A DNA stretch of 64,000 bases from Monocercomonoides exilis PA203 (lineage: Eukaryota; Protista; Preaxostyla): the NCBI GenBank assembly GCA_001643675.2, contig LSRY02000027.1:62001-126000 (forward strand), in the 5' to 3' direction. Positions 1 through 64,000 of the stretch are shown here, piece after piece. Position numbers and translations under genes: made by a program. Numbering within the stretch: position 1 is the stretch's first letter; the number at the start of each line of letters is the position of its first letter. The notes under the pieces were generated by a model. That model saw only the letters and a list, made by a program, of their open reading frames with translations, did no database searches and was not told where the DNA came from.

Positions 1-2194
1 GAGAAAAAGGTGGATTCAAAGAATGATGGTTTGTCTTCAGGTGATTGTGAAGATAACTCAAATGGCTGACCTGAAATGAACTCTGAGAATCTGTCAAAAA
101 TCAGCTGCTTGTCGCTTTCGTTGAAGAGAGGCATCGAAAAGACAGCTGATTGGTGTGCTGATGCGACGTGTGTGTTTGGCTGGTGTGTTTGGCTGCTTTC
201 GTCGTCAGCAAAAGAACTCGGCGGAATGATCCATTTCATTGGCAATGTTTGATCGGCTGCTGTGTCTTCTGCACTTTCTTTTTGTGTGTTTGCCTTCGAG
301 CGATGGAAGCATTCCTCATTCATCAGCTCCTTCAGCGCTGAAAACTCGACTTTCTTTCTGATCATCGGCAGCTCTGAATTACCTCCGTGCAGAAAAAGAG
401 ACGACAACGGTGCTTCAGCATCTTTGATGAGTCTGTATTCAATAGACGGATGGGATGACTCATCTTCTGTGTTCTCCGTCTCATCATCGTCTCCATCGTC
501 TTTATCTTCTTCGTCGTCTTCCTTTGAAGATTCTTTGTGTTTTTCTTTTTCCTTCTTCTTTTCCTTTTCTTTCGCTGCTTTGCTCGATTTGTTCGATTTT
601 GCTTCTTTTGCCTGTTCGCTCTTCTTTGTTCCCTTCTCATCGGAAAGTGCTTCTCCAAAGTCAGCACTGCAGATTTCCTGCAGAAGATGGATCCATCTTA
701 GAAAATGCTCCAAATGTAGCTGCTTTCTGAAGAGTGGCTGGATGTGGTGTGTCCACTGCACACCTGTTTTATTGCTCGATTCACTCGGCGCATTCACACT
801 AAAATCAGACAGGCGACGTGAAGGATTGCTGGTTGTGTTCTGCATCCCATCCAAATCAAACAGCAAAGTGTCCTTTGAGACAGAAGTGCTGACTTCATCG
901 TCGTCTTCTTTGAGATGCTTTTGCATTGTGTTTGAGGCTGTGGTTGTTGCAGAAGCTGATTATAGACATATGACATTGAAGCAATCAAGTTTGATTTCAG
1001 ATTAAACGTTGGTCATAGAAAAAAAAGGTGATCATCCAAATTCGGTTTTATAAAAAAAAGAATTTCAAAGTTGAAAAGAAAAAACGATGAACAAAAAATA
1101 ATTTTTAATCATGACGAGTCAAACTTATTTTTTCGTTCGCTTTTTGCAATTCTTTGACTTTAGCCAGAGAAATGAACGGTTTGTTGCGCAATTGCGTTTG
1201 AGATAAATCCATAATTGATCCATCGGTTAGCTTAGCTTTATATTTACATTTAAGCAATAGAGTATCGTGACGCTGAACAGAAACGTTCATTAAAGATAAC
1301 GTAATAACTTCGAGTATGTAAAGATCTAAATAGAGTTAAATATGACATCATTTTGTTTTTGTTGAAAAAATAAAAATAAAAATAAAGTTCATTTTACAAA
1401 ATGGATTCATAGCAAACATCTGTGGACCGTTTCAAACTGCTGTTTCAAATTTACTGTTGGCACAAAAGATTGAAAAATGGTGTTCATCTGTTTAAAAAAT
1501 TTAAATTGTCATGCTAAAGGATAAATTTCAAAATAAATCAAAACCTCGTCAGCAGACAACAAAAATGGTGTCAAATAGAACTTAGCAATGTACTGAGGAT
1601 TGTATTGCAATTTTTTAATGTGCAAGTCCAAGATATAACAGCAAATCTCATTGATCTAAGAGCAAAACCTTTAGAAATATAAAGTATTAAAGCAAATCAA
1701 ACTGGATAAAAATCCATTTTTGTGTCCATTTTAAATTTCATCGTTTTCATTTTAATATTTGACATATCAATGAAGGCATAATAACTTATTGAAGAAATTT
1801 TTGAAGCGTAAGAAGTACTCTCTTTTAGATGGTAAGCATGTATCGTTGTTGTTGCAGATACACATGGCAACCAAAAGCGCAATAAGTCAATTTAAATAAT
1901 TTATTAAACAATGAATAAAAAAAGATATTGCACACCACTAAAAGAAGATGCCTTTTTCAAAACAACATCAATTCCATAGTGTCTAACTTCATCGACACAA
2001 AATTTACAATATTTAATAAGTTTTGATGAAAGTTTTCCAGTCATAATTATGTGTAACTTAGGCCTTAAAACTGAAAAAAGCGGTGAATAAAGAAAAGCTG
2101 GCCATAACAAATGAGTTATCTCTTCGGCGAGTTTTTCTGGTTTAACTAAATTAAAACAATTCGATTCGCTTAACAAGTTATATTCTTTTTCCAT
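1..2194 (-). CDS. Multi-exon hypothetical protein, runs off the window start; N-terminus has a weak CENP-L/Fta1-like motif
   Basis: ORF pieces 1904-2194, 1697-1882 and 1105-1290 are separated by AT-rich introns. A long open minus frame runs from ~960 to 1 (..HIQPLFRKQLHLEHFLRWIHLLQEIC..). N-terminal WPAFLYSPLF motif. Confidence 0.55.
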
Positions 2195-2401
2195 CCGATA
2201 ATGTAAAATTAAAAGCTAGTTCAATTCTATTATTTTTGTTGATCAAAAAAATACGAAAAAAACATATTTATTAAATGTATGCTAGCCACTGCTTATTATC
2301 ATCACATTTGAACAATATATCAAAAAAAGATCATTTAGTACATAAAGAGTAAATCTTTTGATTCAAATTTGTAAAATATTTAATTTATTACCCGAAGAAA
2401 A

Positions 2402-3756
2402 ATGTCTTTGCAAACATTTAAAAAATCACCTGAAATCAAACTTATTACTGCAAAAGTAAACAATGTTGACACACCATTTAAACTTCAGGAGACTCCGTGG
2501 GGTTGGGGACTTAAGTTTGAATAGATGTTATTTATTTCTTAAATGATAAGAATAATTTGTTTCTAACAACAGGGTCATGAAACACTACAAAAAAGGAGAT
2601 CTTGTCTGTCATTATCAAGGTGAAATATTGAACATGAAGGAGTACAGAAGACGATTTGAAGAGAAAATTCGAACGGGCAATCTTGTCTTTTCATATGTCC
2701 AAATGTCAAAAACAAAAAGTTTCTATCTTAGTAATTAATATTGACAACGTTTTGTTTTGCTTTTTGCAATCCAGTTTTAGATCCAGACTATTCTGATGAA
2801 AATATTGGTAAATATGCAAATGCGGCTTGTCGCGAACTGGGGGAAAAAAATAACTGTTATGTTTGTTGAGATAAATCTTGTTATTGGTATAATAAATATT
2901 TCAATTTTTCACCCCTCAGTACGCAAGAGATCTTCAAAGAAATAAAGTCAATATCAAAGCCATTACAAACTTAAAGCCGAAGTTTGCGAACAATACAATG
3001 TTTCATAAATATGTTTCATAATTATTTTTTAGTGATTGGGTGCTTTGCGCGTATGGTACTGCCTTTTCTGGGCGTCTTAGGAAGTTAAGGGAAACTTTAA
3101 CAATGAACGAGGAATGTGTCGAATGTTCCTCTTTGGATAGCAAAGTTAATATAATTGAAAGTCCTGTTGAATTATCTGAAGAACCATCAGAAAAGATTAA
3201 TCCAAAGGCAGCACTTAGATCTATTAAAAAGCAGAGATTGGAAACCAAACGGAGACTTAATCAAAGAAGAATTTGTGGAGACGAAGATCATCTATTTGAA
3301 GAAAATAAACCACAAATTGCTACGAATCTCCCGCTATCTCCTTCAATAAAGCATTCACAACCTCTTTCATCGTCTACTTCGCTTTCCACTTCACCAACCA
3401 GAACTCAAGATTCTCTTCTCATTTCAACTCGTCCTGGAGCTGATCCATTGGTCACGAAAGAGGATCATCCTGATCTCCTTAAAAGTCCTCCTGTTTATCG
3501 AAGATGCGGACTGTGCTTGCCGACTGTGACTGTGTCCAGTAAATGCAAAGATGATAATATCCCTCTGAAAACGTCATCAACAAAATCAGAGCCATTAGAT
3601 TTATCTTCCTCTTCCTCTTTCACTTCATCCGCTTTGCTCACATCACCTTCGTTTCCCCTTGGATCTCAGCCTAAATGTGATAATGATCCAGATTTATGTG
3701 AATCTGATCTCTTTCAAGGAGCCCGCTTGAAGAGAACTGTTGCTGTTAAGGGATGA
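2402..3756 (+). CDS. SET-domain protein (putative lysine methyltransferase), about 5 exons, Ser-rich C-terminus
   Basis: Spliced translation: MSLQTF..TPWGWGL / VMKHYKKGDLVCHYQGEIL / LDPDYSDENIGKYANAAC / NIKAITNLKP / DWVLCAYG. These match the SET motifs GWGL, YxGE, RFxNHSC and ELxYDY in order. Confidence 0.75.
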
Positions 3757-4358
3757 AGCATCTTCGACATTTTTTTAATGTTATTGATTGTGTTATTATA
3801 TTTTTTAAATAAGTATTTTGATTTGAGAACGACTGGTTCATTTTTATTTTCGATTTTTAATGTTTTATTTATTTTTGATCTTTTTGTTCGCAAATTCAAT
3901 TGAGAAATTTTCAAATATTTATTGCTGGAAATTGAATTTGATCAACTGCTCAAATTGGTTATTATCATGTCAGTTTTTATCAAAATCTGAATAATTACAA
4001 GATTATGTATGCAATTATTAAACGGAAGCTTTTCTGTTATTTATTGTTTGTGAAAATCTGAAAAAATGAAAAAATTACAATTAACTCTCAAAATCAATTT
4101 CTCACACAAATAGGCAAGCAATCAAAAAATTACTATTTTAATTTGAAAAAAAAATCTAATTTATCAAATAAAAATAAAAATAAAAATAAAAAAGTTTAAA
4201 AAATATAATTAATTAAAAATATAAAATAAAATTAAATACATAAGTTTCGATAATGAAATAATCTTTTTCGAACATGGAAAAGACGAAAACTTCAAATTTG
4301 GTTTTTTTGAAAAAGATATTGAAAACACTCGTTGTTAACGGAAGAAATCAGTCAATTA

Positions 4359-4533
4359 GTGTCAACTTTTAAATAGGACTTTTTCCCATATTGGCACTTT
4401 CATGTTTTTGACTGCCAACTTTCAACAAATGTTGATTGGCTTTTTTTACTTTTATACAACGTTTTAACAAATTTCTTACAATTCATTTCAAGTTTGCTTT
4501 ATTATTTTAGTTTGTTTCTCGCTGAGTTACCGC

Positions 4534-4575
<42 letters not shown>

Positions 4576-5660
4576 TATTTTTAAAATTCACTTTTCTCAG
4601 CGAACCAGGCAGCTCACAAGAAATTGATGAGTTGTTTTGAATAGCATAAACTATAATCAAACTATTTTTACGTACTTTTTTTTCACAAACACTTTTTTCT
4701 TGTTTTTTTTTCACATTTCATTTTTTTAACAACATGCAAACATAAACCCGATTATTTCTTTGTTAATATGGGACGATTTTTTTCGCTTTATGAATATTGT
4801 TCCATTCGATATTCTCTACATATTTTTTTCAATTTTTGAATTTTTCTGTAATTTTTTGAATTGTTTTGGTTGATTTATAATGAAAATATTGATGAAAAAG
4901 TTTGGAACAAATCTCAGTTTTTTTCTCAATATCAAAAAAATTTGCCCCATATAATGAAATGATAAAAATAAAAATATTATATGTGTGTTTATTTTTGAAA
5001 TCATAACTTTTTTCGGTTTATTGATTTTCCAAAGGTTATTGGACAATGGGGAGAGATTTTGAAAACAAATGTCGAATTTATCGCAACTGTTTAAAAAACA
5101 AATATGAGAGCTGAAATAAAGACGATTATCTCTTGAATATGCCTGTTCTCTTTTCAGTGTTAATTTCCAAACATTCAAGGATAATTTTCCAATTGAAAAT
5201 AATGGAAGAAAAAAATATTTTTTTTAAAAATAATCTCCCATATGAAAAACAAATACTCCTATAATGAAGTATTGTTAAAATGAAACATTAAAATTTTCTA
5301 TTTGTCAAGAATATAACTTTGTCACAAAAAACGATCAAAGATTTATTTTTGTTGGTGCCATTTGTCCGTAAAAATACAAATGGAAAATATTAATGTTTAA
5401 TTTTGCAATTCTTCACTATTAGACTGTTTGTTTTTCATATAAATTTTTTATTTTTATCATTTCATTATATTAACAAAAAAATAATCGGGTTTATGTTTGC
5501 ATGTTGTTAAAAAAATGAAATGTGAAAAAAAAACAAGAAAAAAGTGTTTGTGAAAAAAAAGTACGTAAAAATAGTTTGATTATAGTTTATGCTATTCAAA
5601 ACAACTCATCAATTTCTTGTGAGCTGCCTGGTTCGCTGAGAAAAGTGAATTTTAAAAATA

Positions 5661-5703
<43 letters not shown>

Positions 5704-5878
5704 GCGGTAACTCAGCGAGAAACAAACTAAAATAATAAAGCAAACTTGAAATGAATTGTAAGAAATTTGTTAAAACGTTGTATAAAAGTAAAAAAAGCCA
5801 ATCAACATTTGTTGAAAGTTGGCAGTCAAAAACATGAAAGTGCCAATATGGGAAAAAGTCCTATTTAAAAGTTGACCC
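4359..5878. mobile_element. Foldback-like non-autonomous element with ~410-bp terminal inverted repeats and a ~700-bp non-coding spacer
   Basis: 4359-4769 is the near-perfect reverse complement of 5467-5878. The arms contain T40 (4535-4574) and A41 (5662-5702). TA lies immediately outside both ends. Confidence 0.8.
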
Positions 5879-6346
5879 TAATAATTATCATCTTTGTTTC
5901 TTATTCCTTCAAATGAGATTGCAATTTTAACGAATTATTATAAAATTAAGTGCATTTATAGAAATATCATAAACAATTTCAGGTTTCATATTTTGAATAT
6001 TTGCTATAACATAAAATACGAAAAAGAAATATTATTTTAAAATACTAAAAAAAAAATATCAAATAAAAATTGTAAAGATATATATATTTCATTCTTCCAG
6101 ATGATTTTGCTTCTAAATTCATTTCAAATGATTCTCCATAATAATGCAAAGAATTTGCCATTACATCGAAAATAATTGATTATTCGCATTAATCCAAGAT
6201 GTTAACAGTTGATGAACAGATCTTCCTCAAAATTGTCATTCAAACTTATTTCAATCTAATTCAAAAGAAGATTCAAGGATGCATACATTTCGTCAAAAAC
6301 TATATAATAGTAACAATGTTTATGATTATGCTTCAATTATGATATT

Positions 6347-9007
6347 TCATCTTTTTTTCTTTTGTTCCTTTGTTTTACCTTTTGAAGAAGATGAATACTT
6401 CTTTTCTTTTTTAGCAATTGCTACCCCGAGCTTGTCTTTTTCCACAAGAAGAGCAGCAATAAGGCGGCACAACTCGATGTTATCCTTTTCTAATTGGATT
6501 CTTTGGTCCTTCGGAGACAACTTAGCAACAGTTGATGGCTAAAAAAACAAATAAGAGAAATGTTTATTCATTCCATCAAAGATTTGAATTTAACCATCAA
6601 TCAAGAAATGAGTAAAAATTTGAATGAATAATTTAGTAAATGAAGATACAAACCAATTCAAGAATTAAATGCAGAATGGAATTTTGTTCATCCTCAGAAG
6701 TCGTTGGCTGAATGCTTTTGGCATCATTATTCGAAACATCATTTTTAGTTGTTTTATTTTCTATTAATTCTCCTTCAACTTGTTCGCTCATCTTCTCCTT
6801 CTCTTCGAAGTTCTTCACTTTCTCAACATCTGATGCAAATTTTTGTGTAAGTCTGTCTTTTTCTTCCTGCGTCATATCTTCCTTCGCTGAATGTCTCAGC
6901 TTTCTTATAAGCTTCTCGTATTTCTCAATTGGGAACGGCTCTTTAAAGCGACCATCTTTTCCTGATTCTTTTTCTTTCTTCTTTTTCTCTTTTTTCCCAT
7001 TTTCCTTCGATATTTGTGGTGCGTCATGCTTAACAAATTCGTTTTCATCTGTCTGTGCAGAAAACAATGATTTCTTTGAAGATGCAGTTAGAGGCACATC
7101 CATCGACTCATCTAAAAGTCTCTCAAACTCTGCGTCTGCTATTGAAGGGACAGCTGCAACTGCACCTGGAAAAGTCGAGAATTGTGTCGTTGATCCACTT
7201 GGCGTCAGGGCAGCAAGCGAAGACACAGAGGGCGCACGCGAATTGAAAGGCGACGGAGAGCGAGAGACAGAAAACCAGTCGCCTTCTGTCTGAACAGCCT
7301 TTTCAGAAAATTCTGGCAGATCTTGAATTGGAGAGTGCGTGTGATGAGGAGGCGGGGCAAGAATGTCATCTTTGTCTTGAAGAAGCAGGTCAGTTGTTGA
7401 TGACTTATTGTCCAGAAATGACCGTTCTGAACCTGTTCCCAGTGCAGCTGTTGTCAGGCCTGATGTGTTGGATGTTGCTGGTCGAGCACTTTCATCTGTC
7501 TCTTTTTTGTCTTCTCCATTTGCTTTCTCTTCTTCAATTCGCGTTTGCTGAATAATTATACAGATTTTTAATATTAAATGGATGCATTTGTGAAAACGAG
7601 AATTGTTATTTTAAAAAAAAATGGAAGCAAAACAAACCTCTTCTGATCGCTTTCTTAATATTTGGATTTTCCTTCTGAGCTCAAAAATTATATCATCTTT
7701 CTTCCATTCTTCCTCTTCCATTTTTGTCATCAACTTTTTTCTTTCCACAACCTGTTTTTTGATTTCCTCTTCTTCCTTCAATCTTTCTCTTTCTTTTTGC
7801 TTTTCTTTTTCTTTCTGTTTGGCTGCCTCAAACTCTGCTTCCCAATCCCTCTGGACCGACTTCTCCTGCAGCGCTGCCATTTGAGCAACAGCCATTTGAT
7901 CAAAAAAGCGTCCAGGTGATGCTCTGCTCGACGTCAGAGGCTGCCTTGCTGAGCCAATCGCTTTGTCTCGTTCCGTGTTCGAAGACAACGACATCAAAGA
8001 TGCTTGAGACTGACGCGATGTGAGTGTACCAAACGATGCAGTGGTGCCCATAAGCTGATTTGATGATGTCGAAGATAGCTTTGAGTGACCGCGTATTAGC
8101 GAACGTGTAGAGCTCATTGGAGTTCTGTGCTGGGAAATTAATGACGGAACTTGAGAGGATGCTTGAGGTGAAACACCGTTTCTTTCCGTAACAGAATTTA
8201 TCACAGAAGTTCCCGTTGCTGAAGGTGGCATAACACCAAACTTCTCAAAATATCGCTGATTAGCTAATTTTTCTTTCACTTTTCGTTGTGCTGCTTCACA
8301 ATCACGAAGATGAACTCGAGCATCAGTGAGAGCTGATTTCAATAGTGTTGCACGAGAATAAAGTGCAGTAAGCTCCCTAAAATCTCATAACTTAAATAAA
8401 CAAAAACATTCAACAATCAACCTTATTGTAGTCTGTTCTTCTTCACTCATTGCATCCTTTTCAGATTCAGCTCTTTGAATTGATTCTTGAATTGCTATAT
8501 TCGAATTTATAATTTAATGAAAACGTGAACGCTTAGATAAACAAACGACACTTCATACATTTTATAGCCTCTTCGGTCTTCTTCCATTCTGACCAAGCAT
8601 TCTGCCTCATTTCTCCCAATTTCTTCAAAATAACATCAACATCAGCTTGTGACTCATCAACTGAATCCTTGACCAAATTTCTTCTTTCCTCATATAAAAG
8701 TGTTCTTGGTGAGTCAACGGAAAATTGTTGACTATAATGAGTAAGCCTGAGCATTATTTTTGGAAAAAAAAGTGTTTATCAATGATGCCAAAAAAAATAG
8801 GAAACCATCTTTCTACATCGTTAAGTACTTTTTGCTTTTCGGAAGCCACTAGCGAATCAACTAATGCAAGCGCTCTTCTGCGTGCATTGTCGATGGAACC
8901 AGGCTAAGCAATAAAAAAATATATTGTTTTCTTAGGAAAGAAAAGCACACCATTGAAGTGTCATATAACGAGTCATCTTCATCCATTAATTCTTCAGTAG
9001 ATGTCAT
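6347..9007 (-). CDS. Multi-exon coiled-coil / low-complexity hypothetical protein
   Basis: ATG at 9007 (MTSTEELMDEDD). Exons correspond to ORFs 8533-8754, 7611-8342 and 6633-7226, with a last exon ending ..KEQKKKR-TGA at 6347. GT-AG introns. Confidence 0.6.
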
Positions 9008-9189
9008 TGCACTTTGCAAAAATATAACTCTATCAGAAATAAGTCAGTTTATTTTTTTTTAACTTCAGAGTTTTCTATCATATTATTATGGTTTATTTGT
9101 AACAATTTTTATATTTTTTGAGTACAGGGAGCGGAAAGATTTATATAAACGCTTAAATCTCGATATAAATTATTTGTTTTGTTTGTCAT

Positions 9190-11369
9190 ATGGCTCAAAC
9201 ATCTCGTACATCTATTGTGTTTGCGCAATAAATGATTTTTGAATTTTTCAAATTTCTTTTCATTTTCTCTTTTGAAATGCCTTTATCTCTGTTAGAACTG
9301 CTGAAACATATTCGTCAATATCAACTCCTCCCCCCTCTCCTCCTGCAACTCCACCATTTCACGAAATTCCAGAGCCTGAGTCAAAACGTGTATTTACATC
9401 TCCATTTAGAATGAAACAGCTATCAGAAAAAGAAGATCGAAAATTGAGCGGGAATAAAGATAGGGATTATCTTTCTATTGCAAAAAAGGATGATGAATTT
9501 CTCAGGAAAATTTCTAAACATAAAAAGGCAAAGATTCATTCTCGATCATTTTCTTTTTCTCCATCAAAGCAAACTGAATTTCATAAATATTGCCACGTTA
9601 GTCCCAAATATCTTTATACACCTCAACCACCTGAAAGGAAATCCAGCCACATTTGCCTCCGTTCGGATGGATTGATCCCCTGGATTCCAACTGGAAATGG
9701 GAAGAAAAAGGGGGTTAATGACGATTTGGCAGAACTTTCATTTGTGAGTGTCGATGATGGCTCTTCCTTCGAAGTTGAACGTCGCAGTAAAGAAAATAGA
9801 CGAAACAGAATTTCTTCAAGACTAGGTGCAACGCATTGTTCTTGGTGTCGAGAGATTGAAAATGAAGTGCGCGAAAATGAAACAGCTACAAAAGAGAGAG
9901 AAGAAGTGAAAAAGAAAGTAGCGATGATGAAAAGTCGTTTTCCTCCGGGATTTTTCGCAGAACGGGCTGCATTGAGAGTTCAACATCAAGCAATGCTTAA
10001 GCAACTAGCATTGAAGGAGGAAGCGAAGCGACTTGAATCACTTACAAGACAAAAAACGCAACTTATTAGAGAAAAAAGAGATGAGAAGCATTCGCAATCT
10101 TTTATAGTTGAAAACAGATGGAAGAAGAAAATGCGAGCAGAAGACAATAATCCATGCAGCTACTATGACTCTCTTGTACGTGACGATTTACCTGAAAGAA
10201 ATGCTTCCTATCACTTCTTAGAATTTCCAATGATTTGTACAGCAACAAACATGGAACAACGGAGCATTCCTTCAAGATGTTCAACCATCGATCATGATTA
10301 CCGCAGTTCCACACACCCATCACCATCAAATGTTCAAAGGGAAAACTCAAGCAACAATGAAAGAAATGTGAATCATGACGGATACCATCATTCAAAACAT
10401 CACCATTCCCATCATCCACATCATCGCCACCATCATTGTCATTGCCAACACCACCAACATTTGTCTGATTCCCGTTCCGAACAAGAGGGCAAGCCTTCAT
10501 TTGAAAAGAAAATGAGTCCAATGGCAGCAAAGCACATTTCCAATCAACATCATTCAATATCACCAGAACGTGTTTCTGGATCTCAACCACGGTCTCGTCC
10601 ACAAACGCAATCACAATCACAATCTCGTTCTCGTATTTATTCTCAATCACCTAACAGACATTCTCAGAAGGAGTCTGAGTCTCCTTCTATTTCTCCTCCA
10701 AGAGCTTCTCCAAAGCTGTCTGCACAAAGGAAAAGAAAAGGATTAAAATTGTCAAAAACAACAACGCAAAAGCCTGATTTACAGAAAAAGTCTGTTGTTC
10801 AAACTTCATATTCTAAAAATGAACAAACACAAAAAACACAAAATTGTGACTATGAATTGAAAGACAAAAGAATTGACATGGGTAATGTGAGAGGCGGAGA
10901 AGGGATATCGGCTGATATGATGGGAGGTGAAGGAACTAGAAGAGTTGTTCACATCACAGATAAAATGGTAATAAATCCAGAACTGCAGAAAACGAAAGAA
11001 GAAGAAGCAGAAAAGAAAAGAAATGCAACACAAGACGATCAATGGGCAGATGAATTTCCAGCAGCAGAAAACATTCTGTCTCCATCGTCTTTTCCTCCCA
11101 ATAGATTTTCGTCTGTTCCAACGTATTTATATGTCACAGCTCAGCCTCAATCGCATTCTCTTTCACCAGCTACTTCGATTACATTTGCATCTGAATCGCA
11201 AAATGGTTCCTCATCGTCATCTTCTTCATCTTTCCCTTCTTCTTCTTCTGCTTCCTCATCATCCTCTTCTTCTTCTTCTTCTTTTTCATCCTCTTCACAT
11301 CAATCTTCTGATCCATCTTCTTATTCTTCTTCATCCTCTTATACAACTCTACTCGCTTCATTGCTCTGA
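9190..11369 (+). CDS. Hypothetical low-complexity protein (coiled coil, His-rich and Ser-rich tracts)
   Basis: 652-aa ORF 9411-11369 stays open upstream to a likely acceptor near 9295. Probable short first exon from ATG 9190. Confidence 0.6.
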
Positions 11370-11618
11370 ATATCAAATATGAGAATATTTGTTGTGTTTT
11401 GCGTTTTGTTAGTGAACATTTCATTCTTCTAATTTTTGGAATTTTTTTTTAACATGTTCTTATCCAAGTTGAAGATTTGAAACCAAAAAATAAAAATGTC
11501 ATTCTTTTCTTTTGTTTGTTCCAGCAAATATGCAGCTCCGAAGATGGTTTGCAAAACAAAAATGAGTAATTCTAAATGTTGTTCGTTGTCATTTCATGAA
11601 TTAGAAATCAGAAATCTT

Positions 11619-13685
11619 TCATGACAACATCAGCACTTCGTCTTCATCTTCATCTTCTTCATTCTCTTCGTTCTCTTCGTTCTCTTCGTCTGAGGTCACC
11701 TTCATCATCTCTGCAGAATCTTCATTATGATTTTCACTTTCATTGTCTTCGCTTTCGTCTGCCACTTCGTGTGATCGAAAGAACTGCACCAATCTATTTC
11801 CAACTTTCTGTCCGATGGATCTGCCATTCGAAAGCTTGATGCTGGTGAATACATCCAAAATATCTTTCTCTGGAGGGCACTCAACAACAGCACGAGAAAG
11901 AGAAAGAGGCGTTTTGTATAGAGACGCAATGTCTTCCGCGGCATATGAAGAGACTCCAGGAAAATGAGCAAGCATCCTCTTCCACACATCTGAAACTGTC
12001 TGTGCGCTTTTCTTCTTGTTCATTCGCTGAAACTGAGCAAAAGTGAACAGAGAATGTCCATCTGCTGTCTGCTTGCGGCGGAGCGAGGCTGGAGAATATG
12101 CTCCTCCGTCTTCGACGCTCCGAGCAAGTGTCTTTGTCAGCTCTGCCAGATACTTCACTGAGTCATCATTATGCAAGGTTGTGTGAACGATGAAGCGGTT
12201 GACAACTTGAAGGTTTCTTAAGGCATCGTTAACTGTTTTTGGAGAGTAGAAGCCTCGATGCGACAAGTGATGGCCAAAACGCTTCTGCCCAAAGGGAAGC
12301 CAAGGCATTCGCATCGGCTGAGTTTGAGAGGAAGAAATAGACTCAGACGAAGATGCAGCTGAGGATTTCACTTCGCCTTCGACCAAGTAGATGACAGTGT
12401 CGCAGCCACAATTAGAGAGGCGATGCTTCTGCTCATCAAATCTGGTGTCGACGATACTGTTCAGCAGATCGTTGACTGTCTTCCGCTCCACAATGCAGCT
12501 CAGCACAAGTTCTGTTTCCTCATCCCAGTCTGAACCATCTTCGTTCCGAGCAATCCACAAAAAGTCACCAATGTTGATTGCCCGCCGGAGTGTGCGAACG
12601 CCATTCAATCGAAGCTCATCTTGAAATGCCTTTAAAGAAGAAGTGAAAAAAACATAAAAATATTAATTTCATATATGAAGACAAACTGTCGTCTCTTCGT
12701 CGTATCTCTTTTCTCTGCTGTCCACAACCAAATAAATGGTGTATTCTCCTATTTTCAACGGTGCTACATCTTTGTTTCGCTCCATGTCCTCTGTTCTTTT
12801 CTGTGCTTCCATTAAATATGCTAACGAAGGAAATTTGATTTTTTCTGTTGGTGCTTTCAAAGATATTGCATTCCTTTTTTCAACATTTTGCTTTTTAATT
12901 TTAATTTTTCTTTCAGCATTTCCTTTTTCTTTCGTCTTTTTAACTCTTATACTTTTCGATCTGGTTGAAGATGAAATATCTTTGGTATTTTCAAGTTGAG
13001 TCGATCTCAGTTCATTCTCAATTTCCATTTCAGCTTCAATTTGCAACCGAAAAATTAATGAAGACGCAGAATCCGCTTCGTCCTCACACTCTTTATCGCT
13101 GACATCTGTATTATCCTGTATTTCCAAATGATCAGGCTCTGAAAAAGTGTCTGACTCTTCAGCATCTTCATCCAACAAAATAGGCGAAGTTACTGGTGAA
13201 GATTTTATTTCTGCCGCATTCTTTTGGGCTTCGAAATCCAAAATTTTAGGACGTTTCCTATCTTTTGGATTTATATCATCTTCATCCAAAGAACAATTAC
13301 ATTGATGATCAATTGAATAGAATCTATGAGTCTCTTTCGTAAGGTCAATCTGTGGACTTGTCAAATCAATAACATCTACATCATTAGAAAATGGAGAGTC
13401 ATTTCCCAAATCAGTTTGAAACGAATCATCATTTTTCCGTGATTCATCTTCATTTTCAAAATATTTGTTATCAACAACGATATGCTGGGCAGCTTCCTCC
13501 GTAAGCCATTTGGAATTTTCCAATTGCAAGTCTGTTATTGAATCTTTTTCGTGAGAAGAAAACCAACCAATTTTGTATAACACTTCTCCTGTTGTTTCAG
13601 AAAAATTCACATCAGCTTCATCAATGCATTTTGTTGGCTTTCCATCGGAAACAAATAAGCATACGTGAATTCTTCTTTCGGTCAT
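11619..13685 (-). CDS. MUS81: Crossover junction endonuclease MUS81 (ERCC4 nuclease domain + C-terminal HhH)
   Basis: LVVDSREK, GDFLW, IVERKTVNDLLNSIVDTRFDEQKHRL, IYLVEG and the HhH segment FPGVSSYAAEDIASLYKTPLSL. One intron at ~12631-12686. Confidence 0.88.
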
Positions 13686-13941
13686 TTTAAAAGCTTCAAA
13701 CAAAATAAAAACTACATAAACAAAAAAAGAGAAACTGATCTGTCACTTAACAAAAATTTTAATAAAGCAAATACAATAATCTCGATGAAACAAAACTCAA
13801 AACATAATAAAACATATTCACAAAATAATACTGAAAAAATCTCAATTAATTCGGTGCAAAAATAATAAAATTCCTCACAATTTCATCAAATTTCAGCTTT
13901 TTTTAAAAATTTATAATCTTCTAACTCAGATATCCAAATTT

Positions 13942-15339
13942 TCACGAAATTTTACCAATTTCCTTTCTAATTTGAATTTGCCTTGGATGCTTTTCTTCAT
14001 TTTCTGTTGAAGAATATGATTTGATGTTGCCATAATTGAATTTAGAGTTCGCAAACGCATCTGTGTGATAACGTTGTAATGGAGGGGACAATGAATGAGA
14101 TGAAAAGCGTGTTGTGGGTGTGTGATATGCAGCATGAGGGCTGAGTGGTGTTGAGTGTGAGGTTGACATCACAGAAAGAGAAGAATGAGATCTGCCGCTG
14201 GATATGCTGTTTGATGCTGGGTGCAAAGGAAGCGGAGGAAGAGAAAATGATTGAGCAGAAAATTTGGTTGGCATTTTTGAAGGAATTGGTGTGGATGAAG
14301 TCGATTGCGAACGAGCTGTTGGAGAGTCTGCATGCGGTAACAAAAGAGGAGGAAGATTTGTTTGATAAGAATACTTCCCCAAACGAGGTGAATGTTTTGT
14401 CAATTGAGGTGAAAAATGGCCCGATGAAAGCGGAGATGTTCCAGAAGATAGTAAATGAGTAGAAAGAGAAGAAACAGCAGGAAGACTATTATATTGCAAA
14501 TTTTTGCGAGAATCTCCCGCATCTCTAATTTTATTTGCAAATTCTCTTTCCTTTTCTGAATTTGCAGAAATGCTTTCAATTGGATCTTTATCTACTGATG
14601 GAGGCTTATAATGAATAGATGCTTCGCAAGAAACAAAAGGATTGTACTTATCTGCTTCAACAATATTCAAAAATACATCTAGTATTGATTTTAAAAAAAG
14701 AAGGCAATTTGTATTATTGAATATGGAATTAAAAATTCTAAACTTTGCTTTTTCGATGCACGAAGATAATCTTCGTATTGTTTCATCTTCATTTTTCTCC
14801 CAAAACAAGAACGATCTGATTCAACTAAGCTTGTAACTTGTTGTTGAACAGGTTCAAAAACCTTGTCCTTCCATTTTGAATGAAGTTGGGTCTGGCTCGT
14901 TCTTGAAGACAAATCCTTTATCGCAAGCGAGTGTGCAAGTTGAGAAACAAATTGCTCGTTTTCATCAGCAATAGCAGTTAATTGTTGAAGGAATTGCGCA
15001 TTCTTTTCTTCAGATCGTTCTTCTTTTCGTTTCTATAAAATATCATAAAAAGTGAAAGGCTGAACGAAATAAAATGTTGTACTCTTTCTTTTTCCAAATA
15101 AATTAATCTATCGATTTCAAAGGCTTCTTTTCTTTCTCTTTGGTTTTCTAAATATTTTTCTTCTATTTCACTTCGTTTTGAAATTTGAAACTAATTTGAT
15201 TGTAATTGGTCAAAAAAAGAATGAAAATTCTAAAATAAAAATAACGAAGATAAAAGCTTACTTGCTCATCAAATTTATTAAATTGTAGTAACTCTCCTGT
15301 TTGTAAAGGATCATTTGGATTCGGCAAAGATAGTGCCAT
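13942..15339 (-). CDS. Multi-exon hypothetical protein (coiled-coil N-terminus, Ser/Pro-rich C-terminus)
   Basis: ORF 13942-14808 extends upstream, plus small exons from MALSLPNPND (ATG 15339). Confidence 0.5.
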
Positions 15340-15509
15340 CACAAAGCGCAATCTTAACTTTAATAAACGTTAAGGAAATTATTGTTAAGGGCGGAATTAT
15401 TTCTCATATAACAACACAAATTTTGTATAGGAATTGTTTATATTTTTTGATAGTCAAAAAAGCAGTCGACAATTTATTTTTCATTTACCAAAACCTTTAA
15501 TTTATTTTG

Positions 15510-16380
15510 ATGAATGATTTAAATGTTGATAAAATGGAGCTGGGAGCTCGGCAAAACTCTGCATTACAACAGCAAAAACAATCGGAAAAATTAAGCCTCA
15601 AAGAAGGTAAACAAATGTTTTTAAATTACTGACTTTATTGAAGCAAATATTATTCATTTTTATTTAAATTTCACGTAAATAATTTAAGATAAAAGAAACG
15701 CAATAAGCTTTCATGCGGATAAATCTACAAACAGAGAATTTGACTCAAGACAAAGACAACTAAGCGAGTTTTTTTCAAGTGAAACATCATCAATTTCATC
15801 ATCTCAAAAGCTTCAATCACTCGAAGAAGAAGTATTTCAATTGAGAGAAATCCAGCACGAAAAAGATGAAACAATAAAGGAACTTCTTATTTCACTCGAT
15901 GAATTGAAGCAAGAATTGAAAATCGAAAGAGAAGAAAAAGAAGAAACTTTTGCACGAATACAAAAATCAAATATGAAAACCCAAGAAACTCAAACTTTGA
16001 TATCTGGGAAAATAGACATAGAAAGCGAATTAGATAGAAATATAAGTGAAAGAGACAAATTAATTGAAAAACAAGAGCAAACAATAAATACAGGTCGTAG
16101 GACTGTTGAAATGTCGCTTCAACAACTTAATTCATTACAGACGCAAATAAAGAATGAAAAAGAAGAACTTCATCGCTTAGAACAGAAAAGTCAAGAAGAA
16201 AGAATTCTTTTAGCTAAAATTACATCTGTTAGAAGAGACGAGGAAGAAAAAGTGATGAAACTTAAACAAGAATTAAGCGTGATTAAAGCTTTGATAATTG
16301 AAAATGAAAATCAATCTCAAGCACTTTCATTGGAAATTGCAGAAAAATTACACAAGGCAGGAGCAGAAAGAGAGAAATGA
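15510..16380 (+). CDS. Coiled-coil hypothetical protein, 2 exons
   Basis: ATG 15510 (MNDLNVDKME), intron at ~15607-15688, E/K/Q-rich heptad ORF ending at 16380. Confidence 0.55.
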
Positions 16381-16817
16381 AAATGCGATTGAAATAAAAA
16401 CACGAGAAAAAAATGAAAAATTGAAGATTGTTAATCAAAATATTCAATGAATAGATGCTGAATGAATTATCGGCTTCATAGGAATATTTGAAATGTAAAG
16501 TTCTTCTGGAGCATTGATATGCCTTCTCATTGGCAGAAATATAAATGACTTTATGCAAACTGTTTGACAATTGCATGTTTTTGTATTCAATTCGATATTG
16601 AAATGCTTTTAGAATTGGTCAATTCAAAAAAAATTCAATAATTATTTCAATTTTCATTTGATTAAGCGAATGTTTGTGATAAAAACTGAAAAATGGAATA
16701 AAAAACAAAATGTGAAAAGAAATAATAATCAATTTAATCACAATATAAAAACGATAAGACTCAATTAATATCATGAATTTTGTGAAATGAACTGTTATTA
16801 ATAATTTGAAGCTTTTT

Positions 16818-16856
16818 GTTTTGTTTTGTTTTGTTTTGTTTTGTTTTGTTTGTTTT
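16818..16856 (+). repeat. (GTTTT)n microsatellite
   Basis: Tandem GTTTT units downstream of the Dicer stop codon. Confidence 0.8.
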
Positions 16857-16915
16857 GAAGTTAGATTATTTATTCGCTGAATGTTGAATGTAATTTATGT
16901 TTGATGTGTAGACAT

Positions 16916-19900
16916 CTAAGGATAATCATCTTCGTTAAACTCGCCAGACTCTTCAAACTCGTCGTCCTCAGTCGAATCTTCGATTTTAATCATTTCGCAC
17001 TCATCAATCATTTCTCTGATGTCTTCAACAGGCAAATCCACACGAACCATCCCACGCATCATCTTTTCTGCTTCCTCTTCCTCTTTTCTGTATTCCTCTT
17101 CTTTCGAATGCTCATCAGTTGAATAGCGCTTGTCTGCATCCCTCCCATTTTGGCTTGGAGCATGCTCCAATTTTCTCTCAAAAGCGTTTCCTTTCTGCTG
17201 AATGTAATCTTCATTCATTGGATCGATATTCTCTTCGCTTTTCTTGCAGCCTTCTTTTTCTTTCAAATCTTCGACAGCTCCAATAATAATGCCCTCTTTT
17301 TCTGCATTCTCCAAAAGAGATGTTATGCTTTTTGGAAGATATTTCGCAATATCTGAAGCATGAAATAGTTTATAAAGAGCTTTCCTGCATTGAAAAATCA
17401 TAAAAAAATTTTGAATGAGAAATTGATAAATATAAAGATAATTGCTACAATCTCAAACAGAACAAACCTTGTTGCTAGTCTCTCAGCATGATATACAGTC
17501 CTTCCTTTTGTTTTCACTCTCACAACTGTAAAACCTTTCCTGCCTTCAGAATCTGTACTGTCATCATAATCATCTTCTTCTTCATCGTAGTAATCATCAT
17601 CGTAGCCTTCTGCTTTTCCTTCTTTTTGTTCCTTCTTCTCCTTCTTCTTCTTCAATTCATCTCGTGTGATCCAATGACGAAACACTCTTTGCGAGTTGTT
17701 GGGATCGACTTTATTCTGCTGCCAAATTCCCGTTGATTCATCAACGCTTTCTTCAGGAATGTATATTCTGACAACACAAGCAAAATGCCCTTTAGTACTG
17801 TTAATATGCTGCATCATTTCATTGCCATCCACATTCGCATTGTTCATGGAATAATATAGCTTGGACCTTGATAATTCATTCTGTATTTCACTCGTGATGT
17901 CTGGAATCTCGCTTGAAATTGATGTCTGCGGGTTTGACGTGGCTGATGGATCCAAGATGTCAATTGCTTCAAAAAGTGATGTTCTCTCTGGCTGCAAGAG
18001 ATCAGATTGCCTTGCCAATCTTTTGCTAAGTGCGCTTTGCTGCTCCATCACTTTCTTCTTCATCTCGTTTTCTTCAGCCAGCCTTCGCAGTTTCTCTTCG
18101 CGTGCATCCTCTTTTGAGAGCTTTCCTGCCTTCATCAATATGTTTGCATCCTTGTTGTCGATGATGTAACATGTGTCCACACACAATCCAACCTGCGGAA
18201 TGATCTTGTACAGATAGTTTGATGGATGAATCCATGGGGCACAGATTGGAGTGCCTATCCTATCGCACAGCGGAGAAAGATATGGCTTGAAGAACGAATC
18301 AACAACAGACGTCAGCGCAGGTGTCAGAATAGAGTCTAGTTGAGTGATTGTCATTTGAGGAACACTGGAAGAAGAAGATGATGACAAAGAGGCAGATGAT
18401 GAGGAAGCAGATGATGTGCCTGGAATGAAATAATGCTGTTCAAACTGAGTCAGCAGCGAGTCCAAGAAGATGGCACCTACGACAGCCTCCACAATATCTG
18501 AAATCACTTTCGGATGATGAAAATCAAACAGGCGGAAGTTCAAAATAAAGTCCTTGTCCATCAAGTGCTTCATTCTTTCTCTTGTTCGTGCATCTGGTTG
18601 AGGATCTATAAGCGAAGACTCGTCGACAATGTTGTATGCATCCCCTTTCCTCACAATTTTTTCTTTTCCAAACATTTCTAATTGTTTGTATTTAGAGTTG
18701 CTGTTCTTCATTCGCATAAAACTCAGCATTTCCCTGACCTCCCATTTGTACTGTGATATCTCACCACTCAAAGACGAGGAGAATTGATTAAGGAATGCAG
18801 GCAGGCACATCACAACTGAGATGAATGCCAGCACAGCATTAGACACAAGCGCATGCTTCAGAATGGTCATAAGCGCAGGACTCGCACGCGGATAGCGGCG
18901 ATACACACGCTCCACAACAAGAATAGCCAAAATGGTGTCGCCCAGATACTCCAGCCGCTCATACGACGGTGTGGAAGAGAAGTTGTTTGCGTCGAATTCA
19001 GAAAAGAAGGAAGCATAGTAACTGGAGGCTGAGGTGTGTGTGAGTGACTCCTTCAGCAGATCCAGCCGAGAGGGACAGAAAGAGTAGTTCAGCACTTTGT
19101 TCTGCAGAGTCATCAGCGACGAGGATTGCAGCAGCTTTTGCTCAGTACTCAGTTTATTCGCTTTGGCCATTGACGAGGAAGCAGCAGTACTCGACATCGA
19201 TGAGCTTCGTGAAGAGATAGAACGCGACAAAACACACAGCGCATTGGTCATCTCTTCGTTGGTGGTGACACCAATGAACTTCACCCAGAACTCGTAAGCC
19301 AATCGATATCCGCCAATCAGATAGCAGCAGCCAAGCACAGACTCCACCGTGTCTGCCACTTTCTTCAGAGGAAACGTGTGCGGCGGGCTGAACGGATGAA
19401 GGTTGCTGGCATGCTTGTTTCGCTTGAAGAGAACAACTGACCTTTGAGCCTGAGAAACAAGCCGATCAGGCATCGAATGGGCAGATGCATCAGATTCTCC
19501 TCTCGATGCTGCCATCCGTCTTCTTCTTTTCTCTCCTTCAAACAGCCTCTCTCGGAACACCTTCTCCTCCCACAGCACATTCCCCCGAGGCAGAAGTGGT
19601 GGGCCCCAGTCGTCTTTCCTTGTCTTCGCGGTGGCGATGAACGAAGGGAACACGCCATCAAAATGAGAGAGAGCGTGTTTGCAGAGCGTGGCATTGCTGA
19701 CAAGCACACCTTTCAGGTCAGTCAGCTGCCCTTCGTTCTTGTCGGGGTGCTTCCCAAAGAGATACAAGTTCGTCAGAAGCAGAAGAATCGAGTCTCCCAG
19801 AAACTCCAGCCGCTCCATGTCCATTTCGTCGTCTGTGCCCGACGCTGTCAGCGCTTCCAGCACAACATTGCGCTGATTTGAGAGAGTTTTCACGAGTTCT

Positions 19901-20491
19901 GGAAGAGACTGAGAAGACGAGCGGAAAGAGGGCTTGATCGGATCGCTTGCTGAAAGAGAGAGCGCAGGAAGAAGATCAATTCCATTGCTTTGCCGAAGCG
20001 AGTGAAGAGAAGACAGCGAAGCAGAAGTCGAAAGATTGAGCGCTTTTGGACCAGGAGGCAGAGAAGTGATTGACGATGTACGAAAATCAGTCATTTGCCT
20101 ATTAGCCGCCTTCACAGATGAAAGTGGACTTTCTTCTGAGTGTTTTCCAAAATGTGCTGCTTCGTTTCGTCTTGTGTTTGAGTATTTCGCTTGGATTGCT
20201 TGGAATGGATCTCGTATCTCTTCCACATCGTTCTCCTGCTCCTTCATAAAATCATCCAAAGATCTCTGTTCTCCTCCTTTTGCTTCTTCCTCCTCATTTT
20301 TCGTTTTCGTGTTGCCCACTTCGCGAAGCATCTGCAAAAACGAGCACAAAACCACTTGGCGCTCCATCGAATAGCACAACGGCATCAGAAGCTGTTTGAA
20401 GTCGAGAAGCGAAAGAGACATCAGACACACACACAGCTCAGGAACAAGGAAGATCGTCTCTGAATAATGGAATATTCTGCGCGGTGGAATG

Positions 20492-20523
<32 letters not shown>

Positions 20524-20542
20524 AGAAGAAGAAGAAGAAGAA

Positions 20543-20581
<39 letters not shown>

Positions 20582-23500
20582 GGAACTAGCTTCTCCAAAT
20601 CCGTCAGCTTGTTTTGCTCTTCTTTCTGTGATTCTTCTTTTCCTTCGTTCTGTTTTGTTGTTCCACTTTCATTTTGATGGCTTCTTTTCTTCTTCTTCTT
20701 CTTCTTCGTGTGTGTCTCTTCAACTGAGCTTGTTGTGAGTGTTTTGATTGTCGTCACTTCGAGAAGAGGCTGATTTCTGTCTTTGATGTCGACACCCCAT
20801 CGCTTCTGGTAATATTCATAAAAAGTGCCTGCCACTTCTTTGTCAGGAAATTCAGACATCGGAGTCATGTCATAGCGATGCCTCAGCACACAATACATCG
20901 ATGAGGACGCTGTTCGGTTCAAAAACACAGAAAACACTAAAACAGAAAAAAAAATCAGAAAAATTAGAAAAAATAGAATTGAAAAAAGATATTTATTATT
21001 TCATAAATGGATAATTATAGTCATTTTGAGAAAGAAAGTGTACATACTTGCAGAAGGGTTGAACTGTTCTTCGAAAGAAGACTGCTCTTTTGCTGCTTGT
21101 TGTGCTGCTGTCTTCGGAGTCATCTTTGCTGCCTGGTTGAATGTTTTGTATCGCTGGCTGGCTGATGTTGTTGAGGATGAATACATTGAACGATAGTTTG
21201 GAATAACAACTGATCCAATTGGAGGCAATTCGATTCCACCAGAAGAAGAAAAAGATGATGATGATGACTTATTAGGAGATTTTATTGAATGATCAGCATT
21301 CACAGCAGATGAGTCGGTGCCATAGGATGTGTGCAGCGGTGATTTAAGTCGAAGACGAATTGCATTTTCTGTTCTGTCTGTTGAATGCCTTAAGCTATTC
21401 AAAAGTTGATTGGCTGGAAACATTGATGGACTTGTGATTTGTTCAATGAGTGCCCAATCAATTGCAAAATAGTCGCATCCAACTGGTGCTTTTGATTGTA
21501 TTTGTGTGGAATTGCTATATGAACGAGAGGATGATGAGGAAGAGGAAGATGGAAAATGCTTCGGAATTGCTAATGGTGATGGAGGTGGGGGTGGTGGAAG
21601 AGATAGCTTAGATGACTGCATCATAGCTGCTAATCGTGTCATATCAGCAGAAGAAGATGATAATGACGACGACGACGACGATGCTAACTGTTTTGATAGC
21701 AATTCATTGCTTCCACATTCAAATAGCTGGAATGTGGACTCAACAGGGGTGATGAGATATGCAAATGCATCAGCCACACGCGGATTGTGATCGAAATCAG
21801 CGCTTCTTTCGAAGGTGTTCCATTCGTTGTCCACCATCTCCTTCATCTTTGCCACAAGCACTGGGTCGAGCATAGCAGCGGTGGAGTTGTCGAATTCCCT
21901 CATAAAAGCAGAGTAGATGGTCTCATTCACACACTCCCCCACACAAACAGAGGGAGACGAGGCAACAATCGGTGAGGGCGTCAGATAGCGGACAGATGAG
22001 CGACGTTCAAAGAGAGTCGCGTGGAAGAACAGGAGACGCGAGAAAAGAGTGCGGGAGATAGAGAATGGGGCAGGCTGGGCAGAAGAAGAGGAAAGAGGAA
22101 AGAGAGAAAGGCAAGATGAAGACAAAGTGGATGGAATGTTAGGAATGGATGATGAATTGAGATGCGAATATGCTGTTTTTGAAGGAGATAATGTCTTCAC
22201 ATAAACATTGCATCGGAGAATGTATGGCATCTTCATTTTGTCCAACTGCTGATCAGAATATCTCCCTTCAAAACTGCCACCAGCCACGTTGGAAGAAGAA
22301 GAAGAAGAAGAAGCAGAGGCAGAAGCAGATGAATAGCTTCCGTTTTTGTCTTTGTTTGTTTGGAGCCATTTCCGTTTGAGTGTTCTTGCGCCTTCCATCA
22401 CTTCTGGTGTGTTCCATCCCAGTTGAGGCAGAATGCTGTCTGGCACATTCAGAGCAGACGGAAGCAGCGCCAGAGAAGAAGGAAGAGGCGAATGGGTGAG
22501 CATTCCAAAGGGAAAACTGAATGGCAGCGGATGAGACGGTGAGGGGTCAAATGGCAAAGCAGAAGAAGAAGAAGAAGAAGAAGAAGGATATTGAGAGTGT
22601 GTTTGTGTTCCTGATGAACTGCTCCTCTTCAGCTCAACAGTCTTGTTGGGATCAATCTCCGTCTGCTCACATTCAATGAGATGAGTCAGCTTTTCAGCAA
22701 TTTCAGCGTCTTCATCTTCATCTTCATCTTCATCTTCATCATTCTCCATCTCATCGTCTTCTTCATCCTTTCTCTCTCTTTCATTTCTCTTCGTCCTTCT
22801 TTTGCCCCCAACAAATGCATCGAGATTGTCGCCTTTGTCCACTCTCTTTTCGCTTTCAGCAGCAGAAGATGAGTATTGATTGAATGACCCCTTCATTTTG
22901 AACTCAGACGGAAGTGCCACATAAACAGGCACAATCACAAACACTGACAGATACAACTCCAACGTCGATTCTGCAAGCTCTGTTGTCGTCCTTATTCTGC
23001 TTCGTGATTCAACCTGTTCGCTTTTATTTGCTTTCTTTCTTCCGATCATCACAACATCTTCCTCCTCACCTGCCAGTGTGTTCTCATCCGCATTCTGAAA
23101 GTCGTCGTTGATCAGCACTTCCTTGTGCATGTAGCAATAAGGAAACCATTCCTTCCTGCATTTTCTGAGTGACAGACAGAGAGGCACAAATGGGACAGCT
23201 CTGATTGTGCCTATTCTGCCTTTGTATTTGTGCTTGTGCATCTTCTGGAAGAAGAGCATCATGCTCTCCCCATATTTCGCAAGGGCATCTTCTCTTTTGT
23301 CCATCTTGCTGATTTGAAGCTCCTGCAGCCTTTTCTCGTTCTCTCGCCTTTCTTCCTCGTCTTTTTCTGCTTCCATCTCAGTTCCTGCCAACTTTGCTTC
23401 ATCGCCTTCCTCTCCTTCTCCTTCCTCTCCTTCTTCGTCTCCTTCTTCTCCCTTCTCCTTTTTGTCTTTTTCTCCCCATTTTCCAAAAGTAGGCGTCAGA

Positions 23501-26500
23501 TGTTCTGAAAGTATCCCGTTTTCATACATCCTCTTCAGTGCCATCAATGCAGCAATTCTCTTTCCCGACTTCTTCGACGAGCACACAAATGATATCACTG
23601 GATCATTCAGCCCAAAATACGGCGGGACACTCAGCGTCGTTCTGAACATGGTGCCTTCTCTGACGATGCAGCCAGATGGCCACTCGGCAGAGGCAGCGTC
23701 TGAGGCAGACACACATTCATGCTTGAAGATGGGCACGTACTGCACATGCGGATCGTCCTTCGGAATGAGCGAGCACAAATTGTACAGCAACGACACAGAC
23801 GCGCCTGTCGTGACAGTCGCATTCGCTTTCGTCCTCAGCTCAAATCGTCTCTCAACCTCAAAGTTTGGCTTGTCGTCTGCTTTCTCCTCTTCAAAAAAGT
23901 TTCTTCTGCTCTGACTGTGTCTATCGCTCTCCTGGAACATGCTGTCAGCATCCTTTGTGACATCTCCTTCTTTTATGTGCTCTTTTGCTTTCCTCGTCTG
24001 CTCCTTCTCTGCATCCTTAGTATGTTCCACTTTATACATCGTCTTGTGCACCTCGTTATCCTCCCCAATGTGCACATAAACCCCTCCCCCTCGGCGTGCC
24101 CTCCCGCGTGACTGAATATACTGAGGCATGTTCTCAAAGTCGTCATAGCGAATAACAGAGTTGCACCCCTGGACATCGATGCCTTCCTCGCACACACTCG
24201 TCGCAAACAGAAGATTCGCTTTTTCTGAACGGAATGACATAAGCGCCTTGTACTGCCGAGACGTCGTCATCACAGCACCACACCGCTGTTCATACGCCTC
24301 CTGCGTATTTTCGCCGGAAGTTTCGATGTATGCTGAAGCAGGCAAAAACGGAGAAAAGGGAAGAGAAGAGTCACCTGATTGCCCAACAACAAATCTGTTT
24401 GGTGAATGATTCATTCAAAAGTACAATAAATTGAACAGAAAGAAATATGAAAGCATCAGCATTTATACGAACAAAAATATGAATAATAATAATAAAAATA
24501 AAAATACACACTTTGTGTTAAAGAAGTATCTGAGAGCAAGTGTCTGCCGGAAAAGTCTGTATAAAATGTATGTGTCTATTCTCTGCTTCACCAGCACAAG
24601 AGATTTGAATTCATCCCTTCGTCCGGCAAATGCGGTATAAAAACAATTGAAAAGCAAAGAATGGAAATATTGTTGAATCAAAAATAATTGAGATTTTCAA
24701 ACATGATTTTTTTCTTCTTAAAAAATAAATAAAAATAAAAAGCAAACTTCATCCGAATTCGTAGCAATATCAAAAATGCGATGAATGCACGCAGTTTTGG
24801 TGGCAGATAGCAGCTTTTCACTTTTATTTGTGCAAATTCTTCTGTTGTAGTGGGCAGAGAAAGCATATGTGCCAGGATTTTGACTCGTAAAAGGGACATT
24901 TGCTCAAACTGCTTCCTCAGCCTCTGCGATTCCTCGGGTGTATACAACGCATCGTCTGCTTTGATCACATGGAAGATGTTTGGCTCAACCTCAGCAGCTT
25001 CATAAGCAGATGTGTCTGTTGTGCCTGAAGACATTGCAGCATCTTCATTGGGAATTTCAATAAGATCGACACTTTGTCTGTTTTGTGCTATTTTGAGGCA
25101 TTCTTCGAGCGTCGGAGGAATCGTAAGCAGATCCTGAAACACAACAAGCACACCAAAAGCTCCGAAATCGTCTGGTTGTTTGAAATAAATAAAGTGAATG
25201 AAGTTCAAGTGATATTAAAAAGAATAAAATAAAGAGCATAATAATGTGCCAGTTAATGAAATAAAATTATGTTTAGACATGAAACAAAAGATATTTGAAA
25301 TTAATTATGAGATAAAACGAGTTTTTGAGGAAAACATTCAAACTATAAATTTGATCAACGTTTGACAAAATTTTTCTTGTTCTGTCCTTTTTATGTTTTC
25401 CTTTCTGGTTTTCGATTTCAAAATACAGCTGCGTTAAATACAAGAATCGCCAGGCATATTCGTCTGCATTTTTCAGCTGAATAACAGTTGCCTCTGGCAA
25501 ACTTCTTGGCAAATACTCAAAACTGCCAGATGTTACGAAGTCTTCCAGTCTGATGTTCACAAAAATGCATCGATATTGTTTGGTTACAAGAACAACAGAG
25601 AAACCAAAAATGTGTTTGCATACGAATTGCTGAAATTCTGAGTCTGAAATGGACCGAGAGAATGAGCACGTTTCGCTTTTTGCAGATCAATCACTCGGGG
25701 GAGCTTGTATCCTGTCCACTGTGCTGCATTCTTCTTTGCTGTTATTCATTTGCATGTGCAGATGTTTGCATCAAAAAGATTGAATTGAAAATTGTTTGTG
25801 TAATTTTTGATCAAATAAAACAAGAAAGTTTTGCAAACTGAGAATGTTTTTGAATATAAGAATTATTTCTTTTGGACGAGGAGAGTACATGCGAAGCAAT
25901 TTTCTTTGTTTTAACGGTGTTACTAGCTTCGAATTAAACAATTCTTCCATAATTCTCATTTGATCTTCCAATCCACCTGTTCGTACGCAAGGGGATGCTG
26001 TTAACCCTAGAATGTGTGGCATGTTTGCTATGTTATTACGTTCGTAGAAATTTGTCATTATTCTTTTATTCTTTATCACATATGATAAAAAAAATAAGTT
26101 CAAAAACAAAAAAGAAGTAGCAGACAGCATCAAGTTTTTGATGATGATGGCATTCATCAAAAACAATTAATTCAACGTCTTCCATTGAAATATATGCATG
26201 TGACAATATTTCCTCGAATATTTGAACAACCATTACAAGAATATCATTTTCATTCAATTCTTTCATCCAACGATCGGGATCCCAAATGGATGTAACCAAA
26301 CCCCCGTAATAGACACTACAATTATAGTGTAATTCCATTTTAATAACATTGTATTGTTGAATGGCTATCAATTGTGTTGGAGCAAGAAATATAACTTTTC
26401 TTTTGTCAAATTTTTTAGCGGGGCGACGATTATTTTCCAAGAAATGTTTGATAAGATGTACAGCGATTAAAGTTTTTCCCGTTCCTGTTATTTTTTTGGA

Positions 26501-26660
26501 AAAAAAATTGCATATGAATTTGAAAAGGGGGTAATACTAACAGACCTGTTTCAAGAAGGCATATACAATTGTTTTTCTTCGCAAAATCGAGCACCTCAAG
26601 TTGATATGATCTCAACTCGAATTGCTTTTCACTTTCAGTAATATTTGTTGAAGAATCCAG
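16916..26660 (-). CDS. DCR1: Dicer: DExD/H helicase, Helicase-C, Dicer dimerisation (DUF283), PAZ, RNase IIIa and RNase IIIb; multi-exon
   Basis: Helicase: RSYQLE..LETG/TGKT, IFLAPT, LIVFDECHH, ILGLTASP. Helicase-C: ATSVCEEGIDVQGCNSVIRYD..YIQSRGRAR. DUF283: SVSLLYNLCSLIPKD..SKKSGKRIAAL..LSEHLTP. PAZ: FYEYYQKRWGVDIKDRNQPLLEV..LVPELC. RNase IIIa: ERLEFLGDS..KVADTVESVLG. RNase IIIb: ERLEYLGDT..KVISDIVEAVVGAIFLD. Start codon uncertain. Confidence 0.93.
20491..20580 (+). repeat. (GAA)n(GAT)n trinucleotide repeat encoding poly-Ser inside the Dicer PAZ region
   Basis: About 30 consecutive Ser codons on the minus strand. Confidence 0.85.
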
Positions 26661-27450
26661 CTTTTATTCTGTTTGGTATTTAATCATTTATGGGGTGATA
26701 TTTGTTTCAGAAGATGTAATTTCTGTTAGGGGATAAATGATCAGAAATATTATATTTTTTTCACGTTAAATACAGTCAATTTTTGAAATTTTATTCCTTT
26801 TTTGAAAAAAATTTTTTTTCGTTCCACACTTTTTCTGCTTTTATATCATTTATAGAAAATTATAAAGAAAAAAAAAATTTTTTTTTAAAAATGTGAATAA
26901 CCAAAAAAATAAAATTAGTTCAAAAGAGGATTGCAAAGAAATTTCAATTTTTCGTTTCTGTTTCTTTTCATTATTGAAAAACAAAACCTCATATGTGGGA
27001 AAAATTGGACTTTCAAGCTTTTTATGCGCAAATCATAAAATAATAGAATTTCTAATAACTTTATTTGAATATTTCAGATTACGAAATAAATAAGATTTCA
27101 GAACTGTATTCAAACATCATTGATGGAATAACAAAATGTTTTGAAACCTCACACGTATATCAAAAAATAAACCAATTTTGTTGAAAATTTTTGTTCACAA
27201 AAAGTTCATCTCAGGTGCTTTATTTTTCAATGAAAATGCTTGTAGTCAAATATTTTGTCCCATATCAGCAAGAATTGTCTTAATGTTGAAATTGTCTTAT
27301 TTTTCTTTCCATCTTGCACAATCAAAAATTGATAATCAAACTATCAAGAAAAAAATTTTTTATGGAAAAACTGTTGATGTTAACCCATTCAAAATAACAC
27401 AATATTTTTTTGCGTTCAAAAATTTGTCACTTCTTAACATTTATTAACTG

Positions 27451-27806
27451 AGATTGTGCACAAAATACTGGACTAGATCGCTTTCTCTATTACTGAAAGA
27501 GGAATAATTCTGACAACTTTTTTCCAAACATGTGTTATTCACACTGTCTCTTTTGAAATTTCATTCTCTTATTTTCATGTTGCCTGAATGTTGTATAAAT
27601 TAATTATTTAATGATCAGAGTAATTCAAAATCCTGTTTTTCTTAAATGAAAAAATATTTTTTTATATATTCAATTGACACAAAAATGAAAGTTTGATCTG
27701 ACAAATAAGTTACAACAAAAAAAATTTATTTGCATGAATACTATTAGAATTATTCCTCTTGCAGTAATAAAGAAATCGATATTGTCCAGTATTTTGTGCA
27801 CAATCT
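27451..27806. mobile_element. MITE-like element with ~60-bp imperfect terminal inverted repeats
   Basis: AGATTGTGCACAAAATACTGGAC (27451-27473) is exactly inverted at 27784-27806. Similarity extends to 27511 and 27746. No ORF inside. Confidence 0.7.
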
Positions 27807-28791
27807 ATTTCTTCGTTTTTTCAAAAGAATCAAAAATTTTGATGATCGGTGTTATTCTATTTATCATTGTGTGATTGTTTGATTTTCAAATTCATTGACA
27901 AATGATGTTTTTTCATGATTTCTTGTTGAAAATATGCAATACGTTTCCTTCAAACAAATTGGTTCTTATGTGTGTGATTATTTTTGAAATCATATCTTTT
28001 TTCGGGGTGTTGTTTTTCGAAGATTGTCAGTTTTGAGATGAAATTTTCAGTTCAAAAGAGAAAAAACGTGATAATTGTTTTTTAAAACAAATGGTTTTTC
28101 CGAATCATAGATTGAAATGGATTCAATAGACCTTTATTCTTATCAAATTTTTTTATTGATATTCAAAAAATATTTTTCCACCGAATTTTTTGTATGAAAA
28201 AAAAAATGATTTTAAAAATAATCTCCCATTTTTTAAAAATGAACACTGAAAAGAGAGGAAGCCGTTGTCCAATAATTATTTCAATAATTTGTCTCTGAGA
28301 TCAATTTAAAAAAAAAAGTCTAATGCATTCAACATGAAAATGAATATTTGAAAAACAAAGACTTCAAATGTTAACTATGTGAATACCCCCAAAAAGAAAA
28401 GACTCCAAAAATAATAACTCAGCTTTTGGCAACATTAAACTTGTGTGTCCCTTTTCCTTTTTTTGTTTTAATCTAATATTTTGAAAATAAAATTTCAGTT
28501 AACTATAATTACGAAATTGAGTTATTCTTTTCACAACAATGTCATCTTTTTAATTTTATCAAAATATCTCTTTATTTATTTAACATGAACACATATTTTT
28601 TTCACCACACAAAAAAAGAAAAATGTGTTGCTTTCTAAAAAAATGTGTATTGATGGAAAAAGTTATTCAATATTAACCAAAAATTTCTCACTCCTAAATT
28701 TCATGATATGCTCTTTAAGAAAATTTGATCATTTTGAAAAGAATAACATCGAATAAATATTAATATGGGTGATGTCAATAATGTGTAGGTT

Positions 28792-29823
28792 ATGTGTCAA
28801 AGTCCAAATGAAGTCGAATTACGAACAATTTTTATGAGCTTATTTCAAGACAAGATAAAATTGAAAGAAAATGCGGAAAAAATGTATAAAAACATTGAAA
28901 TTATGTACTCAAGTCCAAAACGATTTTATCACACACTTACACATCTTACAGACATGTTTAAATTTCTTCAAACGCAATCCCAACAAATAGATAATATATT
29001 CATACTTTTTATATCAGTCTTTTATCATGATATTGTATACGAACCAGAAAACAACGATAATGAAGAAAAAAGCGCACTTTTTGCTGAAAACGAACTTGAT
29101 AAAATGGGAATTTCATCAGATATAATTACCAACATCAAAGAATACATTTTAGCTACGAAAAAACACGATTTGCCATCTTCCATCAATGGGTCAGTTGACG
29201 ATCTAAAACTTTTGTTAGATGCGGATCTCAACATCCTCATATCACCAACTCCACAATATCTTGAATATGCATCAAAGATACGACAAGAATACATTTATTA
29301 TTCTCTTAGTGATTATTGTTCAGGAAGAATAAAAGTTTTGTCATCTTTTCTTTCTCGAGAAAGGCTTTTCTATTGTGGGGACACAAAAGTTAAAATGCTA
29401 CGACTAAAAAAGAATGCATCACTTGAACTAGCGGCTCTTTCCTCAACATTTTTATGCTTTCCTCTTCCATCGTTTATGCTTATAGGTCTTGTTTTCCATG
29501 ATACAGAAATTCCAGAATGTATTAGTTTATCAAATTTACATAATCTTATAGAAAAATCGTTTCCATCATCTTCTTGCACTCCACATTTTTCGATCCATCC
29601 AATATTACACGATTTTGAAAAAGACGAATCAAAAGAAAATGAGGTACACATATTTTCATTCAAAGAATTTACCAAAATTCAACTTACAGAAGATGTAATT
29701 TTGAGATTAATAAGTGAGGAATTTAAAAAGGCAAATAAAATTACTATTTTTGCTCTGAATGAATTTAATTGTGATCATAAATCAATAATCGAGGCAATGT
29801 GCGATGTTGTGATTCATGTTTAA
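28792..29823 (+). CDS. HD-superfamily metal-dependent phosphohydrolase (bacterial COG4339-like) with a C-terminal extension; intronless
   Basis: YSSPKRFYHTLTHL, FYHDIVYEP..NEEKSA, ILATKKH, LLDADLNIL and IRQEY..Y..GR..VL..FL motifs. Confidence 0.8.
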   Translation: MCQSPNEVELRTIFMSLFQDKIKLKENAEKMYKNIEIMYSSPKRFYHTLTHLTDMFKFLQTQSQQIDNIFILFISVFYHDIVYEPENNDNEEKSALFAENELDKMGISSDIITNIKEYILATKKHDLPSSINGSVDDLKLLLDADLNILISPTPQYLEYASKIRQEYIYYSLSDYCSGRIKVLSSFLSRERLFYCGDTKVKMLRLKKNASLELAALSSTFLCFPLPSFMLIGLVFHDTEIPECISLSNLHNLIEKSFPSSSCTPHFSIHPILHDFEKDESKENEVHIFSFKEFTKIQLTEDVILRLISEEFKKANKITIFALNEFNCDHKSIIEAMCDVVIHV

Positions 29824-30261
29824 AAGAAATATGATGATTTATGAAAATTTGAGTTAACTTACAATTAAAAATTTTCATTATTATGCAGCTTGATATTTGA
29901 GTGATAAAGTGAAAATCTTTTCCTTCTATTTTTTTTTTTTTTTTTTTTTTTTTAGCTGTTTGAATTCATTTCCATATGAAAAGAATATATATCCAACATT
30001 ATTTATACACAAAATTATAGATGCAATTTAACTAATATTTGTAGAGATAATAATCTCAGATTTCTGAAATATTATGTAAGCTCATAAAATAAAAAGTTTT
30101 CGCATTTTCATATATAATATGGGATATTGGCAATCGGGGAATTATAAATCTTGGAATTTTCTGAAGTTTGATTTTTTCACATTAAATAAAAGAATCCATT
30201 TTATTTTTATGAAAATTACTGTTTTTTGTGTAATAGAAATTCTTTTTCGTCCTTCATCTGC

Positions 30262-31143
30262 ATGGAAAAGATGACAGAAAAACCAATCACCCCTGAAGAA
30301 GAAGATGTTCGTATGCTTCTTGCGTGCCAAGCGCACATTGGATGCAAGAAAATTACAACACACATGACTCCATATGTATACGCCCGTAGCCCAGAGGGTG
30401 TTCACATCTTCAACCCAAAAATGACAATGGAAAAGATCCGTCTTGCTGCTCGCATCATTTGCGGAATTGAGAACCCAGCCGATGTCTGTGTTGTTTCTGG
30501 CAGAAACTATGGTCAACGTGCAGTTCTTAAATTCGCTAAATACACAGGATGCACAGCTCTTGCCACCAGATACACTCCAGGTACCTTCACCAACCAGATC
30601 CAAAAAAGATTTATCGAACCCCGTCTGTTGGTTGTTACAGACCCAATCACAGATCACCAACCAATCATCGAATCTTCTTATGTGAACATCCCCGTTATTG
30701 CAATTTGCGATTCTGATTCTCCATTGCGCTTCATCGATGTTGCAATCCCAGCAAACAACAAGGGAATCAAGCAAATTGGTATCATCTACTGGTTGCTTGC
30801 ACGTGAAGTTCTTCGCATCCGTGGAACCCTTTCATACAAAAAACATTGGAATGTGATGCCTGATCTCTTCTTCTACAGAGAGACAGTTGATAGAAAGAAG
30901 GAAGAAGAAGATGCTGATGAAATCGAGGAAGAGACACCGGCTGTAGCTGAAGGTGCTCACGACAGAAGGAAGGAAGAAATTCCAGAAGAGGAACAGAAGG
31001 CAATCCAGGCAGTTGAGAAAGAGGCTTCAGCTGCTTCTTGGGCTCCAGCTTCAACTGAAGCTGCTGGACAGAGCTGGGCTGATGTTGCAGGTGATGCTCC
31101 AGCTGCTGGTGCTGCTGGATGGGAAGGACCCACATGGGCTTAA
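30262..31143 (+). CDS. RPSA: 40S ribosomal protein SA (uS2)
   Basis: [95 protein letters not shown]. Confidence 0.97.
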
Positions 31144-31454
31144 ACATATGGGTAGACATACGCTCTATTGACAATTTTTTGTCGAGCAACATGATTCTCT
31201 TTATCACTTCTTTGGGGAATCACATTCACAACATTACTGAAAAATTATATCTTATTAAGAATTAGAACAATATTTATGGAAAAATTCAAAAGGAAAAATA
31301 AAGTAAAAAATTAACAGAAAAAGAATCGCTTTCAAAAATTGGTTTATCAAAAAATCAACAATACATCATATTGGAAAACGATTTATTAACACTTCAATTT
31401 ATATGCAAAAGATGTCTAATCGACAACATTTCGTATATGTAAAGAATCAATTTT

Positions 31455-34400
31455 TCAAAAAGGGAATCGAGCGAATGGAGGATACAACAACTGATGTGAA
31501 TTGGCCTGTGAAGAGTAAGAATTGGGCTGCATTAATTGCTGTGGAGGAGGAGAAGCCAAAGGATTGAACATTTGATGCTGTTGATCAACAGGATAGCCCG
31601 AATAAGTCTGCCAGGGTGGAAGCATCGAAATCGAGTATGAGGAGTTGAAAGGCATGGAAGGTTGAGGTGCTGCAACACCAAGCGCAGAAGACATAGCTGG
31701 AGGAGAAGGGAAAATTGGGAGCGGATTTTCAGAAACAGTCTGTGCTAAAGGAACCTGCGAGCTCCGAGGCGATGCAGAAGCTAATGTGGATGATGGAATG
31801 GGATGAAGAGCAGCTGAAAAAGAGATTTGGGGCGATTGAGTTTGCGCTTTTAATGGCAGATGAGGAGCATCATGTGGTGGTTGAGTTGCCAGCCCAGAGG
31901 GCATATTTTGCTGCAGAAGGCCTTTTTTGATTGCTTCTTTTTTTGCGGAAGAATTTTCCGATTTGCCGCCCAGCTCCTTTTCAGTTTCTTCCACCTCCTT
32001 CATCATTTTATCAAGCTCGTCTTTCAAACTTGCCATGTGCTTTTTCAACTCCTCCACTTTTTTCACTTTCTCAATAACCTCCAATGAACGTGAACTTGCA
32101 TCTATTTGAGCCTTTTCTTTTGTAGATTTGTGGTTTTCTTCTCCTTTCTTGTGCTCTTTGTTGTTTGCTTTCGCTTTATATCTCGAGGCTTTTGGATATT
32201 TGATTGGTTCGTTTTGTACTTTCTTTCCATCATTTTCTTTTTCTGAACTGCCAGTGCTCTGCTTTTGCTGAGTTTCACCGTGCTGTGATCTCTTTTGTTC
32301 TTGCTTTTTCTCCTTTTTTTCTGCCTTTTTTTCTGCTTGCTTGGTTTGAAGTGTTTTGTGCAAGGAATGTTGCTTGATTGCTGGATCGATAGTATTTGTC
32401 TGTGATTCCTTGATAAAGCGAGAAGGGATTTCAAAGCTAGTTGTTTGATTTAACAATCTTTGATTCGGAAAAGGCACAGGGTGGTTTTGTGCAGAATGCC
32501 CATTAAAGACATCCGAAGGGCTTTTATCATCAACCACGTTAATGGCTTTTGCTTGAGATAATTCTGGTGACTGCCTTTGAAAGTTATTTTGCAATGATTG
32601 CTGTTGATTTTGATGATTTTTCTGATTAGACAAAATTGAAGGAAGAGATGAAATTTGATTGCTACCAACATCAGGAGTAGAGGTTTGCCTGTAAAGAGAG
32701 GATGATGGTGGGTTGATGCTATGCAAACTCTGAGGGAATTGAGGATAAACAGCGCCTGGAAACGAATCAGCCGGGGAATGTTGCGTGGAAGATAAAACAC
32801 TACTTGCAAAAGGATCTGGCATTTGATGATATGGCTGAAAAGTACTCAGAGAGGTACGTGAAGCCGAAGAGGCGGCAGCATTCGAAATGTTTGGTACAGA
32901 AAAGGATACAGAATTGCTTTGATTACGTTGCATCATCGTAGGTATCGGAGGCACTGGAGGCATTTGAGGTGCAGAAGATGGAGGGAGAGGCAAAAGTGCT
33001 GCATACGCTGGTAAAGATTTCGGAGCTGACGAAGAGTTTTGAATTGGAGAGAATCTTTGAACCGTGGTGGCTTTTTGAACAGGCGGACTTACTGTTTGAG
33101 GGCTTAATGAATGCATTGAACGCAGCCGAGATTGATTTTGACTGAAAATGAGAGAATCGATACTCGAAAGATTTAAATTAGATGCCAACTTTAGATGACG
33201 AAACATTGGCAACATTTTCCGTTTTAAAGCATTCATCCCCAAAGTAGTTGGAGATTGAGTGGTTTGAATGGTTTTGCCTGATGGTGCTTTTGTTTGCTTT
33301 TTGGTGTCCACTGTATTATTTGAAAAAGAAAGTGAAGAACACGAAGAAACAGGATAAATTATTTGCCTATTTTTGATATTTTGAGAAATATCCATCACAT
33401 TTGAATCATTCAACTGCGGCGGAATTTTCAAAGCTAATTTTTGTAGAACTCGAAGAGATTCAGTCTGATTCAGATCAGTCAGAGATGAAAGAGGCTCCAA
33501 TTGATGAATAAGCGATAGACCCAGAAAAGAATGAGGCTCTTCAAAAGGATCTATGATCGATGCATTTGCTTTTGTGTTTGGCCAATCTTTGCTGGAATGT
33601 GCAGATGCATCCAACTCACTTTCGGAAGCAGTGACTTGCTCGGAGTTGATCCATGGCATTGGAGCATACGATGCTGTTTGTTGTGCAATCGAAATCTCAT
33701 CTCTGTTGGCTTTCATTCTTTTGAGTGCCTGCCGAGGATAACCGTCAAACGCATATGAAGATGCAAGAAGATGTGAATTCCTCATTTCTTCTTTTTCAGA
33801 TGTGCTGACCGATTCTTGCATATCTAAATGAAGGTTCTGCTTCTGGTGGAATCCTTCTTTTCCTGCATAATCGTCATTTTTGGAATTCATTTTTTCCAAC
33901 TTTCTTTCTTTTAACTTTCCCCATAACTCTGTAATTGTGCCCGAGCTGTATACTCTCACAAGCTTTTGGCGTTTTGATGCATTTCCTTTCAACATCATTT
34001 TTAGAACTAGTCTCTCAACACGCCACCCAACTGCCGAGTCAGCCACAACAAGCGTCTGTGCGCAAGAAAGATCGAAGTCTGGGCACAATGCTATTGCAGG
34101 CAGAAGCAGAACCGCACCAGCGGCAGAAGCCACAAACCCATCTGCAATCTTCCACTGGTCAACAGCCTTTGTGTGTGTTGGGATGAAAGATGTGCGTATG
34201 CGATGATGAGTGAGGATGGTATTCAAAAGAAAGAGAGGAGATTCAAAAGAAGAAAGCACGATGATTTTTTCTGTTTGGACTTGTCTCACAATCAATTCAA
34301 GGATGAATGAAAGCGGAGACGATAATGGAACAGCATATTTGAGCAAATAAGATGAAAGAGCATGATCAGATAGAAAAGAAGTAAAATTAACTTTATTTGA

Positions 34401-37400
34401 CAGCCTCATTTGTAGCTTAGGTGAGACAATAGTTGTTGAAAACATTGTTGATGGATCATTTTTTTCTGAGCAGTTCAAATTAGAAAGTGTTTGTAGTATT
34501 TTCTCTCTTCGAATGACATCAGCATCAACCGCTTTCAAATTATGGTTGTGGGATGGCGAAGCAATAGACTCAGATGAAGATTGAGCAGTTTCACTTCCAT
34601 TTCTTAATAATGTTGGAGATGAATTCTGTTGGGATGCTGAAAGAGATGAAGATTGCTGATTATTCGAGATGGAAGGTGACTGCAAAGAAAGAAGTGTATT
34701 TGATTGTTTGTTGCTAATTTTTGAAACATATTTTGATATATCAATCCACTTTGAGTTTGCCGCCGCTGAAAGAAGAAGAGCAGTCAGCTGAAGCAACACC
34801 AACGGTACAGAATGAGATGCATCGCAGTTTGTTCCACAAAAGGGGCACTTTATTGAAGAGTCGTGAATGTTTGTTCCCCGCAGAAATAATACTGCCTGAA
34901 AAGAAAACATAGAAAAAGAAGGTTTTCGTATTGCAAATTTCAATTCTTTGGAAGAATGTTCAGAGTTATCCTCTTTTTGAGAAGCAACTGAAGATAAAGC
35001 AGGACTCGTTGAGGACGCTGAAGATACCATTCCATTTCGTTCAGAAGCAGATTCAACAGAGGAAACTGAGCTGTTTGTTGAATTATTCACAGAAAGAGAG
35101 CCTGCTGCTTCTGTTGGCGTGTGCAATAAGTCTTTTCTTTCTGAAGCTTGAGCATTAACAATTGAATTTGCTGATTGAGTTTTGGCAGATGATGAAGCAT
35201 CCACAATACAATGCGATAACAAACAATCACAACACACAACATCAAAACATGGGAGCAGAACAATCAACAAATTAGCATTTGAACAGAAAGGAAGAGAGAG
35301 AATACGTTTTTTACAAACAACACAACTCTTACTGAACAGAAAATGCAAGGATTTCGGAATATTTGTTTCATCCATGTTAAAGATGCCGTCAACAATTGGT
35401 AATTCTTCAATTTCTTCTTCCTTTTCTTCTATTTTTTTGCTTTCAGGTGAATCTTCATCGTTAAATTGTGTCTGTCCATCATCATCAGAATCATTGCTTT
35501 TCTTCATTCTTTTCTTTCCGCCGAATGGCACAACAAAATTATAATCATAATCCGATTCGCCTTTTTGCTCATCGCCTTCATATCTTTCTTTTATTGTTCC
35601 AGTTCTTCTTTCTATTTTGCTCACTTTCTCTAATTCTTCTTCGTAGCTACTGCTTTCTTCGTCTTCTTCGGCTAATCGAATTTTTCTTTTGTGTTGTGAT
35701 GTCATCAATTCATTTGATCGTAATTGATCATCAACATCCAAAGATGCGTCCTTCAGATAATTCAATATGGACATTTGATGCAAAGTTTTGTGTCGCTTTT
35801 TTGAGTTTTGAGTTTCTTCTGAAGATTCATTTTGTTTGTGTTTCTTTTTATTGAATGGTTTTTCTTCCATTGACTTATTTTTCTCATTCTTGAATTTCTT
35901 AGATTTGTTTTTCTTTTGACGCTTTCTTCTTTTTGCATTCTTTTTGCTGTTTTGAGAAATCTCTTCGAATTTCATTCCCTTCACTTCTATTGCATATTTT
36001 GGTTTAACATCTGTCACAATAATTTTCTCTTTCAAATTCATATCTGGATTTTGCTTTCTTCTGTCGGATTGAGTTATCGCACATGCCAAGTCTGAGTGTT
36101 TTCTTTCAACAAGTGCTCTTCCAATCTGCTTTATCTGCTCTTCTCTCTGTTTGTCGAGCGGTTCAATCATTTCACGCATTATGTGTTGTGCATTCTTGCT
36201 TTTCGGTTCAATAATTGGCGGTTGATAATCTTGAGTACCAACAGTCTGCTTGTGCTTTTTTGGTTTTTGGAGTTTGTTGAATTTGACGACGGCTGCAATT
36301 AATTCATCGTCGCTTATCGCAATCACATCGTCGTCAACTGGTGTTTGGACATCTGCTGATCGTAATTCATATGCTTTCTGCACTTCTTCTTGCTCTTCCT
36401 GTTCAGAAGATGATTTCAAAGATGGTGTAGCAGATGCATCAATAGAATCACCCAAACCATCCGAAGATTCGCTATCTGAAGGCTTCTCATTAAAAGGCCG
36501 ATAAACTTTGACTGAAGAAGAAGAAGAGGAAGAGGAAGAGGAATCTGAATCTGAAGATGACCTGTGGAGCGTTCTTGTCGAATTGTTTGAATCGCTTTCA
36601 GAATCATCAGATGAAAGAAAAGGATTTTGAATGAGTCGCTTTCTCATTTTTTTTCTGTGAATGGAAACTTCTTCAGATGAACTTTCAATCGAATCCTCCT
36701 GCTTTTCAATTTCAATTGTGCGCTTGATCGCAATTCTTTTTGCTTTCCTCTCTGGCAACTTCTTCTGGCTGTCAGATTTTGAAGATGCCTTTGTTTTTGC
36801 TGATCTTAGTATTCTATGGAAGTGTTTATTGGCTTTTGATTGCCCAGAGCTGTCTTCCTCATTATCGCTGCTCGAACTGATAACAATCACAGCTTCGTCG
36901 TCCGAAACTTCATTCTGCTTCTTTTTTAGAACAATATCAGATATTTGTGTGCTCGATGCATTTTCCAGCTGACTGTTGCCAAAATCTGATTGAGATTCGT
37001 CAATTCTCAGCTGGCTGATTAGATCGCCCCAATCATTCTGAGAGGAGTTATTAGCTTCTATTGATGACGATGCTTTTTTAGCATTGTCTCTTGTTAAAGT
37101 CAATTCCTGCACTTCGCTTTCAGTTGATTTGGATGCTTTTTTAAATGTTTCGTTTTCTATTCTTGTTTCTTTATTCTCTTCAGAAAGCGTAGTTTGCCTG
37201 CTGCCTGAATGAAATTCTTGCAGATTTGAAAAAAGTGATTTATCATCCAGAAATGAACGATGTTGCGATGTAAGTATTTGCTTTGAACCAAAAGAAGGCT
37301 CAACACACAGGTTTCTTGTGTCCTGTTCATGAATCTGCATTTTATCTTGATTAGCATTTATATTGCGAACGCTTCTCTCTGTGGAAAGATGGGAAATGCG

Positions 37401-39543
37401 TTGACACAACAAATTGTATCTTTTGTCATTTTTTGGAGAGTCAAGATTTATCGACACAGAAGACGGAGAAAGAAAAGAATAAAATTTTTTATCAGTTTCC
37501 ACAAAATGTTCAGAGTATTTGTCGTTTTGATAGCATGACAGTTCAGAAGTTCCATAAATCGACTCCTTTTGAGGAATTACTTTTGAATAAAAGTTCGCAT
37601 CTATGATGTGTCTGCTTTTATCTATTGATATATCCTCACTATAATGTCTTGGAGCTGAAAAAGGATGAATTTCTGAAGATGATGGAGAATTATTCAGCGA
37701 TTGAGGAAATAAAGTGAATGGCGATGAAACAGGACCTGAACTGTCTATTAAAGATGGTAAAGCTTTATTTGATGAATATATTTGCGATTGCTTTGATTTT
37801 GTGCTTTCGGTAAGATGAGCTGCAGAGAAGGCTCCAGGCAAATTCAACTGATCTTTTGAAGGAATGATATTTGGAGGTGTTGTGTAGACAGAATTAAAAA
37901 TTTGAATGTTGTTTGAAGTCTGATTTTTGATTGAAGTTTTTTCAATTTTCTGTTCTGTGTTGTCATTCTTCAAATGAACTGTGGAAGATTCATTTGACGA
38001 TGATTCTGTTTGCTCTTTTCTCATTTCCGTTGCATCATTTCTGTTGCACACAGAAATAGCATCAAGAAGAAACTAGCGCATACATAATAAAGATGAAATA
38101 TTGATAAAAGAAATGTTCAAAAGATTGTAAATAAAAAAATATTAAACATACCAATCGAAAAACGATTGCAAACAGCTTTTGCTGAGAGATGACATCGGTC
38201 ATAAATGAATGTGGTAGAATATGCTCTTTGAATAAAAGATCAACAATCATCAATGGATGCACAGAATGATGCATGAGGAGAAGGCAGAGTGAAAGATAAA
38301 ACAAATCTTTGTCAAAAATTCTATATGATTCTTCTTGTTGGATGAGAGAATAAGATTTGTTCTTATGGATTACATCCGCCAGATGTTTAACCCATGAGGA
38401 AAGCAAGTTCGTTGAAATATTCTCATCCAGAGAAAGCTTAACGCTTACTGTGGAAGAAGTAAAGTTCTGAAAAACGAATGGCGCATTTGCAAGTGGCTGA
38501 TGATGGATAAATGGCATAAGAGAGTTTGAAAGAAGAGACAACGAAGGAAGTGACTGAGCCTTCGTCAAAGTCAGAGGAAACAGCTGAGATCCAAATTCTC
38601 CGTTCAGCACTGTCACATTTCCTTTTAAATAATCAAAAATGAGCTTTCCTTTCAATCTGTTCATAGCAGCTTTTTGTTCTGCTGCTTCAAAAACGTCGGA
38701 CGGACGACTGTTTGGCTTACGATTGATTCTGTTCAAAGATGAAAGACGAGTACAATTCAAAGGTTGTCCCGTAGCGCTTATTGCTTCATACGCTTCTTCA
38801 ACATGATCCCACCCATCCATCATCAGCCATCTGCGCCGAGAAGATATGAATTGAGTCGCAACAAGTGCATCAATCAACAAATGTTTGCTCCTCTTTGCAA
38901 AAATTTCTTCATTTTTAATGGCATAACTCTTCATCGAGAAAGGAAATGTATGTGCTTCATTAACAATCAGCTTTTCTCTCATTGTAAATCCCCAGCTTTT
39001 TTGATTTTGCGTTAAATCAATCTTTAGTTCAGATGCATCGAATATTATTCGCCTCCAATCCCAAATGAAAAGTGGAGAAAGATTTTCAACGTTTAAATCT
39101 TCCTTTTCTTTAATGTTTCGATGTTCATTCAACCATTTCGTAAATTCTTTGAATTTTGCCACAATTTCAGAACAAGTTGAAAAATAATATGGAGCAGAAG
39201 GCTCTTTCACAGTTCGAATCTGATCATTCTTTTGTTGGTTTTCATTTGCCAGTTGCATCAAAAAACACATTTCTGTTTTGTTAATTCCCCTAGCTAGAAG
39301 ATATCTCCTCCATCTTTGAACAGATGACAAGTTAGAAGAAATAACTAAAGTTGAATTTATTGATTTTCGTTTTACTCGGAAGAGTATTTGACGAATCTTT
39401 TCATTATCAATGTTGATATTTATTTCTGGTAAAAGTTCTTGATGATTTTGCTCGATTAATTGGAGATCAGATGCTAAAACATCCGCAAAAACTTTTGTCT
39501 TCTCAAGGAATACGCTATCTGCATATAAACCACAGCTCGACAT
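31455..39543 (-). CDS. Very large degenerate RAD5/RAD16/HLTF-like SNF2-RING protein (probable pseudo-ATPase), 2 exons
   Basis: Exon 1: STLVISSNLSSVQRW, WRRIIFDASEL, RRRWLMMDG. Exon 2: split RING (CVVC..PCFDVVCCDC..CPFC) and a helicase-C-like block (KIIVLSSF..GAVLLLP..FDLSCAQTLVVAD..VRVYSSGTITE). Intron at ~38041-38151. Confidence 0.6.
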
Positions 39544-39825
39544 ATTTTTATTAAAGCTGTCCAATTCGCACTTTTCTATCCAACTTTTTGTTAATTTTTG
39601 ATTAGTCTATATTTTTTGTATAAAAAAATTTTTTGTAATTAAAATTTTTATTATCTTACCAACAAGACTAAAATATACAACAAACATCTTTTCTTACCCA
39701 TTGCATATGAGTAGTGAAGTCTTTTTCATTCAAATGAACATCACTACTTTTGTAATTATTCATCAAAAAGCATTACAAAATATAACAATAAATGATTATG
39801 GTTCACATAAATTGTTTGTTAAACT

Positions 39826-40938
39826 TCAAATTTTCTCAACCTCACAATACCAATTTTCATGATCAAAGCCAGAGCGAATAATTTTTAACATTGAGCTTAA
39901 AGGAGGATATTCCATGCAATTTTCTTTCTGTTTTTTAATATCAAAGCCAATTTCGCAGGAAGGTTGAAACGAAGCACTGATGGAAGATGACTGCTTTGAT
40001 GATGAAAACGAAGTTTCGGGTGTTGAAGATGATATTTGTGGTTCGGAACAAGTTGAAGATGATGAAGCAACATCATTTGATGATTTCTGTGAATCGTGAC
40101 TCTTTTGATCTTCTTTATCTGTAGAACTGGAAAGTGGCAAAAGAGGCTCACTAACTTCTTCTTCTTCATCCTCCCCTCCAAATACATCACCTTTATCACT
40201 TGTTATTAATTCTTCTAATTCCCCTTGTTTAAAAAGATGATAATAACGCTTGACAAATAGTCCTTTCTGTGTTTCTTTCGCATGCTCTGGAACAGGAGCA
40301 TCTGTCTTTTTTTCTGGTTTTAGGTACCAAGGCACATAAGCATCCTGAGAAGGATAAGTCACTTTTTGATGTTCAAATGACCACACAAAAATTAATCCTC
40401 TTCCTCCTCTTCGAAGTATTCGAATCATCTCTCTTATTGCTGCTTTTCTTCTTCGAGGAGTAGAAAAGTGATGTATAACTGCAATTGAAATGAAACCATC
40501 CTTTATAATACAGAAAAAGACAGAAAATTAAACGAAAAAAAAAAAAACAATCCACAAAATAGCCAACCATTGAATTGCTTTTATACGGAAGATGAATATT
40601 ACTACATGTTATGCAATCCATTCCAGTTTGAATGGCTATTTTAAGAAGATTTTCGGAACTGAAAAAGAGAATTTTTGATAAAAACGAAATTTTCACATTA
40701 AGAGAAACAGAAAAAAGTATCCAAACGCATCAGATCCGTGCATAATTACGTTGGGATTAACTGATGTATATTTTCCGTTTCCACATCCAACGTCGGCAAT
40801 GAAAGACCCCTTTGGAAATGAATTAAGAAATTCTGCAACAAGCGGCCATGGCTTGTAGCGAGTCCCACTAAAATGATTGGCAATCAATTCATAAACATCT
40901 TCAACATAACTTTCTTCGAGTTTGATGCTCGTTTGCAT
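39826..40938 (-). CDS. TRM9: tRNA wobble-uridine methyltransferase TRM9 / ALKBH8 methyltransferase-domain homologue
   Basis: LEESYVEDVYELIANHFSGTRYKPWP, ADVGCGNGKY, ISIAVIHHFST..RR..AI.EMIRILRRGG, RYYHLFKQGELE, DHENW. Two introns. Confidence 0.9.
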
Positions 40939-41062
40939 CAATCAATAAAAAATGAAAGAAGGAAAAATTAAGAATGGGCATTACAGAATTATTATTTCAA
41001 AAAACTTACAAAAAAAAATTAAAAAAAAAAATTAAAATTAAAATAAATGAAGTGGTAATTAT

Positions 41063-43725
41063 TTAGTTGTGTGACATTTCACTTGATGGCTGTGCAGGAA
41101 CGGAATTTAAAGGAAGGTGTGAAGCAGTTTGCTGTGCAAGTGAACGTGTTTGAGGAGGAGGAGGAGTCACTTCGTGTAATCCAAGAGATTCCTTTTCTTG
41201 TTGTGGTATTAATTTGAGTATTGAATTGAGAATGAGTGCGGATTCTCTTGCAAAGTCAATGGGGAATATTGACATGCAAGAATATCTAACTCTTGAATCT
41301 CCCTGGTAAGTGTCCTGTCTTGCTCGAATCCTCATTTCATATCTTAGGAACAGCCTTTCATTAATAGCAAGTTCATATCTCTCAGGTTCGTTGACCTGCA
41401 ACTGAGCCATGATTTCTGGCTTCTCTCCAATCAGCTCCTGTGCTTGGTTCCCGAACATGCTGACCCAAACACATCCTGTCGAGTCAGCCACATGTGAATT
41501 CACCAAATATCTTATCTGCGGCTGGAGTCCATCTTCTCCTTCCAGCACATCCGGATGCTTCGGACACGAGTTTCCAACAAGCTTTCTTCCGCATCCTTCT
41601 TTGGGACAAGCTGCGTATGTGATGTTGTCCTTCAGGAGATACACAGGCATCGCCAGCACGCTGAAAAGATCGTCTCTGCCTGGCTCTGTTCCTGCTCCTT
41701 CCGCCATCGCCTGCCGCAGCGTCGTGCGCGGAAGAGGCAGCCTGCCACCTGGTCCCATGCCTGTCCCAGGAAGCGCAGCAAACGCATTCGACGGGTTTCC
41801 ATCTCCCTCTTTGATGAGCTGCTCCAAGCTTTGTCGCCACCACAGGCGGAGCTGCTGGGGCAGTTGATGTCCTTCGTCATTCAGTTCGAATGTCGATCCA
41901 ATTCCAACAGTCAGCGTCTTCCCTTGGAACTCTCCCACACGCGCTGCCTTAATCGACAACGAATCACCGATGTTCGCAGACAGCTGCTCTGCTTCTTTTC
42001 CCCAAAATGTCACCTCAATCTTCTTCATCGAATGGTCTGCCACCCAAACAGATTTCTTTGAAAGTGGTGTCGATGACCTTTTTGACTGAATCGGTCTCAG
42101 CTCGTCTTCCTCAACGATAATCCCGCACACATCCACTGTGTTTCCAACAGCCACTTTCTCCAGCTGTGCAATGTTGTCTATGAAGTCCCACTTCATCATT
42201 AAGATGTGGGGGTCGTCGCCAAGAATCATCGCTTCTCCGCCTTCTCCGCTCACTTTGACGCGCTGCGAGGAGCCTTCTGTCGCAGGCAGCGGAACAACCA
42301 CAGAGTCTGTGTCAAGTGTTATCTCCACCTCAAAGCGGCAGAACTGTTTGTTGGCTGACCGCACACGCCCCTTGTGAATGAAGTATACTCCACCCTTTTG
42401 AATGATCGGGCCAAACTTGTCGACAGCGTCGTTGAACATCACAATACGCGTCTCTCCGCCGAACTCGTCGAGAATGTCGCACGAAAGCAGCTTTCCTTTC
42501 TCTTCTCTTTCCATCCCGTCGGAGTCTCGCTGCATCCGCCCTCTGCCTCCGCGGTTGAACTCTTTGATGTCTGGCCGCACAGTCACACGCGCCTTGATGC
42601 ACCAGTTCCGAGTGCTGTAGGGCGACAGCGAGGCAATTGGCATGACTTGTATTTGCCCAGTTTCTGTTGTCGGAAGCAATGAAAGCTGTCGAAGTGCCTC
42701 TGCATTTATAAAAAAACAAAGAGAAATAAATTGAAATATCACAAAAGAATGATTCAATAAGCAAAAATAACTCTAAATGAAATGTGAGTGAATCACACCA
42801 TCAATTTGTGGCTGAAATTGTGATTGAGGAGCTTGTTGAAGTTGTTGTTGTGGTTGAATCTGTGGTTGTGGTGGTTGCTGTTGATAGCTCTGAAGACGAG
42901 TTGCTGTTGGTTGGGGTGAAGCAGATGATTGTGGTAGCTGTGCCATTTGTCCTGATTGCTGTGCTTCAGATGGATTGAGGGCTAAAGGAGATGGATGAGG
43001 TGGAGAAGGAGCGGCTGTTTGAGGCTATATTTATAAAAAATAATAGTATCGCGTATGTTGACAATAAAAAATTAACGAAAAAGTTACTAAATTATAAATA
43101 CATACAGCGCCTGAAGTTGAAGCAGGACTCTCAGTCGTCTTTTTTGGCTTTCCATATCTGTCTGGGTTTCCAATTCTTTGAGGATAATTTTGTTGTACTA
43201 ATATGTAGTCTGATACAAAAACAGTTCTAGAACAATCGCAATATGCAATTAAATTAAAAAGCTTTTTTTGAATTCAATAAAAAATGAAAAAGCATACAAT
43301 TGACCCTGATAATTTCCAGGCGTAAAATGTGTGAGCTGAATGATAGAATACATTTTTAATGAATTTTTGATTAACTCTTCACTTTTGTCTCCAGAAATAA
43401 TTGCTGGAAGTACACTTACACCATCAGAAATGTAAAGTCTGAAATTTCGACAGATCAAAGGAATAATTATGTAAAATGAAAATAAATTTGACTTCTTACG
43501 AAGTGCATCAAACCTTATAGGCTTTTTCTCCCCGGGTTTGAGTTCTGGTGGATTTGAAACAACTACAGAGAGTTATAAAACATGTTTTTTCGAAATTTAA
43601 ATATGAAAAAGTTTTTCAAGCAATTTTAACTTCAAAAAGTTAAAAATATACAAACCTTGTAAAACAGGGTTATCAACTTTTAATTGATTTGCAATGCGAG
43701 GTATTGCATTCGAAGTTAAACTCAT
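41063..43725 (-). CDS. RPA1: Replication protein A 70-kDa subunit
   Basis: MSLTSNAI..PVLQ and RLYISDG (N-terminal OB fold), PIASLSPY..WCIKARV, VDVCGII, IEVTFWG, YAACPKEGCGRKL, ADSTGCVWVSMF. Several introns in the 5' part. Confidence 0.93.
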
Positions 43726-43939
43726 AATAGATCCAAAAATATTTAGTGTGGGTATGCACCAACTACTATTTAAAAAATTAATCCAACATATAAAATTCTT
43801 TTATAAGTCAAAAGGAAGTGAAAAAGAAGTGAAAAAGAAGTAGAGACAGTAGATTAAATTATTTCATCATAACAAACAAAATATTCACTCACATTTTTAA
43901 AGAAAATTTTTATTAAAGAAATATTATTTCAATTTAATT

Positions 43940-44943
43940 TTAGAAGAAAGCAACCGACTCTGTTGCCGGTTGTGAGGAATTCATTGGGCTGCCTTCAGCT
44001 GGAGCTCTTGACGTGACGGATTCCTTGTCTTTTATTCCCAACCCTGAACCGTACATGCTTGAATTTGCAGTTGCGACAAATGATGAATTGACAGTATTCG
44101 ATTTCGATGCGTGTGTATCATAAACTGCACCTTCTCCTGCTTTTGGATAGCTTTTTCCAATTTCTTCATCGTTCTTCAATCTTTTGAACAACTCGAACAT
44201 CAAAAATGAGCCTAAAACGCATGTAATGCTTTGCCAAAAGTATAATATCATCATGCTATTTCTTTGATACGTAGTAGTATATTCGCCAGCAAATGTCGAG
44301 ATCAGAGTTATGAATCGCACGAAATGATATACACAAATTAGACCTTATACAAGCAATATAGGGGAAATAACAAATGTTACTGAAAAGAAGAACATTATAT
44401 GCAGCAAACTTTGTGCTAAGAAAAAGTGTTTCTTCTTTGCCAACAATCCTATGAGACACAAAATACTTCCGGCAGCTGGAAACAGAAAATATAGAAAGAT
44501 AAAAGAAAGATTAATGTATATTTATTCAAAATATTGGGAAGTGTACAAACAATAAACGATAAAGATGATAAGATCTGCTGTTTGAGTAAAGTGATAGTAA
44601 GATGGATACATTGCTGAAGAAATGATATTAAACACAAGCAGCCATATTGCTTTTTGATATTAAATATTGTTAAAATTATAAAAAGAAGAGATCTAATGAA
44701 AAGCAAAGCACACTATAAACGCCTGTTGCGATCGCTTCAATCATCTTTCCGATGCCAAGCCATTTTGGTGTTGTTTCATATTTTTTGAATGCGATAATGT
44801 AAAAAATCATCACAGCGACACATGCGAGGTACAAAAGCATTTCCATAACTGCATCTGCCGTTAGAATTCCTTCCAACTATCATCAAATAATCATTATTTC
44901 AATTAATTATTTTTTGTTATCACACCTCTTTAATCGAAATCAT
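43940..44943 (-). CDS. Multi-exon multi-pass membrane protein, function unknown
   Basis: Hydrophobic exons (MLLYLACVAVMIFYIIAF; MMILYFWQSITCVLGSFLMF) with a polar C-terminal tail. Confidence 0.55.
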
Positions 44944-45259
44944 CGATAAAAGTTTAACTCTGAAAAATATGCAAACAAAATAAGATTTGCAATTTACATG
45001 AAATATACGTTAAATGGAAAAAAATATAAGAAGGTCAGAAAATTATAATAATAAATTAATGAATGAACAAAGAGTTCTAATAACAACATCATACAATCCA
45101 CAAATGACTATATTATGGCATAAATGATCTCAAGGTTTTTTGAAAATAAATAAAATTGAATATTAATGGCTAATAATTATCAAATTATTCATTTCTGATG
45201 TTATTTTGAAAAACCATTACAAAATTTAAGTGTCTGGTTCATTGAATATTGAAAAGTTC

Positions 45260-48200
45260 ATGAGTAAAACTGATATAAGTGGAGCTGTTCCACAAACAGT
45301 AAAAAGACCAATGTGCTTTAGGCCAACGTCTTGTAAAAGTCAAGTTGAATGCTATTTACATCGAGGGATTGCGTCTTCTGTGTGTATTCTAAATATTTTA
45401 TCGTTTATTGTTGTTGTTTTGGCTTTACAATTTTTGATAAAAGGCAACTGAATTAAACAAGGATTTTAAGTGTGTTAAAAGAAGATTTACAGTAAATGAA
45501 GCAATACGTGAAGCACAAAGATGCCTTAAATGTGTCGATTCTCCATGCCAGGCTTCATGTCCAACTCAGCTTGATATCAGAACATTTAATCATGCCATCT
45601 CCGAGGGTAATTTTTATCTTGCTGCAAAAATTCTTTTTACGCATAATCCTCTTGCATGGACATGTGGACTCCTTTGCCCAAATTTTGATGGATGTAGAGG
45701 CTCATGCTCCCTGACAGATACTGCAATTGGACCTTTGGATATTGGAGAGCTTCATTGCGTTGCTTGTGAAGCTTTCATGAGGATGAATCTTCCTCAAATT
45801 AGAGATCCATCAATAATTTCACAACCATATCACAAAGCAAAGATTGCTTTGATTGGAGCAGGGCCGGCTTCGTTATCATGTGCAACTTACTTGGCAAGAT
45901 TGGGCTACACAGAAATTACAATATTTGAGAAGACAGAATCTCCTGGTGGAACGCCGTTAAATGAGATTCCTGAATTTCGTATTCCTTCATATGTCACAAA
46001 ATTTGAGGTGAAACTTCTTCAAGATTTAGGTGTAAATTTTAAATTTGGTAAAGTATTTGGAAAAGACATTACTGTGCATTCCCTTAAATCAGAAGGATTT
46101 GATGTTATTTTTATTGGAATCGGTTTGCCTGAAGCACAGATGATGAATCCATTTACAACTCATTTGGATGCTTGCAATCTTTGGAACAGCAAAACGTTTC
46201 TTGGTGCAGTTGCAACAGCATCAAAGCCTGATCTTGCTAAAAAAACAGCCTTGGATCTTCCAAATTTGAAAGGACATGTTGTTGTGTGTGGAGCCGGAGA
46301 TGTTGCAGCTGATTGCTGCCAAGCTGCATATCGATGTGGAGCTGATGCTGTGTCTATTGTATTCAGAAGAGGAACAGTGGATATGCGGATGAATCCAGAT
46401 GAAATAGACAGGCTGAGAAGTGCAAAGGTGGAGTTTGTGCCATGCTGCTCTCCGGTTGACATTATAATGGACGAGTCTGGCCAAAAGGCGAGTGGATTAG
46501 TCTGCGAAGTGATGAGGAAAATTCCAGGAACTGAGAAATATGAAAAAGACAACGACCAAAAGCGGATCATCTTCTGCGACCATCTTATCTCTGCTTTTGG
46601 GTCAACTTTAGGAATGGTTCCTGATTCATCGTTCGAGAAGATGCTGAAAGGTGGAAGAATAGAAATTAATCCAGAAACTGGTGAGACTTCAGTTGAAGGA
46701 GTCTTTGCAGGTGGAGATTGTGTCGGTTCAGGAACAATTGTTGCTGCTGTGAATGATGGAAAAATTGCTGCATGGGGTATCCATCGTCGGTTGGCACAGC
46801 TGATAAGTGACATTTCTGTGCCTATTCAACCAACTGAAGTGCCTTCTTTCATGACACAAGTCGATCTTGTAGATACTTCTGTTGATGTTGGAGGACTTCA
46901 ATTACTAAATCCATTTGGCATTGCAGCTGGCCCTTCAACTGAATGTGCTCCAATGATCAAACGTGCATTCAAAGCAGGATTTGGTTTTGCAATAACCAAA
47001 ACTATTCTAGCTGAAGGTGACGAAGAGGGAGAGGTTGAACGAGGAGAAGGGAGTGGGAATCGATGGAGGGTTGAAAACAGAACACCACGAATAGCAGGCG
47101 ATGTTGACAGTGAAACATATATGAACATTGAACTCGAATCTGAGCGCACTATCAAATATTGGGAAACGGAAATACCGAAAATAAAAGCTGAGTATCCAAA
47201 GCACATTTTGATCGCATCAATTCGCTCAAAAGGAAGTGTTGCCAGTTGGATTTCTTTGGCTCAGCGGATGGAGGCAGCTGGTGTTGATGCCCTTCAACTA
47301 AACATCCACCCGTCTTCATCTCCATCTCTGCGCGGCAAGCCGCTTCCTTCTCTCATCATGGACATCCTGAATGCTTTGCACTATGCTGTTTCGATTCCTC
47401 TCTTTCCTAAGATCGGTTGTGGGGCAGTTGGTGGTGGAGGTGCTGAATCTCCCATTATGCCGCTTGCAAAGGCGTGTATCTACGGTTCGGCAGATGGGAT
47501 TGCAGCTGTGCACAGCATGGCAGCAATGCCTCCTCTTTTCGCAGACGGCGAACCTTTGCTGAATGTTGGTGGTAGCACCACATTTGCCTCTTTGACTGGA
47601 AGAGGGATGAGGCCATTTGCACTGGCGTCAATTGCCACTATTGCATCACAGTTTCCGTTTGCGCAGATAATTGCATCTGGTGGTGCTGAGAACTCTCTGA
47701 GCGCATGGCAGTTCATTCAGTGCGGTGCACGGGCTGTATCGTTCAGCTCAGCAATCTTTTCCAGAGGCTTTTCGCTTCTCATTTCTGAATTGCTGCCCGG
47801 ACTGCGCTGGCTGCTGTATGCACGCGGTGACTCTGAGATGAGACTGTGGAAGTCTTTTGTGCCTCCAGCGCTTTTTGATGAAGAACGGAAATTCTGCAGC
47901 AGACGTACATTCGGACCTTTTGCAAAGGAGATGAAAAAAACAGAAATTGAGGCAGTTCTGGCTGCTCCTCTTCCTGTGGAATATCCAGAATACGACAAAT
48001 ACTTGCAATCTTCAAAAGTGAAAGACCAATATGAAGAGACTGCATCTTCATCAAATTCTGCTTCTGCTTCTGCTTCATCTTCCTCATCCAGCTCATCCGC
48101 ATTGTCCACTTCATCCATTCCATCTGTGAGAGAATCCCTCCCATCCACTTCATCATCTGTTGACGGTGTTGTGTCCTCTTGTCTTGCTTCTCTTGTGCCA

Positions 48201-48419
48201 TACTCCTCTCTCAGCCCAGCTATCAAAGTCATCTCAACCATCGATACAGACATGTGCCTTGGATGTGGACGGTGTCAAGTTGCATGTTTTGATGCAGGCT
48301 ATGCGTGCATCGTGTTTGACAAGACCACTCGACTGCCAAAAGTCACTCCAATGTGCCATGGATGCGGATTGTGTGCTTCGGTGTGCCCTGCAAAATGTAT
48401 CCAGATGAAAGCAAAGTAG
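45260..48419 (+). CDS. DPYD: Dihydropyrimidine dehydrogenase-like Fe-S flavoprotein (GltD-like + DHOD-like + ferredoxin domains)
   Basis: EAQRCLKCVDSPCQASCP, NPLAWTCGLLCP, IGAGPASLSCATYLARLGY, GAGDVAADC, GVFAGGD, NPFGIAAGP, FAITKT, NIELES, CLGCGRCQVAC and CHGCGLCASVCP. Intron at ~45380-45492. Start uncertain. Confidence 0.88.
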
Positions 48420-48936
48420 AACTCTTCAATCAATTCATTTTCTATGTATATCACATCACAAGTTAAAAAGCTGTTTATGCATTTCATTTTCTGTTGTGTT
48501 GCTGCATTTTTGTTCTCCATCGGACAAAGTCACATCATCTTCATACATTTACAAAGTTTTTTATTCTTTTTGGAGCACAAGATAAAAAACCATGAAAAAT
48601 AGAAAAGAAAACGAAAGATAGAATAACTGCAATAAAACAATTTTTGAAATAAAAATTAAACTTAATAAAATAAAATTTTATAAAAAACACCTCAATGATA
48701 ATAATTAATGCTAACAAACAAAAACAAGCCATTTATCAGAAAATAAAAGCAAAAATTATAAAAACTAATTCTTTTAACAAAAATAAAATGAAATCATCAA
48801 ATTCCATTCTACACTCATTAGATTTTGAAAGTTTTAGTTGCTATTGCGCTGATGATAGAATGAAGATTCTGCATATATTATCAAAGAAAAAGATAATATT
48901 AGTCAAGAATAAACGTCAATATTATTCTCTATTTCA

Positions 48937-51232
48937 TCAAAACACAGCAAATGAAAATAAAAAATCTTCACAATTATTCACTCCTTGTATTCTCTCACAA
49001 AACATTTTGCACACTTTTTTTGTTACTGAGACCACACTTGCAAGCTCATGAGCGTTTTCTTCTGTAACTCTATTTTGTATTAATCTTTCTATTTCTTTCG
49101 CTTCTGCCTCCAAATCTCTCAAATTAAATTCCAGAAGATCTTTCTCGTTGAACGAGTAAAGGAAGAACACCAATATGCACGAATACTTCAGAACAGAGAG
49201 AGAATGAAGCAAAAGTGATTGTGCTTCAGAGATCACGCTTGATGTTGATGATGCTGCTTTGCTGCTGGAGCTTGGTGCTAACTGTAACCCAGTTTGATTA
49301 TATTTCATTGTGCCTTTCACTCGCGTTAACCATTCACTAAATTTCAATTGTTTGTCTACCAAACTCTGATTGAAGTCTAAGCGAAGATCTTCACCTCGAA
49401 ACGCATTCAACTCTTCTTGTGTTAGAGGACGACAATTCTCAACTCCTTGGTTTTTTGTGTTATTTATTCAGCAATTTTAATTGAGTACCAGTAAATTAAA
49501 TGTTGCAACAAAATAAATTTTATTAACAGTTTTGAAGCAACGAATCAATAAAGAAAGATTAAAAGAATTCAAATGTTAAGTAAAACTTGCTTTTATGTTT
49601 CCAACATTATAAACAGCAGCAAACTGTGCGTTAAATAATCTCCAAGACAAATCCAGCAGAATTGGTGTTTGCATTGTGAGCAGGTCATGTGGTTACATCC
49701 CTGATTCTTTTGAATTGGCTTTTTACATCTGACAACAGCAAATTGTGCATTGAAAGAGGTCAATATAGAAATATGAATAATTATTTTCGGAAGATAAAAA
49801 TAAAAATTGGTTAAAAAAGAAAAATGTTATGCATCATGAAATTTAGTAACAATTCATAAAAAGGACAAATTGCTTATTCATTATGCATTTCCAAAATTGA
49901 AACTTTGTCATTCATTAAAGTATAAAACACAAAATTTCAGAAAAAAACTGTTATTCATACTTTGGACAAGGTTTAGTATTGTGATAGATCCATGTTGAAG
50001 ACATAGCTTCACCGCTTGTCGCAATGTTCCACTTTTCGATCATTTCGCACGTGGCTGGGAAATGTGCTTCTTTGCCACATTTGAAACTGAGATTCATTCA
50101 AAATCACAGATAAATTAAAGAATACAATGTTCAACATATTTCAAAAAGTATTGGTTGTTTGAGTTAATAACAAGTTCATAAAATAATGCGATAAAAAAAT
50201 AACATCTATGAAAATAATGATGTACAGGACAGCACACCAATATATTGTGCCACAACGACAAGTGACATCTTCATCGAACGATTCCTTGACAGCCACCCAT
50301 TCGCAGTTTGGTGATGGACACCATCTCATTTTTGGCTGCTCATCAATAAAAGAGTTCTGAAGGTGCATCCAATATGTTGATTCTGATTTAGCTTTCGTAT
50401 TACCAAAAAACAAACAGAAATAAGTTCAAAATGTTACCAAAACATATAACAAAAATGAAAAATAAAAAGTGGTTCACACATTTTCAAATTAAACAACTTG
50501 TTATGTGTTTCAACAAAATTTAAAAAAGTACAATGGAGAATATTTTCTAGCATACAATTCAATAATTTTGTAAACAAGCTTGGATAAACTCTAATTTTGC
50601 AACTTCCTTCGGGGCATGAAGTGATGAGGCAAGATTTTCCTTGAGATATACGACTTTTCAAATATGATTCCATACAAGATATGCAAAATGTGTGTTGACA
50701 TGGAAGTCTACATTCTTTTGAAAAAACCAATATGTGATGAATCTTTTGTTTTCTCATTAAAAAGCAAACCTTCTCCAGATGTTATAGTTTCGTAACATAT
50801 TTCGCATACGCTTTCCTCTTCAGATAAATCTTTTGCTTTTTTTGGAAACGGCATAACCCCACATGACGAAAAGCATTTTCGTGGTTGATCAGTAAGATCA
50901 TTAAGAAGTTTATCTTTGTTCCATCTTTATATGAGTGTAATTCTAATTTAACTATAAAATGTTGGAACTATTTTATCAAACCTATATTGGATTAGCATCA
51001 GTAAAATTTCATCTTGATTTTTATCAAGAATTTTTGACAAAATATTTACTTGCTCCAAAATTTGTTTTTGAATATCATTTCTTTTTATGAATTTGTATGT
51101 GGCTAATTCTTGTTGAGTTTCAATGATTTTTTCTGAAGGTTCAGTTTCAAATTCTTCTTCTTCTTCTTCATATTCCAAAATAATTTCATATTCTGTCGAG
51201 TCATCCTCACAACAGTTTTCAGAACTAATCAT
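48937..51232 (-). CDS. ARIH1: Ariadne-family RBR (RING1-IBR-RING2) E3 ubiquitin ligase
   Basis: Acidic N-terminus; RING1 [21 protein letters not shown]; [27 protein letters not shown]; RING2 [32 protein letters not shown]. Confidence 0.87.
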
Positions 51233-51420
51233 AACTTTTTCCGTAATATCTAATTCAGTAATAACCTGAGGAAAAAAAATGATACAAGACAACAAAATCA
51301 AAATTAATTTTATTATGGAAAAATGAATCATCTTTTCATTTGTTCAATTTCTTAATCAGCCGATAAAAAACAATTCTTCCCTATACGAAAGACCAAAAAA
51401 AAAGTTCATTGCCAAAAGTT

Positions 51421-51425
51421 AAAAA
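51421..51425 (-). terminator. RNA polymerase III T5 terminator of tRNA-Pro
   Basis: TTTTT on the minus strand, a few nt after the tRNA 3' end. Confidence 0.6.
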
Positions 51426-51429
51426 CAGC

Positions 51430-51501
51430 GGGCTTGTCCGGGAATCGAACCCGGGACCTCTTGCACCCTAAGCAAGAATCATACCACTAGACCAACAAGC
51501 C
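51430..51501 (-). tRNA. tRNA-Pro(AGG): tRNA-Pro (anticodon AGG)
   Basis: GGCTTGTTGGTCTAGTGGTATGATTCTTGCTTAGGGTGCAAGAGGTCCCGGGTTCGATTCCCGGACAAGCCC. Acceptor stem GGCTTGT/ACAAGCC, A and B boxes, anticodon arm CTTGC-TTAGGGT-GCAAG. Confidence 0.97.
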
Positions 51502-51511
51502 GATGGATAGT

Positions 51512-52480
51512 AGAACTTGTTCGAATTTTCCCTGCCGCACCAAATTGATTGAAGAAATTCGAATTTAGTCTGACTTTTTGAATGTGACTCAATCTCATCG
51601 TATGTTCCTAAATCTCTTTATGGTCGAAATAGTTATTTTTTTGATCACAACTTTTGATCACACATTTTTTTCTGTTTTCCTTTCTAATACTACTAGAACA
51701 TATTCGTCGTTGATATTTTGATATATTGTAGTGTTATTAATAATTTTCGCATGTGCAACCGATTTATTAATTATTTTCAAGTTTGATTCAGTTTTTTTGT
51801 AAACTTGTTGTTTCGGTTTTTTGTGTTAACAAGTTTTATTTTTAAAGTTAATCAAACTGTAATCAATTCCCATTTACATGTCAAAAGAATTTATAATCTA
51901 AAAACTGATGAGTTTTTGATTTTTGTTAAGATTCGACGATTTTTTGGTTTTCATTGTTGTTGTTTGTTATTAATTCAACACTTTAAAGAAATTTTTTATA
52001 TTTTTGATAATAAATTAAATGAAAAATCAATGTTTAATTTTGTTTTTTGTTATTTTATTCTTTTTCAACTTTTTTTCAGGAATTATAAAAAACAACAAAC
52101 ACTTAAAGAAAAAAGAAAATGTGAAATGAAACACTCGAAAACGAATCAATATTATGCAATAATGTTGTTTTTATGAAAAAATTTAAATTATTTCATTTTC
52201 CTCAAATGTTTTTTTATGATTTTGTTATTTTCAAAAAGTTTCAGCAAAATAAATATCTAAACATTTTTTCATTTTGTTATAAATACAAATTAATAAAAAA
52301 GTGTTTCATTTTTATAATAAATAAATCAATAAACTTTAATCGATCACAACTCCCAGAATAATAAGAAATGAATGTGATTTAATCATATCGGTACTGAGTC
52401 AATCTTATTGGAACGAGATCGTTCTCGTACTAATAAGTGAAAGTTAATGCGATATAACTCAGTGAATTCGAATAAGTTCT
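51512..52480. mobile_element. Array unit 0: non-autonomous element, 969 bp, 16-bp TIRs, flanked by AGT on both sides
   Basis: Left end AGAACTTGTTCGAATT; right end reverse complement AGAACTTATTCGAATT (15/16 match). AGT at 51509-51511 and 52481-52483. No credible ORF. Confidence 0.85.
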
Positions 52481-52483
52481 AGT

Positions 52484-54812
52484 AGACGTTTTTCGAATCT
52501 TGAGCAAAAAATAAATTTGATTTTATAACATAGATGTCAACCTCTTTTTTTGGAATTGATTCAATCAAATTGGAACTTTCTCAATCTCACTTGGTCCAAA
52601 ATAGGAATTACGAAATGTTTGAAAAACTGATCTTATTATTTTTTTGTTTCTTCTTTTATTTGATTCCTTCGTTTCGATTATTCACAAAACTTTGGTATTT
52701 TGTGCATCTATATAAAATCCATGGTGTTTTGATCTGTTTTCAGCAAATTTTGAGTTTTTTTATAGTTCAAAAGGTTTGCATTTATTTTTTATTCTTTCAC
52801 ATGATATCCTTGTGATTGAGCATTTATATTAATTCTAATGATTATTTTCATATGTTTTAAGCTATTAACAGCTGTGACGTTTTATTTTAAATTAGGATCA
52901 TTAATAATACTTTTTCAACGTTTATTTCATATAAAACTCAAGGGGAAACAACGATTTTTGTTTCATTTCAATATTTTTCATAAATATTTTATGACATACA
53001 TACAATAAGTTATATTTTTTATTCTCTTTTATTTTTTTTTTTTAAAAAAAGGTGAATGATTGAAAAATAGAAATAATAAAAGAAAAAACTAATTTCTTTG
53101 CTCCAAAAGAAGCCTTAAAGGACTTGGCGTAATTCTTTTCGCCTTTTCTGCTTCTGATGAACGTGGAGTTGAAGGAAAAGGAGATGAAGAAGATGCAGAA
53201 GAATGTTGGATTGATTTCCACTGACCTGGTAAACACCAGGCCATAGAATTATCATCTTCGTCACTATCATTTTCTTCCAAATCAATCCTTTTCGTTTCAT
53301 TTCTATCTTTTTCTTCTTTTTCTTCTTTTTCTTCGATTTTTCGCTTTTCTTTCTTTTCTTCTTCACATTTCTTTTTCAGTGCGCCTTCCTTTTCATTCTG
53401 TGAAATATCTGAATAAAAAAAAGAGAAAATATAATGGTTGAAAGAGTTATCAAAAAAAATCAAATAAAAGATAATGAATATAAATATGGGTAAAGTAATG
53501 AATAATAAACTGTCTATTTGTGCGTGTAAAGTAGTTATTGTGGGTGTAATTGACAAGCTCGGATTCAATCTATTTTTCAATTTTATTCGATATCTCTCAT
53601 TCGCTATTTGTCTTGCTTTTTGTTTTTGTAAATGCTCCGTCCACAAGTTGTCCAAAATACGCTGATTTGCTTCCCCATCTGCTCTTGTCAATGGATTTCG
53701 TAATATATGAAAATTGGTCAAACAACAAGCCACACAGAAATAATCAGCAACCCTTTCAACTTCAAATGGCCACTGTCTTCTAAAAACTGAAAAGAGGGTC
53801 TTCAGACGACCGAAAAACCGTTCCACGATGACTCGATGAGTTGCTAGCTCTGGTGTTCCCACTGGTTTGGTGATAATTGCAGCCAAATCAGGTCTCGCTC
53901 CTATGTAAGCCGAATCAGCCAATATTTTTGCCCCTCCCAAACGATCCAAAAATTGAGGATAATGATCTTTAAAGACTGTAAAGTCATGAGTGGAGCCAGA
54001 ATGAATTGCACTGATAGTACTTGCTGTCCCAACTTTGGGATTGACTCCAACCTCAGCTTTCACACAATATGTGTGATGTTTCCCGCTAAAAAACTTTTTC
54101 CCAAAGTCTAATCGACCTCCAGGTCTGTTGATGGGAATGATTGTGCAGTCCAAAACAATTCCAACCTCCTTCATCACTTCAATCCTGTCAGGGCGAAATG
54201 TCAAAAACAAATCTGCTAATGGAGCTCTGATATGAGAAACAATACTGTGAAGAAGTCTGACAAGAGCGTTTTGAGTTTCATAGAAAGGTGTGGATAATAA
54301 AAGTGTGAGTGTTGTTGAACCGTGATGAAGAAAAGTGAGTAACAAGAATAACTGTTCATCAAAATTGTTGATTGCTTTCAGTTTGCCTCGATGATGAGGA
54401 ACTTCCATTTGAAGAATATGTATGAGAAAATCAAATTCTTCTTTTGTGAATCCAGTAAGTCGAAAAAAAGAAGAAACAGGATCATCAAAAAAGTCACAAG
54501 CTTTTTTGATGATGGAAATTTTTTCTTCCTTTTGAAGTGATTCATTCCGTTGTGGAATAATATTTCTCCTCTCCACACTCTTCAAAACGTCCAAAAAATT
54601 TGAATGTGACATCAGAAAAAAATAAGAACAACTTTCGTTTGATCAAAACCAAATATTGAAATTTTGTTATTAATGATCACGAAACCAACATTTGTGAATA
54701 TGAATGTTATTGAATCAAATCAAATAAGTTTGATTCTATTCGGTTTTCAATCGATATTATTAAGTGTTAATATATCTTTTGCGGATGCATCAAATAAAAT
54801 ACAAAAGGTTCT
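52484..54812 (-). mobile_element. Array unit 1: DDE DNA transposon, 2329 bp
   Basis: Bounded by AGT at 52481-52483 and 54813-54815. Ends AGACGTTTTTCGAAT..AATACAAAAGGTTCT. Carries an intact transposase. Confidence 0.85.
53089..54612 (-). CDS. IS5/PIF-Harbinger/ISL2EU-type (DDE_Tnp_4-like) transposase, intact; probable 102-nt intron 53409-53510
   Basis: HTH-like FFRLTGF..EQLFLLLTFLHHG; catalytic VLDCT, LADSAY and IVERFFGRLK; RPGG..FSGKHH.YCVK; GSTHDFTVF. Confidence 0.9.
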   Translation of the reverse strand: MSHSNFLDVLKSVERRNIIPQRNESLQKEEKISIIKKACDFFDDPVSSFFRLTGFTKEEFDFLIHILQMEVPHHRGKLKAINNFDEQLFLLLTFLHHGSTTLTLLLSTPFYETQNALVRLLHSIVSHIRAPLADLFLTFRPDRIEVMKEVGIVLDCTIIPINRPGGRLDFGKKFFSGKHHTYCVKAEVGVNPKVGTASTISAIHSGSTHDFTVFKDHYPQFLDRLGGAKILADSAYIGARPDLAAIITKPVGTPELATHRVIVERFFGRLKTLFSVFRRQWPFEVERVADYFCVACCLTNFHILRNPLTRADGEANQRILDNLWTEHLQKQKARQIANERYRIKLKNRLNPSLSITPTITTLHAQIDSLLFITLPIFIFIIFYLIFFDNSFNHYIFSFFYSDISQNEKEGALKKKCEEEKKEKRKIEEKEEKEEKDRNETKRIDLEENDSDEDDNSMAWCLPGQWKSIQHSSASSSSPFPSTPRSSEAEKAKRITPSPLRLLLEQRN

Positions 54813-54815
54813 AGT

Positions 54816-57146
54816 AGACGTTTTTCGAATCTTGAGCAAAAAATAAATTTGATTTTATAACATAGATGTCAACCTCTTTTTTTGGAATTGATTCAATCAA
54901 ATTGGAACTTTCTCAATCTCACTTGGTCCAAAATAGGAATTACGAAATGTTTGAAAAACTGATCTTATTATTTTTTTGTTTCTTCTTTTATTTGATTCCT
55001 TCGTTTCGATTATTCACAAAACTTTGGTATTTTGTGCATCTATATAAAATCCATGGTGTTTTGATCTGTTTTCAGCAAATTTTGAGTTTTTTTATAGTTC
55101 AAAAGGTTTGCATTTATTTTTTATTCTTTCACATGATATCCTTGTGATTGAGCATTTATATTAATTCTAATGATTATTTTCATATGTTTTAAGCTATTAA
55201 CAGCTGTGACGTTTTATTTTAAATTAGGATCATTAATAATACTTTTTCAACGTTTATTTCATATAAAACTCAAGGGGAAACAACGATTTTTGTTTCATTT
55301 CAATATTTTTCATAAATATTTTATGACATACATACAATAAGTTATATTTTTTATTCTCTTTTATTTTTTTTTTTTAAAAAAAGGTGAATGATTGAAAAAT
55401 AGAAATAATAAAAGAAAAAACTAATTTCTTTGCTCCAAAAGAAGCCTTAAAGGACTTGGCGTAATTCTTTTCGCCTTTTCTGCTTCTGATGAACGTGGAG
55501 TTGAAGGAAAAGGAGATGAAGAAGATGCAGAAGAATGTTGGATTGATTTCCACTGACCTGGTAAACACCAGGCCATAGAATTATCATCTTCGTCACTATC
55601 ATTTTCTTCCAAATCAATCCTTTTCGTTTCATTTCTATCTTTTTTCTTCTTTTTTCTTCTTTTTCTTCGATTTTTCGCTTTTCTTTCTTTTCTTCTTCAC
55701 ATTTCTTTTTCAGTGCGCCTTCCTTTTCATTCTGTGAAATATCTGAATAAAAAAAAGAGAAAATATAATGGTTGAAAGAGTTATCAAAAAAAATCAAATA
55801 AAAGATAATGAATATAAATATGGGTAAAGTAATGAATAATAAACTGTCTATTTGTGCGTGTAAAGTAGTTATTGTGGGTGTAATTGACAAGCTCGGATTC
55901 AATCTATTTTTCAATTTTATTCGATATCTCTCATTCGCTATTTGTCTTGCTTTTTGTTTTTGTAAATGCTCCGTCCACAAGTTGTCCAAAATACGCTGAT
56001 TTGCTTCCCCATCTGCTCTTGTCAATGGATTTCGTAATATATGAAAATTGGTCAAACAACAAGCCACACAGAAATAATCAGCAACCCTTTCAACTTCAAA
56101 TGGCCACTGTCTTCTAAAAACTGAAAAGAGGGTCTTCAGACGACCGAAAAACCGTTCCACGATGACTCGATGAGTTGCTAGCTCTGGTGTTCCCACTGGT
56201 TTGGTGATAATTGCAGCCAAATCAGGTCTCGCTCCTATGTAAGCCGAATCAGCCAATATTTTTGCCCCTCCCAAACGATCCAAAAATTGAGGATAATGAT
56301 CTTTAAAGACTGTAAAGTCATGAGTGGAGCCAGAATGAATTGCACTGATAGTACTTGCTGTCCCAACTTTGGGATTGACTCCAACCTCAGCTTTCACACA
56401 ATATGTGTGATGTTTCCCGCTAAAAAACTTTTTCCCAAAGTCTAATCGACCTCCAGGTCTGTTGATGGGAATGATTGTGCAGTCCAAAACAATTCCAACC
56501 TCCTTCATCACTTCAATCCTGTCAGGGCGAAATGTCAAAAACAAATCTGCTAATGGAGCTCTGATATGAGAAACAATACTGTGAAGAAGTCTGACAAGAG
56601 CGTTTTGAGTTTCATAGAAAGGTGTGGATAATAAAAGTGTGAGTGTTGTTGAACCGTGATGAAGAAAAGTGAGTAACAAGAATAACTGTTCATCAAAATT
56701 GTTGATTGCTTTCAGTTTGCCTCGATGATGAGGAACTTCCATTTGAAGAATATGTATGAGAAAATCAAATTCTTCTTTTGTGAATCCAGTAAGTCGAAAA
56801 AAAGAAGAAACAGGATCATCAAAAAAGTCACAAGCTTTTTTGATGATGGAAATTTTTTCTTCCTTTTGAAGTGATTCATTCCGTTGTGGAATAATATTTC
56901 TCCTCTCCACACTCTTCAAAACGTCCAAAAAATTTGAATGTGACATCAGAAAAAAATAAGAACAACTTTCGTTTGATCAAAACCAAATATTGAAATTTTG
57001 TTATTAATGATCACGAAACCAACATTTGTGAATATGAATGTTATTGAATCAAATCAAATAAGTTTGATTCTATTCGGTTTTCAATCGATATTATTAAGTG
57101 TTAATATATCTTTTGCGGATGCATCAAATAAAATACAAAAGGTTCT
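54816..57146 (-). mobile_element. Array unit 2: near-identical copy of unit 1, 2331 bp
   Basis: Bounded by AGT at 54813-54815 and 57147-57149. Differs from unit 1 by two extra T in homopolymers near 55640-55655. Confidence 0.85.
55421..56946 (-). CDS. DDE transposase, copy 2; C-terminal tail frameshifted by homopolymer insertions
   Basis: Same sequence as copy 1 to ..KIEEKEEK, then a frame change. The ancestral tail survives in ORF 55421-55612. Confidence 0.8.
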
Positions 57147-57149
57147 AGT

Positions 57150-59562
57150 AGAACTTTTCTGAATTGAGTGTGTCATTTCAAATTCATCATGAAAATTTAA
57201 TTTAGAATAATCTAATCGAAATTATATCAATCTTTTTCAAATTAGGATCAACTTTTTTTGGTCGTTTTCAGGAATTATCAAATCTTCCATGTTGATCAAA
57301 CATTTTTTTAACTTTTTGTATATCTTTGTTGAAAGAAAAAATTGTGTAGCCAAATTTCAAAAGTGTGTTTGTTATGTTTCAATTAATCTGTTTCCACATT
57401 GTTTTTCTTTGTTTAATCTGTTCAAGTACCCGAATTCGTTTGTATTCATTTTTTGTGTTTTCTACTATGTTAATCAACATTTTTCAATTTATAGCAAGCA
57501 AATTTGGTGTATAAACAGAAATCGAAGTATTTTTCAATAATTAAGTGTTTATTATGATTATTTAGTGAAATAATGAAATTCACATCCATTCAAATAGTAA
57601 ATTTCAAAAATTTCCAATAAAAAGGAACTTTTTTCATGTCATTTTATAATATTTTACAATGAAATCATAAATAAAAATAGAAAAAATCTTTCACAGCTTG
57701 TTTTTGTTAAAAATAAAATTGTGTGAATGTGTTTCTCTAAAAAAAAATAAAAGCATTAATTATGACTCGATAGCAGCTCCTGTAACACCCTGGGCGTGAT
57801 TCTTTTTTCTTTCTGGTGAGTTAATGAAGCAGAAGTAGCAGTTGAAGAAGAAGAAGCAGAAGATGAAGCTGAAGATGAAGATGAAGCGTAAGAAGAAGAA
57901 GAAGGAGTAGTAGCAGCAGGAAAAATTGAAGGAAAACAATCAGATGATGAAGAATTTTAAAATCTAATCGATTTCATTCGATATGGTTAATGCCACGATT
58001 TGGAAAAATCTTCATGATCATCACTTTCGATTTCTTTTTCTATTTCATTCGTAATTTTTTTGCTTCTTTCTATTTTTTCTATGATCTTCAATTCTTCTTT
58101 TTTTTCATTTTCATTTTTTTCTGAAGAAATTCGAATATCTGGTTCTTCGTCCATATCAGAAGATTCTAAATTATTAATAATTGATATTTGTATGACATAA
58201 AAAAAATTATTTTGCACTCTTATTTTCAAAAAAAATAGAGAATAAAAGAAATGCAGGCCTTCTTCTTGAACATGAAGTGACGTGCTTCTTGAGGCAGGTG
58301 AGTGATCTGGATTGAGTCGATTTTTTAGTCGAATTCTATATTGTTCATTGGATCTTTGTTTTGCTTCATGTCTGTGAATGTTTTGAACTTGAAGATCAGT
58401 GAAAATACGAAGATTTGCTTCCATATCGCTCGCAGTTAGTGGGTTCTGTAAAATATGGAAATTTGTTAGACAAGCTGCTACAGCAAAATAACTTCCAATT
58501 TTGTCAATATCAAAAGGCCAGTTTTGTCGAAAAACAGCAAAAATCGTTTTCATACGTCCAAAAAATCTTTCGATAATAACCCTATGTTTCGCCAACTCTG
58601 GGGTTCCTACTGGTTTTGTAATGACTGCACCAAATTCCGACTTTGCTCCAATATATGCAGAATCTGCAATAATTTTTGATCCTCCAAGTTTCGAACAGAA
58701 TATGGGATAATGGTCCTTGAATATGGTATAGTCATGGGTTGAACCCGGGTAAATGTCACTAATTGTACTAGCAGTTCCAACTTTCAAATTCACTCCAACT
58801 TCAACCTTTGTGCAATATATATGGTGTTTTCCACTAAAGAATTTTTTTCCATTTGATAATGTTCCTTCTGGTCTGTTTGTGGGGATTATCGTGCAATCCA
58901 CAGCCAGCGCCACATCTCTTAATTCGTCAACACGATCAGGCCTGTATGTTAAAAAAATATCAATAAGCGGAAGTTTGATATCTCTGACAATGCTGTGAAG
59001 AAGTTGTGTTGTTGCTCCAAGAGTTTCGTAGTAGGATGATGCAAGTTGATGAGTAAGAGTTGTGGAACCCAGATGAAGAAAATTGAGTAGAAGAAAAAGT
59101 TGATCATCAAAATTGTTAATTGATTTTTCTCTTCCTCTGTGCTGAATTGTTTCGTGTTGAATAATTCGAAGAAGAAGATCAAATTCGTTTCTGGTGAAAC
59201 CAGTGAGACGAAAGAACCCTCGCAAAGGGTCTTCAATACGTTTTAATGCAAATTGGATTACTGTTTCTTTTTTGATTTCTTTCTTAATTTCAACGTGTTG
59301 CGGAAGTGCGATTCTTTTTTCTACATGTTCCAAAATATCCAATATTTTGTTCTGTGACATAGCAAAAAACACTCTTGAACTGAAAATTGATCACAATTCC
59401 ATAATTCGAAAATCTGTTTGAGGATCAATTTCCCAACATTTTATCAATTGAAATTCACTGAATCAATTTGAAATTGATTATGACTTATTGAAATTAGATT
59501 ATCATAAACGCAATTTGGTTTGTCCATAAATAAAATTGATAGAGAAAATTTGAAAAAGGTCT
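57150..59562 (-). mobile_element. Array unit 3: diverged DDE transposon, 2413 bp
   Basis: Begins AGAACTTTTCTGAATT after AGT; ends AATTTGAAAAAGGTCT before a TGT spacer. Confidence 0.8.
57756..59360 (-). pseudogene. DDE transposase, copy 3; two in-frame TAA in the C-terminal exon
   Basis: AVDCT, IADSAY and IIERFFGR are intact. Premature TAA at 57987-57989 (WH*P, versus WHLP in copy 4) and 57957-57959. The frame then continues to ..RITPRVLQELLSSHN*. Confidence 0.8.
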
Positions 59563-59565
59563 TGT

Positions 59566-61936
59566 TGAGCTTTTTCGAATTGAGCACATAATTTTGATTT
59601 GACTCAATCAATTTGCATTTAGTCAATCTTATTTGATTTGACTTAATCAAATCTGATTTGAATTGATCATTTTTTGATCTTTTTTAAAAACAATTATGAG
59701 TCAATTACGATCAAGATATTGACTTATTTTTTCAAACTCTCTACCTTGTTGGCAGATCTTAAAAATGCGACAAGTTTGTGAATTCTTTTTTTGATTGTTT
59801 TAAGTATTTATTGTTTATTTTCAACATCTCTTCTTCCGATTCGGATCGTAATGAACAATTTGAAACTAACGTTTTCAACATGTGCAAGAGATGATCAACA
59901 GTTAAAATTTTATTTATAACTGTATTTCAAAAAAACAAAAAGCTCTTTCGATCAAATTTTTTTCACTTTTTTGTTTTTGTTAGGTTTTTTTTTCATTTCA
60001 TTTTTATTAGTCTATTTTACATAGAAAACTAACAAATATATAGAAATTTTATAAATAAACACAATTTTTGTTTTTCATTCAAAAAAATAAATTCAGAATT
60101 GGAAATATTAATTAATAGAGATTATTAAAAAGATGAGATGGTTGAAAAAAGAAGTCAAAGAAAAATTAAATGATATTCACTTTTTATTCAGTAACAATTG
60201 GAGAACAGATGGGGGTTTATTTTGTTTTGAATCAACAGAAGAGGAAGAAGAAGCAGTAGATGAAGATGATGATAAAAAGGAAGAAGAAGGTTGTGTTTGT
60301 GTAAATGAAGGAAAAGGCTGAGTTGAAGATGGAGAAAAAATACTAATAGATTTCCATTGATGTGGCAGGTGCCAAGCTTGAGAATTATCACAATTTTGAT
60401 CTTCATCAAAATCTTTTCTTTCTTTTTCTAAAACCTGTTCCCTTTGCTCGCTTCTTTGTTCCAAAACTTCGCAGTTCGCTCTTTCTCTTCTTTCTTTCGC
60501 TTTTTCTGCTTCGTACGCCCTTTGATCATCATCAGAAGCATCTAAAATAAAAAAATATGGTAAAATGATGTTTATAAAAATGAAAAAATAGAAAAAGAAA
60601 ATAAAAAATAATGGTAAAAAAGTGAAAGATAAGCCTCCTGTTTCTGCCAAAATTGTAGTTATTGTGGGTGTCAGGGTATTTTCTGGATTGAGTTTATTTT
60701 TCATTTTGGCGAAATATCAAGCATTAGCCACCTTCTTTGCATCAACTTTTCTCAAGTAATTCGAATATAGCTCCTCCAAAAACAATGTATTTGCTTCAAA
60801 ATCCTTATTTGTGAGTGGATTGTGCAAGATATGAAAGTTTGTGAGGCAGCAAGCCACTGAAAAATAGTCCCCAATACGCTCCATTTCAAAAACCCACGGA
60901 TGACGGAAGACAGAAAAGAGAGTTTTGAGTCTTCCAAAGAATCTTTCAACAATAACACGATGAGATGCAAGCTCAGGAGTTCCAACGGGCTTTGTAATAA
61001 TCGCCCCAAGCTCTGGTTTCGCTCCTATGTAAGCGGAATCGGCCAAAATCTTTGCTCCTCCAAGCTTTTGAACAAATGTGGGGTAATGTTCTTTGAAAAT
61101 AGTGAAATCGTGAGTTGACCCAGAGTAGATAGAACTGATTGTACTTGCTGTTCCCACCTTGGGGTTCACTCCCACCTCCGCCTTGACACAATAGATGTGA
61201 TGCTTCCCTGAGTAGTATTTTTTTCCAAACTCCAACCTCCCTCCAGGCCTGTTTGTAGGTATTACTGTGCAGTCAAGCACAATTCCCACCTCCTTCATTT
61301 GCTCCAAACGATCTGGACGAAATGAAAGAAAAAGATCTGCAAGTTGAGATTTTAAATTTGATGTTGTTGAATGAAGAAGTCGAACTGTTGATGTTTGAGA
61401 TTCGTGTTTTGATTGAGATATGACGTGAGTTAAAGAAATAGAGCCATGGTGAAGAAAAACTAACAAAAGAAAAAGTTGTTCATCCAAAGATTCGATTGAT
61501 TTTGCCCTTCCACGATGAGGTTGGGCTGATGATGAGAGAAGACGAAGAAGCAAGTCGAATTCATAACGAACAAACCCAGTCAGTCGGTGAAAACCGAAAG
61601 ATGGGTCAGTAAATTTTTTGCAAAATTTATCGATGATTGATTGCTGATCATCATCAGATTTAATCTCAATATGAGATGGCATTACATTTCTTTTTTCCAC
61701 GCTCGTTAAAATATCGAAAAATGGAGATTGAGACATGAATAATGAAGTTGAAAAAAAGTTAAATACAAAAATGCCCATTAATAACAATTATTATCGATCA
61801 TATTCGCACCCACAATTATTGTAATTTGCATTGACTCAATCAAATCGATTTGTCTCGATCTAATTTGAATTATATAAAACTTATCTGCTTTAGCAAAGGC
61901 AAATAATATATGACTTGTTCAAATCGCATAAGTTCT
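59566..61936 (-). mobile_element. Array unit 4: diverged DDE transposon, 2371 bp
   Basis: Begins TGAGCTTTTTCGAATT; ends AAATCGCATAAGTTCT followed by AGT at 61937-61939. Confidence 0.8.
60177..61736 (-). pseudogene. DDE transposase, copy 4; one in-frame TGA at 60717-60719
   Basis: ORFs 60717-61787 and 60177-60704 are in the same frame. ANA*YFAKMKNKL aligns with ANERYRIKLKNRL (Arg to stop). Confidence 0.82.
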
Positions 61937-61939
61937 AGT

Positions 61940-64000
61940 AGAACTTCATTCATTTTTCCGAATCGCGAAAATTCGACTGAATCACATCTATTTAGTTAGA
62001 ACTTTTTGGATTTTTCTTTAACTTTTCGAACCTTTCTTTAACTTTTTCGTGCCCAGTTGGGGAATTTTATTTTTTATGATGTGATCTTTCTTATTTTTGT
62101 TTTCCAGTTATTTCAATAGCACTTTGAAAATAAGAAGCGTGTTACAAAGAGAAGGTTTATATATCAGTTTGAAAACTTTCAAATTTACTTTTTTTTAAAA
62201 TATGTTCAATTTTGATTCTTCTTTTGAATATAACATATAAACCAGATATCCTGACACTGACTTCGACAATATTCAATATAAATTTGAATTGCCGTGTTTA
62301 TTTTTATGAAATTGATGAATTTATCGATTGAATTTAAACATTTGTTGAAAAAATATTCTTCTGAATGAAATTTTCAATTTTTGTTTGTTTGTTAGTTATT
62401 TAATAGCATATCAGTATTTTCTTTTATATTTTTTGTAAAAAAAAGTTAAAATAAAATTCAAGAACTCATTATTAAAAGCTTTCTGTTTAATTTTTGAAAA
62501 AGTTAAAAATTTGTGATGTGAAAAGGAAAAAACAATAAAAACTTAATGCTTTTCTTTGAGAAGAGCTTGCAACGGTGTTTGTGTTGGTTGTTGACTTAAG
62601 GCATTTGATAAAATTGTTGATGAAGAGGCAGAGGAACTGGGCGTTGAACGAAACAATCGAGTTGATTTCCACTGGTTAGGGATGTACCAGGAATGCTGAT
62701 CTCTTGTATCTTTTCTTTCTTTATTTGTCATTTCGCTCTCTTTTTCTATTTTTTTGTCTCTTTCCTCTTTTTCTTCCAATGAGACTTTCTTTTTCATTTC
62801 TTTCGTTATATTTTCTTGGATCTGAACGTCTTTTGGGTCTTGGGACTCATCCGAATCATCTGAAAAAGTAAAGTTATGGCATATAAATATATAAAAATGA
62901 ATAAATAACATGAAAAAGAACAATATGGGTTGAAAAATAAAAAACACACTATCTGCCTGAATAGGCAGAATTGTTAATCTTGGTGATGGAACTTGGCTCG
63001 GATTAAGTCTATTTTTCATTCTAACTCTGTATTGTTCATTTGCAATGTTCTTTGCCTTCTGTCTTTTCAAATACTCAATTGTCAGAGCATCTAAAAAACG
63101 TTGATTTGCATCCAGATCATGAGTAGTCAAAGGATTTTTCAAAATATGGTAATTTGTTAAACAACAGGCAACAATAAAATAATCTGCTATTCTTTCAGGC
63201 TCAAAAGGCCACTGCCTCCGGAAAACAGGAAATAGCGTCTTGAGCCTTCCAAAAAACCGTTCAACTATTACTCTTTTCGATGCCAATTCTTGAGTACCCA
63301 CAGGTTTAGTAATAATTGCATCAAGCTCTGGCTTTGCCCCGACATAGGCAGAGTCAGCCAGTATTTTCGAGCCTTTCAGTTGATCCTTAAAGAGCGGATA
63401 ATGCTCCTTAAACACTGTGAAATCATGAGTGGACCCTGTGTGAACAGAACTTATTGTGCAGGCTGTTCCAACAGCAGGGTTCACTCCGACTTCGACCTTC
63501 ACACAATAGATGTGGTGTTTGCCACTGTAGAATTTTTTGCCATTCATTAGACTACCTCCTGGCCTGTTTATTGGTAAAACGGTGCAATCCAGAACAATTG
63601 CAACATCATTCATATCGATTAAGCGATTCTCTCTGAATGTCAAAAATAAATGGGTAAGTGGCTCTTTGATATCGGAAACAATTGAATGAAGCAATTTGAC
63701 TGTTGAATTTTTTGTTTGATAGTAAGAAGATGCCAAAATATGAGTTAATGTTGTAGAGCCATCATGCAAAAAATTCATTAAAAGAAATAACTGATCTCTG
63801 AACTCGTTCACTGCTCTTTCCTTTCCTCTGTGGGGAGAAACCTCATCGCTAAGAAGTCGCACAAGGAGATCGAATTCAAACTGGGCAAAACTTGTTAGGT
63901 ATAAGGGTACGATATGGGAGTTTTCAAAACTCCTTAAAACATATTTATTTGTAATTCATATGGTCACTATTCATCATTATTCATGTTTATAATCATCGGA
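61940..64000 (-). mobile_element. Array unit 5: diverged DDE transposon, truncated by the window end
   Basis: Begins AGAACTTC after AGT at 61937-61939. Contains transposase copy 5. Confidence 0.75.
62543..63955 (-). pseudogene. DDE transposase, copy 5; N-terminus decayed (stops from 63956 upstream)
   Basis: VLDCT, LADSAY and IVERFFGRLK are intact. The conserved FFRLTGF reads PLYLTSF and is preceded by in-frame stops, so no full-length start. Confidence 0.75.

Follow-up and report, generated by a model that had tools for sequence, protein, structure and literature searches.

The window, a 64,000-nt stretch of the Monocercomonoides exilis genome (C22:62001-126000 in the 82.3-Mb, 101-contig assembly), holds a tRNA-Pro(AGG) gene that anchors a stack of six transposon units. 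The features, in window coordinates, are:

51421-51425, minus strand: Pol III terminator, a T5 run on the tRNA strand, 4 nt past the tRNA 3' end (sequence)
51430-51501, minus strand: tRNA-Pro(AGG), anchor of the stack (ARAGORN and Rfam RF00005, 57.7 bits vs. gathering score 29)
51502-51508, minus strand: native 7-nt spacer (-1 to -7) from the tRNA to the target triplet, the probable leader/start region (sequence)
51509-51511, no strand: target triplet AGT (ACT on the tRNA strand), -8 to -10 from the mature 5' end (sequence)
51512-52480, plus strand: unit 1, a 969-bp non-coding, non-autonomous element between two AGT triplets (TIRs at 51512-51527 and 52465-52480)
52484-54812, minus strand: unit 2, a 2329-bp autonomous element with a single transposase gene (Pfam)
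54816-57146, minus strand: unit 3, near-identical to unit 2 (repeat spacing 2332 vs. 2334; tblastn pieces in two frames)
57150-59562, minus strand: unit 4, a diverged subfamily (~49-53% amino acid identity), its C-terminal motif interrupted by stop codons
59566-61936, minus strand: unit 5, a diverged subfamily (58% amino acid identity)
61940-64000, minus strand: unit 6, a diverged subfamily, extending beyond the window end

The A-box-to-B-box stretch of the tRNA-Pro gene is identical in a second genomic copy (C25:1062267), so the gene appears intact. Its juxtaposition with a transposon is not due to chance, because many other tRNA genes have this element end 3-12 nt upstream (below). An earlier note, made from sequence alone, had put the tRNA 5' end at 51501, the AGT at 51509-51511 and the TIR start at 51512; all of these coordinates held, as did its description of an intact, terminated tRNA gene co-oriented with the transposases (ARAGORN, Rfam, the T5 run and ORF strand). 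The note further claimed that the insertion lies at the expected Pol III start. The position, -8 to -10, held; that it is the actual start is inferred from this position and from the conserved native upstream pattern described below, the start being unmapped in M. exilis.

Unit 1 begins at 51512 with a 16-nt TIR, AGAACTTGTTCGAATT, whose mate at 52465-52480 matches at 15/16 positions and is followed by AGT. Full-length elements at other places in the genome have tRNA-proximal ends that match the first ~130 nt of unit 1. Such ~970-bp elements have no conserved ORF, and their conservation is limited to the subterminal ~290 and ~140 bp. Units 2-6 follow head to tail at ~2.3-2.4 kb each, with one minus-strand DDE_Tnp_4 ORF apiece (PF13359, E ~1e-20), i.e. 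on the same strand as tRNA-Pro. Units 4-6 represent subfamilies other than that of units 2 and 3 (~49-59% amino acid identity). The triplets of the stack are AGT at 51509, 52481, 54813, 57147 and 61937, and TGT at 59563. Some units show individual damage or kinship: in unit 3 the conserved C-terminal motif is frameshifted by a 2-bp indel in the acidic repeat; the terminal bases of unit 5 are mutated (start TGAGC.., junction triplet TGT); and the unit 6 protein is 99% identical to that of the first unit of another stack, on contig C62.

The unit 2 transposase gene (53089-54612, minus strand) contains DDE_Tnp_4 at residues 154-300 (Pfam, E=1.5e-20), with the triad D155, D233 and E264; D155 and D233 are invariant in the transposase alignment, and E264 falls within a conserved VERFFGRLK block. 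An in-frame GT..AG intron of 102 nt (53409-53510) is inferred because annotated M. exilis homologues skip exactly that low-complexity stretch; the exons were not joined, and searches used exon 1 only. The best protein matches of the window transposase are annotated M. exilis proteins. NCBIfam gives a weak IS5 match for unit 2, and its Atlas neighbours are all DDE_Tnp_4 or Plant_tran; scanning metagenome contigs with the transposase alignment returned zero relatives. The unit 2 TIRs match at about 11/16 positions. The protein ends in an acidic low-complexity tail whose motifs W-x-[LI]-P-x-Q-W-[KR]-S, PFP and [ST]-P-L-x-x-L-L are kept in all subfamilies. By its transposase, its TIRs and a 3-bp target duplication the element belongs to the PIF/Harbinger superfamily, bearing out the IS5/Harbinger-like assignment of the earlier note, to which the weak IS5 match also speaks. 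The copy on contig C12, adjoining a tRNA-Val gene, encodes a protein identical to that of unit 2, and activity of the family must have been recent, since an identical transposase is encoded there beside a different tRNA.

A second, Myb/SANT-like ORF1 is absent from unit 2, which has only 605 + 200 bp outside the transposase gene. Its other ORFs of at least 80 residues are one of 93 (no Pfam hit) and one of 83 that overlaps the transposase gene on the same strand and was not scanned; a partner encoded in trans elsewhere is not covered by this search. The ~970-bp elements were considered as the source of the missing Myb-like partner and rejected for want of a conserved ORF.

We searched the whole genome for the terminal hexamer of the element (RGTTCT on the tRNA strand) followed within 7-30 nt by an A box and then a B box. 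There were 20 matches where ~2.5 were expected (Poisson P~4e-12; 205 A/B-box matches in the genome). The reversed control pattern gave 0 matches and one scrambled hexamer of the same composition gave 2; a second scrambled hexamer (RCTTTG) gave 10, every one within one tRNA-like repeat, and is not a clean control. Together with a second pattern (below), this search places element ends ahead of no fewer than 15 different tRNA or tRNA-like genes, at a distance of 3-12 nt. For genes called by ARAGORN, the spacers are 7 nt at Thr-TGT, 9 at Gly-TCC, 7 and 3 at two Tyr-GTA loci, 10 at Pro-AGG, 8 at Asn-GTT, 6 at Gln-TTG, 9 at Leu-TAA, 12 at Trp-CCA and ~5 at Arg-ACG, with 8 and 9 at two intron-containing tRNAs. 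Also targeted are two more classes of tRNA-like A/B-box genes that neither ARAGORN nor Rfam calls. One match, at Gly-GCC (spacer 12), has no TIR past the hexamer and is probably due to chance.

A second pattern, based on the TIR types of units 2 and 5, adds Val (triplet ACT at -7 to -9), a Ser/Leu-type tRNA (AAT at -3 to -5) and Lys-CTT. The Lys-CTT locus (L011) had been taken for a case of a tRNA near a transposase without touching it; the second pattern overturned this by revealing an element-like end 12 nt upstream of the tRNA, the intervening 3 kb being unrelated to the window units. Most tRNA genes are nonetheless empty, as judged from the low occupancy among 22 top-scoring tRNA genes picked irrespective of transposons, where only a Gln pair and this Lys-CTT gene were occupied.

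Some tRNA-transposon junctions recur with identical spacers: those at Gln (C23) and Arg (C37) form inverted pairs, and one on C91 is present three times; not all pattern matches are therefore independent events, and each such set was counted once. These sets, together with the nearly identical neighbours units 2 and 3, are what could be said for a duplication artefact, in which segmental duplication, tandem duplication or misassembly multiplied a single ancestral junction of tRNA and transposon. As a general explanation this is refuted by the at least 15 different tRNA species with differing spacers, triplets and 3' flanks, and by target duplications that bracket the transposon only.

The converse test started from the transposases. 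The 85 scored matches were merged into 56 same-strand clusters and compared with 175 A/B-box sites; these box patterns served for the tRNA census in place of the RF00005 genome scan, which scored only 63 of ~3300 candidates. For 26 of the 56 clusters, the 12 kb that follow the transposase 3' end contain a co-oriented tRNA, vs. 0.7 expected (P=2.6e-34). The other arrangements, with 0.7 expected for each, occur 2 times (downstream, opposite strand), once (upstream, same strand) and 5 times (upstream, opposite strand). Eight clusters lie 626-911 nt from the tRNA, the distance of direct abutment, and the rest fit at least one interposed unit. The count of 26 is a lower bound, because non-canonical genes escape the tRNA pattern and the last 20 G-type matches are not included. 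The remaining 30 clusters have no canonical tRNA within 12 kb in this incomplete tRNA list, so insertion sites other than tRNA genes may exist; six proximal ends of the window's own subfamily are likewise unplaced.

As a control we took the best 150 DDE_1 matches of the pogo type, for which 0 had a co-oriented downstream tRNA and the other arrangements numbered 4, 2 and 0, with 1.9 expected. The tRNA association is thus specific to the Harbinger-type family, at least among these best 150 matches, which do not exclude that some pogo subfamily behaves similarly. No transposase cluster was found near 47 scored 5S rRNA copies (top-scoring only, 5S being in homogenised arrays), nor near the single U6 match (again top-scoring matches only); the 5S genes occur as large arrays of 1.3-1.45 kb on C15 plus a few dispersed copies. 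Because these sampled 5S and U6 matches lack the association, targeting is shown for tRNA-type genes only.

Matching triplets bracket at least nine copies, indicating a 3-bp target duplication, and the tRNA always lies outside of the bracketed segment. The pairs are AGT/AGT (window unit 1, the Gly locus and the Trp locus), ATT/ATT (the Thr locus and L025), AAT/AAT (the Leu locus and the Arg locus at C37) and ACT/ACT (full-length copies at C23 and C12). The duplicated triplet can be written as A-N-T, and the retained spacers and flanks have no common sequence beyond this.

Orientation is nearly fixed. By sequence, 14 of 15 anchors share one orientation (P~0.001), including the non-coding ~970-bp derivatives. 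These derivatives are colinear when oriented by the tRNA (80-85% identity, vs. ~65% when flipped), so that their two ends can be told apart. In the hexamer-pattern loci whose retrieved 1.5 kb of upstream sequence includes the transposase gene, six in number, that gene always precedes the tRNA and reads in the same direction, and by coordinates all 26 tRNA-anchored clusters are co-directional with the downstream tRNA. The one exception, L025, is a 990-bp derivative of the unit 5 type, reversed, with ATT duplications, 11 nt upstream of an intron-type tRNA-like gene.

Orientation and position together bear on a no-targeting explanation, in which insertion occurs at random A-N-T triplets and copies survive or are retained only upstream of tRNA genes. 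In its favor, other compact genomes tolerate insertions upstream of tRNA genes (PMC5911963). Against it, the target zone is merely 10 nt wide; the orientation bias is 14:1 with non-coding derivatives included; near-identical young copies are already at tRNAs; and pogo elements of the same genome show no such pattern (best 150 matches). Neutral space is moreover plentiful, since 46% of the M. exilis genome consists of repeats (PMC8767320). We consider this explanation very unlikely. The data show integration at a set position and with an orientation bias upstream of tRNA-type genes, a 3-bp duplication, genome-wide enrichment and stacking, and a restriction of this behavior to the Harbinger-type family, pogo lacking it among its best 150 matches.

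The broader claims of the earlier note can be judged at this point. Its idea that Pol III genes are targeted held for tRNA-type genes (26/56 clusters; at least 15 genes) and found no support among the sampled 5S and U6 genes. It had named beforehand, as the test, a tabulation of elements against Pol III genes; run here in reduced form, this was strongly positive for tRNA genes. It had also said that a TAGTA-like target shared regardless of tRNAs would refute the idea, and this was not seen, the triplet varying among AGT, ATT, AAT and ACT. Its description of the genome as gene-dense failed; with the repeat content just cited, the genome is not especially so. Its 'safe harbour' and its TFIIIB-type tether are still inference.

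Turning to the stacks, the junction triplets are the same as the tRNA-proximal triplet in the window (five of six, the sixth being one mutation off) and in the stacks at C23, C12 and C37. Two stacks are not uniform: C62 has proximal AGA and AGT at its junctions, and C1 has AGT, AGT and ATT. In the window, decay is not monotonic with distance from the tRNA, unit 4 being the most damaged (with stops in the tail motif) and units 5 and 6 looking better preserved.

These data can be read in two ways. In one, self-end targeting, the founder alone was directed to the tRNA and later copies join any element end (GTTCT-NNN-AGAAC). This could draw on the same palindrome-like context of all junctions, on the presence within the C1 stack of a 969-bp element bracketed by AGT, and on the non-monotonic decay in the window. 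Counting against it, a non-autonomous copy is tRNA-proximal in at least five stacks (window, Thr, Gly, Leu and Trp), the strict head-to-tail order tracks the orientation of the tRNA, and a uniform triplet is predicted equally by re-use of the tRNA site. As the main route it is unlikely; since the C62 and C1 triplets are not uniform, insertion beside existing element ends cannot be excluded as a contributor. The other reading, which we prefer, is re-use of the tRNA site: each newcomer would cut the same tRNA-proximal triplet, duplicate it and displace older copies outward, yielding a head-to-tail stack with identical 3-bp spacers.

What does the site look like before insertion? We sampled 13 tRNA genes taken as unoccupied, spanning five isotypes, of which the L011 gene was later found occupied. 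Their upstream sequence is A-rich at -24 to -17 and T/C-rich at -16 to -7, and reads CAA(G/C)AA at -6 to -1. This last block resembles the plant-type CAA initiator, and insertions fall at or just upstream of it. Counts of A average 3.9 in element ends, vs. 5.5 in native upstream sequence and 2.6 in background, and pyrimidines 6.4 vs. 7.5 and 5.0 (small sample, 13 vs. 12). Possibly, then, an inserted element end supplies a composition intermediate between native upstream sequence and background, which is no more than suggestive at this sample size.

The main rival to a protein-guided mechanism, and one that remains possible, arises here: the transposase or its DNA-binding N-terminus may recognise a conserved upstream motif, with no contact to a Pol III factor. 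Empty tRNA genes of different isotypes do have a common upstream pattern, which resembles the element's own ends, and the intermediate composition of those ends fits as well. The sampled 5S and U6 genes are untargeted, and Dada transposons are thought to pick their targets by primary sequence (PMC8869645). On the other side, the retained spacers and reconstructed empty sites have little in common beyond A-N-T, the insertion point varies from -3 to -12, tRNA-like or SINE-like A/B-box genes not called by ARAGORN or Rfam are also targeted, and the motif comparison rests on the small sample just given.

Our preferred reading, which we consider likely, is that a single-ORF Harbinger-type family homes to tRNA starts, re-uses the proximal triplet and leaves the tRNA intact. 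Integration would target an A-N-T triplet ahead of a tRNA or tRNA-like (A/B-box) gene, at or beside the presumed Pol III start; the distance of this triplet from the mature 5' end would be 3-12 bp, in most cases 5-10 bp. The transposase 3' side would face the tRNA, making the transposase and tRNA genes co-directional, and the tRNA gene would stay intact because its promoter boxes are internal. How the site is read is inferred only: by analogy with Ty3 and DGLT-A, the transpososome may contact the Pol III pre-initiation complex through TFIIIB or TFIIIC, and the conserved C-terminal tail motifs are candidates for the tether, in the absence of any interaction or binding data. A pure TFIIIB tether does not obviously predict that sampled 5S and U6 matches should be unassociated, and this weighs against it. 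That the niche is a 'safe harbour' is likewise an inference.

A bolder version, which on balance we doubt slightly, has an evolved tether, possibly the conserved C-terminal motifs, docking the transpososome asymmetrically on the Pol III pre-initiation complex of tRNA genes, with the tRNA-facing end of the element mimicking the native upstream promoter pattern. Because of this mimicry, the tRNA would keep working and the site would be renewed for the next insertion. Were it true, this would be the first DNA-transposon case of homing to a Pol III start, would combine Ty3-like position specificity with Tn7-like orientation control, and could offer a template for programmable safe-harbour insertion.

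Homing to tRNA-upstream sites is a textbook example of convergence among retrotransposons, namely Ty1 and Ty3 of yeast and TRE5, TRE3 and DGLT-A of Dictyostelium. Ty3, a Metaviridae LTR retrotransposon of S. cerevisiae, integrates a few bp from the Pol III start of any tRNA isotype (PMC5911963, PMC6101501). The M. exilis family resembles it in inserting upstream of tRNA genes, in leaving the gene intact, and in targeting by position and not by sequence. It differs in that Ty3 is a retroelement whose integrase binds TFIIIB, whereas the M. exilis elements are of the DDE_Tnp_4 cut-and-paste type, with TIRs and 3-bp duplications, and further show a strong orientation bias and gap-free head-to-tail stacks. 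TRE5-A and DGLT-A offer a second parallel, of position-specific integration upstream of tRNA genes evolved convergently in a protist (PMC5006619, PMC6101501, PMC9012585). TRE5-A is a retrotransposon that integrates roughly 50 bp upstream (PMC9012585), while the M. exilis family does so at -3 to -12 by means of a transposase; for the retrotransposon DGLT-A, RNase H and integrase contact the TFIIIC subunit Tfc4 (PMC6101501).

Among eukaryotic DNA transposons, the closest habit is that of Dada, which is specialised on multicopy small-RNA genes including tRNA (PMC8869645). Dada, however, goes into the tRNA, snRNA or 5S gene itself, where it picks a specific sequence, with its own tRNA type per lineage and an unrelated transposase; the M. 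exilis family sits outside the gene, all of its insertions being upstream of intact tRNA genes, of many isotypes. With canonical PIF/Harbinger elements (PIF, Ping/Pong, Harbinger3_DR) the family shares DDE_Tnp_4, an N-terminal helix-turn-helix-like region, short TIRs, the 3-bp target duplication and abundant non-autonomous derivatives. Canonical members carry a second, Myb-like ORF, duplicate TWA/TTA-type triplets and lack locus specificity. They also have a two-protein requirement (PMC2836001). The M. exilis family departs from them in its single ORF, its A-N-T triplet, its tRNA-upstream homing and its fixed orientation. Tn7 at attTn7 likewise uses a conserved essential gene as a beacon and inserts harmlessly just outside of it in one orientation. 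Unlike the M. exilis family, to which it has no homology, Tn7 is bacterial, works with several proteins (TnsABCD) and has a single site in each genome.

Homing of a DNA transposon to tRNA starts appears to be new, the habit being described in the literature searched only for retrotransposons such as Ty3. Reviews and surveys from 2016-2026 yielded no DNA transposon with tRNA-upstream homing (PMC5911963, PMC5006619, PMC6101501, PMC8869645, PMC13269885); for this niche the reviews, including one of 2026 on insertion niches, name retrotransposons alone, and the Kojima 2022 list of target-specific eukaryotic DNA transposons has only Pokey, CryptonV and Dada. The M. exilis genome paper (PMC8767320) did not analyse tRNAs or transposon targets, and the word 'tRNA' occurs in it 0 times. 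A Harbinger-type transposase with this habit would demonstrate that integration chemistry of quite another kind also gives access to the tRNA-upstream niche, and the orientation bias is notable for a transposon with near-symmetrical ends. The system is small (~470 residues) and has a single protein; its targeting determinant could be mappable, and perhaps re-usable for site-directed DNA insertion. The stacks, for their part, may record successive invasions of one site.

We finally note the elements directly upstream of tRNA-Lys (L013/L014) and tRNA-Cys (L008/L009) genes, which contain long ORFs without Pfam domains.

The tRNA genes with no Harbinger-type element end a few nt upstream (unoccupied genes) share an upstream pattern across differing isotypes: A-rich at -24 to -17, T/C-rich at -16 to -7, and CAA(G/C)AA at -6 to -1, as seen in the 40 nt 5' of each tRNA in L001-L018, loci cut out around tRNA genes or A/B-box matches. 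In M. exilis, this pattern likely serves as an upstream or initiator element for Pol III. The tRNA-facing transposon end has a composition between that of the pattern and background.

Transposon insertions were found at all three of a set of multi-copy families with A and B boxes (L024, L025 and L038-L040, around position 1500), for which neither ARAGORN nor Rfam gave a tRNA call. Two of the three have T-run terminators; the L038-L040 sequence runs on without a terminator, and resembles the head of a tRNA-derived SINE. Intron-containing tRNA genes were also present:

L030:1515-1595, intron-containing tRNA gene
L037:1490-1570, intron-containing tRNA gene
C44:651387 (assembly contig), intron-containing tRNA gene

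ARAGORN assigned the anticodon TTA ('Stop') to one copy and TTT (Lys) to another; these genes could encode Lys-UUU and contain an intron of 8 nt, or could represent a suppressor-like variant.

Inverted pairs of tRNA genes with identical sequence are very common, spaced from a few hundred bp to ~20 kb, and occur both with and without transposons. At head-to-head pairs, Harbinger stacks extend inward from each side. Examples (contig coordinates are those of A/B-box matches) are:

L018:2601-2672 and 7186-7257, inverted identical pair
C12:1343712/1357047, inverted identical pair
C56:141320/150261, inverted identical pair
C37:337625/338355, inverted identical pair

Other repeated elements lie directly upstream of, and abut, tRNA-Lys(CTT) and tRNA-Cys, and a small element lies inside the Harbinger-type element adjoining tRNA-Gln:

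L013:5557-9872, duplicated in L014, repeated element abutting tRNA-Lys(CTT)
L008/L009, repeated element upstream of tRNA-Cys
L019:5385-5649, 265-bp element

On the opposite strand, the L013 elements have long ORFs of 459, 283 and 612 aa, none with a Pfam match. The inverted ends of the 265-bp element are 27 nt and near-perfect (ATATGGGTGATTATTTTTGAAATCATA), with related ends at L019 6426-6680 and 9396-9650.

Searching the assembly (G000) with the window's DDE_Tnp_4 transposase also revealed three dispersed transposase-like frames:

C13:450691, transposase-like frame
C31:887735, transposase-like frame
C91:641230, transposase-like frame

These frames, of 588-592 aa without stops, have ~50% identity to the query and fall in no cluster; they may have been domesticated, or may form a separate, intact subfamily. 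Within unit 3 of the window stack (55424-55633 vs 55447-56946), the acidic KE-repeat carries a 2-bp indel relative to the neighboring unit 2, which places the C-terminal conserved motifs of unit 3 out of frame.

The 5S rRNA genes include two large arrays in opposite orientations:

C15:1360580-1435538, 5S rRNA arrays

Spacing in these arrays is 1.31-1.33 kb and about 1.4 kb, and at least 43 5S copies have identical scores.

Follow-up and report, generated by a model that had tools for sequence, protein, structure and literature searches.

Elements of one DNA transposon family in Monocercomonoides exilis insert by position, a few bases upstream of tRNA genes whose leaders are unrelated in sequence. 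They do so with a 3-bp duplication, a strand bias and a polar order of arrival, in a zone that other transposon families use as well, and we hold all of this with high confidence. The window, that is, the whole 64,000-nucleotide stretch analysed here, lies on contig C22 and contains one such stack. C numbers denote contigs of the M. exilis genome (C1-C25 and others) and L numbers denote family loci.

A stack of six elements upstream of tRNA-Pro(AGG)

Positions 51512-64000 are filled by six PHIS elements set end to end, with no host DNA between them (Table 1). Unit 1 lies 10 bp upstream of tRNA-Pro(AGG), and the whole stack measures 15.8 kb, with a pogo-like element at its far end beyond the window. 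The boundaries of the six units, the five spacers and the outer AGT flank are, base for base, those of an earlier note on this DNA, which had also recognized that the five transposases share one strand (minus) and fall into four diverged types. Reading past 64000, as that note proposed, shows that unit 6 closes at C22:127643 and is followed by AGT and by the pogo-like element, which extends to C22:129327. The AGT of the array consists of the A of the older pogo element's TA duplication and that element's first GT. An identical leader precedes tRNA-Pro(TGG) on C47, and a pogo-like element sits there.

The units differ in condition. No transposase or other coding remnant is found in unit 1, the ends of which are 79-84% similar to one autonomous subfamily; its closest copy (87%), on C13, likewise lies immediately upstream of a tRNA-Ala. 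The intact unit 2 has sisters on C8, C12, C34 and C56 (97-98% DNA identity). Unit 3 has no substitution relative to it and differs only in two homopolymers, each with one inserted base; these insertions shift exon 2 and may be sequencing errors. Units 4, 5 and 6 bear one lesion each: a stop codon near 57989, within the exon-2 motif; a premature stop near 60719; and a nested Merlin/IS1595-like element with an 8-bp duplication (left copy at 63890-63897, element end at C22:127282). Sisters of unit 5 at 98% are located on C62 and at C22:1.11 Mb, and unit 6 is 99% identical to one C62 copy.

Table 1. Features of the stack, in window coordinates
Feature	Position	Strand	Amino acid identity to unit 2 (%)	Remarks
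tRNA-Pro(AGG)	51430..51501	-		intact; array anchor; ARAGORN
Host 5' leader of tRNA-Pro(AGG)	51502..51508			
Outer target duplication AGT	51509..51511			3 bp; -10 to -8 of mature tRNA
Unit 1	51512..52480			969 bp, non-autonomous; terminal inverted repeat 15/16
Common duplication AGT, units 1/2	52481..52483			
Unit 2	52484..54812	-	100	2329 bp, autonomous, intact
Unit 2 exon 2	53089..53408	-		charged linker, WxLPxQW[KR]S, Ser-rich stretch, PLxxLL end
Unit 2 intron (predicted)	53409..53510	-		phase 1, 102 nt, GT..AG
Unit 2 exon 1	53511..54612	-		helical N-terminal part and DDE domain
Common duplication AGT, units 2/3	54813..54815			
Unit 3	54816..57146	-	100	twin of unit 2
Common duplication AGT, units 3/4	57147..57149			
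Unit 4	57150..59562	-	59	second subfamily
Degenerate spacer TGT, units 4/5	59563..59565			
Unit 5	59566..61936	-	66	third subfamily
Common duplication AGT, units 5/6	61937..61939			
Unit 6	61940..64000	-	68	fourth subfamily; runs past window
Merlin/IS1595-like element (start)	63898..64000	-		1385 bp; nested in unit 6 gene

Chance is excluded as the origin of the junctions by the counts of their exact 11-mer, which occurs 21 times in the 82-Mb genome; most occurrences are confirmed directly at element junctions, and the remainder adjoin family copies by coordinate. Short-read contigs from 2016 match the tRNA/unit 1 and unit 2/unit 3 joins without differences, with fewer than 31 letters on one side; they are not an independent strain, because sample and study are those of the assembly. 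Since these contigs contain the junctions, an assembly artefact is extremely improbable, even though the array comes without a spanning read set. Equally improbable is that one element or gene was duplicated locally in tandem, as the other units show 61-62% DNA identity and each groups with copies on different contigs (in a quick, midpoint-rooted transposase tree with long outer branches, used for subfamily grouping only). Units 2 and 3 are the exception: they share all bases substitution-wise, yet differ from their sisters by about 30 substitutions, and are probably local twins. The earlier claim that the stack is not simply an amplification of one copy stands; tandem duplication applies at most to the 2/3 pair.

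The transposase gene and its relatives

The family had been described as having a single ORF. Instead, the gene has two exons around a predicted intron, and public gene model P0006 has the identical splice. The predicted donor is GT or GC, at a position common to all subfamilies. With the exons analysed individually rather than as the joined product, the transposases match PF13359 (DDE_Tnp_4; E 1e-19 to 2e-24) and, weakly, the IS5 profile NF033581. D155 and E264 are invariant and D233 nearly so, with D210 also invariant, in agreement with the PHIS assignment made earlier. The predicted structure (pLDDT 89.6) matches DDE enzymes only, all weakly (E above 0.001), and a PDB sequence search gives no match. 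Among named relatives, proteins of Blattamonas, Entamoeba invadens and Phytophthora come nearest (27-36% identity). In exon 2, the conserved motif WxLPxQW[KR]S of unit 2 lies at 53212-53238.

Terminal inverted repeats and a 3-bp duplication, within the 0-3 bp AT-rich range of PHIS elements, point to the same assignment. The repeats are short and often imperfect (15/16 in unit 1, about 5-7 bp in units 2-5), with the perfect part often below 11 bp; element ends mostly start with AG, and with TG at the proximal end in several subfamilies. Duplication of AGT at each insertion, as first supposed, is right in length but not in sequence, as the triplet is generally ANT. The pairs AGT, ACT, ATT and AAT occur together with solitary ATT/ATT copies and a few exceptions (TGT, GTT, AAA), in line with the ANT-type duplication that the earlier note cited for Pangu. 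A 5-bp TAGTA duplication is rejected, as outer bases are unequal in the solitary copies and at L012, L017 and L020; a one-base duplication with TA-ended repeats is not favoured over 3-bp ANT.

By its duplication, the family appears to be a Pangu-like member of PHIS (Harbinger/IS5-like). It shares with Pangu (Repbase Harbinger2) the DDE_Tnp_4 domain, the 3-bp ANT duplication and the lack of a Myb/SANT partner, and resembles it in part in its short inverted repeats, which mostly start with AG (Han et al. 2015, PMC4482050; PMC12730594). Pangu repeats are 11-40 bp long and start with AG or GG, and most Pangu elements have a second ORF without known domains, Pangu-1_PInf being single-ORF (PMC4482050). 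In contrast, the M. exilis elements have only one two-exon gene with a motif-bearing tail, and tRNA targeting or stacking is not described in the Pangu paper (PMC4482050). Canonical PIF/Harbinger does not fit, the duplication being ANT rather than TWA and a second ORF, hence a Myb/SANT ORF, being absent. Neither does ISL2EU (3 bp rather than a 2-bp AT duplication; no THAP or YqaJ by Pfam), nor Dada, as insertion is not inside an RNA gene, the duplication is not 6-7 bp and terminal inverted repeats are present.

Position, strand and order of insertion across the genome

At 29 tRNA or tRNA-like genes, with 18 isoacceptors among them, an element end lies 5-12 bp upstream, and the unrelated leaders of these genes rule out one unique target sequence. 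The insertion proposed earlier is tRNA-anchored, but the target is a distance from the start of any tRNA gene and not one site. The suggested comparison of transposases with tRNA genes places 33 of 67 transposases on C1-C25 within 15 kb upstream on the tRNA's strand, against 1.6 expected and at most 7 in 2000 random placements (120 of 242 transposase candidates scored; tRNA lists complete for pattern matches on C1-C25 only, with some genes missed). On the same contigs, 20/67 lie within 5 kb (0.5 expected) and 9/67 are directly adjacent (0.2 expected). Where the nearest tRNA is within 15 kb, 32 transposases are upstream on the same strand, three upstream on the opposite strand and two downstream. 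Every third tRNA-pattern match on C1-C25 reveals a family end in 8 of 32 cases, a pogo-like end in 4 and a third family in 1; pogo-like elements and two further families occupy the same zone. A/B-box genes uncalled by ARAGORN are targeted too (L017, L059, C91).

Orientation, previously thought fixed, is strongly biased, with reversed elements at L020 and L067. L020 has its element and its array in reverse, but its triplet still reads ACT on the tRNA strand, indicating that the triplet follows the tRNA. Targeting is preferential rather than absolute: L052, L053, L054 and L056 are solitary copies away from tRNAs, the motif being intact in L054 and L056, and a nested subfamily with a K-to-D change in the motif and a different tail is mostly found away from tRNAs (L052, L053, L042). 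Nine flanks of 5S genes contain no insertion and the C15 5S array has no transposase match; homogenisation of that array could hide insertions. On C62, a single 52-kb chain finds no support, as C62:197.2-204.5 kb has no family junction, and the DNA examined around the chain at C62:219.6-235.9 kb shows no anchor. In another organism, a related element (L067, 37% identical) lies 5 bp upstream of tRNA-Asp; it lacks the exon-2 tail and the motif, which is therefore no universal requirement. Three homologous loci in Blattamonas have no adjacent tRNA, and none is seen at six further metagenomic loci on short contigs.

Stacks grow at the tRNA side, with decay increasing with distance; the array in the window follows this order, with unit 2 intact and units 4, 5 and 6 damaged. 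At L005, L021, L029 and C37:337598 an older element is interrupted at its tRNA-proximal end, and no split distal end occurs among the junctions viewed (arrays outside the window were sampled as small stretches and thus seen in part). Stop codons, possibly including long-read errors, increase outward (rho 0.39, p 0.008). Stop-free copies make up 11 of 14 within 3 kb and 10 of 32 beyond (p 0.004), the copies not being independent and four of the tRNAs having been found by searching beside elements.

Targeting mechanism and significance

We consider it fairly probable that this PHIS cut-and-paste family has its transpososome delivered to the start region of Pol III type-2 (A box/B box) genes. A newcomer would insert 5-12 bases before the tRNA gene and displace older elements outward. 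With the promoter inside the gene, the target zone would remain in place, so the next element would enter between the tRNA and its predecessor, using the triplet already duplicated (3-bp spacer), one next to it (6-bp spacer) or the ACT in the proximal end of the older element. Arrays would thus extend from the tRNA side and preserve insertion order. A point against this is the lack of a close sister for unit 1, the element nearest the tRNA.

On balance, the landmark is likely to be the TFIIIB/TFIIIC/Pol III complex in its bound state, which the transposase would contact; the exon-2 tail with its WxLPxQW[KR]S motif is the candidate for this contact. Ty3 and TRE5, for which the host factor is TFIIIB, offer precedents for such a tether (PMC5911963). 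Counting against a tether are L067, reversed and without the motif, and L054 and L056, motif-intact and away from tRNAs. The unused 5S genes, which likewise use TFIIIB, also count against it. The use of one zone by four families is explained as readily by a common DNA structure as by a separate tether for each.

Such positional targeting could also arise without a protein tether, were bent, opened or nucleosome-free DNA at Pol III starts simply the best substrate. The convergence of PHIS, pogo-like and two further families on the same few bases, the motif-less L067 at a tRNA and the off-target copies all agree with this. However, a symmetric transpososome acting on nothing but open DNA would hardly yield a strand bias of 32 to 3, a subfamily within this clade is largely dispersed, 5S starts are unused and the Merlin-like element inserted into the unit 6 gene, not at the tRNA start zone, which makes this explanation rather unlikely.

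More doubtful still is the idea that, in oxymonads, a short tryptophan motif at the C-terminus has led several unrelated cut-and-paste superfamilies to converge on the same surface of a Pol III factor, as a small portable module that directs a DDE transposase to the tRNA start and gives polar, time-ordered arrays. The PHIS motif and the LPxxPP[QE]W of the pogo-like elements have P-x-[QE]-W in common.

IS30 and IS911 insert beside or into their own ends, and self-targeting of this kind, with the tRNA merely seeding the first event, would agree with another family end at the proximal side in 13 of the 30 best copies, with ends (A..., ...T) that recreate a T-ANT-A site at each junction and with some insertions inside older ends. 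Yet 9 of the same 30 abut a tRNA directly, splits affect proximal ends only, the solitary copies away from tRNAs carry no stacks and the first element here landed on a pogo end. As the main cause, self-targeting is very improbable and largely refuted; a contribution to triplet choice is possible. Random insertion with selective survival, in a gene-dense genome where this location harms neither tRNA nor protein genes, has next to no likelihood, as an 8-bp zone on a single side in a single orientation is beyond the reach of selection and neutral space is abundant, repeats making up 46% of the assembly (PMC8767320).

Delivery to Pol III starts, the reading we favour, would resemble that of Ty3 in its narrow zone upstream of many different tRNA genes, which are left intact, but not in the use of further Pol III genes such as 5S. 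Retrotransposons are the textbook example of position-specific homing to Pol III start sites as a safe haven. Ty3, Ty3p, Tj1, Tca8, DGLT-A, NLTR-A and TRE5 likewise insert without disruption and by position, close to or at the start of Pol III transcription, at many different tRNA genes, but they are retrotransposons, whereas the M. exilis family moves as DNA by cut and paste; 5S genes, where we saw no insertions, are further targets of Tj1 and TRE5 (PMC5911963). Dada elements are eukaryotic DDE transposons linked to tRNA and snRNA genes, and Dada-U1 forms tandem copies with a single duplication between them (PMC3706591, PMC8869645). In contrast to the M. exilis family, which inserts outside the gene, by distance and with 3-bp duplications, they recognize a sequence within the gene, disrupt it, make 6-7 bp duplications, lack terminal inverted repeats and are MuDR/hAT-like. 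Casposon and Tn7 arrays also reuse one site with a single duplication between neighbours, some at tRNA genes, but are prokaryotic, with sequence-defined sites at tRNA 3' ends and unrelated enzymes (PMC4779613).

Pol III start-site homing is covered in review for retrotransposons only, e.g. yeast Ty3 (PMC5911963), and we found no report in the open literature of a eukaryotic DNA transposon that does so. A recently active 2.3-kb transposon with a single gene would provide a simple system for studying the means by which transposases recognize the Pol III initiation complex, with the dispersed sister subfamily as natural control, and is a possible basis for directing integration to sites where it does no damage. 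The order of elements in the polar arrays also dates the activity of several transposon families of this genome relative to one another.

An array upstream of a tRNA-Pro(AGG) gene

The window corresponds to G000:C22:62001-126000, on one of the 101 contigs of the 82.3-Mb M. exilis assembly. In a direct sequence check, all six units and five spacers fall exactly where the earlier note had placed them, and its claim of a single strand for the five transposases is borne out: the strand is that of the tRNA gene, toward which they are directed. Unit 1 is non-autonomous, units 4, 5 and 6 carry lesions, and unit 2 is intact. The tRNA/unit 1 and unit 2/unit 3 joins recur in short-read contigs, which overlap them only briefly and derive from the sample used for the assembly.

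Past position 64000, where the earlier note had proposed to look for the array end, unit 6 continues to C22:127643; a pogo-like element comes next and extends to C22:129327, beyond which other sequence begins. The whole array comprises seven elements on one site over 15.8 kb. Within unit 6 sits a Merlin-like insertion of 1385 bp, flanked by an 8-bp duplication. A decayed family copy 1.5 kb beyond the array belongs to a dispersed subfamily and is probably separate.

Between units 2 and 3 there are two homopolymer insertions but not one substitution, whereas sisters on other contigs are 30-33 substitutions away; the pair is hence most likely of local origin, via re-insertion or unequal exchange. 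The remaining unit pairs are 61-62% identical, and every one clusters with copies elsewhere in the genome. The view that the array is not simply an amplification of one copy holds for the other units and probably fails for this pair. As for its build-up, the pogo-like element would have inserted first, at the TA of the tRNA leader; an AGT, made up of the A from this site and the GT that opens the pogo end, would then have been entered by PHIS elements in succession.

Positions of features (window coordinates unless a contig or sequence stretch is named)
Feature	Position	Strand	Remarks
tRNA-Pro(AGG)	51430-51501	minus	first base 10 bp from unit 1
Merlin/IS1595-like element in unit 6	63898-64000; L031:898-2282		transposase frame intact-looking
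Pogo-like copies	L031:2645-4327; L057; L058; L059		on C22, C16, C47, C41
Near-perfect palindrome, ~220 bp	L031:4840-5060		just past distal array end; related sequence near other arrays
Two further element families	L060 (C62:222316-226325); L073; L110; L017		use the same insertion window as the PHIS family
tRNA-like genes with A and B boxes	C17:742239; C8:101003; C1:479208; C1:757502; C1:2181968; C9:729617; C10:34105; C10:693751; C41; C91:1075294		
tRNA-like gene	L013:3644-3720 (C23:429455); C62:191369		apparent short intron
Long frames	17398-24414	minus	two RNase III-like motifs, helicase C-terminal motif (by eye); suggest a Dicer gene
Frame	45735-48419	plus	resembles dihydropyrimidine dehydrogenase (by eye)

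Placement at tRNA genes across the genome

The genome holds at least 120 transposase matches. On C1-C25, the contigs with the fullest tRNA list, 9 of 67 transposases directly adjoin a tRNA start, upstream and on the same strand (0.2 expected at random); within 5 kb the count is 20 (0.5), and within 15 kb it is 33 (1.6). Some intact copies stand alone, away from tRNAs. Among the 30 best copies, 9 have a tRNA or tRNA-like gene as their proximal neighbour; in 13 that place is taken by another element of the family, and in 4 by a pogo-like element or a related one. The gap between tRNA and element is 5-12 bp at 29 sites, and targets span 18 isoacceptors plus A/B-box genes without an ARAGORN call.

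Of 32 genes sampled systematically, 8 bear a family end (two of them called from their end pattern together with a transposase less than 5 kb away), 4 a pogo-like end and 1 a third family; the empty leaders share no fixed triplet, and many finish with a CAA-like motif. None of nine 5S flanks carries an insertion, and a large 5S array has no transposase match. The 5S genes (L096-L104) have a TATA-like element ~25-30 bp upstream, absent from sampled tRNA genes. The proposed repeated insertion at one place stands; it is the tRNA gene, and not a target sequence, that sets the narrow insertion window.

Newcomers split the tRNA-side end of older elements (L005, L021, L029, C37:337598) or leave 6-bp spacers (L021, L026); no split distal end occurs among the junctions examined. 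The farther a copy lies from the tRNA, the more stop codons it carries (rho 0.39, p 0.008; copies are non-independent and long-read errors may contribute). Unit 1, for which there is no close sister, departs from a simple order of age. Of the two proposed duplications, AGT and TAGTA, the 3-bp length is retained, in the form ANT, since solitary copies (L052, L053, L056) have ATT on either side and differing outer bases. Five copies have mismatched middle bases, likely through recombination within arrays, as two sampled copies (L009, L010) are subfamily chimeras.

Pogo-like elements (~1.65 kb, TA duplications, conserved LPxxPP[QE]W at the transposase end) also lie directly upstream of tRNA genes (C11, C12, C15, C16, C47, C56, C8) and interleave with PHIS arrays. 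Two more families use the same insertion window, one of ~4 kb starting GTGAGGGAT, the other starting GCGTGTCAAA. A symmetric non-autonomous family (~970-990 bp, long inverted repeats) is frequent in arrays (L050, L051, L032, L061). The multi-copy tRNA-like genes, some of them transposon targets, may encode small Pol III RNAs or represent SINE-like repeats; ARAGORN calls neither of those checked (L017, L059), and Rfam has no match for L017. The type with the apparent intron, whose loop is atypical (CT followed by TTA or TTT), is called by neither ARAGORN nor Rfam.

Transposase, relatives and choice of the insertion window

All five transposases carry PF13359 with D155, D233 and E264. Their long reading frames contain an AT-rich stretch bearing an AG acceptor and, at a position constant across all subfamilies, a GT or GC donor; the public gene model P0006 has the same splice. 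Instead of the single ORF proposed earlier, the gene is thus predicted to have two exons, which were analysed separately. The exon-1 structure model is confident (pLDDT 89.6), and its fold matches, all weak, are DDE enzymes. Predicted exon 2 comprises a charged linker, a conserved WxLPxQW[KR]S motif, a serine-rich stretch and a PLxxLL end. In a dispersed subfamily nested in the clade, D replaces K in the motif and the tail is different; about 9 of its 11 copies on C1-C25 lie away from listed tRNAs (three checked directly). The correlation between motif and targeting is not clean, as L054 and L056 are solitary with the motif intact.

The family belongs to PHIS, and its ANT duplication makes it Pangu/Harbinger2-like (PMC4482050); a Dada identity was rejected. 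Tandem arrays with shared duplications are already known from Dada-U1, casposons and Tn7. Positional targeting resembles that of Ty3, but here the element is a eukaryotic cut-and-paste one, a combination for which we found no report in an open-access library without most subscription journals and Repbase Reports. Blattamonas relatives have no adjoining tRNA at the loci examined. In a single case, from public run SRR21023576, a complete relative of 1.73 kb (37% identity) begins 5 bp ahead of a tRNA-Asp gene; it is reversed and has no tail.

This relative, together with the number of families using the same insertion window, speaks for a passive hotspot of open DNA, which we consider a rather unlikely explanation. 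Guidance of the transposase by a protein tether, to which we lean with some reserve, finds support in the bias in strand and in a sister subfamily that is dispersed. By analogy with Ty3, Tj1 and TRE5, for which the Pol III initiation complex serves as insertion landmark (PMC5911963), the same complex would be the landmark here. The insertion window is reused because insertions leave the internal promoter untouched.
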